Origin: an uncultured delta proteobacterium
GTDB taxonomy: Bacteria; Myxococcota; Myxococcia; Myxococcales; Myxococcaceae
Reading direction: 5' to 3'
Assembly: GCA_963776345.1 (NCBI GenBank)
Contig: CAVZMH010000015.1
Coordinates: 352,001 to 416,000 of the forward strand
Length of the DNA stretch: 64,000 nucleotides
A program made the translations under genes and the position numbers. Positions within the stretch are counted from its first letter, which is position 1; every line of letters begins with the position of its first letter. Shown piece by piece: positions 1-64,000 of the stretch. The notes beneath the pieces were generated by a model. It was not told the origin of the DNA, searched no databases, and saw only the letters and a program-made list of their open reading frames with translations.

Positions 1-197
1 GGTGGTGGTGCCACGGTCGATGGTGGGCAACCCCCGTCGCGACGTCGGGCTGGAGTAGCGCCTCAGCGATCGGCGAAGGCGGCCGCCCCGACGGACTACG
101 TACTCTGCGTGACCCTCGACCGCCGAGGAACCGTCGAGTCAGTCGAGATGGAGAGCTGACCCTCGACGCTCGGGCGCTGCGGGCCGGATGCCCCGAA

Positions 198-257
198 CTG
201 GTCAGGCAAGTTCCCTGTCTATTTCTCGAAGATAGTTAGGAAACCTACCTGACTATT
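198..257. promoter_or_regulatory. two tandem 25-bp imperfect palindromes (putative operator pair)
   Basis: CTGGTCAGG-caagttc-CCTGTCTAT and ATAGTTAGG-aaaccta-CCTGACTAT in an AT-richer intergenic patch. Confidence 0.4.
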
Positions 258-489
258 CCTGGCCCCGGCGCGGACGCTCCCGCCCATGGTCTTTCTGGAC
301 GGCTGCGCCGCCGCAAGCAGCTCGGGCACGGCAAGGAACGCCGGGAGGCCTCGGGACGGCGCCGAGGCGGGGTGCGGTACCTCTCGCCCAGCCGACCCGC
401 GTCCCCTCGAGGCGGGAGTGATCCCGCCCCGAGGCGCCGGACTCGAGCTCGCGCGACGCTGCCCGGATGCGCGATGTCGAGACCCTGGA

Positions 490-798
490 CTACTGGTGCC
501 GCGCGTTGTGCTTCGCGGCGTAGATGCGCCGGCTCTCCCGGTTCTCCTGCCGGTTGATGCTCCGCCGCTCGGCCCCGGTCAGCTTGCCGCCGTTGGCTGC
601 GCGGTCACGGGCGATCTCGTTGTCGATCCGGCCCTCCTGCCTCTCCAGCCGGGACGTCTCGCCGGGGGTGAGCTGGCCGCTCTGCACGCCCTCGCCGATG
701 CGCTCCTGCTGCCGGGCCTCGCGGCGATCCACCTCGGCCGCCATGGCCAGCGACGACAGCGCGGTCACCACCAGAATCGTCCTGATCATCGTCTTCAC
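490..798 (-). CDS. secreted hypothetical protein (Arg/Gln/Glu-rich, helical)
   Basis: Signal peptide MKTMIRTILVVTALSSLAMA; repeated RQE.RI-type motifs; GC3-rich codons. Confidence 0.75.
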   Translation of the reverse strand: MKTMIRTILVVTALSSLAMAAEVDRREARQQERIGEGVQSGQLTPGETSRLERQEGRIDNEIARDRAANGGKLTGAERRSINRQENRESRRIYAAKHNARHQ

Positions 799-915
799 CG
801 GTTCGTTCTCCTGACAGCGAGAGCGGCGCGACGCCGTGCCCGTTCGGAGGATCGAACCCGTTCGGCATGCGAACGTTGCGGGGCCGCCGCCGTGTCGCCG
901 GCGACCCTCGGGCGT

Positions 916-2206
916 TCAGCGTGCGGGTGGGACGATGACCACCCCTTCCTTCATCACGAAGCTGACCCGCTCGGTCGCGGTGATGTCCTTCAGCGGGTCG
1001 TCCTTCATCCCCACCAGGTCGGCGTAGGCGCCGGGAGCGAGCGTGCCCAGCTCGGATTCCTTCCCCAGGAGCGCCGCCGCGGTGACGGTGCGCCGAGCGG
1101 AGCGCCTGCCACGGCGTCATCCCCCGCTCGACGTAGCGCTTGAACTCCTTCGCTTCGTTGAGCTTGGCCCAGGGGAACCCGCCGGCGTCGGTGCCGAGGG
1201 CGATGGGCACCCCGCGCGCGAGCGCGCGCCGGAACGACTCGTCCGACGCCTTGGCGATCGCGCTCCAGATGGGGTTGGTCTTGCTCCGGGGCGCGTCGAC
1301 GTACGCGATGACGGTCAGCGTCGGCGACAGGTAGACCTTCTTCTGCGCCATCTGCTTCGCGGTCGCCTCGTCGATCACCTGCCCGTGCTCGATGGAGTCG
1401 ACGCCCGCCGCCAGCGCGATGGCGTGCCCGGTGGGCGTGATGCTGTGCGCCGCGACGCGCCGGTTGCGTCCGGTGCGCCTGGTCGACGATGGCCTTCAGC
1501 TCCTCCTGCGGTGAAGTTGGGCAGGCTGCGGATCTGCCCGTCGGGCCGCTTGTAGTAGCCGCGGTCGGCGTAGACCTTGATCCAGTCCGCGCCGTGGGCG
1601 ATCTGGTCCCGCACCGCCTGCCGGCAGGCGTCGGGCCCGTCGCAGAGCTGGACCCCCTTGGGCATCTCCAGCTGCCAGGAGTAGGTGGTGCCGCCGAGAC
1701 CGTAGGCGCCGGTCGGGGCGAGCGCCTTGGTGGCCACGAAGAGCCGCGGGCCGACGATGATGCCCGCCGCGACCGCCTCTCTTCAGATCCACGTCGGCGA
1801 AGCCGGCGCCCTCGTTCCCGATGTCCCGGAGCGTGGTGAAGCCGTGCTCGAGCGCGATGCGCATCGCCCGGGTCGCCCGGAGCGCCCGGTACGGCAGCGA
1901 CTCCTTGAGGATCTGCTCGTCGTACTCGACGTCGGTCGGGTCGCCCTGGAGCATCACGTGGGTGTGGGTGTCGATGAAGCCGGGCGAGACCGTCAGGCCC
2001 GAGGCGTCCACCACCTGGGCTCCGGCGGGCACCGCGTCGCCCACAGACCGGATGCGCCCACCCTGGACGACCACCACGGCCCCGGCGCGCACCTTCTGGG
2101 TGGCCGGGTCGAGGAGCCGTCCGGTCTTCACCGCGATGACCGGACCCTGCTGCTGCCCGAGCGCGCCTCCGCACACGAGCGCTGCCACCCACGCCACGAT
2201 CCGCAT
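916..2206 (-). CDS. metal-dependent amidohydrolase (Xaa-Pro dipeptidase-like), secreted; frameshifted in this sequence
   Basis: PGFIDTHTH, GFTTLRD, GADWIKVY, GVPIALGTDAG and PGAYADLV motifs spread over ORFs 1496-2206, 1375-1737, 605-1378 and a final frame ending in TGA at 916-918. Confidence 0.85.
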
Positions 2207-2285
2207 GTGCCCTCCCCTTCCCTGGTCGAGAAACTCCCGGGGAGGAGTGTGGCACGCCCCGAGGGGTCAGCTCACTCCCGGAACG

Positions 2286-2989
2286 TCACTCCGGCGTCGC
2301 CTGGACGATGAAGCGCTGGGGCGCCGAGCCCACGAAGTAGAACGGGTAGCAGGTGACCAGGGTGAGCCGGGTGCCGCGCGTGGGGGCGAGGACGCGCACG
2401 TCGTCGGGCTTCACGATCGATAGCCGCTCCACCCGAAAGCGACGCACCTCGCCCGGGAGGGCCAGCTCCATCTCGTCTCCCTCGGCGATGTCCTTCAGCA
2501 CGCGGAAGAAGCCGTCGCGGTGGCCGGCGATGCCCACGTTCCCCGTGTGGCCCGGGCGGGCGGTTCCCTCGATGTGGCCCACCGCGCGATCGAGCGTCCA
2601 CTCGTCGGTACCCTCGAGCACCGGCACCTCGAGCCGGAGCCGCGGGATGCGCAGCACGGCCAGCGGCGGGGGCGCGGGACGGGTCAGCGCATGCGCGTAG
2701 GCCAGGATCCGTCGCCCGTCCCAGAGGCTCTGGTCGATCTCGAGGCCGGGGGCTCCGGCCGTCGTGGGCGTGGGCGCGGCGGCCGTCGTGGGCACGGGCG
2801 CGGCGGCCGTCCGGCCCGCTCCGCCTCGTGGAAGGCGGCGAGCGCTCGCCGCTCGGAGGCCCAGGCGAGGCCACGGGCCCCGGCCCAGCTCACTCCGAGC
2901 ACCGCGGCCAGCACCCAGGCCACCCGCTCCACGCGGCGGAGGCGGCGAGACCAGGGATCTCGCCGCTCCAGCGTCGACTCCGAGCCCAA
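2286..2989 (-). CDS. class D-like sortase (frameshift near 2810-2820)
   Basis: N-terminal TM anchor (ORF 2684-2989); catalytic motifs IAGHRDGFF, LTLVTCYPF and downstream Arg (QRFIV) in ORF 2286-2795. Confidence 0.9.
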
Positions 2990-3014
2990 CCCTTCCCTCC
3001 TCCTCCGCGATGGC

Positions 3015-3708
3015 CTACAGGGCCCTGCGGACCGCCCGGAGCGTCGCCCCGATTCCCGCGGAGAGCGCGGCGAGGAGCCCGACGAGCGGCAACGGGCTCG
3101 CGGTCTTGGGCATCCGAGCAGGCGCCGCGGCCACCGCGACGGGCTCCTCTGCAGGAGCGACCGCCTTGGCCTTGACGCTGCGCTGGGCGATCTGCTGCGG
3201 CGGCAGCGTGGTGACGAAGGTCCCCGTCAGGTGCTCGCCCTTCTTCACGCTGCGCAGCAAGACCTCCTTGCCGTCCTTGACGAAGTAGACGTCGTTCCCG
3301 TCGGGGTCCTTGAAGTTGTAGCTCTTGAGGTCGCCCTTCTGGTCCTTCAGCACGATGCCGCCCGGGGCGACCTGCATCACGGTGCCCGAGACGACCCGGG
3401 TGACGGTGACCTGGCGGGTGGTCACCTTGTCGGTGATCACAGCGCCGATCATCATCCCCGGTTTGATCTGGTCGACGCCGACGTCCTTGCCATCGAGCTG
3501 GAACTTGAAGCCGTCGGGAACGGTGTACTCGTGAGTCGCCGTCGGCCTCCTTCAGCACGACCTTGTTCCCGGAGACCGCCTGGACCTCTCCTCTCTTGAC
3601 CGTTTGGGTGACCTTCGTGCTCTCCGTGGTGGTGGCCGTCTGCGCCAGCGCGACAGGAGTGAGCGCGAGCGACAGAAGGCAGGCAGCGAATCTCGACTGA
3701 CGTGACAT
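3015..3708 (-). CDS. putative sortase substrate with C-terminal MPKTA sorting signal (frameshift near 3535)
   Basis: Signal peptide MSRQSRFAACLLSLALTPVALA; C-terminus MPKTASPLPLVGLLAALSAGIGATLRAVRRAL = (L/M)PxTA + hydrophobic helix + basic tail; directly upstream of sortase. Confidence 0.8.
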
Positions 3709-3822
3709 AGGGCGGGCCCTCCCTCCGGACCCAAAGAGCCCATGGGCGGTGGAAGCACCGCTCTGGGGCCCGAACAGTCCATAACCCTCGCGGAATCCAC
3801 GGGAAGATAGCCCTTTTGGGGC

Positions 3823-3838
3823 GGGTCATCAATGACCC
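3823..3838. promoter_or_regulatory. perfect inverted repeat GGGTCAT-ca-ATGACCC (possible operator)
   Basis: Lies in the divergent intergenic region between the sortase substrate and the response regulator. Confidence 0.3.
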
Positions 3839-3950
3839 ATACCGGCCGTCCTGCCGTTCAGCCGTTTGCTGCCGGAAACGGCGCAAGCCGTGCGCTGGGC
3901 CCCGACCCGCCCGCGGCGCAGACTGATCGCCGAGGGGGAAGGAGTCGAGC

Positions 3951-4343
3951 GTGATGGCGAAGACCCTCCTCATCGTCGAGGACGACGCGTTTCAGCGCGA
4001 GCTGCTCTGCACCCTTCTGGAGGCGCACGGCTACGCCTGCATCGGCGTCGAGGACGGGCAGCGCGCGCTCGAGGTGCTGGCCGGCGAGCAGAACCCCGAC
4101 GCGGTGGTGCTGGACATGGTGCTCCCGCGGCTCAACGGGCACGAGTTCCTCCAGGAGCTCGGGGCGCGCGGGGAGCGGCGTCTCGGGGTGGTGGTGGTGA
4201 GCGGGTTCGGACCGGTGTCTCGCTTCGCGGAGCGGCTGCCGCTGGTTCGGGCGGTGGTGCAGAAGCCGGTGGACCTCGATGCGCTGCTCGAGGCGGTACA
4301 GAGCTGCGTCGGCGAGGGAGCCACCCCGACCGCGCAGCACTGA
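3951..4343 (+). CDS. single-domain response regulator (receiver)
   Basis: LIVEDD, LDMVLPRLNG (phospho-Asp), VVVSG, QKPVD motifs. Confidence 0.9.
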   Translation: MMAKTLLIVEDDAFQRELLCTLLEAHGYACIGVEDGQRALEVLAGEQNPDAVVLDMVLPRLNGHEFLQELGARGERRLGVVVVSGFGPVSRFAERLPLVRAVVQKPVDLDALLEAVQSCVGEGATPTAQH

Positions 4344-4485
4344 GCGGCCGGTTCGTCCGTGCGCGGCGCCCGAGCGGTGTACGCGCCGCTCGCACGCGGA
4401 CTCCCCTGGACGCGCCGGAAACGCCCGGCCCGGCAGCGGCGGCGCTGCCGGCTGAGCGAGCGCCGGGCCTAGACTCGACCGGGCG

Positions 4486-5059
4486 ATGACCCTCTCCCGC
4501 CCCACGCTCGCCGGACTCGCGCTCGTGCTCGGCCCTCGCCGGGTGCGATCTCGGAGCGTCGAGCGGGCCGGGAGACGGCGGGCCCACGCCGTCGGACCCC
4601 ACGACCGACCTCGCCCGGGTGGCGCTCCAGGCGCACGACCAGGTGCGGGCCAGCGCCACGCCCACCCCCAGCCCGGCGCTCCCCACCATGCAGTGGTCCG
4701 ACCAGGTCCAGGCCGTGGCCGCGCAGTGGGCGGCGAACTGCGTGTACCAGCACAACGCCGGCCGCGGGAACCTGGGGGAGAACATCGCCGCCAGCTCCCA
4801 GGGCTACTGGCTCACCATCGCTGGCGTGGTGCAGGCCTGGGCGTCCGAGGCCACCGACTACGACTACGCCTCGAACAGCTGCGCCGCGGGGAAGGTCTGC
4901 GGCCACTACACGCAGATCGTCTGGCGAAGCAGCACCCTGCTCGGCTGCGCCTATGCGCGCTGCACCCAGAACTCGCCCTTCAGCGGGGTCTCCACCTGGG
5001 ACTTCTGGGTCTGCGACTACAGCCCTCCCGGGAACTGGGTCGGCGAGCGTCCGTACTGA
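4486..5059 (+). CDS. CAP/SCP-domain (PR-1-like) lipoprotein (frameshift near 4530)
   Basis: GENIA, CGHYTQIVW, LGCA, WVCDYSPPGNWVGERPY; lipobox LAGC restored across the indel. Confidence 0.85.
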
Positions 5060-5125
5060 GGCTCGAAGCCGCACCGCAGGCTGACGTAGCATGCGCCGCC
5101 ACCCCGTTGAACGAGGAGGTCCCCG

Positions 5126-6823
5126 GTGCGCTCCGTCTGCACGTTGCTGGTCCTCGTCGTCGGCTGCGCCGGAGGTTCCGCCGCGCCTCCCCCCCAGGCC
5201 GCTGCGGCTGCTGCGAAGACGCCGCCGGCTCCGCCGGTGCCCGCCTCGGTCCTCGCGCTCGCCCAGGGGGCGCAGCCGTTCGACGACCTCGGCACGCACA
5301 GCCGGCCGGTGGGCACCGCCTCGCCCGAGGCGCAGCGCTACTTCGACCAGGGGCTCCGGCTGGCGTACGGCTTCAACCACGACGAGTCGACCCGTTCGTT
5401 CGCCCGTGCGGCGGAGCTCGACCCGGGCTGCGCCGCGTGCCTGTGGGGCGTCGCCTGGACGCTGGGCCCCAACTACAACGTGCCGATGCTCCCCGACCGG
5501 GCGCAGGCGGCGTGGGACGCGCTGCAGGCGGCCCGCGAGAGAGCGACGACCGCCCGCCCCGTGGAGCAGGCCCTCATCACCGCGCTCGCCTCCCGCTACA
5601 AGGGGCCCCAGCCGGTGGACCCGGCAGGGCAGCAGCCGATGAACGAGGCCTTCGCCGGCGCGATGCGAGAGGTCGCGAAGGCCCACCCGGACGACGACGA
5701 CGTGCAGGTCATCTTCGCCGAGTCGATGATGGACGTGAACCCGTGGCACCTCTGGACGCTCGACGGCAAGCCGGCCGCCGGCACCGAGGAGATCGTCGCC
5801 ACGCTGGAGCGGGTGCTGGCCCGCTCCCCGCAGCACCCTGGCGCGAACCACTACTACATCCATGCGGTGGAGGCATCCCGCAGCCCAGACAAGGCCGTGC
5901 CCTCGGCGGAGCGCCTCCCCGGCCTGATGCCGGCGGCGGGACACATCGTCCACATGCCGGCGCACATCTTCCAGCGCGTGGGCCGGTACGGCGATGCGTC
6001 CGAGGCGAACCGCCGCGCCATCCGCGCCGACGAGGCGTACCTCACCCGGACGAAGCCGCCCGGCTACTACGCGATGTACCTCGGCCACAACCACGGCTTC
6101 CTCGCCTACTCGGCGTCGATGCTCGGCCGCTCCGAGGAGTCGCTCCGGGCGGCGCGCGAGGCGACCAAGGCCATTCCTCCCGGGATGCTGGACATGATGC
6201 CCGGCATGGACTTCTTCGCCGCCGAGCACCTGCTGGTGATGGTGCGCTTCGGGAAGTGGAAGGAGCTGCTCGCCGAGCCGCGGCCGCCCGAGAAGTACCC
6301 CAACCTCACCGCGCTGTGGCTCCACGCGCGGGGCATGGCGCTCGCCTCCACCGGCAAGACCCGCGAGGCCCAGAAGGCGATGCGCGAGCTCCGGACCCTG
6401 GCCACGAAGCTGCCGCCGGACCTCCTCGCCGGCCAGAACCCGGCCTCGGCCATGTGCCGCCTGGGCGCGGACGCGATCGAGGCCCGGATCGCCGAGCGGG
6501 CCCGGCGCTGGAGGCCTGCGCTCGCCGCGTGGCAGCGGGCGGTCGTCCAGGAGGACGGGTTCGCCTACAACGAGCCGGCGGACTGGTTCTACCCGATGCG
6601 GCACTACCTGGGCGCTGCCCTGCTGGACGCGAAGAAGCCGAAGGAGGCCGAGACCGTCTTCCGCCAGGACCTCGAGCGCAACCCGAACAACGGCTGGGCG
6701 CTCTACGGGCTCGCGGCGTCCCTCTCCGCGCAGGGCAAGAAGGACGAGGCCAGCGCCACCCGGAAGAAGTTCGACCAGGCGTGGAAGGACGCCGACATCA
6801 AGCTGACCCGCGCTGCGCGGTGA
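5126..6823 (+). CDS. TPR-repeat lipoprotein
   Basis: Lipobox VVGC; YFDQGLRLAYGFNH, HPGANHYYIHAVE, GHIVHMPAHIF, PNNGWALYGL motifs of a widespread TPR family. Confidence 0.8.
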   Translation: MRSVCTLLVLVVGCAGGSAAPPPQAAAAAAKTPPAPPVPASVLALAQGAQPFDDLGTHSRPVGTASPEAQRYFDQGLRLAYGFNHDESTRSFARAAELDPGCAACLWGVAWTLGPNYNVPMLPDRAQAAWDALQAARERATTARPVEQALITALASRYKGPQPVDPAGQQPMNEAFAGAMREVAKAHPDDDDVQVIFAESMMDVNPWHLWTLDGKPAAGTEEIVATLERVLARSPQHPGANHYYIHAVEASRSPDKAVPSAERLPGLMPAAGHIVHMPAHIFQRVGRYGDASEANRRAIRADEAYLTRTKPPGYYAMYLGHNHGFLAYSASMLGRSEESLRAAREATKAIPPGMLDMMPGMDFFAAEHLLVMVRFGKWKELLAEPRPPEKYPNLTALWLHARGMALASTGKTREAQKAMRELRTLATKLPPDLLAGQNPASAMCRLGADAIEARIAERARRWRPALAAWQRAVVQEDGFAYNEPADWFYPMRHYLGAALLDAKKPKEAETVFRQDLERNPNNGWALYGLAASLSAQGKKDEASATRKKFDQAWKDADIKLTRAAR

Positions 6824-6842
6824 GCCTCATCGGCGCGGCGCC

Positions 6843-7439
6843 TCAGCGCGCCGACATCATGAGCGCGAGCACCGTCGCGACCTCGGCGTCCGCCCAGGTG
6901 GTGAGGATGGTCGGCAGCGTCACGCCCACCTGGATGAGCCCGCCACCGCAGGTCCTCGGCCCGACGTAGGCCTGGCCCTGGAAGCGGATGTCGTAACCGC
7001 AGCGCCCGAAGCTCCCGTTGATCCGCGCCCTGCTGATGGTAACGGTGGACGGAGTCCCGCCGATCAACCCGCTCACTGCCATCCCGTCGGGGCCCGGCGT
7101 GACGCGGATGCTGAAGGGCGTGCGGCCGACGATTCCGTCCGCGGCGTCGGCGGTCACCGTGAGGTTCACGTCCCGCCCGAACGCCTTGCCGCGCCAGGCC
7201 GTGACTCCGCCCTGGCCAGGGTAGCGGCCGAGGTTCACGTCCGGACCCTGGATGCCGGTCTCGGTCACGAGCTCCACGATTGGCTCCCGGATGCCGGTCA
7301 GCACGAAGCGTCCGCTCTCGGGCAACGCGCTCGCCTCGGGGGGCATGACATCCGGCGGCGGGAGCGGCTCCTCGTGCGCACAGGACAGGAGGACGGAGGA
7401 GACCACCACCAAGAGGAACTCGAGTCCGGAGCGCCGCAT
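6843..7439 (-). CDS. hypothetical lipoprotein
   Basis: Lipobox LLSC; GC3-biased; co-oriented with upstream genes. Confidence 0.65.
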   Translation of the reverse strand: MRRSGLEFLLVVVSSVLLSCAHEEPLPPPDVMPPEASALPESGRFVLTGIREPIVELVTETGIQGPDVNLGRYPGQGGVTAWRGKAFGRDVNLTVTADAADGIVGRTPFSIRVTPGPDGMAVSGLIGGTPSTVTISRARINGSFGRCGYDIRFQGQAYVGPRTCGGGLIQVGVTLPTILTTWADAEVATVLALMMSAR

Positions 7440-7448
7440 GCCCGGACC

Positions 7449-7814
7449 CTAACGGCGGTCCCTGCGATCGACCACCGCGTTGAGGATGGCACGCGTCACC
7501 CCGATGACCAGGGCGCCCAGGAAGGCGGGGACGAAGCCGTCGACGTGAAGGCCGAGGCCCAGAGAACGCGCCGCGGCGCCCGTCACCCAGAGGAGAATCG
7601 CGTTGATCACCAGGGCGAAGAGCCCGAGGGTGATGAAGGTCACCGGAAGGGCGAGCAGCCGCAGGATGCCGCCCAGCACCGCGTTCACCAGCCCGAACAG
7701 CAGCGCCACCAGGAGGAGCGCCGGAAGCGGGCCCACGTAGCTCAGGCCGCTCACCAGCTGGGTGGCGACCCAGAAGGCGACCGCGGTCACCACCAGGTGA
7801 AGGAGAAAGCGCAT
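7449..7814 (-). CDS. 4-TM phage holin family (YvlD/DUF360-like) membrane protein
   Basis: FGLVNA..LRLLALPVTFITLGLFALVINAILLW pattern. Confidence 0.85.
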   Translation of the reverse strand: MRFLLHLVVTAVAFWVATQLVSGLSYVGPLPALLLVALLFGLVNAVLGGILRLLALPVTFITLGLFALVINAILLWVTGAAARSLGLGLHVDGFVPAFLGALVIGVTRAILNAVVDRRDRR

Positions 7815-7859
7815 GGTCCCCTCCTGCGCGCCCCGGGAGCGCACCGGGTCGTCCGGCGG

Positions 7860-8150
7860 TCAGTGGCCGCCGGGCGCGACGCTTACCAGATCCTGCTCGT
7901 CCGGGTGCCGTTCCAGCCACTTCTTGACGAAGGGACAGGTCGGCACGACCCGCATGCCGTTCTGGCGGGCCCAGTCGAAGGCGGCCTTCGCCAGCTTCCC
8001 CCCGATTCCCTGGCCGGCGGCCGCATCGGGCACGCCGGTGTGGAGCAGATCCAGCGTCCGTCCTCCCAGCGGGCGGTAGACCAGCTCCGCGGTGCCGCCG
8101 GCCACCTCGAGGAAGAAACGGTGCCGTTTCGGGTCGTGCTCGACGTCCAT
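7860..8150 (-). CDS. GNAT N-acetyltransferase (YjdJ-like)
   Basis: HTGVPDAAAGQGIGGKL ... VVPTCPFV signature. Confidence 0.85.
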   Translation of the reverse strand: MDVEHDPKRHRFFLEVAGGTAELVYRPLGGRTLDLLHTGVPDAAAGQGIGGKLAKAAFDWARQNGMRVVPTCPFVKKWLERHPDEQDLVSVAPGGH

Positions 8151-8231
8151 CGGGCTCCTCCGCGGAGCCCGACACGCTCGGACAGCGGCCACCCCCGCGT
8201 CAACCTGCGACGGCGAGGGTGGCCCGCCAGC

Positions 8232-8807
8232 TCACCTCCCCGGCGTGGGCGCCGCGGCGTCGGCGGTGGCGCTCGCAGGCGGCGTCGGCTGCGGGACCCG
8301 GTTCTTCACCGCCGGCACCGTGCGCAGGTACGCGAAGACCGCCTTCAGGTCCTGATCGGTGAGCTTGCCGATCATCTCCCAGGGCATGGGCGGGAGGATG
8401 GGCCGACCCCGTCCCATGTGCCGGCCGGTGCGCATGGTGTCGAGGAAGTTCTGATCCGTCCACGCGCCCAGGCCCGTCTCGCGGTCGGGGGTGAGGTTCG
8501 CGGTGTAGCTGATGCCCCACGGACCGGACCAGGCGGTCATGGTCCCGACGGTGGCCGCCATCCACGGCCCCTGGAGCACGGGGGCGGGCGTCACCGGCAT
8601 CTGCTCGGGGTGGCCCGAGAGGAGCCGCTCGGTGTCGAGCTCGGGGCCCTTCGGCCCCATCTTCTTCGGGGTGTGGCAGTCGTGGCAGCCGCCGAACATG
8701 ACCAAATATTCGCCGCGCTTCACCTGCGAGGTTGCGGTGGTGCCCGGTGCGGCGAGGGCGAGCGAGGACATCGAGAGAGCAACGAGCAGCGTCTTCTTCT
8801 GGGTCAC
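8232..8807 (-). CDS. periplasmic cytochrome c (c-553-like)
   Basis: Signal peptide; RGEYLV..GGCHDCH; GPWGISYTANLTPD; MPW axial Met; only one CXXCH. Confidence 0.85.
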   Translation of the reverse strand: MTQKKTLLVALSMSSLALAAPGTTATSQVKRGEYLVMFGGCHDCHTPKKMGPKGPELDTERLLSGHPEQMPVTPAPVLQGPWMAATVGTMTAWSGPWGISYTANLTPDRETGLGAWTDQNFLDTMRTGRHMGRGRPILPPMPWEMIGKLTDQDLKAVFAYLRTVPAVKNRVPQPTPPASATADAAAPTPGR

Positions 8808-9808
8808 GGCGTTCTCCTGTCTGCGAGTGAGTGAATCCAGCGCTCGAGGAGCGCGAGGGCATCCCGGTCGGGCTTCTCGGTCCCGAGCGGAGGCATCTGG
8901 TCGAGCGGGTCGCGTGCGCCCATGCGGCGGAAGAGCACGCTGTGCTCGGGCTGACCCGGCTGGAGCCGCATCTCGGCTCCGCCCACCGGCCGGAGCGCGC
9001 GCACCGCGAGCACCGAGGCGCGGGTCCGCTCGACAGAGGTCCGGCCCTCGGACACGCTCTGGAGCAGGTCCAGGCCGATGCCGGCCATCGGCCCCTGCCG
9101 GTTGTGGCAGACACCGCAGTTGGCGTGGAGGTAGCCCAGCGCCGCGCGCTCGTCGGCCGAGCTGGCCGCGATGCGGGGTGGCGCGCTCCGCAGCGACGAC
9201 GGCAGTCCGCGGAGGAGACCGCGGTCAAGGAGGTCCTCGAGGTGCACCTCGGCGTGCGCGGGGTGGGCGTGCGGCGCGCCCGGGTCGCGGTCAGACGAGA
9301 GCTGGAGCGCGGTGAAGCCGAGCACCGGGTTGGGCTGACCCTCGTGGCAGGCCCGGCAGTCGGCAGTGCCGGGAATCGCCCAGCGTCCGCCCGAGGGGAG
9401 GGCGACGCTCACGCCCGCGGGCGGCGCGAGCTCCGCGTCGGTGCCGTCCTCCGTCCAGACGTAGGCCGCGAACCGCCAGCCCTCGCGGGTGCGCTCGAGC
9501 ATCCGCGTCTCCAGCCGCCGGCCGAGGGTGAACTCCTTCCACAGCCGCGTCCCCACCGGGAAGACCCAGCGGTCCGGGTCGCGGGCGTCGATGCGCGTTC
9601 CCCTGGGGAGGCGGATCCACCGACGCTTCTCCGCCCCGTCGCTCCACAGCGGGTACTGCGGGCTGAAGGGGAGCACGTCGGCGGCGATCTCGTCGGTGCC
9701 CCCCGCGTAGAGGCCGGTGTCCCGGAGGTGCGAGGGGAGCTGGGCCGCGGCGTGCGCCGCCGGAGCGAGCGCCGCGAGCAGCGTGAGAAGTGTCTGGAGA
9801 CGCGCCAT
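8804..9808 (-). CDS. secreted diheme cytochrome c (SO2930-like)
   Basis: PQYPLWSDGAEKRRWI, FPVGTRLWKEF, CRACH, YLHANCGVCH, QMPP. Confidence 0.8.
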   Translation of the reverse strand: MARLQTLLTLLAALAPAAHAAAQLPSHLRDTGLYAGGTDEIAADVLPFSPQYPLWSDGAEKRRWIRLPRGTRIDARDPDRWVFPVGTRLWKEFTLGRRLETRMLERTREGWRFAAYVWTEDGTDAELAPPAGVSVALPSGGRWAIPGTADCRACHEGQPNPVLGFTALQLSSDRDPGAPHAHPAHAEVHLEDLLDRGLLRGLPSSLRSAPPRIAASSADERAALGYLHANCGVCHNRQGPMAGIGLDLLQSVSEGRTSVERTRASVLAVRALRPVGGAEMRLQPGQPEHSVLFRRMGARDPLDQMPPLGTEKPDRDALALLERWIHSLADRRTP

Positions 9809-9894
9809 CGGTGCCGCGCGTTGTGCCAGCGGCAACCGATCTGCGTTTCCTAAACAGTCCCTAAATCGGTCTCAAGGGACCCCAGGTGCTGCTT

Positions 9895-10653
9895 CTACCG
9901 GCCGTGCCGTCCCTCCCCGCGCTGGAACCGGGCAGCACCAGCCCACGTTTCGCCGGCGCCGAGCGTCTCGCGTCCCCGGCGCACCTCGTTCTCCATCGCC
10001 TCCTGCTCGGGGAGGTCGAGCGACTCGAGCATCGAGAGCCGGTCGTTTCGCATGCAGGTCTGGGGGAGCGACGCCAGCTCGCGGGCAAGCTCGAGCGCAG
10101 CCTGGAGCGCCTGGCCCTCGGGAACGACCCGGTTCACCAGGCCCATGCTCCAGGCCTCCTGCGCCTGGACGGGGCGCCCGGTCAGGACCAGGTCCAGGGC
10201 CCGGCCCAGGCCCACGATGCGCGGGAGCCGCACAGTGCCCAGATCGACCAGGGGAACGCCGAAGCGGCGGCAGAAGACGCCGAGGATGGCCTCCTCGGAC
10301 GCCACCCGGAGGTCGCACCACAGCGCGAGCTCGAGCCCACCCGCGACGGCGTAGCCCTCGATGGCGGCGATGACCGGCTTGGAGAGCCGCAGCCGGGTGG
10401 GTCCCATCGGCCCGTCCCCCTCCGGGCGGATGGGGCGGGGCTCGCCCTCCGCGAGGGCCTTGAGGTCCGCGCCGGCGCAGAAGTGTCCGCCCGCGCCGGT
10501 GAGGATGGCCACCGAGGCGCTCGGGTCGCCGTCGAAGCCGCGGAACGCCGAGGAGAGCGCCACGGCGGTGGCGGCGTCGACGGCGTTCCTTCGCTCGGGT
10601 CGGTCGAGGGTGACGACGAGGACGTTGCCCTGCTGCTCGGTCCGGACGGTCAT
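9895..10653 (-). CDS. enoyl-CoA hydratase/isomerase
   Basis: FCAGADLK, KPVIAAIEGYAVAGGLELALWCDLR. Confidence 0.92.
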   Translation of the reverse strand: MTVRTEQQGNVLVVTLDRPERRNAVDAATAVALSSAFRGFDGDPSASVAILTGAGGHFCAGADLKALAEGEPRPIRPEGDGPMGPTRLRLSKPVIAAIEGYAVAGGLELALWCDLRVASEEAILGVFCRRFGVPLVDLGTVRLPRIVGLGRALDLVLTGRPVQAQEAWSMGLVNRVVPEGQALQAALELARELASLPQTCMRNDRLSMLESLDLPEQEAMENEVRRGRETLGAGETWAGAARFQRGEGRHGR

Positions 10654-10700
10654 GCCGCGGAGTGTCGCCCCGGCCGGCTGGCGAGCACCAGCCGGGGGCA

Positions 10701-11645
10701 TCAGCCGAAGGTGTAGACGAACTGGAGCTGGGTGATGCTGTCGAAGGTCCGGAGGAAGGCCTTGGACCCCGCCGGCAGGCCTGCCGGGAGCTGCGCGAGC
10801 TGCGGCTTGGCGTCGAACCTCCCGGTCCAGCTGATGTTCAGCGAGAGGCGCTCGTAGACCTGGGTGGTGAGGCCCACGAGGGCGTTCACCCGGTGGTCCT
10901 GGAAGGCGGGCACCCCTCCGGTGTCGTTCGGGTCGGGCGAGTTGGGGGCGCCAGCCTCGAGGTTGAGGTTCACCAGGTACTCGACCCCTGCGGTGAACTT
11001 GGTGGTCTTGGAGAGCTCCAGCACGTACCCCAGGGCGGCCCGGAGCGAGTGGATGGAGTAGCCGTCACCCGTGTACGGCTCGAGATAGGTGAAGTCGTAG
11101 CCGAGCTCTCCGGTGAGGCTGTGCGGCCCGGACTTGACCATCAGCGTGCTCACGCCGATCTGCCCGCCGCCGAACAGCTTCTTCCCGGCGGCGAAGTCCG
11201 AGGCGATGTTGCCGAGCAGGTAGAGCGAGGTGTCACCCGCTGCATTGCGGTGGATGAGCCACTGGTCGAAGCGCGGGGTCACGTTCCACAGCCGGGTCGT
11301 GAGCGAGCTGACCGAGTCCAGCTGATCCAGCGAGGTGACCGGCGTGGTCAGCCCGGCCGGCGCCACGTAGCTCCGCGACTGGGCGTAGGCGTAGTTCGCG
11401 GTGAGCGAGTACCGCTGCCAGACCGCGTCGCGGCTCACCTTCAGCCCCGCGCTCAGGCTCGTCGAGTCGGCATTCCCCGCGAGCCACAGCAGACCCGCCT
11501 TCGCCTCCGCTTTCCACCCGGTGTCCTTGGCGTCCTCCTTCGGCTTCTCGCCGTAGGCGAACGCCGGCGCCGCGGTGGTGTCCTGGGCCAGCGCCTGTCC
11601 TGCCACCAGCAGGACCAGGAGCCCTGCGGTTCTCACGTGCATCAT
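10701..11645 (-). CDS. DUF481-like outer-membrane beta-barrel protein
   Basis: Signal peptide MMHVRTAGLLVLLVAGQALA; amphipathic beta-strands; C-terminal LQFVYTFG (3' part of ORF 10701-13082). Confidence 0.75.
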   Translation of the reverse strand: MMHVRTAGLLVLLVAGQALAQDTTAAPAFAYGEKPKEDAKDTGWKAEAKAGLLWLAGNADSTSLSAGLKVSRDAVWQRYSLTANYAYAQSRSYVAPAGLTTPVTSLDQLDSVSSLTTRLWNVTPRFDQWLIHRNAAGDTSLYLLGNIASDFAAGKKLFGGGQIGVSTLMVKSGPHSLTGELGYDFTYLEPYTGDGYSIHSLRAALGYVLELSKTTKFTAGVEYLVNLNLEAGAPNSPDPNDTGGVPAFQDHRVNALVGLTTQVYERLSLNISWTGRFDAKPQLAQLPAGLPAGSKAFLRTFDSITQLQFVYTFG

Positions 11646-11785
11646 CGTCCCCTCCCACCCCGAGCCGTTGCTGGCTTGACGCTGCGCGCCACGGTCCTCG
11701 ACGGCAATGGACCGAATGGTCACTGAACGCTTGAGCCGGCGGCTGCCTCGCGCATCCACCATGCTCGAGCCGAAGCGACGTCCGC

Positions 11786-13030
11786 TCAGAAGGCGTAGAG
11801 GACCGCCGTCTCCACCCGGAACGCGGTGGCCGTGGGGTTGTTCACCCACTGGGTGGCCCAGTAGCTCAGCTCCAGCCCCACCCTCAGACCCGCGACGATA
11901 CGGAACAGCGCGTTGCCGAAGACCTCGGTGTTGGTCCGCCGCTCGGCGTCGGCCAGATCCTGGTCGAACGGGTCGTCGGTGCCGAAGCCGGCGTGCACCG
12001 TCCACCGGCCGCCGAACTGCTGCGTCACCTGGACCCATCCCCCGCGCGCCCGGATGGGCGCCTTCTTCACCGGATCCACCGTCTGGAGGATGCCGCCGGA
12101 GTAGTCTCCGAGGAGCTGGCCGATGAAGTACTCGCCCTCGATCAGCGTCGTGTCGCCGAGGCGCAGCGAGCCGTCGGCGACGAAGGACCAGGTCCCGTAC
12201 TGGCGCACCTCGGCCGGGGCAGTCGCGCTGGCGGCCTGGAGCACGACCTGGCGGCGGCCGACGTGGCCCGCCACCCCGCACTCGAAGAGCCGCGGGCCGT
12301 CCTCCCGTGCCGGGCCGAACGCCGCGCCGATGTGGCCCTGGAAGTCTGGCAGCCCGGTCTGGGTGGCCTGGAGATCTCCGCTCACTTGGAAGGTCTGCAC
12401 TGCCTGGGCGATCGCCGTCTGGAACGAGAGCTCGACGATGTCGGAGACGGGCTGGCGCCACTCCACGCGGAGCTGTGGCCGGTAGTCCCCGATGTCGCCC
12501 GGGATGAACGAGAGCGGATAGAAGTTCAGCGTGGCCGCGGCCCGGGGAGAGATGATGTCCGAGGCCTGCCCGACGAGGAGCCTGAGCCTCGACCAGCTGG
12601 CCTCGAGGTAGAGGTCGCGGAGCAGCGGGAGGTACGCGTTCTCGTTCAGGTAGGGGGCGTTGCTCCGGAAATCCATGTCGAGCTTCGCCTGGAGCTGCAC
12701 GGCCCCGAGCCTGGGCGGGGTGGCACTGACGCCGAGGAAGGTGTTCCCGGGCGAGACGTTGAACTGCCCGGTGGTGGCCGCCGAGTGGATCTGGACGAAG
12801 CCGGGGATGCTCCCCACCACCATGGTCGCCGAGTTGTAGTTGGCGTTGACCACCAGCTCGCCAAAGAACGACCAGCGGATGCCCAGCGCCTCGACCGAGG
12901 GCGAGGAGGCTGGCGGCGGAGCGGCCGGCGGCGGAACGGCCGGAGGAGGAGCGGGCGCCTGCGCGAGCGACGGCGTCGCGCAGAGCAGCACGCCCAGGCA
13001 TGCCCATCCCGCCGCGAGGCTCCGGTCCAG
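11786..13030 (-). CDS. outer-membrane porin (DcaP-like)
   Basis: Pro-rich linker, KLDMDF, LLVGQ, PQLRVEW, C-terminal AVLYAF; full signal peptide needs an upstream CTG start at 13030. Confidence 0.7.
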   Translation of the reverse strand: MDRSLAAGWACLGVLLCATPSLAQAPAPPPAVPPPAAPPPASSPSVEALGIRWSFFGELVVNANYNSATMVVGSIPGFVQIHSAATTGQFNVSPGNTFLGVSATPPRLGAVQLQAKLDMDFRSNAPYLNENAYLPLLRDLYLEASWSRLRLLVGQASDIISPRAAATLNFYPLSFIPGDIGDYRPQLRVEWRQPVSDIVELSFQTAIAQAVQTFQVSGDLQATQTGLPDFQGHIGAAFGPAREDGPRLFECGVAGHVGRRQVVLQAASATAPAEVRQYGTWSFVADGSLRLGDTTLIEGEYFIGQLLGDYSGGILQTVDPVKKAPIRARGGWVQVTQQFGGRWTVHAGFGTDDPFDQDLADAERRTNTEVFGNALFRIVAGLRVGLELSYWATQWVNNPTATAFRVETAVLYAF

Positions 13031-13085
13031 GTCCCCTCCTCTCCCGGGCGAGGACTTCAGCGGAGCCGGGCGCGGGAGGCAACGG

Positions 13086-14513
13086 CTACGAGGCCTCGGC
13101 CTCCTCCTCTTCCTCGTCCTCGGGCTGGGGCACCTTCACCACCGTGACGGTGCAGGGCGACTCGGCCACCACATGCGCCGAGACGCTGCCCAGGTACCTC
13201 CGGAGCGGCGAGGCGCCCCGCGCGCCGACCACCACGTGATCCACGCGATTCTCGCGGACGAAGTCGATCAGCACCGAGGCGGGGTCCGGGCCCTCCAGCA
13301 CGTGGTAGGTGAGGCGACCCTCCGCCAGCCCGAGCGGCCGGGCCCAGTCCTTGAGCTCGACCAGCCGCAGCACCCGGAGGTTCCGCCCCTCCTCGTCCAC
13401 CGTCACGTCCACCGCCAGCCGGGAGGTGCGGAGCACGCTCACGCAGGCGAGCCGCGCCCCGGGGTGCATGCTCAGCACGCGCTCGCTGGTGGTGCGGATG
13501 CTGGTCAGGAGCGCCTCGCTGCTCGCCAGGAGATCCAGGGCCACCACCACCACCGGCGAGCGGTCGATCTGCACCGCGGTGGACTGCCAGCTCTCCGCCT
13601 GCGACCCCAGGGTGCGCATCCAGCGCCGGGTGACGGTCACCATCCCGTCCTGCCTGAGCCTCCGGGCGCGGTCGGTCAGGGGGACCTGGCCGGGGTTCCG
13701 CAGCGCGAGGAGCACCTGGGCCGCGCTCTGGTAGCGCTCGCGCGGGTCGGGCTCGAGGCAGCGGAGGATGATTTCTTGAAGCCAGGCGGGGCAGCTCGGG
13801 TTCCGGGCCCGCGGGGGAACCGGGTCGCGGTACAGCCGCCTCCGCAGCCCGGTGATGCTGGTGGGGAAGCCGAAGGCCCGCTCGCCGGTGACCAGGTGGT
13901 ACAGCACCGCGCCCAGCGCGAAGAGGTCGCTCCGCGGATCGTTGCGGATCCGCAGCACCTGCTCCGGCGAGATGTAGGGCGCGGTCCCCATCGGGAGCCG
14001 GAACTGCTCGGCGAGCAGGTCCGGCAGCCGGTCGTGCCGCGAGAATCCGAAGTCGATCAACACCGCCTCCCCGGTGTCTCGGAACATCACGTTGCTGGGC
14101 TTGAGGTCGAGGTGGATCACGTGCTGCCGGTGGAGCGCGTGGAGGGCCGTGGCGATCTGGGCGCCGATGCGCGCCACCTCCTCGACGTCCAGCGGCGCCC
14201 GCTCGAGCTGGGCCCGGAGCGAGTCGCCGCGGATGAGCTCCATCACGATGTAGGGATGGGCGGAGAAGTCCCCCGAGGCGATGAAGAGCGGGACGTGGGA
14301 GCCCTGGAGGGTGGGCATGATCATCTGCTCCACCTCGAAGCCCACCATCGCCGTCGGATCGTCGCCCTCGCGGAGCCGCGGCATCTTCATCACCAGCGGC
14401 GGCTGCCCGGGGGCCGACACACGCCAGAGCGTGGCCATTCCCCCCTGGTGGATGCGCTCCTCGAGCGTGTACCCGTCGATGACCGCCCCGGGCTCGATGG
14501 CCTGCGCGCTCAC
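13086..14513 (-). CDS. bifunctional Ser/Thr protein kinase / universal stress protein
   Basis: HLDLKPSN, DFG, GTAPYISPEQ, SDLFALG; C-terminal USP VVVGARG..LGSVSAHVV..SPCTVTVV. Confidence 0.92.
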   Translation of the reverse strand: MSAQAIEPGAVIDGYTLEERIHQGGMATLWRVSAPGQPPLVMKMPRLREGDDPTAMVGFEVEQMIMPTLQGSHVPLFIASGDFSAHPYIVMELIRGDSLRAQLERAPLDVEEVARIGAQIATALHALHRQHVIHLDLKPSNVMFRDTGEAVLIDFGFSRHDRLPDLLAEQFRLPMGTAPYISPEQVLRIRNDPRSDLFALGAVLYHLVTGERAFGFPTSITGLRRRLYRDPVPPRARNPSCPAWLQEIILRCLEPDPRERYQSAAQVLLALRNPGQVPLTDRARRLRQDGMVTVTRRWMRTLGSQAESWQSTAVQIDRSPVVVVALDLLASSEALLTSIRTTSERVLSMHPGARLACVSVLRTSRLAVDVTVDEEGRNLRVLRLVELKDWARPLGLAEGRLTYHVLEGPDPASVLIDFVRENRVDHVVVGARGASPLRRYLGSVSAHVVAESPCTVTVVKVPQPEDEEEEEAEAS

Positions 14514-14547
14514 CTCAGCCCCCCGCGGGAGCGCCACCGGTCCATGC

Positions 14548-15291
14548 TCAGCTCCCCAGCTCGAGCCGCGCGCCCAGGTCTCCCGGGAGACCGGCCGCGC
14601 GGATCTTCCGCGCCGCGCGCTCGGCGTCGTAGGGGACGCGGTGGAACACCAGGACCTCGGAGGCGTCGTCGAACGTCGCGTAGCAGGCCGCCGGATTTCC
14701 GTCCCGGGGCTGCCCCACCGAGCCGGGGATGACCAGCCAGCGCCGCAGCGCGCTGAGCTTGATCGGCGTGCCGGGCACCGGCTGGAACGCGGCCACCGCG
14801 CCGTCGGCGGCCAGGTGGTAGAGCGCCGGGATGTGGGTGTGGCCGCAGAAGATCTGCCGCGCCTTCACCGCCCGGAGGCTCTGCCCGGCGTCGGCGGCCG
14901 ACAGCACGTAGGTCCACTGCGCCGGGTCGGCCGCGCTGGCATGCACCAGGAGGCGCTCGCCGCGCTCGATGGTCAGCGGGAGACCCTCGAGGAACGCCAG
15001 CTGCTCGGGGGTGAGGTGCTGGCGCGTCCAGGTCACCGCCCGCGCCGCCTCGTCCCGCATGGAAGGCTGCGGGCCACGGCTCGCCGCCTCGTCGTGGTTG
15101 CCCTTGAGCGCCAGCGCCCCCGCGGCCACCGCCGCCTGCACCCGGTCCACCACCGGTCCTGGGTCCGCGCCGTAGCCCACCAGGTCCCCGAGGAAGGCCA
15201 GCTGCTCGGCTCCCTGCCGTCGCGCGTGCTCGAGCACGGCCTCGACCGCCTCTAGGTTGCCGTGCAGGTCGGTGAGCAGGGCCAGCCGCAT
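14548..15291 (-). CDS. metallophosphoesterase (calcineurin-like)
   Basis: DLHGN, GDLVGYG, GNHD, CGHTH, PGSVGQPRDG. Confidence 0.92.
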   Translation of the reverse strand: MRLALLTDLHGNLEAVEAVLEHARRQGAEQLAFLGDLVGYGADPGPVVDRVQAAVAAGALALKGNHDEAASRGPQPSMRDEAARAVTWTRQHLTPEQLAFLEGLPLTIERGERLLVHASAADPAQWTYVLSAADAGQSLRAVKARQIFCGHTHIPALYHLAADGAVAAFQPVPGTPIKLSALRRWLVIPGSVGQPRDGNPAACYATFDDASEVLVFHRVPYDAERAARKIRAAGLPGDLGARLELGS

Positions 15292-15376
15292 CGGTCGCAT
15301 GTTCGTTGCATCGGCGCCCGGTGTCATCCGTCTCCTCTGCCGAATCCTTCCGGCAGCCGCCTGGCTCTGAGGTGAC

Positions 15377-15598
15377 ATGGACGACGCGCGGCGGAAAGAG
15401 GGCAACCAGCTCCTGGGCCTCGGCCTGGGCGTGGGCGCCTGGGGAGCGGCCAGCGGCGTGCTCCTCGGCGCGGTGTGCCCGGTCTGCGTCGTCGCGGCGC
15501 CCGCGCTGGTCGGGGTGGGCCTCTTGCGCCGGTGGCAGGCGGGCCGCTCCGGATGCCCGCCGGGCGAGGAACCGAGCAAGGAGAAACACGATGGCTGA
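15377..15598 (+). CDS. small membrane protein with CPVC motif
   Basis: SD GAGGTG before ATG; two hydrophobic segments; stop overlaps OsmC start. Confidence 0.6.
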   Translation: MDDARRKEGNQLLGLGLGVGAWGAASGVLLGAVCPVCVVAAPALVGVGLLRRWQAGRSGCPPGEEPSKEKHDG

Positions 15599-15995
15599 GA
15601 TCACCGTCACCTTCCCCGGAGGCAAACGGGTCGACGCACAGGTGGGAAATCACCACATCTCCACCGACCAGCCCCGCGCGGCGGGCGGCGACGACTCGGC
15701 GCCGGCTCCGTTCTCGCTGTTCCTGGCCTCCATCGGCACCTGCGCCGGCATCTACGTGCTCGGCTTCTGCCAGGCCCGCGGCATCGACCCGACCGGCATC
15801 ACCCTCACCCAGCGCTCGGCGACCGATCGTGAGACCGGCGTGCTGCGCTCGGTGGAGATCGACGTCCACGTCCCGGACGGCTTCCCGGCCCAGTACCGGG
15901 ACGCGGTGATCCGCGCCGCCTCGAACTGCGCGGTGAAGAAGGCCATCGCGGCCCAGCCGGAGTTCCGCATCGCGGTGACCAGCCCGCCGCCCTAG
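15591..15995 (+). CDS. OsmC family protein
   Basis: TDQP..GG.DSAPAPFSLFLASIGTCAG ... CAVKK; SD AAGGAG. Confidence 0.88.
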   Translation: MAEITVTFPGGKRVDAQVGNHHISTDQPRAAGGDDSAPAPFSLFLASIGTCAGIYVLGFCQARGIDPTGITLTQRSATDRETGVLRSVEIDVHVPDGFPAQYRDAVIRAASNCAVKKAIAAQPEFRIAVTSPPP

Positions 15996-17161
15996 GTGTG
16001 GTGGTGCAGCGACTCGACCAGATACGGGTCGTGCACGGGCTCGAGCGGCGCCGTCGCCAGCACCCGGAAGAACACCGCGGCGAACGCCGCCCCCACGCCC
16101 ACCAGCGCCCCGAGCTCGACCCAGGGCAGCGGCGGAACGCCGCGGAGCGTGGCCGGCGCGATCTGCAGCCACACGTCCAGGAAGCGGCCGAGGAGCACCA
16201 GCACCGCGACCGGGACCAGCCGCGCCGGGGTGCGCTTCGCCGCCCGGGGCAGGAGCAGCAGGAACGGCAGCACCCACCCGACCACCAGATTTCCCCAGAA
16301 GAGCGGACCCCAGCCGTTCCGCGTCCGGGCGAGGATGTACGCGGTCTCCTCGGGCAGGTTCGCGTACCAGATGAGGAGGTACTGGCTGAACCAGAGGTAC
16401 GCCCAGAAGGTCGAGAAGCCGAACAACAGCTTCCCCAGGTCGTGCAGGTGGCTCTCGTTGACCTCTGGCATGCGCCCCTCCCGGCGCAGCCAGAAGACCC
16501 CGAGGATCGCCACCGCCGTCCCGGTCAGGAGCGTGCTCCCGATGGTGTAGAAGCCGAAGATGGTGCTCGCCCAGTGCGGCTGGGCGCTCATCAGCCAGTC
16601 CACGGAGGCGAGGCTGAGGGTGTAGCCCCCCAGCAGCAGGAACACCGCCGCCAGGGCCACCGACCTCCGGGTGTGCTGCACGCGCCCGTCCGCATCCTGG
16701 GCCAGCGACTGCCGGCGCAGCATCAGGGCGAACGCGCCCCAGATGCCGAGGAAGAGCAGCATCCGGATGCCGAAGGCCGGGAGGTTGAGGTACGACGCCT
16801 TGGCCGCGATGAGCGGATCCGAGGTCGCCCCCGGACGCGCCCAGACGTAGATCCACCGCGCGCCGGGGAGCACGGCCAGGAGCGCCACCACTCCGACCGG
16901 GTTCAACGCCAGCGCCTCCAGCACCCGCTTGAAGGCGACGTGGAACCCGGCGTTGGAGACCAGGAACAGCGAGAGCAGGGCCAGCGCGCCCAGCGCTGCG
17001 GCCACGGCGAGGAACCCGGCGGCCAGCAGCGCCGACATGCCGCGGGCCGGGTCGAGGAAGAGCCCCAGCGCCAGCACCACCAGCCCGGCCACCGCGAGCG
17101 GGACCAGCAGCGCCGGCGGAGGCGGCGCGGTGGCGAGCCGGGTCTCGGTCGCTGGGCTCAT
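15992..17161 (-). CDS. actF: alternative complex III subunit F
   Basis: Multi-TM; DWLMS..PHWASTIFG, HLHDLGKLLFGFSTFWAYLWFSQYLLIWYANLPEE. Confidence 0.88.
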   Translation of the reverse strand: MSPATETRLATAPPPPALLVPLAVAGLVVLALGLFLDPARGMSALLAAGFLAVAAALGALALLSLFLVSNAGFHVAFKRVLEALALNPVGVVALLAVLPGARWIYVWARPGATSDPLIAAKASYLNLPAFGIRMLLFLGIWGAFALMLRRQSLAQDADGRVQHTRRSVALAAVFLLLGGYTLSLASVDWLMSAQPHWASTIFGFYTIGSTLLTGTAVAILGVFWLRREGRMPEVNESHLHDLGKLLFGFSTFWAYLWFSQYLLIWYANLPEETAYILARTRNGWGPLFWGNLVVGWVLPFLLLLPRAAKRTPARLVPVAVLVLLGRFLDVWLQIAPATLRGVPPLPWVELGALVGVGAAFAAVFFRVLATAPLEPVHDPYLVESLHHHT

Positions 17162-17718
17162 GGCTTCCCCCCGCCCTGCAGCTGCCGGATGTAGAGCGCC
17201 ACCTTCCACCGATCCTCCGGGCGGACCTGTGCGGCATGCGACGGCATCAGCCCCTGGCCACGGGTGATGATGTGAAAGATCTGCCCGTCGGGGAGGCTCC
17301 TGGCGTGCGACGCGGTCAGCGACGGCGGCGCGGGAAAGCGCGGCACCACCGGGCCATCGCTCTCCCCCGCCGGGCCATGGCAGGTGAAGCAGATGGTGTG
17401 GAACACCTTGTCGCCGCGGGCCAGGATCTCCGGCGTGGCGGCGAGCGGGTTCCTCAGCTCGCGGCCGGCGCGTACCGCCTCCTCTGGCCCGGCACCGTAG
17501 TGGAAGGGCTGGACCCCGCGGGCCACGCTCCCCGGCGCGGGCGACTGGAGCGTCATCCCCAGCGCAAGCACCGGGTTGGGCGAGAAGCTCTCGTAGGGCA
17601 CCGCGTCGATCATGTCCTTCACGTACTCGCGCCCCGGCTCGAGCGGATCGCTCGTCCCGCAGCCCCCGCAGCCCGAGAGACCGGTCAGGACCGACAGGAG
17701 GAGCAGGCGGACTCTCAC
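17158..17718 (-). CDS. actE: alternative complex III subunit E (monoheme cytochrome c lipoprotein)
   Basis: Lipobox LSGC; P.PGSVARG; CFTCH; DGQIFHIITRGQGLMPS; DRW. Confidence 0.88.
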   Translation of the reverse strand: MRVRLLLLSVLTGLSGCGGCGTSDPLEPGREYVKDMIDAVPYESFSPNPVLALGMTLQSPAPGSVARGVQPFHYGAGPEEAVRAGRELRNPLAATPEILARGDKVFHTICFTCHGPAGESDGPVVPRFPAPPSLTASHARSLPDGQIFHIITRGQGLMPSHAAQVRPEDRWKVALYIRQLQGGGKP

Positions 17719-18268
17719 CCCTTGACCCCCGGGAGCGCGGACAGCCGGCGGGCCGGCGCCTGCGGCTCGAGCCAGCCGGTCTCCACCGCGCCATGCTCGA
17801 GGCAGAGCGCCCGGGCCCGGCTGTCGTCCGCCACCTCCTCCAGCACCAGGGCGAAGCGGTCGTCGGTCACCCCGGGCAGGGTGTCGGCGGCACGGCCCGG
17901 CCAGAGCCTGGCGACCGCGAACAGCGCCGAGACGGTGATCAGGGACGCGCACAGCACCGTGAACTCGAAGGTGACGGGGATGTACGCCGGGATGGAGGCG
18001 AAGGGCTTTCCGCCGACGTTCAAGGGCCAGGACACGGCCGAGGTCCACCAGGCGAAGAGGAGCATGGTGGTGAGGCCGGTGAGCCCGGCGAAGAAGCACA
18101 CCTGGCTGAGCCGGGAGCGGCGCAGCCCCATCGCCGTGTCCAGGCCGTGGACCGCGTAGGGCGTGTAGACGTCGCGGATGCCGAGCCCCGCCTTGCGCAC
18201 CGCCCCGGTGGCGGCGAGGACGTCCTGCTCTCGGGTGAAGTAGGCGACGAACGGTCGGGTGGTCGGGC

Positions 18269-18272
<4 letters not shown>
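17715..18272 (-). CDS. actD: alternative complex III subunit D (DUF3341)
   Basis: [32 protein letters not shown]. Confidence 0.9.
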
Positions 18273-19662
<1,390 letters not shown>

Positions 19663-19666
<4 letters not shown>

Positions 19667-22600
19667 CTGGTCTCTCCCGGATTCCTGATGCGGGTGAGGT
19701 AGCTGACGTTGGGCTGCACGTTCAGCTCGGCCAGCAGGTGGTAGCTGCGCGCATCACGGGCCAGCGCGGCGACCTCGCTCTTCGGGTCGTTCAGATCGCC
19801 GAAGACCAGCGCCCGGGTCGGACAGCTCTGCTGGCAGGCGGTGGCCACCTCGCCGTCGGCCAGCGTCCGCCCCTGGCGCTTCGCCTGCGCCCTCCCCTCC
19901 TGGATGCGGTGGACGCAGAGCGAGCACTTCTCCATCACCCCGCGGCTCCGGACGACCACGTCCGGGTTGAGCACCAGCCGCTCCACCGGGTCGTCGTGCC
20001 GGTAGTCGAACCAGTTGAAGCGCCTTACTTTTGGTGGACAGTTGTTGGCGCAGTACCGGGTTCCCACGCAGCGGTTGTAGACCTGCTGGTTCAGGCCCTC
20101 GGCCGAGTGCACCGTCGCCAGCACCGGGCACACCGTCTCGCAGGGGGCGTTGGCGCAGTGCTGGCACATCACCGGCTGGTGGAGCACCTCCGGGCTCTCC
20201 GGGTCGCCCGCGTAGTAGCGGTCGATGCGCATCCAGCTCATCTCGCGGTTCCGGAGGACCTCGGTTCGGCCCACCACCGGGATGTTGTTCTCGGCCTGGC
20301 AGGCGACGATGCACGCGCCGCAGCCGGTGCAGGCGCTGAGATCCACCGCCAGGCCCCACTTCGGGCCGGGCACCGGGTGCGCGCCCCACGCGGAGTCAAG
20401 CGGCTCCTCGGGCGGGTTGCCCGCGGCCGGGTCGGCGAGGAATGCGGCGAGCGTGGCCTCGCGGATGTGCGGGCGCCCCTCGAGCGAGGCGTGCACCTGG
20501 GAGCGCGCGAGATCGCGCCGGCCCTCGGCGCTGCGGACCCGGGCCCGGCGGCTGAAGCGCACCCGGCCGCCGCGCATCTCGGCCAGGGGGAAGGCATCCG
20601 CCCCGATGCCGTTGCCCACCGCGCCGGCGCCGGTCCGGCCGTACCCCAGCGCGAGCGCCAGGACGTTCCGATGCGTGCCGGGCTGGACCACCACCGGCAC
20701 GGTGACCGTCCATCCTCCGGCGCTGACCTGGACCAGCTGTCCGTCGGTCCACCCGAGCTGCCGTGCCCGCGCGGGCGAGACGCAGGCCACGTTGTCCCAG
20801 GTCACCTTGGTGATCGGATCCGGCAGCTCCTGGAGCCAGCCGTTGTTGGCGCCTCGCCCGTCGTGCAGGGTGAGCGAGGGGTGGAGCCAGAGCTCCAGCT
20901 CGTCCGGAGCGCTGGAGCTCGCGCCCATCACCGACTCGCCCGGAGCGGCGCTCGCCGCGAGCAGCGGCCCGAGCGCTCCCGGGCGGAGCGCCGGCGCCGC
21001 GGCCCCGGCCTTCACCTCGACGAAGCCCGCCTGCAGCGTCCGCTCCCAGAACGCCTCGAAGCCCTCGCCCGCGGCCGCGGCCCCGCGGAAGACCTCGGCC
21101 CGGAGCCGCTCGCGCACCGCCTCGTGCGCCGAGACGCGGCCCGCCGGGACGCCGGACCAGGTCTGCAACGACTCGAGGGCCGAGCGGGTCTGGAACAGCG
21201 GCCGGAGCGCCGGCTGGCGGACGGTGAGGAGGCCGAGGCCGGGCGAGGCGTCGCCCCACGACTCGGCCGGGGCGTGGTCCGGGGCGAGGTACCCCACCCG
21301 CGCCCCGGTCTCGTCGGCCCGATCGTTGGTGGCGAGGACCAGCGGCGTCTCCCGCAGCGCCGCGCCCAGCCGCGCGCCCTCGGGGTGTGCCTGCACCGGA
21401 TTGTTGCCGAGGAAGAGGACGGCCCCGGCGCGGCGGGCCTCGAGGTCCGCGAGCAGCGTCTCGAACGACGCGGTGCCGGCGGGGACGGCGGCGCCGGCGC
21501 CTGGCTCGAACGTGGTGCCCTCGGCGCCGAGCAGGAGGTTGGCGGCGAGCGCCAGCGCCTGCGCGCCGGGGTCCGCGACACCGGTGATGACCAGAGCCCG
21601 TGGCGCCGAGGCGCGCAGCTCCGCGGCGAGCCGGTCGAGCACGCCGGCGGAGAGCGACGGCTCCGGCATCTCCGCGCCCCTGGCGAGCGCGGCCCGCTGG
21701 GGGTGCACGCTGGACCGGGCCAGACGGCGAACGAGCGCGGCGAGCGCCGGGACGAGCTCGCTCGGCGCCACCTGCTCGCGGCGGTCCGCGTTGGAGCCGG
21801 TGAGGGTCATCGCCGGCTCCAGCTGCCAGTGCCGGGCGAAACCCGCGGGGTGTCCGGTCCTCGCGTGCTCCTCGCCCTTGCCCTCGCGCCGCTCGGAGAG
21901 CGGGAGCCGGCGGCCATCGGCGTACTGCCGGGCGAAGGCGACCGGGTCGAGCCAGGTGCCGAGGAAGTCGGCGGCGAACGCGGCGATGGTACGGGCCCGG
22001 TCGAGGTGAAACCGGGGCAGCGCGCGGACGCCGAGCAGCGCCTCGGACGCCTCGGCCAGCGAGGAGACCTCGCCGGTGGAGTCGAAGCGGACCACCCGCG
22101 CCGAGGGCCAGGCGGCGAGGAACCGCGCCAGCACCGACTCGAACGTCGGCCCGGTGACGGCCGGGGCGACCAGGTAGATCGCTCTGCCCGACACGGCCGC
22201 GGACTGGAGCCCCTGGAGCACGCCCCTGTCGAGCGCGGCCCAGGGCACGGACTTTCCGGCGAGCGTCGGGGTGCGCGCCCGGCTCGAGTCGTACAGCGAG
22301 AGGACCGAGGCCTGCCCCGCGGCGCAGAGGCCGCCCCGGCTCCAGGGGTGCTCGGGGTTACCCTCGACCTTGATCGGCCGGCCGTCGCGCGTCTTGAGCA
22401 GCACGCCGCACTGGGCGGGGCAGCCGGCGCACGCCGAGGCGTAGAAGACGGAGTTGCCCGGGACGAGCTCCTCGGGCTTGGCCAGGTAGGGGATGACCTT
22501 CGCGACCGGGGCGCGCTGGCAGCCGGCCAGGGTCACCGCGGCGGCGGACAGCCCCATCATTCCGAAGAAGCCGCGGCGCGAGACCTCGGCCGGAGCCGGC

Positions 22601-22698
22601 CCGGGCCCGGGCCGCTCCGGCTGCGGCACGCGCTGCCAGCCGCCGGCGTCGGCGCCTTCGACCGTCTCCAGTGTCTGCCAGTGGCGTCGCTCGGACAT
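19663..22698 (-). CDS. actB: alternative complex III subunit B (molybdopterin-oxidoreductase fold + Fe-S)
   Basis: Tat motif SRRGFF + lipobox [36 protein letters not shown]; four Cys clusters ([40 protein letters not shown]). Confidence 0.95.
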
Positions 22699-22704
22699 GG
22701 CTCT

Positions 22705-23223
22705 CTAGTGGTGGCAGGCCGCGCAGTCGGTGGGCGGCTGCAGGCGCTTGGCCTGTTCGGGGTCGGCGAGGGTGTTGCGGTGACACTCGAGACACCAGCC
22801 CATGGTCATGGTCGCGACCTGCTGGATGCGGACCATGGTCTCCACCGGGCCATGACAGGTCTGGCACACCAGCCCCGCGGAGACGTGGTTCTGGTGGCTG
22901 AACCAGGCGAAGTCGGGGAGCCGGTGCACCCGCACCCACTCGATGGGCCGGTTCTCCGCCACCGCCTTGGTGAGCGCCACGATGTCCGGCGCGTCCTTCT
23001 TCACCTGGCTGTGGCATCCGAGGCAGAGCTGCGCCGACGGGACGCCCGAGTGGCGGCTCTGCGCCGCGCCGAAGTGGCAGTACTCGCAGTTGATCTGGAA
23101 CTGCCCGGAATGGAGCGCGTGCGAGAAGGCGATGGGCTGCGCCGGCTCGTAGCCCTGCTGGGTGAGAAAGCCGTTGTCACAGCCCGCGCCCAGGGCGAGC
23201 GCCGCCAGGACGAGCCGCCTCAT
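22705..23223 (-). CDS. actA: alternative complex III subunit A (pentaheme cytochrome c)
   Basis: QPIAFSHALH; five CXXCH (CEYCH, CLGCH, CQTCH, CLECH, CAACH); WVRVHRLPDF; MGWC. Confidence 0.93.
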   Translation of the reverse strand: MRRLVLAALALGAGCDNGFLTQQGYEPAQPIAFSHALHSGQFQINCEYCHFGAAQSRHSGVPSAQLCLGCHSQVKKDAPDIVALTKAVAENRPIEWVRVHRLPDFAWFSHQNHVSAGLVCQTCHGPVETMVRIQQVATMTMGWCLECHRNTLADPEQAKRLQPPTDCAACHH

Positions 23224-23888
23224 GGCGCGCTCCGGGGCCGCTCGGCGCCGGCCCAGAACTCGAACCAGGAGCGGATCCACTGCGGCGGGTAGCTGCTGAA
23301 GGGCAGCAGCGCCAGCGCCAGGAAGGAGCTGGCCACGTGGGCCTGCGGCCAGAAGCCCATGCCGGAGAGCCCGCTCACCTCCGGCCGGAGGGTGAGCAGC
23401 GAGCGCAGGTACGGGACGAGCACCGTGGTGTACCAGGCCGCGCCCCAGCGGTCGGTCACCGCCACCACCACGCCGGTGAGGGTCGCCGCCAGCACCGCCC
23501 CGAGCGAGGCGAGCTCGAGCCCGGTCCGCAGCCGGCCGAACCGCGGGTCGCGGATCCGTCGCCATCCGGCCAGGCCGACCCCGACCAGGAACAGCGCGCC
23601 GCCCATCCACCCCACCAGCTCCACCGCGACCAGCAGCGGCCGCCAGGAGAGCACCGTCAGCGAGGTCGAGGGGAAGAGGAGCGGGACCAGGTGCAGCGGG
23701 ATGAGCACCAGGCAGCCGAACCAGGTGAGCCAGGCGGCGAAGTTCGACCGCTCCGTCACCAGTGCGGGCTGGAGCTCGGGAGCGCGGACCGCCGCGATGA
23801 CCGCCTTGCGGAAGAGGATGGCCGGGACGAGCTGCCCCAGCGCCACGTAGGGCAGTACCACGAAGAGGAGCACGGCCTGGAGGCTCAT
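23220..23888 (-). CDS. NarI-like (nitrate reductase gamma family) membrane cytochrome b, only two His
   Basis: LFVVLPYVAL N-terminus, WRR, PYLRSLLTLRP, H-x11-PFS; five TM; stop overlaps actA start. Confidence 0.8.
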   Translation of the reverse strand: MSLQAVLLFVVLPYVALGQLVPAILFRKAVIAAVRAPELQPALVTERSNFAAWLTWFGCLVLIPLHLVPLLFPSTSLTVLSWRPLLVAVELVGWMGGALFLVGVGLAGWRRIRDPRFGRLRTGLELASLGAVLAATLTGVVVAVTDRWGAAWYTTVLVPYLRSLLTLRPEVSGLSGMGFWPQAHVASSFLALALLPFSSYPPQWIRSWFEFWAGAERPRSAP

Positions 23889-24700
23889 CTCTGCCCTCCC
23901 CCGCCGCCCCGAGCTTTCCACCCGATGGCCAGCGCGCCGATAATCGCGCAGGCGCCGAGCACTCCGAGCTCGAGGAGGTCGCGGCTCTTCCTGGGCCGTG
24001 TGCCGTCGCGCGAGAGCGAGGCCAGGTAGGCGCGGACCGCGTACGACTCCTCCTCGGTGGGAGCCCGGCCGGCGTAGGCCTGCTTCTCCACCGGCGAGGC
24101 CAGCAGCGCGTCCGAGAGCCCCTTCTCGTGGCGGCGCGCCCAGACGAACGTCAGGTCACCCCCGAGCGAGCCGCCGCCGAGCAGCTGCTCGCCCCGGACG
24201 TCGTGGCACCCTGCGCAGGGCGGGCCCCCGGCCGAGAAGCGCCGCGTCCCGAGGAAGTACTCCCGCCCCGCCGCGATCTCCTCGGGCGTGGCGTCGATGG
24301 ACAGCTTGGGGCCGCCGACCGGGGTGCAGCCGTCCTTCTCGGTGCAGGCGGCGAAGAAGACCAGCAGCTCGTCGATCTGCGCCGGCGTTAGAGCCTGCTC
24401 CGGCATGCGGACGCCGTTGAACATCTGGAGCAGCTCGAGCGCGGTGGGGTCCTTGCCGTCGAGCATCGCCGTGGGGCTGGTGAGCCACTTCTTGATCCAC
24501 GCGGGCTCGCGGCGCTGGTCCACCCCGAGGAGATCCGGACCGATCTTGTTGCCTTCCCCGAGGGTGTGACAGCTCAGGCACTTCTGCCCGAAGAGCAGGC
24601 CGGCCGGCGACGCCTCGGGCGAGACGCCCGCATCCGGTCCGGGGGCAGCGAGGACGGTCGGGGCGCAGGCCAGGACGACGGCCAGCGCCGCGCTCTTCAT
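23885..24700 (-). CDS. membrane-anchored diheme cytochrome c (NarC-like)
   Basis: Signal peptide; CLSCH..GPDL..MP; F.G.RRF..GGPPCAGCH..GGGSLGGDLT; C-terminal TM. Confidence 0.8.
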   Translation of the reverse strand: MKSAALAVVLACAPTVLAAPGPDAGVSPEASPAGLLFGQKCLSCHTLGEGNKIGPDLLGVDQRREPAWIKKWLTSPTAMLDGKDPTALELLQMFNGVRMPEQALTPAQIDELLVFFAACTEKDGCTPVGGPKLSIDATPEEIAAGREYFLGTRRFSAGGPPCAGCHDVRGEQLLGGGSLGGDLTFVWARRHEKGLSDALLASPVEKQAYAGRAPTEEESYAVRAYLASLSRDGTRPRKSRDLLELGVLGACAIIGALAIGWKARGGGGGQR

Positions 24701-24761
24701 TCCGCGGAACGGGGTCACGTGCGGCCGGCCTCGAAGCAAGCGACGGGCCATCCGTCGCGCC

Positions 24762-25427
24762 TCAGTGGCACACCCGTCCAGCCTCCGAAAGAAGCGCGCG
24801 GCTTGCGATCACCACCGCCGCGAGCGCAGGAATCGCCCTCCTGGCCCATCGGGCTCCCCGGCCCTGGCCGCGGAGGAACGCGCCGGTGGGCAGCTGCGAC
24901 AGCGCCAGGGCCGGCACCGCGCCGGCGCCGAAGGCGGAGAGCGCAAACGCTCCGCCGAAGAATGACCCGGCGGCGAGGCTCGCGGTGAAGGCGCCGTACA
25001 GAAGTCCGCATGGAAGCAGGGGAGTCAGTCCGCCGAGCGCAATGGCGCGAGCGGTCCGGGGCAGCTTTTGCGTGCACCCCGCGGCGCGACGCATCATTTG
25101 CGCGAGCCCCGGAACGGCTGGCAACCGGTTGCCGAGATCGAGCGCCGCGACGAGCAGCGTGGCCACCAGGATCCAGGGCGCCACGGGCAGGAGCGAGACC
25201 TCCAGGATCCGCGTGGCGCCCCCGCCCAGCGTGCCCAGGAGCCCTCCCACGACGCCGTAGGCGGCGAGTCGTCCGAGCTGGTACCCGAGCACCGGCCCGA
25301 GCCGGTCCGGTCCGCTCGACGAGGCGGCGCACGCCAGCGGGCCGCACATGAGGAAGCAGTGCAGGCTGGAGGAGAAGCCCACCACCGCGGCGGCGACGGC
25401 GGTCGAGAGAAGGAGCGGATCGACCAT
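24762..25427 (-). CDS. DsbD_2 / TauE-SafE family protein (cbb3 assembly-associated)
   Basis: SLHCFLMCGP, YQLGRLAAY, LLPCGLLY. Confidence 0.88.
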   Translation of the reverse strand: MVDPLLLSTAVAAAVVGFSSSLHCFLMCGPLACAASSSGPDRLGPVLGYQLGRLAAYGVVGGLLGTLGGGATRILEVSLLPVAPWILVATLLVAALDLGNRLPAVPGLAQMMRRAAGCTQKLPRTARAIALGGLTPLLPCGLLYGAFTASLAAGSFFGGAFALSAFGAGAVPALALSQLPTGAFLRGQGRGARWARRAIPALAAVVIASRALLSEAGRVCH

Positions 25428-25440
25428 CGCCGGCCCGTGG

Positions 25441-25462
25441 AGCAATTGGCATACCGTTCGCA
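25441..25462. promoter_or_regulatory. two overlapping divergent sigma54-type (-24/-12) promoters
   Basis: Plus strand TGGCATACCGTTCGCA (25447-25462); minus strand CGGTATGCCAATTGCT (25456-25441); both GG-N10-GC. Confidence 0.6.
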
Positions 25463-25478
25463 GCCAGGCGCGGGCCGG

Positions 25479-27869
25479 GTGTCCGCCTCCGCCTCCTCCA
25501 CGCACTGCCTGCACTGCGGAAGCCCCGTCGCCGATCCGGGCCGGGGCGCCTTCTGCTGCGCCGGATGCGAGGCGGTGCACGGGCTGCTCGTCGACCAGGG
25601 CCTGACCCGCTACTACGCGCTGGCCCGTGGGGCGGTGCTCCCCGCCTCCTCGGCCGAGCGGGCGCGAAGCCACGCCTGGCTCGATCCGCTCCGGACCGCG
25701 GCCGAGGCCACCGTGTCACCGCTCTGCGCGCTCGAGCTGGACGTGCAGGGCATCCACTGCGCGGCATGCGTGTGGCTGATGAACGAGCTGTTCCGCCGCA
25801 CGCCGGGCGGCGCCGGCTTCACGGTGAACCCCGCGCTGGGGAAGGTGCGGATGCAATGGAGGCGCGGCGGCTTCGACGTCGAGCGCTTCGTCTCCGAGGT
25901 CGAGCGGTTCGGGTACGCGTTCGGCCCGAGCCGCAAGACGACCCCCAGGCCCTCCCGAGATCTCGTGGTGCGCCTCGGCGTCTGCGCGGCGGCGACGATG
26001 AACGTGATGCTCTTCTCGTTCTCGTTCTACTTCGGGCTCTCGCCCGGGGACGGGTCCACCTTCTCGCTCTTCACCTGGGGAAGCCTCCTCCTCGCCACGG
26101 TGGTGGTGCTGGTGGGCGGCTGGCCCTTCTTCCGGGCCGCGGCGCGCGGGCTCTCCCGGGGGCTGCTCCACCTCGACGTCCCCATCGCGCTGGGCATCAC
26201 CCTGGTCTACGCGCTCTCGGTGGTGCAGACCTTCCAGAACCGCGGCGACCACGCCTACCTGGACACGCTCTGCACCTTCATCACCCTGATGGTGCTCGGC
26301 CGGTGGCTGCAGCAGCGGGTGCTGGACCGGAACCGCCGCTTCCTGCTCGAGGACGACGGCTCCGACGCGCTGGCGGTCCGCCGCCGCGAGGGCGGGACGG
26401 TGGCGGTGGTGCCCGCGCCGCGCGTCGCCTCGGGGGACTCCCTGGTCGTCGCCCCCGGGGACCTCCTGGTCGTCGACGCGACGCTCACCCAGCCGGGCCG
26501 GTTCTCGCTCGACTGGATCACCGGCGAGCCCGAGCCGCGGGGGTTCGCCGCCGGAGAGACCGTCCCGGCCGGGGCCTTCAACGCCGGGCGCAGCGCCGTC
26601 GAGGCGCGGGCGACGCAGTCGTTCCAGCAGTCGGTCCTTCCGGCGTTGCTCGCGGCGCGCCCCGACGGTGAGACGCGGGACGCCAGCGCGCGGTTCTTCG
26701 ATCTCCTCGCCCGGTACTACGTGCTCACGGTGCTGGCGCTGGCGGCCGTGGGCACCTTGCTCTGGGCTCACGCCGGGGCGCAACGGGCGGTGGACGTCGC
26801 GGTGGCGCTCCTGGTGGTCACCTGCCCGTGCGCGCTGGGGATCGCGATTCCCCTCGCCCACGAGCTGGTGCACGCCGGCCTGCGCCGGCGTGGAGTGCTG
26901 GTGCGCGCGCCCGATCTGCTGGATCGGCTGACGCGCCTCCGCACCGTCCTCTTCGACAAGACCGGCACCCTCACCCTCGGCCGGCTCGACCTGGTGGAGC
27001 CGCACAACCCGGGACAGCTCGCGCCGGAGGTGCGCGACGTCGCGTACCGGATGACCACCGGCAGCAACCACCCGGTGTCGCGCTGCCTCGCCCGTGCGCT
27101 CGCTGGCGCTGGCGCGCGGGTCGACGAGCCGCTGCAGTCGGAGGAGATCCCCGGCCGTGGACTCGAGCTGGTGCGTGACGGCCGCCGCTACCGCCTCGGG
27201 GCTCCGGGCTGGGCCGTCCCCGGCGCGAGCGCCGCGCCCGGGGTCACGCTCCTCTCGATGGACGGCGCGCCGCTGGCCCGCTTCGTCACCCGCGAGGCGG
27301 TGCGTCCGGGCGCGCAGCGCCAGCTGGCCCGGCTCCGTGCCGCGGGCCTCGAGGTGTGGCTTCTCTCCGGAGACGCACGCGGACGGGTCGAGGAGTTCGG
27401 CCGCGCGCTCGGGCTTCCGAACAACCGGGTGCTCGGCGAGCTCTCCCCCACCGGCAAGGCCGAGGTCGTCACCCGGGTGGACCGGCGCGACACGCTGTTC
27501 ATCGGCGACGGGGTGAACGACAGCCTGGCCTTCGCCGCCGCGTTCGCCGCGGGTACCCCGGCGGTGGACCGCCCGGTGATGCCCGGAAAGTCGGACGTCT
27601 TCTTCCTCGGCGAGAGCCTGGAGGGTCTCGGCGAGCTCCTGGCCGCAGCGCAGTCCTTGCGCACCGTGGTGCGCCGCATCCTGGCCATGGCGCTCGCCTA
27701 CAACGCGCTGGCGGTGACCGTGGCGATGCTCGGACTGGCCACCCCGCTGGGGGCGGCGGTGGCCATGCCCGCGAGCTCGCTGGCGATCCTCCTGGCCACC
27801 ACCGGCTGGCTGGCCGGGAATCGCCGCGCTCCGGCGGCGGCACCGAAGCTGCACGAGGCGCCCGCGTGA
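25479..27869 (+). CDS. ccoI: heavy-metal (Cu) P1B-type ATPase CcoI/FixI
   Basis: CLHCG..FCCAGC N-terminal domain, IHCAAC, TGE, CPCALG, DKTGTLT, GDGVND. Confidence 0.93.
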   Translation: MSASASSTHCLHCGSPVADPGRGAFCCAGCEAVHGLLVDQGLTRYYALARGAVLPASSAERARSHAWLDPLRTAAEATVSPLCALELDVQGIHCAACVWLMNELFRRTPGGAGFTVNPALGKVRMQWRRGGFDVERFVSEVERFGYAFGPSRKTTPRPSRDLVVRLGVCAAATMNVMLFSFSFYFGLSPGDGSTFSLFTWGSLLLATVVVLVGGWPFFRAAARGLSRGLLHLDVPIALGITLVYALSVVQTFQNRGDHAYLDTLCTFITLMVLGRWLQQRVLDRNRRFLLEDDGSDALAVRRREGGTVAVVPAPRVASGDSLVVAPGDLLVVDATLTQPGRFSLDWITGEPEPRGFAAGETVPAGAFNAGRSAVEARATQSFQQSVLPALLAARPDGETRDASARFFDLLARYYVLTVLALAAVGTLLWAHAGAQRAVDVAVALLVVTCPCALGIAIPLAHELVHAGLRRRGVLVRAPDLLDRLTRLRTVLFDKTGTLTLGRLDLVEPHNPGQLAPEVRDVAYRMTTGSNHPVSRCLARALAGAGARVDEPLQSEEIPGRGLELVRDGRRYRLGAPGWAVPGASAAPGVTLLSMDGAPLARFVTREAVRPGAQRQLARLRAAGLEVWLLSGDARGRVEEFGRALGLPNNRVLGELSPTGKAEVVTRVDRRDTLFIGDGVNDSLAFAAAFAAGTPAVDRPVMPGKSDVFFLGESLEGLGELLAAAQSLRTVVRRILAMALAYNALAVTVAMLGLATPLGAAVAMPASSLAILLATTGWLAGNRRAPAAAPKLHEAPA

Positions 27870-28012
27870 ACGTGCTGATCCTCCAGGTGTTCGTGAGCCT
27901 GATGCTGGTGCTGCTGGCCGTGCTCGGCCTCCTCTACAGCGTCAAGCACGGCGATCACGAGCACGCCGATCGATTGTCCCTGCTGCCCCTGGAAGACGAC
28001 GAGGGAGACTGA
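27866..28012 (+). CDS. ccoS: cbb3 oxidase maturation protein CcoS/FixS-like
   Basis: 48 aa, single TM followed by VKHGDHEH..LLPLEDD; between ccoI and ccoN. Confidence 0.75.
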   Translation: MNVLILQVFVSLMLVLLAVLGLLYSVKHGDHEHADRLSLLPLEDDEGD

Positions 28013-28013
28013 C

Positions 28014-30347
28014 GTGGAACAAAGGGTCATCACCTACGACGACACGACCGTTCGCCGCTTCATCGCCGCGGGCGTGATCTTCGGCGCGGTCGCGATGCTG
28101 GTGGGCGCGATCATCGCCACCCAGATGATCTGGTGGCAGGCCAACCTCGGGGTGCCCTACCTGGTCTTCTCCCGGCTGCGCCCGCTGCACACCAACGCGG
28201 CGATCTTCGCCTTCGTCGGCAACTCGATGTTCGCCGGCATCTATTACTCGACCCAGCGGCTGTGCAAGGCGCGGATGGCCTCGGATCTGCTCTCCAAGAT
28301 CCACTTCTGGGGCTGGCAGCTGATCATCGTCGCCGCGGCGATCACCCTCCCGCTGGGGATCACCACCTCCAAGGAGTACGCCGAGCTGGAGTGGCCGATC
28401 GACGTGGCGATCACCGTGATCTGGGTGGTCTTCGCGATCAACTTCTTCTGGACCCTGGCCAGGCGCCACGAGAAGAACCTCTACGTCGCGCTGTGGTTCT
28501 ACATCGCGACCATCGTCACCATCGCCGTCCTGCACATCGTCAACAGCCTGGAGATCCCGGTCACCCTGACCAAGAGCTACTCCATCTTCCCCGGGGTCCA
28601 GGACGCGCTGGTGCAGTGGTGGTACGGGCACAACGCGGTCGCCTTCTTCCTCACCACGCCGATCCTCGGGATCATGTACTACTTCATGCCCAAGGCGGCG
28701 GAGCGGCCGGTCTACAGCTACCGGCTCTCCATCGTGCACTTCTGGTCCCTGGTGTTCATGTACATCTGGGCCGGGCCGCACCACCTGCTCCACACCGCGT
28801 TGCCGGACTGGGCGCAGTCGCTGGGCATGGTGTTCAGCGTGGCGCTCTGGGCGCCGAGCTGGGGCGGGCTGATCAACGGCATGCTCACCCTGCGCGGAGC
28901 CTGGGACAAGCTCCGCACCGATCCGGTCATCAAGTTCCTGGTGGCGGCGCTGACCTTCTACGGCATGTCCACCTTCGAGGGCCCGCTGCTCTCGATCAAG
29001 AGCGTCAACGCCCTGGCCCACTACACCGACTGGATCATCGGCCACGTCCACAGCGGGGCGCTGGGCTGGAACGGGTTCATGGCCGCGGGCACCTTCTACT
29101 GGATGGTGCCGCGCCTGTTCGGGACCAAGCTCTACTCGAAGAAGGCGGCCGAGGTGCACTTCTGGATGGCCACCGCGGGGATCATCCTCTACGTGGTCGC
29201 GCTCTGGGTCGCGGGCATCAGCCAGGGCCTGATGTGGAAGGCCCAGACCCCGGACGGCGCGCTGGCCTACCCCTCGTTCGTGGAGACCATCCTCGCCATC
29301 CGGCCGCTGTGGATGGTGCGCCTCACCGGCGGCCTGCTCTACCTCGGCGGCTTCCTCCTGATGGCCTGGAACCTGACCCGGACCGCGCTGGCCGGCAAGG
29401 CGGTGGACGGACAGGTGACGGTGACCGTCGAGGAGCCGCACGCCGTGCCCGAGCCGAGCGCCGGCTGGCTGGTCACCCGGCCCGGGTTCCTCTTCGTCCT
29501 CGGGGCGGTGGTGCTGTCCTTCTTCCTCGGCGGCGCCTCGATGATGACCGGGGTGAAGGTGCTGGTGGTGCTGATCATCCTCGCCGAGGTGGCCTGGCTG
29601 TGGTTCAAGGCCCGGCCGCGCGACACCACCGCGCCCGGCTGGCACCAGCTGGTGGAGGGCAAGCCGCTGTTCTTCACCGTGCTCCTGCTCTTCGCGGTGC
29701 TCGCCGGAGGGATCGCCCAGCTCATCCCCACCATCTTCGCGCCCTCGGCCGTGCCCTGGACCGGTGAGAAGCAGCAGCCGTACTCGCCGCTCGAGCTCGC
29801 CGGCCGCGACATCTACACCCGCGAGGGCTGCTACGTGTGCCACTCGCAGATGATCCGCACCCTGCAGGAAGACACGCAGCGGTACGGCGCCTACTCCCGG
29901 CCGGAGGAGTTCATCTACGACCACCCCTTCCAGTGGGGGAGCAAGCGCACCGGGCCGGATCTCCACCGGGAGGGCGGGAAGTACCCGAACCTCTGGCACT
30001 ACTCGCATCTCATGGACCCGCGCTCCACCAGCCCGGGCAGCAACATGCCCAGCTTCGCCTGGACCGCGGACTACACCGTGGACCAGTCGCTCCTGGGGCG
30101 GAAGATGATCGCCCTCCAGAAGGTGGGCGTGCCCTATTCCAACCTCGCGGTGGACGGGGCGCGCGACGCCTACCGCAAGCAGGCCGACACCATCGTCGCC
30201 GACCTGGCCAAGGAGGGGGTGGCCGTGCCCTGGGACCGGGAGATCGTCGCGCTGATCGGCTATCTGCAACGGCTCGGACGGGGGCCCCAGATGCCCGCGC
30301 CGCTGCCCACCGCGGCAGCGCCCGCGCCGGCCCGGGGAGGCCAGTGA
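28014..30347 (+). CDS. ccoNO: cbb3-type cytochrome c oxidase fused subunits I/II (CcoN-CcoO)
   Basis: RLRPLHTNAAIFAF, WWYGHNAV, WAGPHHL, GHVHSGALGW; CcoO part GRDIYTREGCYVCHSQMIR, WGSKRTGPDL. Confidence 0.97.
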   Translation: MEQRVITYDDTTVRRFIAAGVIFGAVAMLVGAIIATQMIWWQANLGVPYLVFSRLRPLHTNAAIFAFVGNSMFAGIYYSTQRLCKARMASDLLSKIHFWGWQLIIVAAAITLPLGITTSKEYAELEWPIDVAITVIWVVFAINFFWTLARRHEKNLYVALWFYIATIVTIAVLHIVNSLEIPVTLTKSYSIFPGVQDALVQWWYGHNAVAFFLTTPILGIMYYFMPKAAERPVYSYRLSIVHFWSLVFMYIWAGPHHLLHTALPDWAQSLGMVFSVALWAPSWGGLINGMLTLRGAWDKLRTDPVIKFLVAALTFYGMSTFEGPLLSIKSVNALAHYTDWIIGHVHSGALGWNGFMAAGTFYWMVPRLFGTKLYSKKAAEVHFWMATAGIILYVVALWVAGISQGLMWKAQTPDGALAYPSFVETILAIRPLWMVRLTGGLLYLGGFLLMAWNLTRTALAGKAVDGQVTVTVEEPHAVPEPSAGWLVTRPGFLFVLGAVVLSFFLGGASMMTGVKVLVVLIILAEVAWLWFKARPRDTTAPGWHQLVEGKPLFFTVLLLFAVLAGGIAQLIPTIFAPSAVPWTGEKQQPYSPLELAGRDIYTREGCYVCHSQMIRTLQEDTQRYGAYSRPEEFIYDHPFQWGSKRTGPDLHREGGKYPNLWHYSHLMDPRSTSPGSNMPSFAWTADYTVDQSLLGRKMIALQKVGVPYSNLAVDGARDAYRKQADTIVADLAKEGVAVPWDREIVALIGYLQRLGRGPQMPAPLPTAAAPAPARGGQ

Positions 30348-30523
30348 TGTACTCGGAATTCTTCCGCGCCCATCACCTGATCGATCTTCCGCTGGCCGGC
30401 TCGGTGCTCTTCGCCGCGCTGTTCCTCGGCATCGTGGCCTGGCTCTTCCTGGAGCGGACGCAGCGGTTCGAGCAGGCGGCACGCCAGCCGCTCGACGACG
30501 ACGAGAGGAGTGTGCGGTCGTGA
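30347..30523 (+). CDS. ccoQ: cbb3 oxidase subunit CcoQ-like
   Basis: 58 aa; LF..LFLGIVAW..F..AARQPLDDD; TGATG coupling to ccoNO. Confidence 0.75.
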   Translation: MYSEFFRAHHLIDLPLAGSVLFAALFLGIVAWLFLERTQRFEQAARQPLDDDERSVRS

Positions 30524-31080
30524 GCGAGAAGCAGATGGACGTCGAGCGCGGCCACACCTTCGACGGGATCCAGGAGTACGACAACCCGCTGCCCCGCTGG
30601 TGGCTCTTCATCTTCTACACCACGGTGCTCTTCGGGTACGGCTACTGGATGCACTACCACGTGGCGCGCACCGGGGTCGGCGGGGCCGCGGCCTACGAGG
30701 CGGAGAAGGCGGAGGCGATGCGGCACGCGGCGGCGACCAAGCCCATCACCGACGACCTGCTGATCGGGCTGTCCAAGGACCCGCAGACCACCGCGACCGG
30801 CCAGAGGCTCTTCGTGCAGCAGTGCGCCGCCTGCCACCTGGAGAACGGCTCGGGGAAGATCGGGCCCAATCTCACCGACGAGTTCTGGCTGCACGGCAAC
30901 AAGCCCACCGACATCCTGAAGACCATCTCCAAGGGAGTGGTGGAGAAGGGGATGCCGGCCTGGGAGCCGACGCTCGGCGCCGAGCGGGTGCGTTCGCTCG
31001 CCGCCTTCGTCATCAGCCACGAGGGACTGAATCTCCCGGGGAAGGAGCCCCAGGGTGAGCGCCTCGGAATCGTCAAGTAG
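30520..31080 (+). CDS. ccoP: cbb3 oxidase subunit III (short, monoheme CcoP)
   Basis: HTFDGIQEYDNPLPRWW; single CAACH; GPNLTD; GMPAW. Confidence 0.92.
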   Translation: MSEKQMDVERGHTFDGIQEYDNPLPRWWLFIFYTTVLFGYGYWMHYHVARTGVGGAAAYEAEKAEAMRHAAATKPITDDLLIGLSKDPQTTATGQRLFVQQCAACHLENGSGKIGPNLTDEFWLHGNKPTDILKTISKGVVEKGMPAWEPTLGAERVRSLAAFVISHEGLNLPGKEPQGERLGIVK

Positions 31081-32476
31081 CGTCGAGGGCACAGGGCGCC
31101 CGCGCTTCCTGGACGCGAGGGGCGGGCGGATCAAGATCCACCCCGAGGACGTGCGCGGCCGCTTCGTCCGCTGGCGACGCATCGTCTACGCGGTGCTGAT
31201 CCTCCACCTGCTCGCCCTGCCCTTCATCAAGAACGGCAAGCATCCGGCGATCCACCTGGACATCCCCAGCCGTCAGTTCTTCCTCGCCGGGCACGCCTTC
31301 AACGCGCAGGACGTCTGGCTGATGGTGTTCCTGCTCGCGGCGTTCGCCTTCGGGCTGGTGTTCGTCACCGCGCTGGCGGGCCGGGTGTGGTGCGGGTGGG
31401 CCTGTCCGCAGACGGTGTTCCTGGAGGGCCTCTACCGCCCCATCGAGCGGTGGCTCGAGGGACCGGCGTACCAACGGCGGCGGGCGGCCGAGGGCGGCTG
31501 GACCGGGCGGCGCATCGGGCTGCTCCTCATCAAGCAGTCGCTGTACGTGCTGGTGTCGCTGATCCTCGCCCACTGGTTCCTGGCGTTCTTCGTGCCGGCG
31601 CCCACGCTGGTGGAGCTGGTACTCCACGGGCCCGCCGGGCACGAGACCCTGTTCGGGATCGCGATGCTCGTCACCCTGCTGTTCCTGGGAAACTTCGCCT
31701 GGTTCCGCGAGCAGTTCTGCGTGATCCTCTGCCCGTACGGCCGTCTCCAGTCGGTGCTCACCGACCGGAAGAGCCTCCTCATCGGCTACGACGCAGGTCG
31801 GGGAGAGCCACGGGGCAAGGTGACCAAGGGCGCCGAGGCCCCCGCGCGCGGCGACTGCATCGACTGCGGCCGCTGCGTCCGGGTCTGCCCCACGGGGATC
31901 GACATCCGCAACGGCCAGCAGATGGAGTGCATCGGCTGCGCGCAGTGCATCGACGCCTGCGACGAGATGATGATCAAGGTGGGCCGGCCGGTGGGGCTGG
32001 TGCGCTACGACTCGCTCGAGGGCTTCGAGGGGGAGAAGAAGGGAGGCCTTCTCCGGCCACGGGTCCTGGCGTACGGCGCGGTGACCGCCGCGGCGCTGCT
32101 CACGGTCGGGCTCAACGTCTTCGCGCTGCGCACGCCCTTCGAGGCGAACCTGCTCCGCTCGGCGGGGATCCCCTACGTGCTCGAGACCGCCACCATCCGG
32201 AACCAGTTCGAGCTGCACCTGATCAACAAGCACGTGGACCCGGCGGAGTTCGAGGTGGCGGTGAGCGGCCCGGAGGGCACGACGGTCATCGTGCCGCAGC
32301 CGCGGATCCAGCTCGGGCCGCTGGAAGGCATCCGCACGCCGGTGATGGTCACCATCGATCGCGCCAGGTACCGCGGGCCGTTCGAGCTGAAGGCGACGGT
32401 GAAGGACCTGGCGACCGGCGAGGTGCGCGAGCTGTCGGGGAGGTTCCTGGGGCCGCCGGTGGGGCCGAAGAGCTGA
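31055..32476 (+). CDS. ccoG: cbb3 accessory polyferredoxin CcoG/FixG
   Basis: GRVWCGWACPQTVF, REQFC..CPYGR, CIDCGRCVRVCPTGIDIR, CIGCAQCIDAC. Confidence 0.95.
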   Translation: MSASESSSSVEGTGRPRFLDARGGRIKIHPEDVRGRFVRWRRIVYAVLILHLLALPFIKNGKHPAIHLDIPSRQFFLAGHAFNAQDVWLMVFLLAAFAFGLVFVTALAGRVWCGWACPQTVFLEGLYRPIERWLEGPAYQRRRAAEGGWTGRRIGLLLIKQSLYVLVSLILAHWFLAFFVPAPTLVELVLHGPAGHETLFGIAMLVTLLFLGNFAWFREQFCVILCPYGRLQSVLTDRKSLLIGYDAGRGEPRGKVTKGAEAPARGDCIDCGRCVRVCPTGIDIRNGQQMECIGCAQCIDACDEMMIKVGRPVGLVRYDSLEGFEGEKKGGLLRPRVLAYGAVTAAALLTVGLNVFALRTPFEANLLRSAGIPYVLETATIRNQFELHLINKHVDPAEFEVAVSGPEGTTVIVPQPRIQLGPLEGIRTPVMVTIDRARYRGPFELKATVKDLATGEVRELSGRFLGPPVGPKS

Positions 32477-32579
32477 GTCGCCCGGGAGGGGCGCCTCGTT
32501 GCGCCTCCGGGCCAGCGCGGAGCGGGACGCTCCGGCTGGCGTGCGCCCCCACTCCGAGAGGGCCACCGCTGGCGCGCGC

Positions 32580-33128
32580 TCAGTCGTCCGACCAGCCCCG
32601 ACCCTCGCGCGGGATCGGGTTCGGGAGCCGGTCCACCAGCCGGATCACCGGATTCACGATCTCGGGGCCGAGGATCCACCGGAGCGATGCGTCGATCTCC
32701 CGCCACCCGGGCTCGAGGGCCTCGAGGTGTATCTCGCCCTCCTCGGTCAGCGCCCAGCGCGCGAGCCGCCGGCTCGAGGCGCGCCGGGCCACTCCGCGAT
32801 CACGCATCCTCGCCAGCGAACGGCCCACCGGCGCAGGATCGAGCCGCAGCCGGCGGGCGAGCTCGAGCGCGCTCGCGGGCCCACCACGCAACGTCACCAT
32901 GAGCTGGAACTCGGTCATGCTCAGCCCGTGGCCCGCCAGCATCCGCTCCAGCGGCCGGCTCGCGAATCGCGTCAGCATCCGGAGCGCTGTGCAGACGCAC
33001 GCGTCCGGAAGCTCGGACCACGAGGCCTCGATTGCCCCAGCAAGACGCAGTGAACGCGACACGGAGCCGAGCAAGCTTGCGAGCCACGTGCCCTCCGGCC
33101 CACGGGAGCCGCCGCTCCCAGCGCTCAA
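32580..33128 (-). CDS. MarR-family transcriptional regulator (start uncertain)
   Basis: CVCTALR..R, GLSMTEFQLM, ELARRLRLD, LTEEG wHTH pattern. Confidence 0.75.
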   Translation of the reverse strand: MSAGSGGSRGPEGTWLASLLGSVSRSLRLAGAIEASWSELPDACVCTALRMLTRFASRPLERMLAGHGLSMTEFQLMVTLRGGPASALELARRLRLDPAPVGRSLARMRDRGVARRASSRRLARWALTEEGEIHLEALEPGWREIDASLRWILGPEIVNPVIRLVDRLPNPIPREGRGWSDD

Positions 33129-33245
33129 GACGCTATAGCACGCAAGGACGCACTCGAAGTGAACACGGTACGAGCCTTCAGGTACTTACACTTGGTCCAT
33201 CCGCACTCGGAGTAGGCGTGGATGCTATAGCATCTTGAGCGCTGG
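33118..33245. repeat. 23-bp inverted repeat (22/23) around an 82-bp lower-GC spacer
   Basis: CCAGCGCTCAAGACGCTATAGCA (33118-33140) and TGCTATAGCATCTTGAGCGCTGG (33223-33245). Confidence 0.85.
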
Positions 33246-33459
33246 AGGCGGACGCCCGGGCGAGGCCTCCCGCGGACCCGCACCACTGCGGCTCCCCGGA
33301 GCGCCCGGGTTCGCGGAGGCCGCCCATCGAGCCACCGCAGCCGACCACTGTCCCCTTTGCGTCTCCTCGAGGCCGGCGACCTGGGCTCCCCTGATATTCC
33401 TCGGCTGCTGCCAATTCGCGCGCAGGAGCGGTCCCGACCGGCGCTTGCGGTGTTCCCCG

Positions 33460-34138
33460 ATGCTCCTCTTCCAGAAGCGCTTCCACGCCGGACTCGTCGA
33501 CGGGTCGATCCACCTCACCTTCCGGCGGTGGCAGAAGCCGCACGTCCGCCCGGGAGGCCGCTACCGGTGCCATCCGATCGGCGTCCTCGAGGTCGAGCAG
33601 GTGGCTCGTGTCCCCGTCCGCTCCATCGGAGAGGACGAGGCACGTGCGGCAGGCTTCTCGTCGAAGGACGAGCTGCTCCGGTTTCTCGCCGAGGGGCCGG
33701 CAGGGCCGGGTCAGGCCCGAGACCGAGGTCTGGCGCGTCGCCCTCCACCACGGAGGCGACGGTGACCGCGTGGAGATTGCCCTCGACGACCGGCTGACCC
33801 CGGCCGACGTCGAGACGCTCGCGCGGCGACTGGAGCGGCTCGGCGAGTGGACGCTCCCCACCCTCCGCCTCATCCGACGGCGCCCCCGCGTCGCCGCGTC
33901 CGTGCTCGCGAGGACCCTCGGCCGGGAGCGCGACCCGTTCAAGGTCGACGTCCGCAAGCTGAAGCGCCTCGGGCTCACCCAGAGCTTCGAGGTCGGCTAC
34001 GAGCTGTCGCCGCGCGGTCGGGCCTTCCTCGCCCAGCTCCCCCGCCGCCGGCCGGTCAGTCCGAAGCGCACGACCCCGCGCCCGAGACGGACGCACCCGC
34101 GAAGCGCCCGACGTCGGCAGGCTATGAAGCCCCGATGA
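33460..34138 (+). CDS. ASCH-domain protein with C-terminal wHTH (frameshift near 33705)
   Basis: GSIHLTFRRW.KP.VRPGG, EARAAGF; FKVDVRKLKRLGLT.S.EVGYELSPRG. Confidence 0.8.
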
Positions 34139-34266
34139 GTCGCAACCGCCCGATTTCTGGTGGGACTCCGGGGGCTCGATCCCGTCCGGCGCAAATCATG
34201 CGGCCTGATTCGGTCCAGGCCGCAGAGCCCGCGCGGCCGCGCCCCCCTCCGAGGGTGAAGGGGCCC

Positions 34267-34282
34267 GGGCACCTCGCTTGCA
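34267..34282 (+). promoter_or_regulatory. sigma54-type promoter of hemN
   Basis: GGGCACCTCGCTTGCA, 14 bp upstream of the hemN ATG. Confidence 0.6.
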
Positions 34283-34296
34283 CGACAGAGGCCCCG

Positions 34297-35692
34297 ATGC
34301 AGGCCAGACTCCAGCCGGTGCAGACTCCGGAGCCCGCAGGGATCGATCACGCGCTGCTCGAGCGCTACGGCGCCCTCCCCGTCCCGCGCTACACCAGCTA
34401 CCCGCCGGCGAACCACTGGGAGTCGAGGTTCGGCGAGCCCGAGGCCCGCGAGGCGTTCCAGACCGCCGGGAGCCCGCCCGGCGTCCATCTACGTCCACGT
34501 CCCGTTCTGCCGGAAGCTCTGCTACTACTGCGGCTGCAACATGCTCGTGACCCGGAGCGAGTCGCTCGTCGAGCGCTACCTCCGGGCGCTGGAGCTGGAG
34601 CTCGATCGCGTCTCCGCCCTCCTCCCCCGCCGTCCCGAGATCGTCCAGCTTCACCTCGGCGGCGGCACGCCGACCTACCTCGACCCGGACCAGCTCGCCC
34701 GCCTCGCCGACGCCATCCAGGCCCGGCTCCCCTGGAAGCCCGGCATCGAGGCCTCGATCGAGATCCACCCGGCGGTCACCAGCGTCGAGCAGATCCGCAC
34801 CCTCGCGCGGCTCGGCTTCAACCGGGTCAGCATGGGCGTCCAGGACTTCGACCCGGCGGTCCAGAAGCGCATCAACCGCCGGCAGTCGTTCGAGGAGACC
34901 CGGGCGCTGATCGAGGAGAGCCGCGCGCTCGGCTTCGTCAGCGTCAACGTGGATCTCATGTACGGGCTCCCGCTCCAGACCGTCGACCACTTCCAGCGCA
35001 CCCTGGACCGCATCGAGGAGCTGCGCCCCGACCGCATCGCCCTCTTCGGCTACGCCCACGTGCCCTCGATGAAGAAGCACCAGGGGCTCTTCCAGCCCAA
35101 GGAGTTACCCGGACCCGCCGACCGCCTGGCCCTGCTCGAGGCCTCCATCCAGCGGCTGCTCGCCGCCGGCTACGTGCACGTCGGCCTGGACCACTTCGCC
35201 CTGGAGGACGACGAGCTGTGCCGCGCCCGCGCCGCCGGGACGCTCCGCCGCAACTTCATGGGCTACACCACCTGCGCCGACAGCGACGTGCTCGCCTTCG
35301 GGCCCTCCGCCATCTCCGAGGTGTCCGGCACCTACGTCCAGAACGCGCGCGAGGTGCACGACTGGGCCACCATGCTCGAGCAGGGCCGGCTCGCGGCCGT
35401 GCGCGGACACCGGCTCGACGCCGAGGACCGCGCCAGGAGCGCGCTCATCATGCAGCTCTTCTGCAGCCTGGAGGTCGACCTGGACGCGCTCCGCGCCCGC
35501 CACCCCGGGACGCTCCAGAACCTGCGCGACGAGGAGCGCGACCTCGCCGGGCTCGAGCGCGACGGCCTCGTCGCCCGCCAGGGAGCGCGGATCCGGGTGA
35601 CCCCGCGCGGACAGCTGCTGCTCCGCACCGTGGCCGCCCCCTTCGACACCTACCACCGGGCCGACGCCCGGCTCCACGCCCCTGCCCTATGA
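34297..35692 (+). CDS. hemN: oxygen-independent coproporphyrinogen III oxidase (radical SAM; frameshift near 34475)
   Basis: PRYTSYP; YVHVPFC.KLCYYCGCN; HLGGGTPT; GLDHFAL; RRNFMGY. Confidence 0.93.
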
Positions 35693-36138
35693 GCGCGGAA
35701 CCGTCGTCGCTGCTGCTCTGGCTCAGGGCCTTCCACCTGATGGCCATCATCAGCTGGATGGCCGGGCAGTTCTACATCTGGCGGCTGTACGTCTACCACG
35801 CGATGACCACCGAGCCGGCGGTGATGCGCCAGTTCGAGGTCATGGAGCGGCGGCTCCTCAACGCCATCACCACCCCGGCGGCGATCCTCTCGCTCTTCAC
35901 CGGGATCGGACTGCTCGCGCTCCAGCCCTTCTTCCTCGAGCAGCCCTGGATGCTCGTCAAGCTGCTCTTCGTCGCGGTGATGTACGTGGCGCATGGCTTC
36001 TCCATCCGCTTCCGCAAGAAGCTGATGACCGAACCCCACGCCTACCCGCACACGCTCTTTCGCTTCCTCAACGAGCTACCAACCGTGTTGATGATCGTCA
36101 TCGTGATCATGATCATCGTGAAGCCGTTTGCCCGCTGA
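35689..36138 (+). CDS. hemJ: protoporphyrinogen oxidase HemJ
   Basis: AFHLMAIISWMAG.FY..RLYVYH, MERRL, R.LNELPT.LMI.IV..IIVKPF. Confidence 0.9.
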   Translation: MSAEPSSLLLWLRAFHLMAIISWMAGQFYIWRLYVYHAMTTEPAVMRQFEVMERRLLNAITTPAAILSLFTGIGLLALQPFFLEQPWMLVKLLFVAVMYVAHGFSIRFRKKLMTEPHAYPHTLFRFLNELPTVLMIVIVIMIIVKPFAR

Positions 36139-36228
36139 TGAGCGGAGCCGGCAGCCAACGGTTGGACCTGACCCCGGCGGCGGGGTAAGGGCAAGGGGAC
36201 GCGAGGGGATGAAAGCAGGACGCGGACG

Positions 36229-36990
36229 ATGACGAGCCGGTTGAGCCGCTGGACGACGCTGCTGATCACCTTCGCCGGGATCGTGCTCCCCTGGCTCTTT
36301 GCCCTGACGGCGCTCGACTCGAACAGCGCAGCCGCCCAGGCGGTCGCGTTCCTCCCCGCCCCCTACGCCTTCATCATCTGGGCACCCATCTACACCGGGT
36401 TCCTCATCTTCGCGGTGTGGCAGGCCCGGCCGGCACAGGCCAACAACCCGCGCGTGGCGGCGATCCGCCCCTGGCTGATGCTGACCGCGGCGCTCAACGC
36501 CGCCTGGTTCGGCGCGGTGGCCATCCGCCACACAGGGTGGACCGTTCCGATCGTCTTCGGGATGCTGGCGGTCGCGGTGGCGATGCACCGGGCCGCGCGC
36601 ATCGGCGTGGTGCCGGTCGATCCCGCCGAGGCCTGGCTCCGGCTCCCCTTCTCCCTCTACACGGGCTGGCTGATCATCGCGGTGTTCGCCAACGTCTCCA
36701 TCGAGCTGTCGCGCGCGGGATGGGACGGCTTCGGCTGGAGCCCGGTCACCTGGGGCATTCTCTTCATCGTGGCCAGCTCGGTCATCGGTCTGTTGACCCG
36801 CTTCGGTCTCGACGATCCAGTCCTCGGCGGCGTGCTGGTCTGGGCCTACCTGGCCATCGTCGTCCAGCAGCAGGAGCGCCCCTTCGTCTCCCTGTTCGCC
36901 GGCATCGCGTCGGGGATCTGCCTGCTCTCGCTCTTCGTGCGCGACCGCCAGGCGCCCCACTCGACGAGCAGCGAATGCGTCGAGGTGTGA
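36229..36990 (+). CDS. tryptophan-rich multi-TM protein (TspO-related)
   Basis: PAPYAFIIW..IY, LNAAW, PFSLYTGW, VLVWA. Confidence 0.7.
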   Translation: MTSRLSRWTTLLITFAGIVLPWLFALTALDSNSAAAQAVAFLPAPYAFIIWAPIYTGFLIFAVWQARPAQANNPRVAAIRPWLMLTAALNAAWFGAVAIRHTGWTVPIVFGMLAVAVAMHRAARIGVVPVDPAEAWLRLPFSLYTGWLIIAVFANVSIELSRAGWDGFGWSPVTWGILFIVASSVIGLLTRFGLDDPVLGGVLVWAYLAIVVQQQERPFVSLFAGIASGICLLSLFVRDRQAPHSTSSECVEV

Positions 36991-37021
36991 GCCCGGACGC
37001 GCCCGGCGCTGGCCTTCGCTC

Positions 37022-37531
37022 TCAGCGAGCGGCGTCCAGCATTCGCCCGAACCACGCGCTGCCGTGTGGGTTCTCGTTGTACCGGGGAATCGGCGCGTAG
37101 CCGGCCGACAGGTAGAGGGCCGCCGCCTCCCGCAGCGGCGTGGCAGTGTCGAGCACCAGCCGCCTCGCGCCGAGGGAGCGGGCGACGCCTTCGACCCCGG
37201 CGAGCAACACCCGCCCGAGCCCATGTCCCCGGAGGTCCGGGACGAGGAAGAAGTGCTTCAGCTCCAGCGTGCCCTCGCCGAGAGGGCGCAGCCCGGCACA
37301 GCCCACCGCGCGGCCCGCGTGCCAGCCGAGCACCACCGCTCCGCCCGGTCCGCGGAAGTCCTCCGGCCAGCGCGCGGTGATCTCCACCACCGCGGGGGCG
37401 AGCCGCTCCCGCAGCTCGCGGAAGTACGCCTCGAGCAGGCGGCCCGCCTCCGGGGCGCCCGGATCCGCGCGGCCGACCTGCAGGGCGACGCTTCCTTCCA
37501 CGGCGGGCACTGCAGCACACGTTGCCCGCAC
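37022..37531 (-). CDS. GNAT acetyltransferase (start uncertain)
   Basis: ELKH..VPDLRGHGLGR, LDT...EA.ALY..AGY..IPRYNENP. Confidence 0.85.
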   Translation of the reverse strand: MRATCAAVPAVEGSVALQVGRADPGAPEAGRLLEAYFRELRERLAPAVVEITARWPEDFRGPGGAVVLGWHAGRAVGCAGLRPLGEGTLELKHFFLVPDLRGHGLGRVLLAGVEGVARSLGARRLVLDTATPLREAAALYLSAGYAPIPRYNENPHGSAWFGRMLDAAR

Positions 37532-37584
37532 AGTTCCTTGCGGCGAAAGCGAGAACAGTCGCCGGCCGCTCCGGACCGGGAGCC

Positions 37585-38607
37585 TCAGGCCAGCGAGTCC
37601 ATCACCTCGTCCAGCACCTTCTTCGGCGGGCGGGTGACCTCCTGGGGCAAGGTGGCCAGCGGCGCGTCCGTCACGTGGAGCAGGTCGTAGAAGCTCGGAA
37701 GCTCGGTGTTCACGTACAGCACGCCGGTCAGCACCTCCTGCTGCGCATGCGAGGTCATGATCCGGGTCACCACCGCCAGCTTGTCCCGCGGGTCGTACCC
37801 TTCCTCCACCTTCCGGAGCTGCAGGTGCGAGCCGTCGTGCATCTTCACCGACACGGTGGAGCCGGGGTCGTAGTCCACCGAGATGTCCTCGTACGAGGGG
37901 ATGAACGACAGCTCGTGCACCGGCTCGTCGTGGTCCTTCATGTACGAGTACGACTTGGTGGATCCCTCGTGGTCGTTGAAGGTCACGCAGGGCGAGATGA
38001 CGTCCAGCACCGCCGTGCCCCGGTGCACGGTCGCCGCCTTGAGCATCGCCGAGAGCTGCTTCTTGTCCCCGGAGAAGCTCCGGCCGACGAAGGTGGCTCC
38101 GAGCTGGATGGCGAGGAGGCAGGTGTCGATCGCCGGGAGCTGGTTCACCACTCCCGACTTCGAGGTCGAGCCCGCGTCGGCGGTGGCGCTGAACTGGCCC
38201 TTGGTCAGGCCGTACACCCCGTTGTCCTCGATGATGTAGACCAGCGGCAGGTTGCGGCGGACCAGGTGCACGAACTGGCCCACGCCGATCGACGCGGTGT
38301 CCCCGTCGCCCGAGACCCCGAGGCCGATCAGCGTCCGGTTGGCGAGCAGCGCGCCCGTGGCCACCGACGGCATGCGCCCGTGCACCGCGTTGAAGGCGTG
38401 CGCCCGGCTCATGAAGTAGGCCGGCGTCTTCGACGAGCAGCCGATGCCGGAGAGCTTCGCCACCCGCTCCGGCTGGATGCCCAGCTCGAACATCGACTCG
38501 AGGATGCGCTCGCTGATGGCGTTGTGCCCGCAGCCCGCGCAGAGGGTGGTCTTGCTGCCCTTGTAGTCGGCCTGGGTCAGTCCCAGCCGGTTGGTCTTCT
38601 CCGCCAT
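37585..38607 (-). CDS. korB: 2-oxoacid:ferredoxin oxidoreductase beta subunit
   Basis: LCAGCGH, SGIGCSSK, HGRMPS, SGDGD, NGVYGLTKGQFS, SPCVTFN. Confidence 0.93.
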   Translation of the reverse strand: MAEKTNRLGLTQADYKGSKTTLCAGCGHNAISERILESMFELGIQPERVAKLSGIGCSSKTPAYFMSRAHAFNAVHGRMPSVATGALLANRTLIGLGVSGDGDTASIGVGQFVHLVRRNLPLVYIIEDNGVYGLTKGQFSATADAGSTSKSGVVNQLPAIDTCLLAIQLGATFVGRSFSGDKKQLSAMLKAATVHRGTAVLDVISPCVTFNDHEGSTKSYSYMKDHDEPVHELSFIPSYEDISVDYDPGSTVSVKMHDGSHLQLRKVEEGYDPRDKLAVVTRIMTSHAQQEVLTGVLYVNTELPSFYDLLHVTDAPLATLPQEVTRPPKKVLDEVMDSLA

Positions 38608-38610
38608 GGC

Positions 38611-40410
38611 TTACCGGCCCTCCCGGGCCACGATCTCGTCGGTCACGCTGCGGGCATCGAGCGGCAGCCCGGGAATGTGGGCCACCGACCGGAGCCGGGT
38701 CAGCAGCTCCGCCGGCAGGTCGATCTTCAGCAAGGACGCGAGCTGCCCGTCCCGGTTCTGCTCCACCACGTACACCCGGGGGTGCCGCTCGATGAACGCC
38801 TGGACCTCCGGCGAGAACGGGTAGGCGAGCACGCGCAGGTAATCGGTCTTCAGGCCCTTCTCCTTGACCAGCTGGTCCCGCGATTCGACCAGCGCGTGGT
38901 GGCTCGAGCCGTAGCCGATGATGCCCACCTCGGCCCCGCCCTCGTCGACGATCGGCGCGGGGAGCTCGCGGCGGGCGGTGTCCATCTTCCGCTCCAGACG
39001 GGCGAGGTTGTTCACCCAGTCCTCCGGCCGCTCGGAATACTGCGCCTTCTCGTTGTGGCCGGTCCCTCGGGTGAAGTACGAGGCCAGAGGGTGGTCGGTG
39101 CCCGGCAGCGTGCGGTAGGCGATGCCGTCACCGTCAACGTCCCGGTAGCGCTCGAATCCGCCCAGCCGCTGGAGGTCCTCCCTGGAGAGCACCTTCCCGC
39201 GGGCAATCGGCTTCTCCGGGTACGGAAACGGCTCCGACATCCAGTAGTTCATCCCCAGGTCGAGGTCGGAGAGAACGAAGACCGGCGTCTGGAACCGCTC
39301 GGCGATGTCGAAGGCCTCCGTCCCGAAGCGGAAGCACTCCTCCACCGAGCCCGGGAACAAGAGGATGTGCCGCGTGTCCCCGTGCGAGAGGAGGGCGGTG
39401 GAGAGCACGTCCCCCTGCGAGGTCCGGGTGGGGAGCCCGGTCGACGGGCCCACCCGCTGGACGTCCCAGATGACCGCCGGGATCTCCGCGAAGTAAGCCA
39501 GGCCCGCGAACTCGGCCATCAGCGAGATGCCCGGGCCGGCGGTGGCGGTCATCGCCCGCGCGCCCGCCCAGCCGGCGCCCACCACCATGCCCACCGCCGC
39601 CAGCTCGTCCTCCGCCTGCACGATGGCGTAGGTGCTCTTGCCGTCCGGCCCCATCCGGTAGCGCCGCATGTAGCCGATCAGCGTCTCCACCAGCGACGAC
39701 GAGGGGGTGATGGGGTACCAGGTCACCACCGTCACCCCGCCGAACATCGCGCCCAGCGCCGCAGCCGAGTTCCCGTCGATGATGATCTTCCCCCGGTTGG
39801 CGTCCATCCGGTGGATCTGGAATCGGTCGCGCTTCTGCAGCGACTCCCGGGCGAACTCGAACCCGGCCCGGGCCGCGCGCACGTTCAGCTCGGCCGCCTT
39901 GGCCTTCTTCCGGAACTGCTTGGTGATCGCCGCCTCCACCTCGCCCATCTCCAGGCCGAGGATGTGGGCCACCACCCCCACGTAGGACATGTTCCGGAGA
40001 AGCTTCTTGAGCTTCGCGTCCCCGCTGACCGGCTGGACCACCTTGTCGAAGGGCACCGGGTAGAAGGTGAGGTCGGAACGGAGCCCGGCAAGCTGCAGCG
40101 GCTCGTCGAACACCACCGCCGAGCCCGGCCGGAGCGAGAGCACGTCCTCGCGCGCGGACTCGGGGTTCATGGCGACGAGGAGATCGATCTCGTTCTTCCG
40201 GCCGATCCACCCGTCCTTGCTCGCGCGGATGGTGTACCAGGTAGGGAGCCCGGCGATGTTCGAGGGGAAGAGGTTCTTCGCCGAGACCGGGACACCCATC
40301 TGGAACAGGGTCCGGAGCAGCACCATGTTCGCGCTCTGCGAGCCGGACCCGTTCACGGTCGCGACCTGCAGGCTCATGTCGTTGATCACCGGTGATGCGG
40401 GCTGGCTCAT
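38611..40410 (-). CDS. korA: 2-oxoacid:acceptor oxidoreductase alpha subunit
   Basis: NGSGSQSAN, FPSNIAGLPTW, WYPITPSS, QAEDELAA, QRVGPSTGLPTRT, VVEQN. Confidence 0.93.
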   Translation of the reverse strand: MSQPASPVINDMSLQVATVNGSGSQSANMVLLRTLFQMGVPVSAKNLFPSNIAGLPTWYTIRASKDGWIGRKNEIDLLVAMNPESAREDVLSLRPGSAVVFDEPLQLAGLRSDLTFYPVPFDKVVQPVSGDAKLKKLLRNMSYVGVVAHILGLEMGEVEAAITKQFRKKAKAAELNVRAARAGFEFARESLQKRDRFQIHRMDANRGKIIIDGNSAAALGAMFGGVTVVTWYPITPSSSLVETLIGYMRRYRMGPDGKSTYAIVQAEDELAAVGMVVGAGWAGARAMTATAGPGISLMAEFAGLAYFAEIPAVIWDVQRVGPSTGLPTRTSQGDVLSTALLSHGDTRHILLFPGSVEECFRFGTEAFDIAERFQTPVFVLSDLDLGMNYWMSEPFPYPEKPIARGKVLSREDLQRLGGFERYRDVDGDGIAYRTLPGTDHPLASYFTRGTGHNEKAQYSERPEDWVNNLARLERKMDTARRELPAPIVDEGGAEVGIIGYGSSHHALVESRDQLVKEKGLKTDYLRVLAYPFSPEVQAFIERHPRVYVVEQNRDGQLASLLKIDLPAELLTRLRSVAHIPGLPLDARSVTDEIVAREGR

Positions 40411-40460
40411 GGACCTCCTCGACGGCGGCACAACTACAGTCGCACCGCGGAGGGCAGCCG

Positions 40461-40476
40461 GGCAACTTTCGCGCCA
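40461..40476 (-). promoter_or_regulatory. sigma54-type promoter of korAB
   Basis: TGGCGCGAAAGTTGCC on minus strand, about 50 bp upstream of the korA ATG. Confidence 0.65.
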
Positions 40477-40488
40477 GGTTCCGCCGGG

Positions 40489-40758
40489 CTACGGCGGCCT
40501 GGACCCGGAGTGTGCCCCGTTCGAACGCACGGCCCGGGCCGGCGATTCCGGCCGGAGCCCGAACCTGCGCTCGGCCCACCGCGTCGCGCCGAAGACGGCC
40601 ACCCAGAGCATGAGCCCGGCGGCCGCCCGGAGCCCCGCCCACCGGAGCAGCGGGCTGGCGCCCCGACGTTCGCGGCTCGCCACCCAGAGGAGCACCGCCA
40701 GCACGGCGATCCAGACAGCGCTGGCCAGGGCCCAGGCGATCGCGTCGTTGCGTTCCAC
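40489..40758 (-). CDS. small 2-TM hypothetical protein
   Basis: GTG start after GAGGGAG; two hydrophobic helices (3' end of ORF 40489-41538). Confidence 0.45.
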   Translation of the reverse strand: MERNDAIAWALASAVWIAVLAVLLWVASRERRGASPLLRWAGLRAAAGLMLWVAVFGATRWAERRFGLRPESPARAVRSNGAHSGSRPP

Positions 40759-40943
40759 GCTCCCTCTCGGGGACGCACCGTGCCACAGCTCCCGCCCACA
40801 TGGCGGCCTGTTCGTCGGGACAGGCGCACGGCCGTCCACGACCGGACCGGGGGGTCGCGGCCCAGCGGCCAGAGCGACCGGACGGGGACCACCGTTGCCT
40901 GCACGGCCGTTGACGCGCCCGCTCACCTGATTGAAGGGGACGC

Positions 40944-43090
40944 ATGCCCATCCGCCACCTTCCCCCGCTCCTGCTCGCGCTCGGCGTCGCCTGCGCCTCG
41001 ACGGAGCCGCGTCCGACGCCGCCAGCCCCGGCGCCCGATGCGGGAGCCACGCCCGCCCGGGCCGCCGCGGCTCCGACGCCAGGGTGCACGGCATCGACGT
41101 CGCGGGCATGGATCCGCTCGGTCGCCCCCGGCGACGACTTCTTCCTCTATGCCAACGGGACCTGGGTGAAGGACACCGAGATCCCCGCCGACCGGCCGCT
41201 GGGGAACGTTCAACATCCTCGCCGAGCAGTCGCGCCAGCGGACCCGCGAGCTGCTGGAGGCGGCCGCCAGCGGGAGCGCGCCCGCCGGCTCCGAGGAGCG
41301 CAAGGTCGGCGACTTCTACGCGAGCGTACCTGGACGAGGCCAGCGTCGAGGCCGGGGCATGGAGCCGCTCCGTCCGCAGCTCGCCGCCATCGCCGCGCTC
41401 CGGGACAAGACCGCGCTCGCCCGCGCGCTGGGGCAGGACCTGCGGACCGACGTGGACGCGCTGAACAACGCGGTACTTCCACACCGAGCCGGCTGTTCGG
41501 CTTCTGGGTCGCTCCCGACATGAACCCCCCACGGTCAACGGGGGCTACCTGTTCCAGGGCGGCCTGGGGATGCCCGACCGCGAGTACTACCTCTCCACCA
41601 ACCCCAAGATGGCCGCCATCCGCGACCGCTACCGGGCGCACATCGCGAAGGTCTTCGCCTGGCCGGCATCCCCGGCGGCGAGGAGCAGGCCCGGCGGATC
41701 TTCGATCTCGAGACGCGGATGGCGCGCGTGCACGGCACCCGCGCCGAGGCGCTCGAGGTTCGCCAGGCTTACAACCCGTGGAAGCGGACGAGTTCGGCAA
41801 GCGCGCGCCCGGGCCTCGACTGGGCGGCGTTCTTCCAGGGCGCCACCCTGCAGCAGCAGCCGATCATCGTCGTCTGGCAACCGACGGCCATCACCGGGCT
41901 GGCCGCCCTGGTGAAGCGGTGCCGCTCGCCACCTGGAAGGAGTGGCTGACCTTCCAACCGGTGGAGCGCTCAGGCTCGCCGCTCCTCTCGCGGGCCTTCG
42001 TGGACGAGAGCTTCGATTTCTACGGCAAGACCCTCAGCGGGACGCCCCAGCTGAGCGCGCGCTGGAAGCGCGCGTCGAGGCGGCAGCGAGCTCCGCCACC
42101 AGGCGGGCCCGCGAGGCTCGGGCATGGGCGACGCGGTGGGCAAGCTCTACGTCGCGCGCCACTTTCCGCCCTCGGCCAAGGCGAAGATGCAGGAGATGGT
42201 CCGAGCAGCATCATCGCCGCCTTCGACCGCCGAATCGAGGCGCTCGACTGGATGGCGCCGGCGACCAAGGCCCAGGCGCGGGAGAAGGTCCGCACCCTCT
42301 ACGTGGGCGTCGGCTACCCCGAGCGCTGGCAGGACGACTCGGGGCTCGAGGTGATCCCGGGGAGACCTGCTGGGCAACGTGCAGCGCGCCTCGCCTCTTC
42401 GACTACCGCCGCGACCTGGCGAAGCTGGGCAAGCCGGTCGACACGAGGGACTGGTGCATGAGCCCTCAGACGGTCAACGCGGTGAACCTGCCGCTGCAGA
42501 ACGCGCTCAACTTCCCCGCCGCCATCCTCGAGCCGCCATTCTTCGACCCGGCGGCGCCCGCCGCGTCCAACTACGGCGCGATCGGCACCGTCATCGGACA
42601 CGAGATCAGCCACAGCTTCGACGATCAGGGGGCGATGTTCGACGCGCAGGGGCGACTGCGGAACTGGTGGACCCCAGCCGACTTCGCGCAGTTCGAGGAG
42701 TCCGGCGGACGGCTGGTCACGCAGTACGACGAGTACCAGCCGTTCCCGGACATGCACGTCAACGGCAAGCAGACGCTGAGCGAGAACATCGCCGACGTCG
42801 CGGGAATCGCCGCCGCGCACGACGGCTGGCGGCGTCGCTCCAGGGGCAAGGAGCCCCCCGCGCTCTCCGGCTTCAGCGGCGAGCAGCAGTTCTTCCTGGC
42901 CTACGCCCAGAACTGGCGGAGCAAGATCCGCGAGCCCATGGCCCGGCAGCGGCTCGTCACCGACGGGCACGCGCCCGATCACTACCGGGCGGCAACGGTG
43001 CGGAACGTCGACGCCTGGTATTCCGCCTTCGCCGTGAAGCCAGGCCAGCAGCTGTACCTGTCGCCCGAGCAGCGGGTGCGCGTCTGGTGA
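40944..43090 (+). CDS. M13 family metalloendopeptidase (neprilysin/PepO-like), multiple frameshifts
   Basis: PGDDFFLYANG.W, GMPDREYY, VGYPE.W, PQTVNA, GHEISHSFDDQG, ENIAD, DGHAP. Confidence 0.88.
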
Positions 43091-43119
43091 CGGCCGGGCC
43101 CGGGGTAGCCTCCCGGGCC

Positions 43120-43998
43120 ATGGCGTACGTCTCCCGGCTCCTCGTCTACCCGGTGAAGGGGTGCCGGGGCGTCCCCGTCGCCTCGGCGGTGCCCGACGAC
43201 CGGGGGCTCGCCGGCGACCGGCGGTGGATGGTGGTGGACGAGGCGGGTCGCTTCCTCTCCCAGCGCACCGAGCCGCGCCTGGCGCTGGTGCGGGCGCGGC
43301 TCGAGACGAGCGGCCTGGTTCTCGAGGCGCCCGGGATGCCCGCGCTCGAGCTGCCCGGCCAGGCGGAGGGACCGCTCGGACCGGTGGTGGTGTGGAACGA
43401 CGCGGGGCAGGCGCGCGACGGCGGGGCTCCGGCGAGCCGCTGGCTCTCCGAGCACCTCGGGCGGGCGGCGCGCCTGGTCCAGCTGGACGAGACCTTCGAG
43501 CGCGTCGCCTCGGCCGAGTTCGCGCCCGGCGCCCGGCTGGCCTTCAGCGACGCCTTCCCGGTGCTGGTCATCGGCGAGGCCTCGCTTGCCGAGCTGAACC
43601 GTCGGCTCGACCGGCCGGTCCCCATGGACCGCTTCCGCCCCAACGTCGTCGTCTCCGGCGGCGAGCCCTTCGCCGAGGACGGCTGGCGACGCGTCCGGGT
43701 GGGGGAGGCGGTGCTCCGGCTGGTGAAGCCCTGCACCCGGTGCGTGGCGACCACCGTGGATCAGGAGACCGCCGAGACGCGACCCGAGCCGCTGCGCACG
43801 CTCGCCACCTTCCGGCGCTGGAACGGCGGCGTCATCTTCGGCCAGAACGCGATGGTCGAGCGGCCCGGCCCGATGCAGGTCGGTGACGCGGTGGAGGTGC
43901 TGGAGGCAGGCGAGCCCGCCGTTCCCCTGGCGCCGCTCAGCCCTTCCGGCCCAGCCGGGCCAGCACCTCCGCCAGACGCTCGCGGGCCGGCGCGCTGA
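43120..43998 (+). CDS. MOSC-domain protein (YcbX-like)
   Basis: VYPVKGCRG, GDRRWMVVD, RFRPNVVV, KPCTRC. Confidence 0.9.
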   Translation: MAYVSRLLVYPVKGCRGVPVASAVPDDRGLAGDRRWMVVDEAGRFLSQRTEPRLALVRARLETSGLVLEAPGMPALELPGQAEGPLGPVVVWNDAGQARDGGAPASRWLSEHLGRAARLVQLDETFERVASAEFAPGARLAFSDAFPVLVIGEASLAELNRRLDRPVPMDRFRPNVVVSGGEPFAEDGWRRVRVGEAVLRLVKPCTRCVATTVDQETAETRPEPLRTLATFRRWNGGVIFGQNAMVERPGPMQVGDAVEVLEAGEPAVPLAPLSPSGPAGPAPPPDARGPAR

Positions 43999-44689
43999 AC
44001 GCCGTCTCCACCCAGCTGCGGGCGTCCTCCCGCTCGGCCCGGCGCACCGCCGCGACCACCGGACCCCGGAGCGCGTCCTTGATCTGCCGGAACGCCGGCC
44101 CGGGAAGGGAGGCCAGCGCCACCGCGCGCGCCCGCGCGGCCTCGAGGAGGCCCTCGGGCGGAACGACCGCCTCCACCAGGCCGAGCGCCCGCGCCTCCTG
44201 CGGGGCGAGGAGCCGCCCCTCCAGCGCCACCGGTCCGAGGGAATGAGGAGGGACCTGGCAGCGCAGCGTCTCCAGGACCACCGCCGGCAGCCCGAGACCG
44301 ATCTGCACCTCGTTGAGCCCGATGCGGAAGTCCCCGGCCGCGGCGAGGCGGACGTCGGCCTGGAGCGCGAGCACGCACCCCCCGGCGATGGCGTGCCCGT
44401 TGATCGCCGCCACCACCGGGAGCGGCAGGGCGAACACCCGCAGCATCACCTCGGAGAAGCGCCGGATGAACCTCTCCATCCCCGCGCGATCGAGCGCGGC
44501 CAGCTCCGGGAGGTCGAGCCCGGCGGAGAACGCCCTCCCCTCGCCGGTCAACACCAGGGCCCTGGCGCCCGAGGTCTCGACGGCGTCGAGCTGGGTGGAG
44601 AGCCGGTCCAGGAACGCCGCTCCGATGGCGTTCGCCTTCCCGGCCCGCATCCGCAGGACGGCCACCTCACCCGAAGTCTCGATCTCCAT
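43937..44689 (-). CDS. enoyl-CoA hydratase/isomerase
   Basis: FSAGLDL, PVVAAINGHAIAGG, IGLNEVQIGL. Confidence 0.9.
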   Translation of the reverse strand: MEIETSGEVAVLRMRAGKANAIGAAFLDRLSTQLDAVETSGARALVLTGEGRAFSAGLDLPELAALDRAGMERFIRRFSEVMLRVFALPLPVVAAINGHAIAGGCVLALQADVRLAAAGDFRIGLNEVQIGLGLPAVVLETLRCQVPPHSLGPVALEGRLLAPQEARALGLVEAVVPPEGLLEAARARAVALASLPGPAFRQIKDALRGPVVAAVRRAEREDARSWVETAFSAPARERLAEVLARLGRKG

Positions 44690-44700
44690 CGTGCCGCCGA

Positions 44701-45468
44701 CTACATCGTGAGGCCGCCGTCCACGTCCACGGTGCGCCCGTTGAAGTAGTCGCACTCGATGCAGAACCGCACCGCCTGCCAGATGTCCTCTGGCTCGCCG
44801 ATCCGCCCCACCGGAATGGCCGAGACCAGGGCCTCGCGGGCCCGGGCGTTCATCCCCCGGGTCATGGGGGTGTCGATCATCCCCGGCGCCACCGCCGTCA
44901 CCCGGATCCCGAACGCCGCGAACTCGCGCGCCCAGGTGACGGTGTTGGCGGCCAGGGCGGCCTTGGCCGCGACGTAGTTCGACTGCCCGCGGTTCCCGTG
45001 GCGGGCGATGCTCGACATGTTGACCACCACGCCGGACCGGGTGCCGGTCTCGACCATCTTCCGGACCGCCTCGCGGACCAGGAGGGTGGCCCCGGTGAGG
45101 TTCACCGCCAGCACCGCGTCCCAGTGCTCGCGCGAGAGCACCGTCACCTCGCCGGTGTGGCGGTCCTTCTTCACCAGGAGGCCGTCGCGCAGGATGCCGG
45201 CGTTGTTCACCACCGCGTTCAGCCCGCCCATCGCTCCGTGGGCCCACTCGACGAACGCGCGCACCTCGGACTCCTGCGACACGTCGAGCGGCCGGGCGTG
45301 GAGCTTGCCGCTGTTCCCGCGGGCGAGCTCCAGCGTGTCGGCGAGCCCCTGGGGGTTCACGTCGCCGATGGCGACCTGGGCGCCGGCCTGGCACAGCCGG
45401 AGCGCGAAGTGGCGCCCCAGACCCTGTGCCGCGCCCGAGATGATGCACTTCACCGATGCGAGGTTCAT
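44701..45468 (-). CDS. short-chain dehydrogenase/reductase (3-oxoacyl-ACP reductase-like)
   Basis: SGAAQGLG, NNAGILRDG, YVAAK. Confidence 0.92.
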   Translation of the reverse strand: MNLASVKCIISGAAQGLGRHFALRLCQAGAQVAIGDVNPQGLADTLELARGNSGKLHARPLDVSQESEVRAFVEWAHGAMGGLNAVVNNAGILRDGLLVKKDRHTGEVTVLSREHWDAVLAVNLTGATLLVREAVRKMVETGTRSGVVVNMSSIARHGNRGQSNYVAAKAALAANTVTWAREFAAFGIRVTAVAPGMIDTPMTRGMNARAREALVSAIPVGRIGEPEDIWQAVRFCIECDYFNGRTVDVDGGLTM

Positions 45469-45670
45469 GACACCCGAACTCCCCTCCTGACCCGGGACCC
45501 GAGACCTCCGGCGGGCGCGGGAAAGAGCACGCGCGGCCCGGGGCTCCGCCGGCGCGGACTGTATGGCCTTGCGCGGGGCGGGGACAGACGATTCGCAGTC
45601 CGCCCCCGGAAACGGTCCCCCCCGACCCACCTCGTCGCGGCGCGACGCAGCTGACCTAGAGTCCCGGGGC

Positions 45671-46290
45671 ATGCGCCGGCTCATGTTCGTGGCCTTCGCG
45701 GTGCTGGCGGCCGGGGGGGCCTGGTGGCTACGGAGACAGGGAACCGCGTCGTCGTTCGGCGCCTACACCGGCGCCCAGCTCGACACCCTCGAGGCCGCGT
45801 ACCGCGCGGCGATGCACGCCCCGCCCGCGCCGCCGACGAGCACCCTCGCCCGCAGCGACGCCGCGATGGATGCCGAGATCTCGCTCGGGTTCCTGGAGGC
45901 GGAGCGACACCGGCGCAAGGCGCTCCTCGGCGCGATCTCCGTCGCGCTCCTGGGCGTGCTCGGCGCCCTCCTCCCCAGGCGCGGCGGCTCGAGCGGCGCG
46001 CGGAGCGAGGACCGGCGGCTGGCGCGGGCCATGGGAGATCCGGCCGCCCTGCTCGAGGGCGAGCGACACAAGGCGGCGAAGCTGCTCGGCGTGACCGTCG
46101 AGGCGCCACCGGCGGTGGTGGACGCCGCGCTGGCCGCGCAGCTCGCGGCCCGGGACCTGGGCCGGCTGGACGGGCTCGCGCCGGACCTCCGGCGCATGGT
46201 GCTCGAGCAGCGCCAGGCGCTCCAGCGGGCGCGCGATCTCCTGGTGAGAGGCGCCGCCCGGGCCACGCCCGGCACCACGCCCGGCAGTGA
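45671..46290 (+). CDS. 2-TM hypothetical protein with J-domain-like C-terminus (3' end uncertain)
   Basis: Two TM segments; AAKLLGV...ALQRARDLL without HPD; frame lacks its own stop, so an indel is probable near 46280. Confidence 0.5.
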
Positions 46291-46318
46291 GCCCGGGAGG
46301 CGGGCTCGCCGCCGCAGG

Positions 46319-47644
46319 CTACGGGGAGACCCCGCCCGGCGCTCCACGGACGAGCGGTCCCGGCGCGCCGTCCAGCACCGGCTCCGACCCCGCGACGCTC
46401 CTCGGCAGCCGGATGGAGACGCGCGTCCCCACCTCCAGCTCGGAGGAGAGCCGCACCGAGCCGCCCATCGCCCGGACGTAGCTGTCGACGATCGCCAGCC
46501 CGAGCCCGTGGCCCGTCCCGTCCGGGGCGGCGCGAAAGAACGGCTCGAGGGCCCGCCGGACGGCGCTCGCCGGCATCCCCGTCCCGTTGTCGGCGACGTC
46601 GATCGTCACCCACGCCGGCTCGACCCGGGTGGAGACCTCCAGCCGGCAGCTGCGCTGCGGGGCCCGGTACTTGAGGGCGTTCCCGATGACGTTGCGCAGG
46701 ATCTGCCCGAGCACCTCGGGGGCACAGGCCACCGCCACCTCTGCGACGTCGAGGTGAAGCTCGGCCCCCTGGCTGGCGGTGGCCAGCTCGTCGAGCGCCT
46801 CGTTCACCGCGCCTCGCACCTCGGTCCGCCCGCGCGGGAGCCGGCCCGACCGGGAGAAGGCGAGCATCGCGTCGATGATCGCCGACATCCGCGAGGCCGC
46901 GCCGACGATGCGGCCCGCGAGCCGGACGTCGGTCTCGTCCCTGGCCGCGCGGACGATCAGACTCGCCAGGCCGTGAATCGGCGCCAGCGGGCTGCGGAGA
47001 TCGTGCGCCGCCCGGGCGGCGAACGCCTCCAGCTCGCGGTTCTTGGACTCGACCACCTCCAGGCTCCGCGCCGCCGCCTCCCGCTCCCGGGCCATCGACC
47101 GGAGCCGGGAGGCCGCCACCTGCACCACGACCAGGAGCACCAGCCCACCGCCGAGCACGTCGACCAGGATCTGCCGGTGCCCGAGGACCAGGAGCCTGGT
47201 CCCGATGGCCTCGGCCTCGGTCCGGTTGAGCGCGATGAGCCGGTTCACCGACTCGACCGCGCTGCTCGCGTCCCGGGCCATCGCGGCGCGGTCGCCCCGT
47301 GCCACGTCCCGGGAGAGCTCGTGGGTGAGACCGGAGAGCGTCAGCCATTCCGGGCGCTCGCCCTCGAACGTCGCCAGCGGCTCGTAGATCCGCACGTCGC
47401 GGACCAGCCATTCCAGCGCCTGATGCCCGGTGGGACCTTCCGGGCTGCCAGACGCCAGCCGGGAGAGCTGCCAGCGCATGTCGTCAGCCACCTCCACCGA
47501 GCGCAGCGCGTTGGTAGACAGCGCCTCGGCGCCGCGGGAGGTGGCCCCGGCCACCCAGGCGTCCACCCCGGCGACGAGGAGGACCGTCCCGGCCACCACC
47601 GCGACGGATACGATGCCTCGCCTCGGCCTCTGGACCTCCGACAT
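46319..47644 (-). CDS. membrane sensor histidine kinase
   Basis: Two TM; H-box AAHDLRSPL; N-box NVIGNALKY; DNGTG, GHGLGL. Confidence 0.9.
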   Translation of the reverse strand: MSEVQRPRRGIVSVAVVAGTVLLVAGVDAWVAGATSRGAEALSTNALRSVEVADDMRWQLSRLASGSPEGPTGHQALEWLVRDVRIYEPLATFEGERPEWLTLSGLTHELSRDVARGDRAAMARDASSAVESVNRLIALNRTEAEAIGTRLLVLGHRQILVDVLGGGLVLLVVVQVAASRLRSMAREREAAARSLEVVESKNRELEAFAARAAHDLRSPLAPIHGLASLIVRAARDETDVRLAGRIVGAASRMSAIIDAMLAFSRSGRLPRGRTEVRGAVNEALDELATASQGAELHLDVAEVAVACAPEVLGQILRNVIGNALKYRAPQRSCRLEVSTRVEPAWVTIDVADNGTGMPASAVRRALEPFFRAAPDGTGHGLGLAIVDSYVRAMGGSVRLSSELEVGTRVSIRLPRSVAGSEPVLDGAPGPLVRGAPGGVSP

Positions 47645-47832
47645 CGCGACGTCTCCGCAAGGCCCCCCGGTCTCGCCGGCGCGGACGGTAGCACCGGGGT
47701 CCAGGGTGTCCGTCGGCCTTCGGAGCACGACCCTCTGCGGTTCGTCGGAAACCCGATGGAGCGCGGGCTCACGCAACCGCATGACGGCTCGGGTCCACCG
47801 CGGATGCCTCGGCGGCTACACTCCCGGGCTCG

Positions 47833-49104
47833 ATGCGAGTCTCCCGCGTTGCGCTCGCGCTCCTGATCGCCCTCCTCCAGAGGCCCGCGCTGGCGAGCGA
47901 CGACGAGGACCTGCTCCGCGAGGCCGAGCGGATGTCCCGGATGCAGTCCGGCGCCGCGGCCTCACCCGAGGAGCTGCGGGCGCTGGTCGCCGAGCTGCTC
48001 CCCCGCGTGGGCAAGGTGATGCGGCTCCCGGTCCCCTCCCGGGTCGAGGTGAAGGTCGTGTCGCGCGACGAGGCCCGGGCCGCGCTGCTCGCGGTGCTGC
48101 GCCGCGACTACCCGGGCGACACGCTCGAGCGTCTCTCGGAGTCCCTGGCGGCGGTGGGTCTGGTCGCCGCCGGGACGGACCTGCGCTCAGAGGCCCGGTC
48201 GCTGTACGGCAGCAACGTCTCCGGCTTCTACGACCCGCACCAGCGGCGCCTCTACCTCCTCGCGGACCAGCCCCTGGCGGCGCAGGCGCTGGTCGTCGCG
48301 CACGAGCTGGCGCACGCAGTCCAGGACGAGGCCGTCCGCCTCGACGCAGCCTCGCAGAAGGTGCGGGCCTCCGAGGACGCCCAGCTCGCGCTCTCCGCCG
48401 CCATCGAGGGGCAGGCGCAGCGGGTGGCCGCGCTGGTGCTCGCCGGCGAGGCCGGAGGGACGGGCGAGGACGGGCTCGATCTGGGAGGCTTCCTCACCGA
48501 GGCGGCCGCGGCCAGCGCGGAGATGGCCGGGGGACAGTCGTCCGTGCCGTGGCTGGGGATGCAGCTCTCCTTCCCCTACGCCGCCGGGGCGAAGCTGGTG
48601 GCCGCCGTGCAAACCGCGAACGACCCCGCTGCGACGTCGCTCCTGCGCCGGCTGCCCCGGTCCACCGCGCAGGTGCTGGATCCGGCGCTCTACCGAGCGG
48701 ACGAGCGGCCCCGGGAGGCGCGTCTCGACCTCGCCACCCGGCTCCCCGGGAGCTCGGCCGTCCACGCCACCACGCTCGGCGCCGCGAACCTCGACCTCTT
48801 CGGCGAGCTGCACGGGGGCGGAGAGCTCGGCCGCGGCTGGCGAGGCGACCGCCTGGAGACGGTCCGCCGGGACGGCCAGCTCTGCGCCGTGTGGGCGGTG
48901 GCCTTCGGTTCCCCCGAGGGAGCGGACCGGCTGGTGAAGGCCTGGAGCGCGGCGCTCGGGGGAGGCGTCGGCGGGCCGGCGACCCAGCCGGACGGCTCGC
49001 GGTACCTCGTGAGGCAGGGTGGCGCCGTGGCGGTGCTGCTGGAGAACGTGCCGGCGGACCGCGTCGCCGAGCTGGTCTCGGCCGCGGCCACCGCGTTCAG
49101 GTGA
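47833..49104 (+). CDS. secreted putative zinc metallopeptidase (HEXXH)
   Basis: Signal peptide; GFYDP, AHELAHAVQD, AIEGQA, FPY, GWRGDR. Confidence 0.7.
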   Translation: MRVSRVALALLIALLQRPALASDDEDLLREAERMSRMQSGAAASPEELRALVAELLPRVGKVMRLPVPSRVEVKVVSRDEARAALLAVLRRDYPGDTLERLSESLAAVGLVAAGTDLRSEARSLYGSNVSGFYDPHQRRLYLLADQPLAAQALVVAHELAHAVQDEAVRLDAASQKVRASEDAQLALSAAIEGQAQRVAALVLAGEAGGTGEDGLDLGGFLTEAAAASAEMAGGQSSVPWLGMQLSFPYAAGAKLVAAVQTANDPAATSLLRRLPRSTAQVLDPALYRADERPREARLDLATRLPGSSAVHATTLGAANLDLFGELHGGGELGRGWRGDRLETVRRDGQLCAVWAVAFGSPEGADRLVKAWSAALGGGVGGPATQPDGSRYLVRQGGAVAVLLENVPADRVAELVSAAATAFR

Positions 49105-49112
49105 CGCCCAGG

Positions 49113-49493
49113 CTACTTGCCGGACTTCGCGGGCGCCGCGAGCCCGCGGATGTACGCCACCACCGACTTCACTTCCGCGGACGACAGCTTGGCCGCCGGC
49201 ATGTCCTTGGACAGTCCCTTGGCGGGACCGCCGCCGGTGATGACCGCCGTCAGGAACTCGTCGGTGCGCTTGGAGAGGGCGGCCTTGTCCGAGAAGTCCG
49301 CCGGCTTGGTGGTGTAGTACGCCGCGTCCTCCCCGTCGCCCTTCCCGGTGACGCCGTGGCAGCTCACGCAGTCGCGCTCGTAGATGGCCTTGCCCGCGGC
49401 GGCGTCGGGCTTCGCCGGCGCCGCAGCCAGCGACGCGACGGAGCCCAGGACCACCGCCGCTCCGGCAGCCCGCATCCAGTTCCGGACGTGCAT
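49113..49493 (-). CDS. periplasmic monoheme cytochrome c
   Basis: Signal peptide; CVSCHG.TGKGDG; MPA axial Met. Confidence 0.88.
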   Translation of the reverse strand: MHVRNWMRAAGAAVVLGSVASLAAAPAKPDAAAGKAIYERDCVSCHGVTGKGDGEDAAYYTTKPADFSDKAALSKRTDEFLTAVITGGGPAKGLSKDMPAAKLSSAEVKSVVAYIRGLAAPAKSGK

Positions 49494-49576
49494 GCGATTC
49501 CCTCCTCGTGGGTCCGGGGGGCAGGCCCCGCCCCGGACCGTCAAAGGCCGGCGAGCCTAGCCTGCCCCGGCCGCCG

Positions 49577-49987
49577 CTACGGCCTCGACGTGGGCTTCCC
49601 CGCGTCTTTCCAGCCCTTCAGCCCGGAGGCGAGCACGCTCACCCGGGTGTAGCCCGCCTCGACCGCCCGACCGGCGGCCGTGTGCGAGGACGTTCAAAGC
49701 TTGTTGGAGCAGTAGAAGACGAGCGGCGCGTTCCTGTCCGGAGGCAGCTCCTTCTTCACGTCGTAGTCATCGAACGAGCTCAGGAGCTTCGCCCCGGGGA
49801 TGACGCCGTTCTTCTCGCGGAACTCCGCGTCGTTGGCGTCCAGCACCGTCGCCGGGCTCCGCGGGTCCTTCTGCATCGACGCGAGCTCGGGCACCTCGAT
49901 GAAGCGGAACTTCTCCTTGGGCTCCGCGGCGAGGGCCAGGCCCGAGGCGAGCACCAGTTGGAGGGCGAGAATGGGGGAGCGCGTCAT
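49577..49987 (-). CDS. exported rhodanese-domain selenoprotein (Sec at UGA 49696-49694)
   Basis: Frame continues through TGA as FYCSNKL-U-TSSHTAAGRAVEAGYTRVSVLASGLKGWKDAGKPTSRP* and completes the rhodanese fold; SECIS-like hairpin follows the UGA. Confidence 0.82.
49655..49693 (-). promoter_or_regulatory. bacterial SECIS-like stem-loop
   Basis: After UGA: lower stem CCUC/GAGG, upper stem GGCCGCC/GGCGGUC, apical loop GGUCG starting 21 nt after UGA. Confidence 0.72.
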
Positions 49988-50062
49988 GGTCGGCGCTCCT
50001 GCTAGCCGGTCCTCCCCCCGGCCGGCAAGCCGGTTCCCTGCACCCCACCCGCACTCGGCGCT

Positions 50063-50239
50063 TCAGCCGACGTGGTGGATGGTGGGAGCGGCGGCCGAGG
50101 CGAAGACGCCCGCGGTCACGAAGTTCCGGACGATGGCGCCCGAGCCGCCGAGCCCGACCACGGCGAAGATGGCGCCGGCGAGGATGAGCCCGAGCGAGTG
50201 GCTGTGGCGGGTGGCGGAGAAGAGGGTGTCGCGGGTCAT
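50063..50239 (-). CDS. small (58 aa) membrane protein
   Basis: ATG after GGAG; one TM; preceded by a sigma54-like promoter. Confidence 0.55.
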   Translation of the reverse strand: MTRDTLFSATRHSHSLGLILAGAIFAVVGLGGSGAIVRNFVTAGVFASAAAPTIHHVG

Positions 50240-50276
50240 GGGAGGCTCCGGTTGCGGCGAGTTGCCAGGCTTCCAT

Positions 50277-50292
50277 TGCACGGCCTCTGCCA
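50277..50292 (-). promoter_or_regulatory. sigma54-type promoter
   Basis: TGGCAGAGGCCGTGCA (GG-N10-GC), about 38 bp upstream of the ATG at 50239. Confidence 0.55.
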
Positions 50293-50478
50293 GGCTGAAT
50301 CCCAGCAGTCTCCACGACTTGAGAAACCCGGCCGTCGCGCCCGGAGCTACGGGGCCCGGCACCTGTTGCGGCGGCCGTCTCAGCTCCGGCGTGGGCGAGG
50401 GTCGGACCTCGCCTCCCCCCGACCTCCGGCAGCCGCCGGTTGGCGACAACGAACGAGCCGCCCAGAATGCCTCCCCCG

Positions 50479-50973
50479 ATGACCCGCCGCCCTCCCTTCA
50501 TCGTCTCGTCCGCCGACGTCGCCGAGCGGATCCACCGCTACCCGAACAGCACCGAGGACATGGCGCCCTCGAGACCGATTGGCCGCACCGCCGGGCTTCT
50601 CCGGATCGGCATCCACCTCGTCCGGGTTCCTCCCGGCGCGCGCACCTCGTTCCCCCACGCCGAGTCGGCCGAGGAGGAGTTCGTGTACGTCGTCGAGGGG
50701 GAGATCGACGCCTGGATCGACGGCGAGCTCCACCGGATGAGGGCCGGGGACCTCGCCGCCTTTCCCGCCGGCACCGGCATCTGCCACACGTTCATCAACG
50801 ACGGTGACCGGGATGCGCTGCTCCTCTCGGGCGGAGAGGCGGACAAGGCCGACAACCAGATCCACTACCCGCTCAACCCCGGGCGCCGGGACGACCTCCC
50901 CTGGAGCCGCTGGTGGGACGACGTTCCCAGGCGCCCGCAAGGGCCGCACGACGGGAAGCCCCGCCGGCGCTGA
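50479..50973 (+). CDS. cupin-domain protein
   Basis: PPGARTSFPHAESAEEEFVYV.EG, FPAGTGICHTFIN. Confidence 0.88.
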   Translation: MTRRPPFIVSSADVAERIHRYPNSTEDMAPSRPIGRTAGLLRIGIHLVRVPPGARTSFPHAESAEEEFVYVVEGEIDAWIDGELHRMRAGDLAAFPAGTGICHTFINDGDRDALLLSGGEADKADNQIHYPLNPGRRDDLPWSRWWDDVPRRPQGPHDGKPRRR

Positions 50974-51012
50974 GCCAACGTCTAAGGCCGAACTCCCTGC
51001 GCGGGTTCGTCC

Positions 51013-51040
51013 TCGAAGACCGGGGTTGTTCTTCCTTGGA
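51013..51040 (+). repeat. 28-bp direct repeat, copy 1
   Basis: TCGAAGACCGGGGTTGTTCTTCCTTGGA; 27/28 identical to 57152-57179. Confidence 0.85.
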
Positions 51041-51124
51041 CCTCTTCGGCGCGTGTCAGCAGGGGGCAGCTCAGCTAGAAGGCTCCCCCGGAACCGCCGC
51101 CTTCACCACTCGAGGAGTCTGGGC

Positions 51125-51688
51125 ATGGACAAGAAGGGTTCGTCGTTTTCCAGCGACATCGCCGCCATCCGGAAGCGGGCGCGCGCCCATCTGGAGCGGG
51201 GCGCGGTCACCGAGAACTACGGGCTGGACGTGAAGACCGCCATCGCTCTGCTCAACGGGGCCGTGGCCACGGAGATCGTCTGCGTCCTCCGCTACAAGGC
51301 GCACGCGGTCATCGCCACCGGGCTCGCCAGCGAATCGGTGAAGGAGGAGTTCGCCCAGCACGCCAAGGAAGAGGAGGCCCACCTCGACTGGCTCGCCGAG
51401 CGGATCAATCAGCTGGGAGGAAAGCCCAACTTCAATCCCGATGGAATCACCGGGCGTGCGTCGTCCCAGTTCGTCGAGGGCGAGAACCTGGTGGACATGA
51501 TCCGCGAAAACCTGGTCGCCGAGCGGATCGCCATCGAGCACTACCGGGACCTGATCGCCTGGTTCGGAGAGAAGGACTCGACCACCCGGACCCTGCTGGA
51601 GCGGATCCTCGCCCAGGAAGAGGAGCACGCCAACGACATGCATGATCTCCTGGTGGCCCACGAGGGCAGGCCGATGCTCAAGCGGTGA
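51125..51688 (+). CDS. ferritin-like / bacterioferritin-family protein
   Basis: ATEIVCVLRY..H, EEEAH, ERI.QLGG.P, ENLVAERIAI, EEEHA. Confidence 0.88.
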   Translation: MDKKGSSFSSDIAAIRKRARAHLERGAVTENYGLDVKTAIALLNGAVATEIVCVLRYKAHAVIATGLASESVKEEFAQHAKEEEAHLDWLAERINQLGGKPNFNPDGITGRASSQFVEGENLVDMIRENLVAERIAIEHYRDLIAWFGEKDSTTRTLLERILAQEEEHANDMHDLLVAHEGRPMLKR

Positions 51689-51830
51689 CTTCACCTTCGC
51701 CACCGTTGGCGTTGATGTGGAAGGCTGGGGCTCGCTGCTCGGGGAGGTCGAGCGAGCCAGTCGCGCGTGAAGCTGCGTGGGGTCGTTGGGCCGACCAGGA
51801 CCCCTCGGTCGAGGTGGAGAGCCTCCATTG

Positions 51831-53564
51831 GTGAGACGGGCATCAGCGCCTGCGGTCCCCCGGATCGCCGTCGTCCTGACCGTGGCCGGGTTCTCCGGCG
51901 CCGCGGGGGCCGCTCCGGCCCGGTGCGATCGGAGGCTGACCGCGAGGCCGTCGACCCTCCCCGCCGGTCTCCACCTGGCCCGCGTGCGCATTCCCGCAAG
52001 CTCTCCCGACATCCAGCTCCGCGCCAGCAGCGGAACGGCCGGGCTTCCGGTGAGCGCGGGCACCGGCGCCATGGTCGTGGAGTTCACGGCCGACCCTCGC
52101 TCGCCGCCGCTGGTGATCATCGCCGCGGTGGGCGGGAGCTTCTGCGGGTTCTCGGTCGTTCGCGTCGGTTCGGCAGACGCCGCAGTCGCCCCGGGCCCGG
52201 TGACCCTGGTGGTGAACGAGCCGTCCACGGCGCCGGGCGATGCGGACACCGAGGTGCGGGTGTACGTCTTCGCGGTCGACAAGCACGGCGCGCCCCGCCG
52301 CGGAACCGCCCCCGCCTTCCAGCCGGGTGCTGGATCCATCACCGGGGTCAAACCGCTCGGGCCTGGAGTCTGGCGGGGCCGATGGAAGGTCCCAGCCGGG
52401 AAGGCCGACGAAACCCGGATGGAGGTGGCCTTCGGGTCGGAGGCGCTCACCCGGGGAGCCGTCGCCAGGAGGGCCGGCCTGCCCGCGGCGCTGGAGATCG
52501 AGGAGGATCCGGCAAGCAACGCCAACGGCATTCCGGGGGCAGTCATCGTCCGGATCCGGGATTCCGCCGGCAACCTCACCGATGGAACCCTGAAGCTGGA
52601 GGCCGACGTGGCGACGATGGGGGTGCCGGTCCGCCTCGAGCGCGGGATCTACCGCGCGCCGCTGCTCGTGACGACGGAGACGCACCGGAAGTCGTTATTC
52701 GTCAGTGCGACCGCCAACCGGATCTTCGCCAGCGCCACGCTCGTCATCGCGTCCCCGCCTGCGGCGATGGTCACGGTTGGACCGCCCGGGCCGATCCTGG
52801 CCCCTGGGTCCTCTCAGGGGAGGCCGGTGGTCCTCCTCCCGGTCACGGTGGCCGACGCCTCTGGCAATCCGGTGAACGACGTCCCGGTGGGCTCGGCACA
52901 GCTCGGCGAGTTTCTCGATGCCCAGGTCGTGGGCCCGGGGTCCTGGACTCTGCCCTACCGTCCGCCGCGCGTGCTGGAGGACTCGGTCGATCACATCACT
53001 GTCCGGGCCGGCACCGTCTCCACCGACGCGGATCTTCATATCTCGGCCGATCGCTTCTCGGGCTCCGTCGGCCTGAAGGCGGGGATGGTGGTGGCGAACG
53101 GCGTCGGGCCAGGCGCCGGGGTCGAGGGCTCGGCGTGGGCGCCCGTCGGGGGTACCCAGCTGGGGCTGACGCTCGACCTGAGCTGGTGGACGCTGTCGCA
53201 GACGAGCGCCGCAACGGTCGGCGGCGCAACCTCGACCTATCACGCCAGGCAGAACTATCTCCCGGTGCTGCTCTCCTTCTCCTTGAGGAAGCTGTTCACC
53301 AAGCGGTGGCTGCTCTGGGCGAGCGCCGGCGGAGGGGTTGCCGTGGTCTGGAACAACTCGCAGTTCGGCGGCCAGACGTCGGTGAGCGAGAGCGGGCTTG
53401 CTCCGGCCGCCAGTGCCTCCGTCTCCGCCGGGCCGCGCCTGGGGCCGGGCGCGCCGTTCCTCGAGCTGCGGGGCACCTGGATCGGCGATGCGAAGCTCTC
53501 GACCCTGACCGGGTCCACCGTCAACTTCCTGGTCCTGCTCGGGTATCGGTTCGATGTCATCTAG
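51831..53564 (+). CDS. Ig-like (invasin-type) domains + C-terminal outer-membrane beta-barrel
   Basis: N-terminal hydrophobic leader; repeated V.D..GN motifs; C-terminal amphipathic strands ending LLGYRFDVI. Confidence 0.65.
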   Translation: MRRASAPAVPRIAVVLTVAGFSGAAGAAPARCDRRLTARPSTLPAGLHLARVRIPASSPDIQLRASSGTAGLPVSAGTGAMVVEFTADPRSPPLVIIAAVGGSFCGFSVVRVGSADAAVAPGPVTLVVNEPSTAPGDADTEVRVYVFAVDKHGAPRRGTAPAFQPGAGSITGVKPLGPGVWRGRWKVPAGKADETRMEVAFGSEALTRGAVARRAGLPAALEIEEDPASNANGIPGAVIVRIRDSAGNLTDGTLKLEADVATMGVPVRLERGIYRAPLLVTTETHRKSLFVSATANRIFASATLVIASPPAAMVTVGPPGPILAPGSSQGRPVVLLPVTVADASGNPVNDVPVGSAQLGEFLDAQVVGPGSWTLPYRPPRVLEDSVDHITVRAGTVSTDADLHISADRFSGSVGLKAGMVVANGVGPGAGVEGSAWAPVGGTQLGLTLDLSWWTLSQTSAATVGGATSTYHARQNYLPVLLSFSLRKLFTKRWLLWASAGGGVAVVWNNSQFGGQTSVSESGLAPAASASVSAGPRLGPGAPFLELRGTWIGDAKLSTLTGSTVNFLVLLGYRFDVI

Positions 53565-56500
53565 GCGCCGAGCGTTTCTTGTCCTCGCGGTCCTCGCCCT
53601 GGCCCGGTGCGGAGGCTCCGCCTTTCCCAATCCAGCGCCCACTGCGGTGGTGCCGGACCGTGGCTTCACCGGAAACGCCACCCCGATCGTCATCCACGGC
53701 ACCGGGTTCTCCGTCCGAGCCGTCCAGCCAGCGTCCGGCGGTGCTCTCACGATCGACGAGACCTTCCAGGCCTGGTTGGGAAACGACGCGCTGCTCGACG
53801 TCCACGGGGTCGACGAGCAGACGCTCACCGCCACCGTCCCCCCGGGGCTGACCCCGGGTCTGAAGTCACTGCGCGTCCAGGGGCCGTTCGGCACCTCCGG
53901 GGAGCTGGCGCAGGCCTTCACCGTGGAGGGCACGGCGCTGGCGTCGATCACGCTGGACATCGCCGCCGCACCGGCCACCGTCAGCGAGGGCCAGTCGATC
54001 TCGGTCACGGTGACGGTGACGAACACCGGAAGCACGGCGGCCACCAACGCGGTTCCCGACACACCGACGGTGGCCGGGACCGGCACGGTGAGCTTGTCCA
54101 CCGGTCCGGCTCCGACCTCCATCGCCACCCTGGGGCCCGGCGACTCGGGGACCTTCACCTGGACCTACCTGGCGACCGGCGCCGGGACGCTGAGCTTCGC
54201 GGCGTCGGCCCATGCGACCGACACGTTCTCCGGGACGACCGTCAGCGCGTTCACCGACCCCACGAAGCCGGCGCAGGTCACGGTGCAGCACCCGGCCGCT
54301 CTCGCCGCGACCTTCCCCGCTTCCGGGTCCGCGGCCTTCGGCCAGGAGTTCCCGGTCACCATGACCGTCACCAGCGTGGGCGGAGCGGCGGTCGAGAACG
54401 TGATCCCCGCGGCGCCCACGGTGAATCCGGCCGGCCTGGTCACCCTGAAGACCGGGACGGACCGGTCCCGGCATCCGTCGCCTCGCTCAGCTCGGGCGAG
54501 AGCACCACCTTCACCTGGACCTTCGTGGCCGGCAACACGCCGGGCACGGTGCAGTTCTCTTCGAGCGCGGCCGGGAACGACGCCAACTCGGGCGCGGCGG
54601 TCGCTTCGGGCACCGCCACCTCTGGCAACTTCACCATCGGCGCGGCCGCGATCAATGCCACCCTCTCTGCCTCGCCGGCGACTGCCAGCATCGGTCAGGC
54701 AATCACCTTGACCCTGAAGCTGACCAACCCCGGGCTCGCCGACGTCCGCAACTTCACGGTGGGTACACCCAGCGTCAGCTCGACCGATGGCGCCAACGCC
54801 ACCCTGACCGCGGGCCCCTCTCCGGCACCGCCCGCGGTGCTCGCGGCGGGACAGACCGTCACCATCACCTGGACCTACAGTCCGGCGCTGATGCCGGGTC
54901 TCTCCTCGGGGCACCTCAGCTATCTGGTGACGGCGACCGGCGTCGACGCGTTCTCCGGCGGAACCATCGCCGCGCAGCCCACCGCCTCGTCCACCGTCCA
55001 GTCCCCGGCGGCGCTGACCGCGACCCTCACCCCGGAGCGCACGCCGCCGGTTCCCACCGGCCAGCCCTTCACGGTGAACACCGGCCAGGTCTTCACCATG
55101 AGCCTGGCGCTGAGCAACACCGGCGGGGCGGCGGCAGTGGCCGTGACCCCCACTCCGATCCCCGGCTGCGGGGCTCCATCTCCCGCCTCCGCCACCGTCA
55201 ACCCAGGCAGTCCGGTGGTCTTCGCCTACGCGAGCTGTTCCTCGGCCACGGCAGGGACCCTGACCCGCTCGGCGTCCGCATCCGGCACCGACGCGAACAA
55301 CCCGTCGCTGGTGGTGACCTCGAACACCGCGACCGCCACGGTGGTGGTGCAGACTCCGGCGGCCGTCGCGGCGACCGCGCTGACGACGACACCGGCAACC
55401 CTCACCGCCGGCCAGGGATTCACCGTCACCCTGACCCTGACCAAGTCCGGTTCGGCGGCGGCCAACGTCACCGGGGTGTCGCTCACCGGCACGACCTGCG
55501 CCACCGCTCCACCGATGCCGGTGAACGCCATCGGCACCACGTTGAACCTCACCTGGTCCGGGTGCACGGCGCCCTCGACGCCGCAGACGCTGACACTCGG
55601 GGGGTCCGCGGCCTGGCAGGACGCCAACACCGGCGTGACCCAGACCGCGGGACCGGCGACTGCCGCGGTCCAGGTGGTGAGCGGCGCGGAGGTGACTGCG
55701 ACCACCATCGCCACGACACCCCCGACGCTCAGCGCGGGACAGACGTTCACCATCACTCTCACCCTCGCGAAGTCGGGCGGGGCCACGGCGAACGTGACCG
55801 GCGCGTCGATGAACGACGCTTCGTCCTGCCAGACCGCGCCCACGTTCCCGATCAACAACATCCCGGCGACCCAGACCCTCGTCTGGAGCAACTGCACGGC
55901 GCCGGCGACGCCCGGACCGCTCGCGCTGGCTGGATCGGCGACCTGGGTGGACGCCAACGCTCCGACCGTCGTCAACACCACGAACCTGGCGGCGGCGGCG
56001 ATCACGGTTCAGGCGCCGGCTGCCTGGCGGCCAGCTTCCAGGCCCAGCCGCCAGCGACCGCGAGCGTCGGACAACCCCTGGCACTCACGGTGAATGTGAC
56101 GAACACCGCCGCCGCGGGCGGCGCCGCAGCGAACGGCGTGACTGTCACGCCCTCCACCACCGGGACGGCGACCGCCTCCTGTACCGCCGCGAGCCCGGGG
56201 GCCTCGAGCATCAATGCCGGCACGACCCTGCCATTCACCTTCACCTGTACGCCCCTCACCACGGGTACGCTCGCCGTCGTCGCCACGGTGAGCGGGACGG
56301 CAGCGAACAGCGGAAACGCGCTCACGGCCTCAGCCACGACCACGCCGGCGACGACGATCCAGGCGCCAGCCGGCCTGGCGGTGACCTTCGCGGCTCAGCC
56401 CCCGGCGTCGGTCAACGCGGGACAGCTCATCTCGCTGACCGCGAACGTCCGCAACACCGCACCGGCTGGGGGCGCGGCGGCGAATTCGGTCACGGTCACG

Positions 56501-56962
56501 CCGACCGTCAACACCGTGAGCGGGACGGCTGCCGCCACCTGCACTGCGGCGTCTCCCGGTGCCTCGACAATCAGCGCCAACTCCACCGTGGCTTTCAGCT
56601 TCGGTTGCACGACCTCGGGCGCTGGGACCCTCACTTTCACCGCGACTGCCAACGGCACCGCGGCCAACACCGGCACCGCGCTCGTCGCCGCGGCGACCAC
56701 CTCGCCGGCGACGACGGTCATCGCGCCGCTCGTCATCACGCCCGCGACGGCAAGGGTGCCCCATAACAAGAGCCGGACCTTCACCGCCAGCGGGGGGAGC
56801 GGGACTGGCTATACCTGGTCGCTGTCGACCAACGCCTCGGGCGGCTCCATCGACCCCGCCACCGGCGTCTACACGGCCGGGGCCACGCGCAACGTGACCG
56901 ACGTGGTGCGCGTGCAGGACTCCCTGGGGAACTCCGCGACCGCCAGCGTGACGGTGACGTAG
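53554..56962 (+). CDS. large Thr/Ala-rich Ig-like repeat lipoprotein (about 1,130 aa; frameshifts near 54460 and 56025)
   Basis: Lipoprotein-like LALARC; IPT/TIG-like first domain; repeated 'GQ.FTVTLT..N.G' modules with paired Cys; C-terminal domain FTASGGSGTGYTWSLSTNASGGSID. Confidence 0.75.
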
Positions 56963-57151
56963 ACCGTCTGCAGGCCGAGACCCCTCGTTCGGCCCGCTGC
57001 CCTGGTCATCGTTGGCGATGAGCTGGAGCGAGCATCTGGCGTCAAGGTCGACTGGCACGCGCTCCAGGCCGGGCGGAGCGGCAGCGACGACTGGATCAAG
57101 CAGTCGCCGACGCGTCGCATCTCGATCCCTCCGTTAGATGCGGCCCGCCCT

Positions 57152-57179
57152 TCGAAGACCCGGGTTGTTCTTCCTTGGA
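57152..57179 (+). repeat. 28-bp direct repeat, copy 2
   Basis: TCGAAGACCCGGGTTGTTCTTCCTTGGA. Confidence 0.85.
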
Positions 57180-57296
57180 GGTTGCGTTTCGCCGGCCTCG
57201 GACGTACGTCGGCGAGACGCGAGGGGGCCTCTCGTCTGGCAGGCGCGCCTGTGACCGCACCGTGACATGTGCCGCCCTCGGCTGGAGGCACGTCCC

Positions 57297-60089
57297 GTGG
57301 ACACCGTTCGCTCTCGCCGACCCTCGATTCCCGGCTTGCTCGTTCTGTGGCTGGCCCTGTCGACCACGCTGCTGCTCTCCGCGTGTTCGGGCTCGAGCAC
57401 GAAGACGCTCCAGTCGATCGGGGTGACTCCATCCAATCCCTCGCTCGGCGCCGGCACGACACTCCAGCTGACGGCGACCGGGACGTACTCCGACCAGTCC
57501 ACGCAGGACCTCACTCCCTCCGCCGCCTGGACGTCCTCGGATGCCGGCGTGGTCACCGTCTCCAGCGCCGGGCTGATCACCGCCGTCGCCCCCGGGTCCG
57601 CCACGGTCACCGCCACCAGCGGAAGCGTGGTTGGTTCGACCACCGTCACGGTGACCGCGGTGACGCTCCAGTCGATTGCACTGACCCCCGCCGCGCCCTC
57701 GATCGCCAAGGGGACCACGCAGCAGTTCACCGCCATGGGCAGCTTCTCCGACGGGAGCACTCAGAACCTCACCAGCCAGGCCACCTGGACCTCGTCCGCT
57801 CCCACCATCGCGACGGTCTCCAATGCCGCCGGATCGAAAGGACTCGGCACCGGCGTCGCGGTCGGGACGGCCACCATCAGCGCAGCACTGAACGGCGTCA
57901 CTGGCTCGACCACGCTGGCGGTGACCACCGCCACCCTGCAGTCCATCGGCGTCACTCCGGCCAACCCCTCGATCGCCAAGGGGACCACCCGGCAGTTCAC
58001 CGCCACCGGCACCTATTCAGACACCTCCACGCAGGACCTCACCACGCAGGTGACCTGGGCCTCCTCGGCGACCACCGTGGCCACCATCTCCAACGCCGCG
58101 GGCACCGCCGGGCGGGCCACCGCCATCGACGTGGGGCCGACGACCATCTCCGCCACGTTCGGAGGAACGACCGGCTCCACCGTCCTCACCGTGACCACGG
58201 CCGCCCTGCAGTCCATCGCCGTCACACCCCCCAACCCATCGGTGGCCAAGGGCAACACCGTGCAGTTCACCGCCACCGGGAGCTACTCCGACAACAGCAC
58301 CCACGACATCACCGGCCAGGTGACCTGGGCGTCCGCGACGACCTCCGTTGCCACCATCTCCAATGCCGCGGGGAGCCAGGGGCTGGCCAGCACGCTCGGG
58401 GTCGGGACCAGCACCATCTCCGCTTCGCTCGGAGGGACGACCGGCTCGACCGTCCTCACCGCGACCACGGCCACCCTGCAATCCATCGCCGTCACGCCGC
58501 CCAATCCATCGGCTGCCAAGGGCAGCACCCTGCAGTTCACCGCCACCGGCACCTATTCAGACACCTCGACGCAGGACCTCACCACGCAGGTGACCTGGAC
58601 CTCCGCGACGACCTCCGTGGCCAACATCTCCAATGCTGCCGGGTCGAAGGGCCTGGCCACCGCGGTGAACGTCGGAACCTCGACGGTCTCCGCCGCCCTC
58701 TCGGGAGTGACCGGATCCACCCTCCTTACCGTGACCGCGGCCACCCTGCAGGCCATCGCCGTCACGCCGACCAATCCCTCGGTCGCCAAGGGCAGCCCGG
58801 TACAATTCACTGCCACTGGCACGTTCTCGGACAACACCACTCAGGACATCACCAACCAGGTGACCTGGGCGTCCTCGGTGATCACCGTGGCCACCATCTC
58901 CAACGCTGCGGGGTCGAAGGGCCTGGCGAGCACGCTCCAGGTGGGAACCACCAGCATCTCCGCGGCGCTCTCGGGAAAGACCGGCGGATCGGCGCTGACC
59001 GTGACTGCGGCCACCCTCCAGTCGATCTCGGTCACCCCCGCCACTCCCAGTCGGCCGGCGCCGATCACCCTGGCCTTCACCGCCACCGGCATCTTCACCG
59101 ATGGAACGACCCAGGATCTGACGACCCAGGTCACGTGGTCGTCGTCCAGCCTGGGGGTGGCGACCATCTCCAACGCCGCGGGCTCGATCGGAGTGGCCAC
59201 TCCCGTTGCCCCTGGGACCACCACCATCCGCGCCACCCTGGGAACGGTAAGCGGATCGACGGTCTTCACCGTCACCTCCGCCACCCTGAACTCCATCGGC
59301 GTTACCCCGGCCAACCCCTCGATCGCCAAGGGCACCACCGAGCAGTTCACCGCCACCGGGAACTACTCGGACGGGAGCACCTTCGACCTCACCCAGACTG
59401 CCACCTGGGCCTCCTCGATGACCTCGGTGGCGACCATCTCCAATGCGGCGGGAACCAAGGGCAAGGCCAGTGCCGCCGGAGTCGGAACCACCTCCATCTC
59501 CGCCACCTTCGGTGGGAAGACTGGCTCGACCATCCTGACGGTGACTCCGGCCACCCTGGTGTCGCTCGCCGTGACCCCAACGGCTCCCTCCATCGCCCGT
59601 GGATTGACCCAGCAGTTCGTCGCCACCGGAACCTTCAGCGACGGCAGCACCCAGGTGTTGACCTCCACCGTCACCTGGTCGTCCAGCAACGCCGTGGTGG
59701 CGTCCATCGCCAACGTGGGCTCACCCGGCCTGGCCACCGGACTCTCGGTGGGGAGTTCCACCATCCAGGCCGCGGTGGGGACCATCACCGCTTCCGCGAC
59801 CCTCAAGGTGACCGACGCCATCCTGGTCTCGATCGCGGTGAGCCCGGACAATGTCACCATTCCCAGGACCACCACCGAGCAGTTCGCCGCGCTCGGAACC
59901 TTCAGCGACTCCGCAACGGCGGACCTCACCACGCAGGTGACCTGGAGCTCGTCGGACGACACCGTGATCGTCATCTCCAATGCCGCGCTCTCCCAGGGCC
60001 TTGCCACCGCCCTGGCAAAGGGCAACAACATCACCATCACCGCCACCAAGGGATCGGTGAGCGGGACGGCGACGGCCAAGGTCCCCTAG
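57297..60089 (+). CDS. lipoprotein with 10 tandem Big_2 Ig-like repeats (Lig-like adhesin)
   Basis: SD GGAGG + GTG; lipobox LSAC; ten ~90-aa repeats LQSI.VTP.NPSIAKG..QFTATG.YSD....D.T.QVTW.SS...VATISNAAG. Confidence 0.9.
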   Translation: MDTVRSRRPSIPGLLVLWLALSTTLLLSACSGSSTKTLQSIGVTPSNPSLGAGTTLQLTATGTYSDQSTQDLTPSAAWTSSDAGVVTVSSAGLITAVAPGSATVTATSGSVVGSTTVTVTAVTLQSIALTPAAPSIAKGTTQQFTAMGSFSDGSTQNLTSQATWTSSAPTIATVSNAAGSKGLGTGVAVGTATISAALNGVTGSTTLAVTTATLQSIGVTPANPSIAKGTTRQFTATGTYSDTSTQDLTTQVTWASSATTVATISNAAGTAGRATAIDVGPTTISATFGGTTGSTVLTVTTAALQSIAVTPPNPSVAKGNTVQFTATGSYSDNSTHDITGQVTWASATTSVATISNAAGSQGLASTLGVGTSTISASLGGTTGSTVLTATTATLQSIAVTPPNPSAAKGSTLQFTATGTYSDTSTQDLTTQVTWTSATTSVANISNAAGSKGLATAVNVGTSTVSAALSGVTGSTLLTVTAATLQAIAVTPTNPSVAKGSPVQFTATGTFSDNTTQDITNQVTWASSVITVATISNAAGSKGLASTLQVGTTSISAALSGKTGGSALTVTAATLQSISVTPATPSRPAPITLAFTATGIFTDGTTQDLTTQVTWSSSSLGVATISNAAGSIGVATPVAPGTTTIRATLGTVSGSTVFTVTSATLNSIGVTPANPSIAKGTTEQFTATGNYSDGSTFDLTQTATWASSMTSVATISNAAGTKGKASAAGVGTTSISATFGGKTGSTILTVTPATLVSLAVTPTAPSIARGLTQQFVATGTFSDGSTQVLTSTVTWSSSNAVVASIANVGSPGLATGLSVGSSTIQAAVGTITASATLKVTDAILVSIAVSPDNVTIPRTTTEQFAALGTFSDSATADLTTQVTWSSSDDTVIVISNAALSQGLATALAKGNNITITATKGSVSGTATAKVP

Positions 60090-60218
60090 AAGCCGGTCCG
60101 GATGCCGGGGCCCGCCCGGCTGATCCTGAGACGCTGGCTCCGACTCCGCTCTGGGCGGCACCGGCGACCAGTCGGTGAACTGCGCCCCATGCTAAAGACC
60201 GCGGCAGAAGGAGCAATC

Positions 60219-61541
60219 ATGCCCGAGGCAGAGAAGCTTCCTCCGGGGTCAAGCGGGTTGCCACTCGTTGGCGAGACGCTCCCGTTCATCTCCGACATGT
60301 TCGGGTTCATTCGCGCACGTACCGAGCGGTACGGGCCCGTCTTTCGTTCGAACATCCTCGGCCACCCCACCGCCTTCATCTCCGGGCCCGAGGTCACCGA
60401 CCAATGGCTCGACGAGAGCAAGATCCAGCGCGCGGACTCGTTTCCCGCGCCGGTGAGGCAGCTCTTCGGCGGGCCCGGGATCCTGCCGTTGATGGACGGC
60501 GCAGAGCACCGCCAGCGCAAGGAGCTGCTCATGGCGGCGTTCACGCGGGAGGCGCTCGCCAGCTACCTCCCCGCGCTGCAGCGAATCATCGAATCAGCCC
60601 TCTCGCGCTGGGCCACGGGCGTCGAGCGGCCGCTCCTGCCCCAGCTGAAGCTCCTCGCGGTCGAGGGTATCTGCGCCAACGTGCTCGGAATGGAGACAGG
60701 GCCGGAGCTGGAGCGGCTCGTGGCCGACTACGGCGTGCTCTTCAAGGGATTCACCGGCTTGCCCCTCGACCTGCCCGGCTTCTCGTTTCACGCTGCGCTG
60801 CAGGCGCGCGATCGCATCCTCGCGCAGCTCGCCGGGCAGGTGCAGCGTCACCAGGCGGGCAAGTTCGACGACGGCCTCTCTCGCGTGCTGGCGGCGCGCA
60901 CCGCCGACGGCAAGGGGATGGCCCCCGAGCACGCCACGAAGGAGATGCACCACGTGGTGCTGGCCGGGGTGATCGTCTTTGCCGAGCTGGGCGCGATGAT
61001 GCTCGAGCTGTCCAGACATCCCAAGGTGCGCGAGAAGCTGGTCGCCGAGGTGAAGGCGGCGGCCCCCGCGGGCCCGGTGACGCCCGCCCAGTTGCGGCAG
61101 ATGGCTTACCTCGATCAGGTGGTCATGGAGGTGAAGCGGACCTGCCCCAACGTGCCGGTCAGCTTCGGCCGGGCCAGGGTCCCCATCCACATCGGCGAGG
61201 CGACCATCCCGGCGGGCTGGAACGTGATGATGGCGATCGGCGAGCACAACCGGAACGCCATCTTCACCGAGCCGGAGAAGTTCGATCCCGATCGCTTCGG
61301 GGAGCCGCGCGCCGAGCAACGCCGGCACCCGCACGCGTTCGCGCCGCAGGGTGCCGGCTCGGTGCTCGGCGGACACAAGTGCGCGGGCTACGACTACTCG
61401 ACGGTGTTCATCCAGCTCTTCACGGTGCTGCTCGCGCGCGGATACGCGTGGGAGGTTCCGCCGCAGGATCTCTCGGTGAACCGCGCGCTGGTCCCGCCCG
61501 AGCTCAAGAGCGGGCTGCGGGTGGTGATCCGGAAGCTCTGA
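60219..61541 (+). CDS. cytochrome P450 (atypical)
   Basis: PPGSSGLPLVGETL; EVKR (ExxR); FDPDRF; heme loop FAPQGAGSVLGGHKCAG. Confidence 0.88.
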   Translation: MPEAEKLPPGSSGLPLVGETLPFISDMFGFIRARTERYGPVFRSNILGHPTAFISGPEVTDQWLDESKIQRADSFPAPVRQLFGGPGILPLMDGAEHRQRKELLMAAFTREALASYLPALQRIIESALSRWATGVERPLLPQLKLLAVEGICANVLGMETGPELERLVADYGVLFKGFTGLPLDLPGFSFHAALQARDRILAQLAGQVQRHQAGKFDDGLSRVLAARTADGKGMAPEHATKEMHHVVLAGVIVFAELGAMMLELSRHPKVREKLVAEVKAAAPAGPVTPAQLRQMAYLDQVVMEVKRTCPNVPVSFGRARVPIHIGEATIPAGWNVMMAIGEHNRNAIFTEPEKFDPDRFGEPRAEQRRHPHAFAPQGAGSVLGGHKCAGYDYSTVFIQLFTVLLARGYAWEVPPQDLSVNRALVPPELKSGLRVVIRKL

Positions 61542-61779
61542 GGTGCCGTGAGGTCCCGGCAAGGCGTTCATCCGGCCGCCCGGCTGTTCCGGTGGCCCTG
61601 AGCACCCTTTCCGAGCACCTCCGGCGGCTCCCTCACGGCCCGCACCCGAGACGGAGGGCGGAGTTCCTGCGGCGCCTTCGCCCTCGCCGCCGCGGCGAAC
61701 ATCACCGCCGCCACCCAGTGCCTGGCGCTGGTGGTGAGCCAGACCTCGGGCGGGGTCCGACTGTTCTGCGTAAGTACTG

Positions 61780-61851
61780 AGCGGGAAAAGGGATTTGAAC
61801 CCTCGACCCTCGCCTTGGCAAGGCGATGCTCTACCACTGAGCTATTCCCGC
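61780..61851 (-). tRNA. tRNA-Gly (anticodon GCC)
   Basis: GCGGGAATAGCTCAGTGGTAGAGCATCGCCTTGCCAAGGCGAGGGTCGAGGGTTCAAATCCCTTTTCCCGCT; full cloverleaf; CCA not encoded. Confidence 0.97.
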
Positions 61852-61866
61852 TGAACGACTCCGCGC

Positions 61867-61896
61867 CTGTTACCAATCGCCGGCCCCGGGGGTCAA
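61867..61896 (-). promoter_or_regulatory. sigma70-type promoter for tRNA-Gly
   Basis: TTGACC-18-TAACAG with extended -10 TGG, just upstream of the tRNA. Confidence 0.55.
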
Positions 61897-61964
61897 GCGC
61901 CCGCGGGCGAGGCGACCGCGCCCACGCGTGCTACATGCCTCCGCCCACCCCCGGGGAACCCTCC

Positions 61965-63215
61965 GTGCACACCCATCCATCGATCCGCCGCCCCTCCGTC
62001 CTCGCCGCGATGGCGCTGCTCGCCCTCCTGGGCTGCGGCGGCGGCTCCAATCCCGGGCCCGGAGGCGGCACCACGGTCACCGGCCAGGTGTTGGACGGCT
62101 TCGCCCAGCCGCTCCCCGGGCGCACGGTGCTCGTGGGCAGCCAGTCGACGACCAGCGACGCGAACGGCAAGTTCACCGTGAGCGGCGTCACCACACCGTA
62201 CGACGTGGTCGTCGTCGAGCCTGGGTCGGGCAAGGTTGCCACGGTGTACGCGCAGCTGACGCGCACCGATCCGAAGCTCCGCGACCTCGGGGCCACCAGC
62301 ACCCCGACCCGCCAGGCCACCCTCGGGGGGAACCTCTCCGGAGGTGACGCGCTCCCCACCCCCGACGCGACGTTGACCGGGGTGTCCTGGGGCTCGCCCG
62401 AGAGCTCCACCGGGTCCTACGTCACCAGCAGCCCCTACGCCTTCACCGTCGCCTGGTCCGGCCCGACCTCCATCACCGGCAGCGTGCACGCGCTCCAGTG
62501 GACGGTGGACCCGAGCGGCACCGTCACCGGCTACCGCTCGCACGCGGTGACCACCGGGGTGTCGCTCAGCGCCGGCAACGTGGTGAGCAACGCCAATCTG
62601 CTCCTGGCGGCGCCGCTGACCACCAACGTCTCTGGCAGCACCAGCGTCCCCGGCGGCTACACGATCGTCGACCGGACCGTCTACCTCACCTTCGACGACG
62701 GGGCATTCTTCCCCGTCAGCAGCGACGGCATCTCCAACCCTAGCTTCGACCTCCCGGTCCCCTCGGGCATCGGAGCCAGCGCGCAGATCAACGTCACCGC
62801 CGGCGACGGCGGCACCCAGACCTCGGCGCAGCTGTCCGGAGTGGCGCCCGGGACGACGGGCCTGGCGCTCACCCTCCCCGCTCCGGCGCTGGCCGCCACG
62901 CCCGCCGACGGGGCGACCGGCGTGGACACCGGCACCGACCTCGTCTGGAGCCCCGTCCCGAACGCCGTGCACCTCCTGATCCTGAGCGGTGGCTCGAGCG
63001 ATCCGACCTACATCGTGGTGAGCGGCGGCACGCGGGCCCGAATCCCCGACCTGACCGCGCAGGGCCTCGGGCTCCCCTCCGGGCGGCTGTACGACTGGGG
63101 GCTGGTCGCCGTCGGCCCGTCGCCGGGCATCGACGCCTTCACCGCCACCGGCGTCTTCCCCCGCGAGGGCTTCGGGTTCCAGACCGTCAGCAGCACGCAG
63201 TTCACGACCCGGTAG
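61965..63215 (+). CDS. lipoprotein with carboxypeptidase-regulatory-like and Ig/Fn3-like domains
   Basis: Lipobox LLGC; TVTGQVLD..QPLPG..V..TTSDANGKFTV; PADGATGVD. Confidence 0.7.
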   Translation: MHTHPSIRRPSVLAAMALLALLGCGGGSNPGPGGGTTVTGQVLDGFAQPLPGRTVLVGSQSTTSDANGKFTVSGVTTPYDVVVVEPGSGKVATVYAQLTRTDPKLRDLGATSTPTRQATLGGNLSGGDALPTPDATLTGVSWGSPESSTGSYVTSSPYAFTVAWSGPTSITGSVHALQWTVDPSGTVTGYRSHAVTTGVSLSAGNVVSNANLLLAAPLTTNVSGSTSVPGGYTIVDRTVYLTFDDGAFFPVSSDGISNPSFDLPVPSGIGASAQINVTAGDGGTQTSAQLSGVAPGTTGLALTLPAPALAATPADGATGVDTGTDLVWSPVPNAVHLLILSGGSSDPTYIVVSGGTRARIPDLTAQGLGLPSGRLYDWGLVAVGPSPGIDAFTATGVFPREGFGFQTVSSTQFTTR

Positions 63216-63218
63216 GGC

Positions 63219-63908
63219 TCAGACCTCGGCCGAGCCGCTCCCGTCTCCCCGGCGCGCCAGCATCTGCAGGAAGCCGCGGAAGTACACCCCCGCGCTCCAG
63301 AGGCTGAAGAGCACGCTGAGGTAGGTCAGCGCCTGGCCGACGTCCTTGAAGCTCACCGGCCCGTGCCAGACCCAGAGGTCGATCTCGTGCCGGTAGTGGA
63401 CCAGGAGGGCGACGATGCCCACCAGCTGCAGGGCCGTCTTCCACTTCCCCTCCTGGCCCGCGGCGATGACCATCCCCTCGCTGGCGGCGATCTGCCGGAG
63501 CCCGGTGACCACGAACTCGCGCGAGAGCAGGAGGATGGCCACCCACGCCGGGAAGCGGCCCAGGCGCACCAGCATCACCATCGCCGCGAGGACGATCAGC
63601 TTGTCGGCGAGCGGGTCGAGGAACTTGCCGATGACGGTGACCAGTCCCATCCGCCGCGCGAGCCATCCGTCCACCACGTCGGTGATCGCCGCCACCGCGA
63701 ACAGCGCGCCGGCGAGCAGCGAGGCCAGCGGGTTCGCCTGGTACGCCAGCTCGATGAACAGCGGGATGATCAGGATCCGCCCGAAGGTCAGGAGGTTCGG
63801 GACGTTCCACAGCTCCTTGAGCAGCACCCCCGGGGGGCGACGCTCCCGGCCCGGCCGGCGCCGGCGGCGCTTCCGTCGTCCTTCCCGCGGTGCCGGGGGC
63901 TCGGCCAC
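63219..63908 (-). CDS. pgsA: CDP-diacylglycerol--glycerol-3-phosphate 3-phosphatidyltransferase
   Basis: NVPNLLTFGRI, AITDVVDGWLARR, GKFLDPLADK, REFVVTGLR, GKWKT. Confidence 0.95.
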   Translation of the reverse strand: MAEPPAPREGRRKRRRRRPGRERRPPGVLLKELWNVPNLLTFGRILIIPLFIELAYQANPLASLLAGALFAVAAITDVVDGWLARRMGLVTVIGKFLDPLADKLIVLAAMVMLVRLGRFPAWVAILLLSREFVVTGLRQIAASEGMVIAAGQEGKWKTALQLVGIVALLVHYRHEIDLWVWHGPVSFKDVGQALTYLSVLFSLWSAGVYFRGFLQMLARRGDGSGSAEV

Positions 63909-64000
63909 GCCCCGGGCTTACTCCACGTGTGGCCGCGTTGGCGACGCCGAACCCGGGGAGTACGCTCCACGGCCTTGATGCGGCGCACGGGGACAGCGAT

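Follow-up and report, generated by a model that had tools for sequence, protein, structure and literature searches.

Among the closest described counterparts of the locus analyzed here is the NarC-NarI pair of Thermus thermophilus (NarCGHI, operon narCGHJIKT), which likewise combines a membrane-anchored periplasmic diheme cytochrome c with NarI. The two Thermus proteins interact in two-hybrid tests, with the distal NarC heme mattering more, and NarC has been proposed to branch electrons to periplasmic acceptors, thereby replacing complex III (PMC7694296, available in part). Regarding Escherichia coli NarI (subunit gamma of NarGHI, 1Q16), the fold and the ligand pair of heme bD are common to both proteins; the ligand roles assumed in an earlier note on this DNA, H66/H187 for heme bD and H56/H205 for heme bP, are those tabulated in the available part of PMC5338063. 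In alternative complex III (ACIII) of Flavobacterium johnsoniae (6BTM), ActA carries an N-terminal mobile heme domain whose sixth heme has been proposed as electron shuttle to the oxidase (PMC8552683, seen in part). In DsrMKJOP, the NarI homologue DsrM and a periplasmic cytochrome c stand beside an NrfD-type subunit; bulky residues at the NarI glycines block the DsrM quinol site, a blockage that accompanies quinol oxidation by the NrfD-type subunit (bioRxiv 10.64898/2026.08.25.746951, which in its accessible part speaks of the glycines only and not of K86).

The locus in the window (the whole stretch of 64,000 nucleotides analyzed) differs from each of these systems. Unlike the Thermus operon it lacks narGHJ and narK, its NarI (NarI*) has neither the bP ligands nor the NarH-facing residues, and the narC*-narI* pair heads an ACIII operon. 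Compared with E. coli NarI, NarI* lacks H56/H205 and S39/S40/R202, has G65/G69/K86 replaced and occurs in a genome without NarGH. The domain homologous to the F. johnsoniae mobile heme domain is NarC* domain 1, here located on a separate diheme protein that is paired with a b-type cytochrome; to our knowledge, no ACIII structure contains a heme-b subunit. DsrM has two hemes and is wired to cytoplasmic DsrK, whereas NarI* has a single ligand pair and lacks a partner in the cytoplasm. Also close are the intact narCGHJI-(narK)-actA-F operons, which share with the window the ACIII paralogue (ActC 73-77% identical where covered), the NarC clade and the gene order at both ends; those operons keep narGHJ and four His, the window locus does not. 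There is roughly an even chance that narC*-narI* represents the remaining, periplasm-facing half of a nitrate reductase of the NarC type and has been retained for accessory subunits of ACIII that shuttle electrons to the cbb3 oxidase.

Gene layout and identity of the leading pair

The features of the locus are as follows.

15992..17161, minus strand: actF (conserved position and weak ActC similarity; start inferred inside the longer ORF 15992-17794)
17158..17718, minus strand: actE, monoheme lipoprotein (start inferred inside ORF 17158-18099)
17715..18272, minus strand: actD (PF11821, E 2e-48; start inferred inside the longer ORF 17715-18515)
18269..19666, minus strand: actC, NrfD family, the canonical ACIII quinol-site subunit
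19663..22698, minus strand: actB (profile matches)
22705..23223, minus strand: actA, pentaheme cytochrome c of 172 aa with 5 CxxCH and a lipoprotein-type N-terminus, without the monoheme domain
23220..23888, minus strand: narI*, NarI-fold membrane protein of 222 aa that retains only the bD ligands (profile, phmmer and fold matches)
23283..23285, minus strand: Pro202 codon at the position of E. coli H205 (heme bP ligand), lost
23337..23339, minus strand: His184 codon (E. coli H187, heme bD ligand), kept
23619..23696, minus strand: quinol-site region of NarI* with Leu65 (E. coli G65), Pro69 (G69), Leu85 (K86) and Glu90 (M91)
23691..23693, minus strand: His66 codon (E. coli H66, heme bD ligand), kept
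23721..23723, minus strand: Trp56 codon at the position of E. coli H56 (heme bP ligand), lost
23885..24700, minus strand: narC*, NarC-type diheme cytochrome c of 271 aa with two CxxCH, a signal peptide and a C-terminal TM helix (241-265)
24762..25427, minus strand: DsbD_2-family membrane protein of the cbb3 cluster (PF13386), directly upstream of narC* (start inferred)
25068..27869, plus strand: ccoI, copper P-type ATPase (ORF limits; true start near 25490)
28014..32476, plus strand: cbb3 oxidase genes (ccoNO fusion 28014-30347, ccoP 30520-31080, ccoG 31055-32476)

The stop/start overlaps noted earlier for narC*, narI* and actA were found at both junctions, each reading ATGA. The genes actA-F form the ACIII gene set in a single run, in which actF is placed by position and weak ActC similarity only. 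A promoter and terminator scan of 22600-25800 was uninformative, with one weak promoter-like match on the plus strand and one weak terminator-like match.

NarI* contains exactly two His, H66 and H184, and the alignment with E. coli K-12 NarI together with phmmer (E 0.13 against 1y5i_C) pairs W56 with H56, H66 with H66, H184 with H187 and P202 with H205, so that the assignments made by eye in the earlier note hold. The protein matches Pfam PF02665 (E 2e-18; 67 bits against a cut-off of 22.9) and falls below the equivalog cut-off of TIGR00351 (29.1 bits against 105.55), on which the NarI of the intact-operon relative L019 reaches 133.7 bits. The best structural match of its AF2 model (pLDDT 87) is E. 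coli NarI (Foldseek TM 0.70-0.75; VIA Z 16.5, next match 7.1). Of the four His ligands for hemes bD and bP, NarI* has the bD pair only; binding of one heme b is predicted. A cytochrome b of the DsrM/HmcE/TmcC type is not indicated, given the two His, the nar-derived periplasmic motif and the act context; in a DsrM-like control (L041), four His are present and position 65 is Arg.

NarC* belongs to the NarC type by its two class I domains with CxxCH, its C-terminal TM anchor and its clustering with nar-operon NarC, being 44% identical to the NarC of the L019 operon, but it departs from the His/Met ligation of both hemes. Heme 1 has C41-C44-H45 with M99; in heme 2 (C162-C165-H166) the usual distal Met is replaced by E205, and a new H191 is present. 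His191 is a doubtful candidate for a replacement axial ligand, being located by eye at a helix start and not at the Met position. The fold search yielded single-domain cytochrome c matches only, with no solved NarC among the listed structures. Domain 1 is similar to the N-terminal part of ActA from F. johnsoniae (6btm_A, E 9.4e-10), the mobile heme domain that the window ActA lacks.

Distribution, origin and selective constraint

The absence of narGH, reported earlier for the window, extends to the whole genome (98.4% complete), where none scored above the cut-off; narJ and narK gave no tblastn match in it, and it holds a single PF02665 gene. In a search of 368 genomes, this ACIII paralogue (ActC identity of 72% or more) occurred in 56 Myxococcia genomes, each of which has a NarI-family gene, found via PF02665 in 53 and by hand between narC and actA in 3. 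The narC-narI* pair precedes actA in 56 of 57 Myxococcia genomes, including Myxococcus (MXAN_5560/5559 in M. xanthus). H56 and H205 are lost in all 57 reduced Myxococcia loci, which indicates that the two losses are not due to chance, as both are lost in every reduced locus examined; four His are found in 58 of 59 NarI proteins of nitrate-reductase operons, the remaining one being truncated. H66/H187 are kept in 52/57 reduced genome loci and in 76/76 full-length metagenome loci, and it is in these 76 that an Acidobacteriota-type branch presents the same pattern. Two-His NarI* stands beside ACIII in 56/57 genome loci and 66/80 metagenome loci, the other 14 of which end within 320 bases. Around 30 weak PF02665 matches, probably DsrM/HmcE-like, were left out, covering profile positions of about 38-200 only or being fragments; L041, a match of similar kind that was included, is DsrM-like. 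A genus-specific pattern, suggested by the first searches, was rejected by wider ones. The co-occurrence proposed for checking was thus observed, loss of H56/H205 with H66/H187 kept tracking act adjacency and the absence of neighboring narGH. Three relatives keep a full-length narI* with His187 replaced and L155 has Leu in place of His66, so the protein outlasts its heme ligands.

Fusions were found of NarC with NarI* (L028, P0175), of NarI* through a TM segment with ActA (P0174) and of a four-His NarI with ActA (P0070); the last carries an internal lipoprotein-like signal, and some fusions may therefore be frameshift artefacts. The NarC-NarI* and NarI*-ActA fusions, together with act adjacency, support the coupling to ACIII that the earlier note had suggested.

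The seven intact narCGHJI-(narK)-actA-F operons (L019, L105, L109, L110, L118, L138, L145), for which no paper was found in the literature searched, all keep narGHJ and the four His (7/7), and L032 has decayed narGH. The relatives thus form a graded series from the intact Nar-ACIII operon through decayed narGH and two-His NarI* to one-His NarI (G331-333, L155). From the intact and decayed-narGH relatives, the likely origin of the locus is loss of the cytoplasmic arm: an ancestral narCGHJI-narK-narK-actA-F operon would have lost narGHJ and narK, an origin absent from the earlier note. Long branches dominate the NarI tree, for which 5 truncated or unrelated rows were removed and the others thinned at 80% identity, leaving 62 of 119 distinct rows; the ActC tree has little resolution (one-clade test p-AU 0.206). 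In the NarC tree the Myxococcales and Acidobacteriota-type groups stand apart, although one origin is not rejected (p-AU 0.187).

Regarding the positions conserved in four-His NarI, NarI* retains 0.89 of 23 on the periplasmic side and 0.33 of 33 on the cytoplasmic side (27 NarI* against 33 four-His sequences). The dN/dS ratio of narI* is 0.24-0.33 in four pairs from the window genus and 0.27-0.56 in six Myxococcus/Archangium pairs, the highest of five genes compared. The long branches of the NarI tree, this rank in dN/dS, the series from four to two to one His and the decayed narGH of L032 would suit a slowly decaying relic, in which narI stays only because the genes on either side of it, joined to it by stop/start overlaps, are needed. 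Such a relic is improbable, since the ratios indicate purifying selection and the full-length frame is present in 56/57 genomes (in the remaining one, G004, most neighboring genes are frameshifted as well); the alignment has 16 invariant columns at 24-45% identity, the loss is one-sided, the reverse pattern (bP kept, bD lost) was found in no protein among 150 representatives, and narK and narGHJ are cleanly deleted on either side of narI. Remodelling rather than decay, as the earlier note had put it, is supported by the paired loss tracking act adjacency and by this selection.

Quinol site and route to the oxidase

Gly65 and Lys86 of E. coli NarI are presumed here to gate the quinol site. In the window protein Leu stands for Gly65, Pro for Gly69 and Leu85 for Lys86. 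Position 65 is Gly or Ala in 57 of 59 nar-operon NarI compared with 2 of 57 reduced Myxococcia loci (bulky in 55/57), and position 86 is Arg in most NarC-type NarI and in 47/57 reduced loci; Glu at the E. coli M91 position (Glu90 in the window) is found in 57/57 reduced loci. The conservation of H66/H187, Glu91 and Arg86 seems to exceed the needs of a plain anchor, an observation that weighs against an accessory-subunit role. In the Acidobacteriota-type branch, position 65 is Gly or Ala in 51/77, and as most quinol-site residues are kept there, quinol oxidation stays possible; a site that may be open in that branch also counts against the accessory role. Across 65 two-His cluster representatives, position 65 is Gly or Ala in 45 and Arg86 is present in 59.

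These figures bear on a second quinol entry, in which NarI* would oxidize menaquinol at heme bD and pass the electrons through both NarC* hemes to ActA or directly to cbb3, bypassing ActC; the pair would form a minimal complex III, a secondary role also ascribed to Thermus NarC-NarI. This is possible, though doubtful: the conserved bD ligands, Glu91 and, mostly, Arg86, the counts among the 65 representatives, the description of Thermus NarC as complex III surrogate in the accessible part of PMC7694296 and the M. xanthus counts given below are consistent with it, but no examined two-His locus lies apart from ACIII, which has its own quinol site. The earlier note had proposed a single-heme quinol-binding module serving as an extra quinol entry; for the window protein this found no support, since Gly65, Gly69 and the basic residue at position 86 are replaced, the adjacent NarC* heme 2 lacks its Met and the three relatives without His187 keep the gene. 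The old quinol site at heme bD is, judged by its residues, likely closed in the window genus, and NarI* would then act mainly as a heme-stabilized pedestal and not as a second quinol oxidase.

The heme-2 Met is kept in 33/33 NarC of nar loci, 5/5 of nar+act loci and 44/44 of the Myxococcus/Archangium/Hyalangium type, but in 0/8 of the clade of the window; heme-1 His/Met is kept in every reduced-locus NarC* covering that region. The Acidobacteriota-type NarC* has lost the heme-2 Met and shows an unpaired Pro-Cys motif in 61/67. Such a motif would suit a low-potential His/Cys heme and, with the Met lost in two branches (Glu in the clade of the window), could speak for electrons entering in reverse, from a low-potential periplasmic donor through NarC* to NarI*, where heme bD would reduce menaquinone for re-oxidation by ACIII. 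That direction is very unlikely, as no donor enzyme is conserved beside the locus, the Myxococcus types keep the heme-2 Met, heme 1 stays His/Met and the quinone site of the window protein looks closed.

In the accessory-subunit reading, NarI* with its one predicted heme b would hold the diheme NarC* at the membrane, quinol would be oxidized at ActC, and electrons would pass through ActB and ActA/ActE to NarC* heme 1, the outer His/Met heme, which would carry them from ACIII to the neighboring cbb3 oxidase. The Myxococcales NarC* has a TM helix of its own, so that an anchor is not strictly needed.

Within the window genus, cbb3 and the module occur in an identical set of 6 of 13 genomes, and within the Hyalangium group in an identical set of 2 of 11; in the Myxococcus group, each of the 31 genomes with NarI* has cbb3. 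This co-occurrence, and the lack of a ccoN match in two intact-nar relatives (G032, G030), speaks for the accessory role. No ccoN match was obtained in three module-bearing genomes (G192, G078, G355) either, and cbb3 without the module is common among relatives (20 of 23 genomes in g6); NarC*I* as a general requirement of cbb3 was rejected on account of the latter. The helix of NarC*, the frequent cbb3 without the module and the three genomes without ccoN are further observations against the accessory role. No act genes were found within about 15-19 kb of cbb3 loci without the module (10/10), and a DsbD_2-family gene is present in 10/10 cbb3 clusters without act genes.

Expression and significance

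In M. xanthus (DK1622), where ACIII corresponds to MXAN_5558-5553 and ActC to MXAN_5556, the genes MXAN_5560, MXAN_5559 and MXAN_5558 are transcribed, and their levels vary together (log r 0.97 and 0.89, 10 samples), according to the available part of PMC9548883 (Table S1B). In the same data MXAN_5559 correlates with actC at r 0.20 and with ccoN at r 0.29 over all 10 samples, and at r 0.83 and r 0.90, respectively, over the six pure-culture samples; that it tracks neither gene over the full set is at odds with the accessory role. The first three genes of the operon have higher counts than actB-F and are partly decoupled from them.

A description of a NarI-like gene in act operons was not found in the literature searched (most subscription papers lay outside the search), and the available parts of PMC2129111, PMC11841059 and bioRxiv 2024.01.15.574570 do not mention one. 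The ACIII gene-cluster surveys of Yanyushin (2005) and Refojo (2013) may have drawn these genes.

Tentatively, the loci may constitute a widespread, unrecognized class of ACIII with a one-heme cytochrome b and a retuned diheme cytochrome c taken from nitrate reductase. It is conceivable, at a similarly low level of confidence, that the added subunits give the complex a second quinol site, on the periplasmic side, or a buffer made of heme b, and that they arose at least twice (Myxococcales, Acidobacteriota). Just as speculatively, this class, transcribed in M. xanthus, might stem from operons of a nitrate-respiring Nar-ACIII supercomplex, having arisen when respiration was switched to low oxygen.

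The locus suggests that a class of ACIII has two extra subunits, one of them a b-type cytochrome. How ACIII works and by which route its electrons reach the oxidase is still under debate, and M. xanthus, which carries the genes, is genetically tractable. Hundreds of such proteins match PF02665 (534 clusters at E<=1e-20), and those with source names are labelled 'nitrate reductase subunit gamma' with no narGH beside them. Calls of nitrate respiration based on narI can therefore be wrong in myxobacteria and soil Acidobacteriota; the His pattern together with actA adjacency separates NarI* from true nitrate-reductase NarI. The graded series shows the stepwise trimming of a respiratory enzyme and the new use of what is left.

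The narC*-narI*-act locus and its genome

The block of interest lies between the remaining act genes and an oxidase cluster, as follows:

24700-23885, minus strand: narC*, diheme cytochrome c, 271 aa; ATGA overlap with narI*
23888-23220, minus strand: narI*, NarI-like protein, 222 aa; ATGA overlap with actA
23223-22705, minus strand: actA, pentaheme, directly after narI*
downstream of actA as far as 15992, minus strand: actB-F
25.5-32.5 kb: cbb3 oxidase cluster, on the other side of the narC*-narI*-act block

The coordinates of the diheme, NarI-like and actA genes and their overlapping junctions, first read from the sequence in an earlier note, were confirmed (minus strand, ATGA at both). NarI* contains only two histidines, H66 and H184; alignment to E. 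coli NarI (numbering used below) pairs W56, H66, H184 and P202 with H56, H66, H187 and H205, in agreement with the earlier reading that one pair is kept and the other replaced by Trp and Pro. According to PMC5338063, H66/H187 ligate the distal, periplasm-side heme bD and H56/H205 the proximal heme bP. The AF2 model of NarI* (pLDDT 87) had E. coli NarI as its sole close match (TM 0.70-0.75, Z 16.5, next 7.1).

The genome (98.4% complete) encodes one PF02665 protein and three alternative complex III (ACIII) operons; narG and narH gave no hit above cut-off and narJ and narK no match in it, which extends the absence of narGH claimed for the window to the whole genome. The two further ACIII operons lack narC and narI, and one adjoins an aa3-type oxidase. 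The third operon (G000:C20, L023 8800-16400; ActC 44% identical) has a cupredoxin/carboxypeptidase-regulatory-like gene upstream, with no oxidase match among the neighbours checked. Behind actF, the window holds a gene for a fused Ser/Thr kinase-Usp protein and one for a metallophosphoesterase (13086-15579), both conserved at this position across the genus. A close homologue carries the label Myxococcaceae.

NarI* has the PF02665 fold but does not qualify as a NarI equivalog by score, ligands or partners; databases name it nitrate reductase subunit gamma. It resembles, if anything, Thermus NarCI reduced to its periplasmic half, or DsrM minus its cytoplasmic arm. The literature searched gave no account of NarI-like genes within act operons; ACIII gene-cluster surveys in subscription journals may have drawn them.

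In M. xanthus DK1622 the counterparts MXAN_5560 and MXAN_5559 precede MXAN_5558-5553. According to Table S1B of PMC9548883, both are transcribed and co-vary with actA (log r 0.97, 0.89); MXAN_5559 tracks actC and ccoN in six pure-culture samples (r 0.83, 0.90) and not over all ten (r 0.20, 0.29).

Distribution in Myxococcia and constraint on NarI*

The diheme, NarI*, this ActC paralogue and ccoN co-occur in the same six of 13 genomes of the window's genus. A PF02665 search of the class matched 117 of 368 genomes and brought out many weak matches that fall short at the C-terminus; 50 weak and 20 strong loci, plus others from further searches, were examined and tallied as one locus per place. 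Regarding the 57 reduced loci (narC-narI*-act without narGHJ), narC was directly upstream in all and actA directly downstream in 56 (the remaining contig ends), neither H56 nor H205 occurred in any, and H66 and H187 were both present in 52, whereas nar-operon NarI had all four histidines in 58 of 59 cases (the other cut by a contig end); the co-occurrence anticipated in the earlier note was thus found, as consistency and not as independent trials, because the genomes are kin. The five exceptions were a frameshifted assembly (G004), Leu at H66 (L155) and a replaced H187 (G331-333). A NarI-family gene was present in 56/56 genomes having this ACIII paralogue. Carriers include Myxococcus xanthus, M. 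vastator, Pyxidicoccus, Archangium, Vitiosangium and Hyalangium (Myxococcus group, 31/32 positive).

Two near-identical relatives of L155 (G320, Myxococcus group) retain His66; its Leu may be a sequencing error or a recent loss. G331-G333, Myxococcaceae with small genomes (2.1-2.7 Mb), retain narC, a NarI-like gene and actA-F (L256-L258); their NarI-like ORFs (e.g., L257:12794-13489), missed by PF02665, have His66, but Cys or Ala close to the His187 position, along with a number of additional membrane Cys. In G332 the locus adjoins cbb3.

Retention was scored at the positions that 33 four-His NarC-type NarI conserve to 80% or more, with sides assigned by E. coli topology: the mean in 27 NarI* was 0.89 at 23 periplasm-side versus 0.33 at 33 cytoplasm-side positions. 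S39 and S40, which PMC5338063 lists in the bP-to-NarH network, are gone in 57/57 reduced loci, and so is the motif of the C-terminal tail. Across 26 NarI* (24-84% identity), 16 columns do not vary, most of them on the periplasmic side; they include a helix 4-5 loop motif, common to NarC-type NarI and absent from E. coli NarI, which may be the NarC docking face. In the window's genus, dN/dS of narI* (0.24-0.33) is close to that of narC* (0.20-0.32) and above that of actA-C. The retention contrast and the dN/dS values uphold remodelling rather than decay, and make it improbable that narI* is a decaying leftover.

Wider distribution and likely origin

Of 1.84 billion representatives searched with a profile, 690 matched; the best 150 comprised 65 two-His, 43 four-His and 42 partial or single-loss proteins, a split to be read with the query's lean towards two-His proteins, and the reverse pattern (opposite pair kept) occurred in none of these 150. 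A deeper two-His branch contains 534 clusters, some sources naming Ca. Angelobacter, Bryobacteraceae or Acidobacteriia. Its metagenome loci were sought with a pattern that included the H187 motif, with H56, H205 and gene context not part of it. Among the best 80 of 123 relatives, some being re-assemblies of one organism, 76 were two-His and 4 truncated; narC was upstream in 70 and actA downstream in 66 (in the remaining 14 the sequence stops within 320 bases), and nar genes were found at none of the 80.

Single records have NarC directly before NarI* in one protein (L028, P0175) or NarI* joined to ActA via one extra helix (P0174; four-His counterpart P0070); both fusions would fit the predicted topology. 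P0152, a two-His NarI* fused to another multiheme cytochrome c (712 aa, 5 CxxCH, not ActA-like), suggests that further periplasmic cytochromes could be anchored by a one-heme NarI. Acidobacteriota-type NarI* ends in a conserved Trp/Pro/acidic tail, and the NarC of this type inspected (L026, L158-L162, others) lacks a C-terminal membrane anchor. NarI-Rieske [2Fe-2S] fusions (404-441 aa; P0045, P0046, P0063, P0064, P0108, P0102, P0115) combine a nitrate reductase gamma subunit part, with four His in five and losses in two, and a bc-complex-type Rieske domain; four-His NarI is also fused to a NarK/MFS transporter (644-699 aa; L074, L076, L081, P0041).

G032, of the same family, has narC-narG-narH-narJ-narI-narK-narK-actA-F in one operon (ActC 77% and NarC 44% identical to the window's), and four-His narI is joined to act genes at six further loci. 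At L032 (G355:C66, 6372-11485), narC, degenerate narG and narH and a two-His narI precede actA-C, with a CBS-domain-like gene inserted between narI and actA and no match to narJ at the locus. Its narG (1009 aa) and narH homologues are largely open-frame (35-39% identity), possibly an intermediate stage, or else a NarGH scaffold without catalytic activity. In the NarC tree, sequences of the window's clade join those of the Myxococcus/Archangium/Hyalangium clade (99/94), and the resulting group shares a branch (93/98, not starred) with NarC from intact nar+act loci. The Acidobacteriota type branches separately (100/100), but a single origin for all was not rejected (p-AU 0.187). We infer that the window locus derives from a narCGHJI-narK-act operon by loss of the genes that flanked narI, narGHJ before it and narK after it.

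Possible quinol site and proposed role

The earlier note had proposed a one-heme quinol module with the diheme as an extra quinol entry or new ACIII subunits. The positions of G65, G69 and K86, which we take to be quinol-site residues of E. coli NarI, carry Leu, Pro and Leu in the window's NarI*. Gly or Ala occupies position 65 in 57/59 nar-operon NarI versus 2/57 reduced Myxococcia loci; Arg86 is present in 47/57 of the latter, not in the window's genus. DsrM offers a precedent for a closed site: according to bioRxiv 10.64898/2026.08.25.746951, bulky residues at the NarI glycines block its quinol site, and quinol oxidation falls to the NrfD-type DsrP. In NarC, heme 2 has its distal Met in 38/38 nar-operon and 44/44 Myxococcus-type sequences, but Glu or Cys stands there in 8/8 of the window's clade. 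With the NarI-like gene of G331-333 persisting at full length without H187, these observations weaken quinol entry at NarI*, which appears rather unlikely, the case for it being stronger for the Acidobacteriota type. A purely structural role is countered by the nearly universal bD His pair and Glu91 and, in the Acidobacteriota type, by Gly/Ala65 in 51/77 and Arg86 in 64/79. NarC of that type lacks the heme-2 Met in 58/67 and has an unpaired Pro-Cys after heme 2 in 61/67, a candidate His/Cys low-potential heme. Reverse quinone reduction through NarI* is highly improbable.

The most likely arrangement, at about even chances, is that quinol would be oxidised at ActC, while NarI*, folded round one heme b, would keep NarC* on ACIII and NarC* heme 1 would pass electrons on to cbb3; physical binding, the heme content and the direction in which electrons run are putative here. 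Every reduced-locus NarC* that covers heme 1 retains its His/Met, and the heme-1 domain has a homologue in the N-terminal part of F. johnsoniae ActA (E 9.4e-10), a domain that the window's ActA lacks. In F. johnsoniae this part is proposed as a mobile shuttle to the oxidase (PMC8552683). Thermus NarC binds NarI, and of the NarC hemes the distal one is the more important (PMC7694296). Nearly all module-bearing Myxococcaceae have cbb3, two intact-nar relatives lack it, and many relatives have cbb3 without the module. The comparative signal is clean and spans two phyla, and M. xanthus is a model organism carrying the module genes.

Follow-up and report, generated by a model that had tools for sequence, protein, structure and literature searches.

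A rhodanese gene whose frame continues past an in-frame TGA

The stretch of DNA that we analyzed (64,000 nt; hereafter the window) carries on its minus strand a small rhodanese gene (49987..49577 by translation) that the open reading frame list ends at 97 residues (49987..49694), directly after the peptide FYCSNKL. The preliminary description had claimed that this frame runs on for a further 38 codons, and our translation agreed: the TGA stands in the context FYCSNKL-U-TSS (U denoting the TGA), and 38 sense codons (TSSHTAAGRAVEAGYTRVSVLASGLKGWKDAGKPTSRP) follow it before a TAG is reached. The positions of the gene, its features and its neighbors are collected in Table 1.

We looked for the codon in other sequence data. 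An independent DNA contig, X8, spans the TGA and leaves it unchanged, with all 15 of its differences listed; only X8 was counted as confirming the codon, as some differences were undisplayed for contigs X1 (1 of 21) and X4 (6 of 27). A contig from an RNA run, X19, covers 49541-49788, which is not proof of transcription, and its differences were listed in part.

The N-terminus of the protein consists of MTR, a hydrophobic stretch and ALA|A, which, judged by eye, resembles a Sec-pathway signal peptide. Residues 1-20 have low pLDDT values (55-61) in our AlphaFold2 model, and homologs have comparable leaders or lipobox-like leaders. The export claimed earlier is supported by this leader, and we regard it as highly probable that the rhodanese is exported.

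Table 1. Features at the rhodanese locus (positions in the window)
Feature	Position	Strand	Remark
Monoheme cytochrome c gene, signal-like leader	49113..49493	-	PF00034; co-oriented, 83 nt downstream of the rhodanese gene
Conserved motif CAGGCTAGGCT in the gap ahead of the cytochrome c gene	49554..49564	-	Possible separate promoter element
Full read-through coding sequence	49577..49987	-	136 aa, single-domain rhodanese, Cys93-x4-Sec98 loop
SECIS-like hairpin CGGCCGCC-GGUCG-GGCGGUCG	49660..49680	-	Inside the codons for T-A-A-G-R-A-V
In-frame TGA, predicted Sec98	49694..49696	-	TGA/Cys alternation in 66 loci
Codon of Cys93 (TGC), at the catalytic position of canonical rhodaneses	49709..49711	-	Loop alignment with 6mxv and 2hhg
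Predicted signal peptide, residues 1-20	49928..49987	-	Cleavage likely after ALA; by inspection
Candidate rhodanese promoter TTGCCG-N18-TAGCAG	49999..50028	-	Proposed from a conserved motif, by eye
58-aa hydrophobic small gene, unannotated	50063..50239	-	Neighbor
Sigma54-type -24/-12 site CTGGCAGAGGCCGTGCA	50277..50293	-	Upstream of the 58-aa gene

Selenocysteine machinery in the source genome

The source genome (G000) is 5.1 Mb long, about 72% GC and 98% complete. The preliminary description had proposed a check for selA, selB, selC and selD, and all were found above their curated cut-offs: selA at 509 bits, selB at 309 bits, selD at 378 bits and tRNA-Sec at 70 bits. The selD gene itself has an in-frame TGA. 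In four genomes where neither selA nor selB matched over the cut-off (G027, G043, G045 and G055), the site corresponding to the TGA had only Cys; two of these genomes (G045 and G055) gave weak matches to the tRNA-Sec model (51-53 bits). One genome with a TGA version, G016, which is 89% complete, gave no selA match, yet selB and tRNA-Sec were present.

A crude genome-wide screen for Sec genes returned 59 candidates, mostly noise and one convincing, with filters that passed over both the rhodanese gene and selD. Outside the window, a thioredoxin-like gene (L169; G000:C15, about 34867, minus strand) has an in-frame TGA in the context NLWMPG-U-GVC (UxxC), with a 7-bp hairpin lying 16 nt past it; this is a probable second selenoprotein of the genome.

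TGA and Cys codons at the same site in homologs

The site that is TGA in the window was TGA in 34 of 66 homologous loci and a Cys codon in the other 32, which is the pattern of Cys or UGA that the preliminary description had said should be looked for. The 66 loci were drawn from the 30 best loci in 61 related genomes (19 TGA, 11 TGC), 23 more distant loci and 14 further ones, with one locus (L050, TGC) missed by the pattern; ten same-genus repeats, two unrelated weak matches and six loci of other types were left out. A broader sample of 301 genomes from the phylum, one of them (G205) unpublished, had matches at E ≤1e-20 in 110 genomes, and 64 of the 135 matches carried one TGA by a by-eye count in which the position was checked in the fetched loci only. 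Protein databases showed the effect on annotation: among the 120 best matches, 110 end at the UGA, four residues past the catalytic Cys, which bears out the claim that gene callers truncate this gene, and the other 10 are full-length CxxxxC proteins. Cys also occupied the site in all 112 new proteins of one homolog set and in 142 of the 148 of another, and both loop Cys were invariant in a 26-row alignment.

Quick trees (67 rows, and 41 rows with the hairpin codons masked) gave 4-5 changes of label between Sec and Cys, but the starred branches forced only one, and an AU test on the masked 41-row set was compatible with all Sec versions forming one clade (p 0.567); we do not claim repeated Sec/Cys switching. 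In one subgroup (L089-L093 and L167) the loop region contains an additional, third Cys (U-(H/L/M)-A-C-H), giving CxxxxUxxC, and the same HACH motif occurs in a Cys version from the Sec-less genome G043.

A hairpin that accompanies the TGA

The preliminary description had also claimed a SECIS hairpin with bacterial geometry, and this is present: downstream of the UGA the transcript can form an 8-bp stem with a G-led 5-nt GGUCG loop, 21 nt from UGA to loop, with an energy of -16.6 kcal/mol for positions +11..+40. These values fall within the bSECIS model as given in PMC13188914 (loop of 3-9 nt, G in the first two loop positions, 16-37 nt from the UGA, MFE at most -7.5 kcal/mol). Stability was rejected as stand-alone evidence, since the folding z of -2.57 for a 41-nt fragment moved close to zero in longer ones (0.02 for 57 nt, -0.41 for 81 nt). 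As for background, 8288 of the 88200 TGA triplets in G000 (9.4%) have a hairpin after them under a loose definition, and 693 (0.8%) have one of this narrow geometry.

The weight of the hairpin as evidence therefore comes from comparison of homologs and not from its folding energy. Stems of 6 bp or more whose loop lies 20-22 nt downstream were found in 32 of the 34 TGA loci (the exceptions, without a good hairpin, being L095 and L100) versus none of the 32 Cys loci, and the mean energy of the +11..+40 segment was -15.0 kcal/mol in TGA loci versus -7.5 kcal/mol in Cys loci. Stems of 6-7 bp at other spacings occurred in two Cys loci, L115 and L166 (2 of 25 Cys rows, some of them repeats). Across 33 distinct Sec sequences, 88% of the cells were paired versus 25-56% when the partners were slid by 1-3 columns, and there were 10 two-sided changes; we take the pairing statistic as supportive and not as a probability, because the sequences share ancestry and one of them supplied the structure. 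Synonymous codon choice also pointed to the RNA: the Gly codon was GGT in all 21 Sec versions encoding AAGRA, as against GGG (L072) and GGC (L115) in Cys versions with the same peptide. This constancy points to a constraint acting on the RNA.

Because the Sec machinery is present, TGA alternates with TGC, and the hairpin is confined to TGA versions, we consider it very likely that the UGA is recoded as Sec98, and the same three lines of evidence support the earlier placement of Sec at the second Cys position of a YCxxxxC rhodanese loop. Were the TGA a true stop, leaving a truncated protein or a pseudogene, one could point to the 97-residue form held by the databases and to a hairpin that, by itself, is unremarkable in a genome of 72% GC; however, many genomes share the identical TGA (34 loci), the frame beyond it is conserved, and the hairpin tracks it. 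An assembly error, for its part, would have to be reconciled with the unchanged codon in X8. We consider either of these very improbable, and the comparative sequence data already contradict them.

Fold and active-site loop of the predicted full-length protein

The 136-residue protein matched Pfam PF00581 (Rhodanese) over residues 34-128, a region that spans the UGA, with 44.7 bits against a gathering score of 22.2. With Cys placed at position 98, AlphaFold2 gave a model of mean pLDDT 90.5 (26-row alignment) in which a strand (89-92) leads into the active-site loop (93-99), followed by a helix (100-110), a strand (116-119) and a second helix (122-128); a 97-residue product would be without the last three elements. 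Foldseek searches matched the model to rhodanese domains (6mxv, 2hhg, 3nhv and 1qxn), and Cys93, which is invariant in the 26-row alignment (A1), aligned with the FYC of the 6mxv and 2hhg loops, i.e., with the first loop position. By profile score, fold and a Cys at the start of the loop, the protein thus belongs to PF00581. Relative to the canonical six-residue sulfurtransferase loop there is a two-residue insertion, with position 98 inside it, so that sulfurtransferase activity is not assured.

We also looked to longer homologs for fusion clues. The eight found (219-255 residues; only near lengths were searched) are tandem rhodanese pairs with no informative partner domain. In several of the two-domain proteins (P0123, P0125, P0137, P0202 and similar) a CxxxxC domain stands in tandem with a canonical single-Cys domain behind a signal-like leader, and the tandem forms carry names from Elusimicrobiota and Bdellovibrionales.

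Comparison with known selenocysteine rhodaneses

A 2026 review (PMC13188914) tabulates five forms of Sec rhodanese, of which form 1 has the motif UxxS (WP_010941598.1); the forms are defined by domain and Sec motif in PMC9312934, where form 1 is rated as predicted. As printed in the supplement to PMC12013277, the form 1 loop reads FYCGGVTUVLS in a protein with a signal-like N-terminus, and the same supplement has further CxxxxU examples (FYCGGPTU and YCASGTU). The Sec position is that of the window's protein: in both, the catalytic Cys is followed by four residues, Sec and xxS, and then by a helix-G-Y-strand pattern, and by eye on the printed motifs the two share YC-x4-U-xx-S (YCSNKLUTSS versus YCGGVTUVLS). 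Since a published predicted rhodanese has Sec at this position, the Sec site is not new. The published examples of form 1 type, as printed, are 250 to more than 400 residues long, contain additional domains and belong to other lineages (WP_010941598.1 is Geobacter-type and more than 400 residues), whereas the Myxococcota protein is a stand-alone domain of 136 residues with a CSN(K/R)L-U loop.

No NCBIfam model reached its cut-off with the 136-residue protein. The best match was to TsoB (NF045694, a rhodanese/DsbD fusion-like protein, form 5), which, by the motif UxxxxU in the review (PMC13188914), agrees with the present protein in having Sec at the second of the two loop positions; however, TsoB is a fusion of 572 profile positions with two Sec, against CxxxxU in a single domain here, and the match (residues 74-134 to profile positions 97-157) scored 38.6 bits, far from the cut-off of 805. 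Form 3, rhodanese_LYCAU (NF041203, CxU), is likewise a small rhodanese with Sec in its active-site loop, but its Sec lies two residues after the catalytic Cys rather than five, and the match scored 30.8 bits where the cut-off is 115. A different Sec rhodanese with the motif C-x-U-P-(N/A)-E, which agrees with that published for form 3 (CAUPNE), turned up at L101, L103, L104 and L106 (G049, G002, G048 and G006), three of these loci being fused behind a hydrophobic segment (DedA-like, by eye). E. coli PspE and the Wolinella polysulfide-sulfur transferase (1qxn; TM 0.67 by Foldseek) resemble the present protein in being single exported rhodanese domains with a Cys at the loop start, but in neither does a lengthened loop bring in a second Cys or Sec, PspE having one Cys only according to PMC2593051.

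For myxobacteria, a 2006 table lists 11 selenoproteins of Anaeromyxobacter dehalogenans with no rhodanese among them (PMC1794560), and the deep-Sep supplements (PMC12013277) contain no Myxococcota name. Our literature search found no paper on myxobacterial selenoproteins and, among the papers listed, none with a rhodanese CXXXXC motif, although published selenoprotein surveys may already list members. What is new is a branch of 136-residue single-domain predicted Sec rhodaneses across Myxococcota that gene callers have missed; no new recoding mechanism and no new Sec site is revealed.

Neighboring genes and the cytochrome c

The preliminary description had placed the rhodanese gene between a small gene preceded by a sigma54 site and a periplasmic cytochrome c to which it might be redox-linked. 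The sigma54-type site does lie upstream, and TGG(C/T)A-N7-TGCA is conserved in all nine printed same-genus loci that have the small gene, which itself recurs in 10 of the 11 own-genus loci and matches no Pfam or NCBIfam model. We nevertheless assign this site to the small gene and not to the rhodanese gene, because in the printed same-genus loci an oppositely oriented gene of about 160 codons, absent in the window's genome, lies between the two, and because the rhodanese gene has an upstream motif of its own. This motif, TTG(C/T)NN-N17/18-TA(G/C), precedes the start in the window and in all nine same-genus loci printed (by eye); a sigma70 consensus scan found no promoter at the rhodanese gene. 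The intervening opposite gene (L023-L032) encodes a lipoprotein-like product with an FPHELRH (HExxH) motif. Several Cys versions of the family (L036, L040, L041, L047, L050, L051 and L063) often stand beside pdxA-like and surA-like genes (by eye on printed N-termini), which is probably housekeeping synteny.

The cytochrome c is present as described, with one CxxCH, by inspection of the His/Met type, and no Cys beyond the CxxCH. We considered whether it and the Sec rhodanese are dedicated redox partners in the periplasm that oxidize or reduce sulfur or selenium, and judge this improbable. The two genes adjoin in 11 of 11 own-genus loci, co-oriented and about 40-85 nt apart, both products have export-type leaders, and rhodanese genes elsewhere accompany sulfur-reducing cytochromes, as in the ext cluster described in PMC5877670 and PMC13510729. 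Against this, none of the 19 loci outside the genus has a CxxCH within about 1.5 kb, none was seen by eye among the open reading frames listed around 13 further Sec loci (flanks of about 1-4 kb), and a rhodanese-family match was found in none of 19 other loci with homologs of the cytochrome, one of which is uninformative, as it lies on a same-genus contig that starts a short way upstream of the cytochrome. Within the genus an unrelated convergent gene is nearly as conserved (9 of 11 loci), the motif before the cytochrome gene (CAGGCTAGGCT exactly in the window and five of eight same-genus loci, with one mismatch in the other three) may be that gene's own promoter, and the cytochrome is without a catalytic Cys. 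The neighbor is as described; the proposed redox link is weakly supported, amounting to no more than genus-level synteny (11 of 11 versus 0 of 19). The convergent gene (47833-49104, plus strand) encodes a DUF6782 / Hvo_1808-like putative metallopeptidase. Conserved operon context was rejected, as there was none outside the genus, and the printed loci (by eye for the 13 further Sec loci) showed no conserved neighborhood there that would point to a pathway.

Proposed function

We favor, with moderate confidence, a role in sulfur or selenium transfer in which Sec98 acts as the resolving residue. Reasoning from rhodanese chemistry, Cys93 would take up sulfane sulfur, with polysulfide, thiosulfate or a persulfide as the donor, or possibly a selenium analog. 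Sec98, to judge from the invariant second Cys/Sec of the family, would then attack the Cys93 persulfide, so that sulfide is released or the sulfur passed on, and the Cys-Sec selenenylsulfide left behind would be reset by a periplasmic thiol reductant, for which the thioredoxin-like protein L169 is a possible candidate. The proposal mirrors the release of sulfide that is described in PMC2593051 when a dithiol accepts the sulfur of a rhodanese. As a whole, the account of a 136-residue exported rhodanese with hairpin-aided Sec insertion that carries sulfur and supplies the resolving residue itself seems to us somewhat better than even.

The principal rival is that this is a real selenoprotein whose Cys/Sec pair works on a rhodanese scaffold as a thiol-disulfide-type redox switch or as a site that binds or reduces a metal or metalloid, and not as a sulfurtransferase. 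The rhodanese fold is also used for roles other than sulfur transfer. The lengthened loop is without the usual sulfurtransferase sequence, both of its Cys are invariant in the 26-row alignment, several Cys versions have extra N-terminal segments rich in Cys and His, and one Sec subgroup has the third Cys (HAC). On the other hand, the top structural matches are all of the rhodanese family, sulfurtransferases and the Wolinella polysulfide transferase (1qxn) among them, a Cys homolog (L034) lies directly upstream of a putative tandem-domain sulfurtransferase (printed N-terminus, by eye), and no metal-resistance context was seen in the neighborhoods printed. We consider this rival rather unlikely, and prefer sulfur or selenium transfer with a resolving Sec. 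Bolder still would be to see here an overlooked and widespread minimal periplasmic selenoenzyme of myxobacteria, whose Cys/Sec pair strips or reduces sulfane sulfur or selenium alone and which in this soil genus is coupled to a monoheme cytochrome c of its own, the two making up a two-component redox module for sulfur or selenium in the periplasm; we hold this to be a long shot.

Reading the gene through its TGA corrects a systematic annotation error, in which relatives end at the UGA in the databases and in many cases are named hypothetical. It also extends a predicted Sec site, seen so far for the most part in longer proteins with several domains, to a small protein that stands alone, and the close Cys-only relatives offer a convenient natural Sec/Cys pair for a first biochemical test of the second loop residue.
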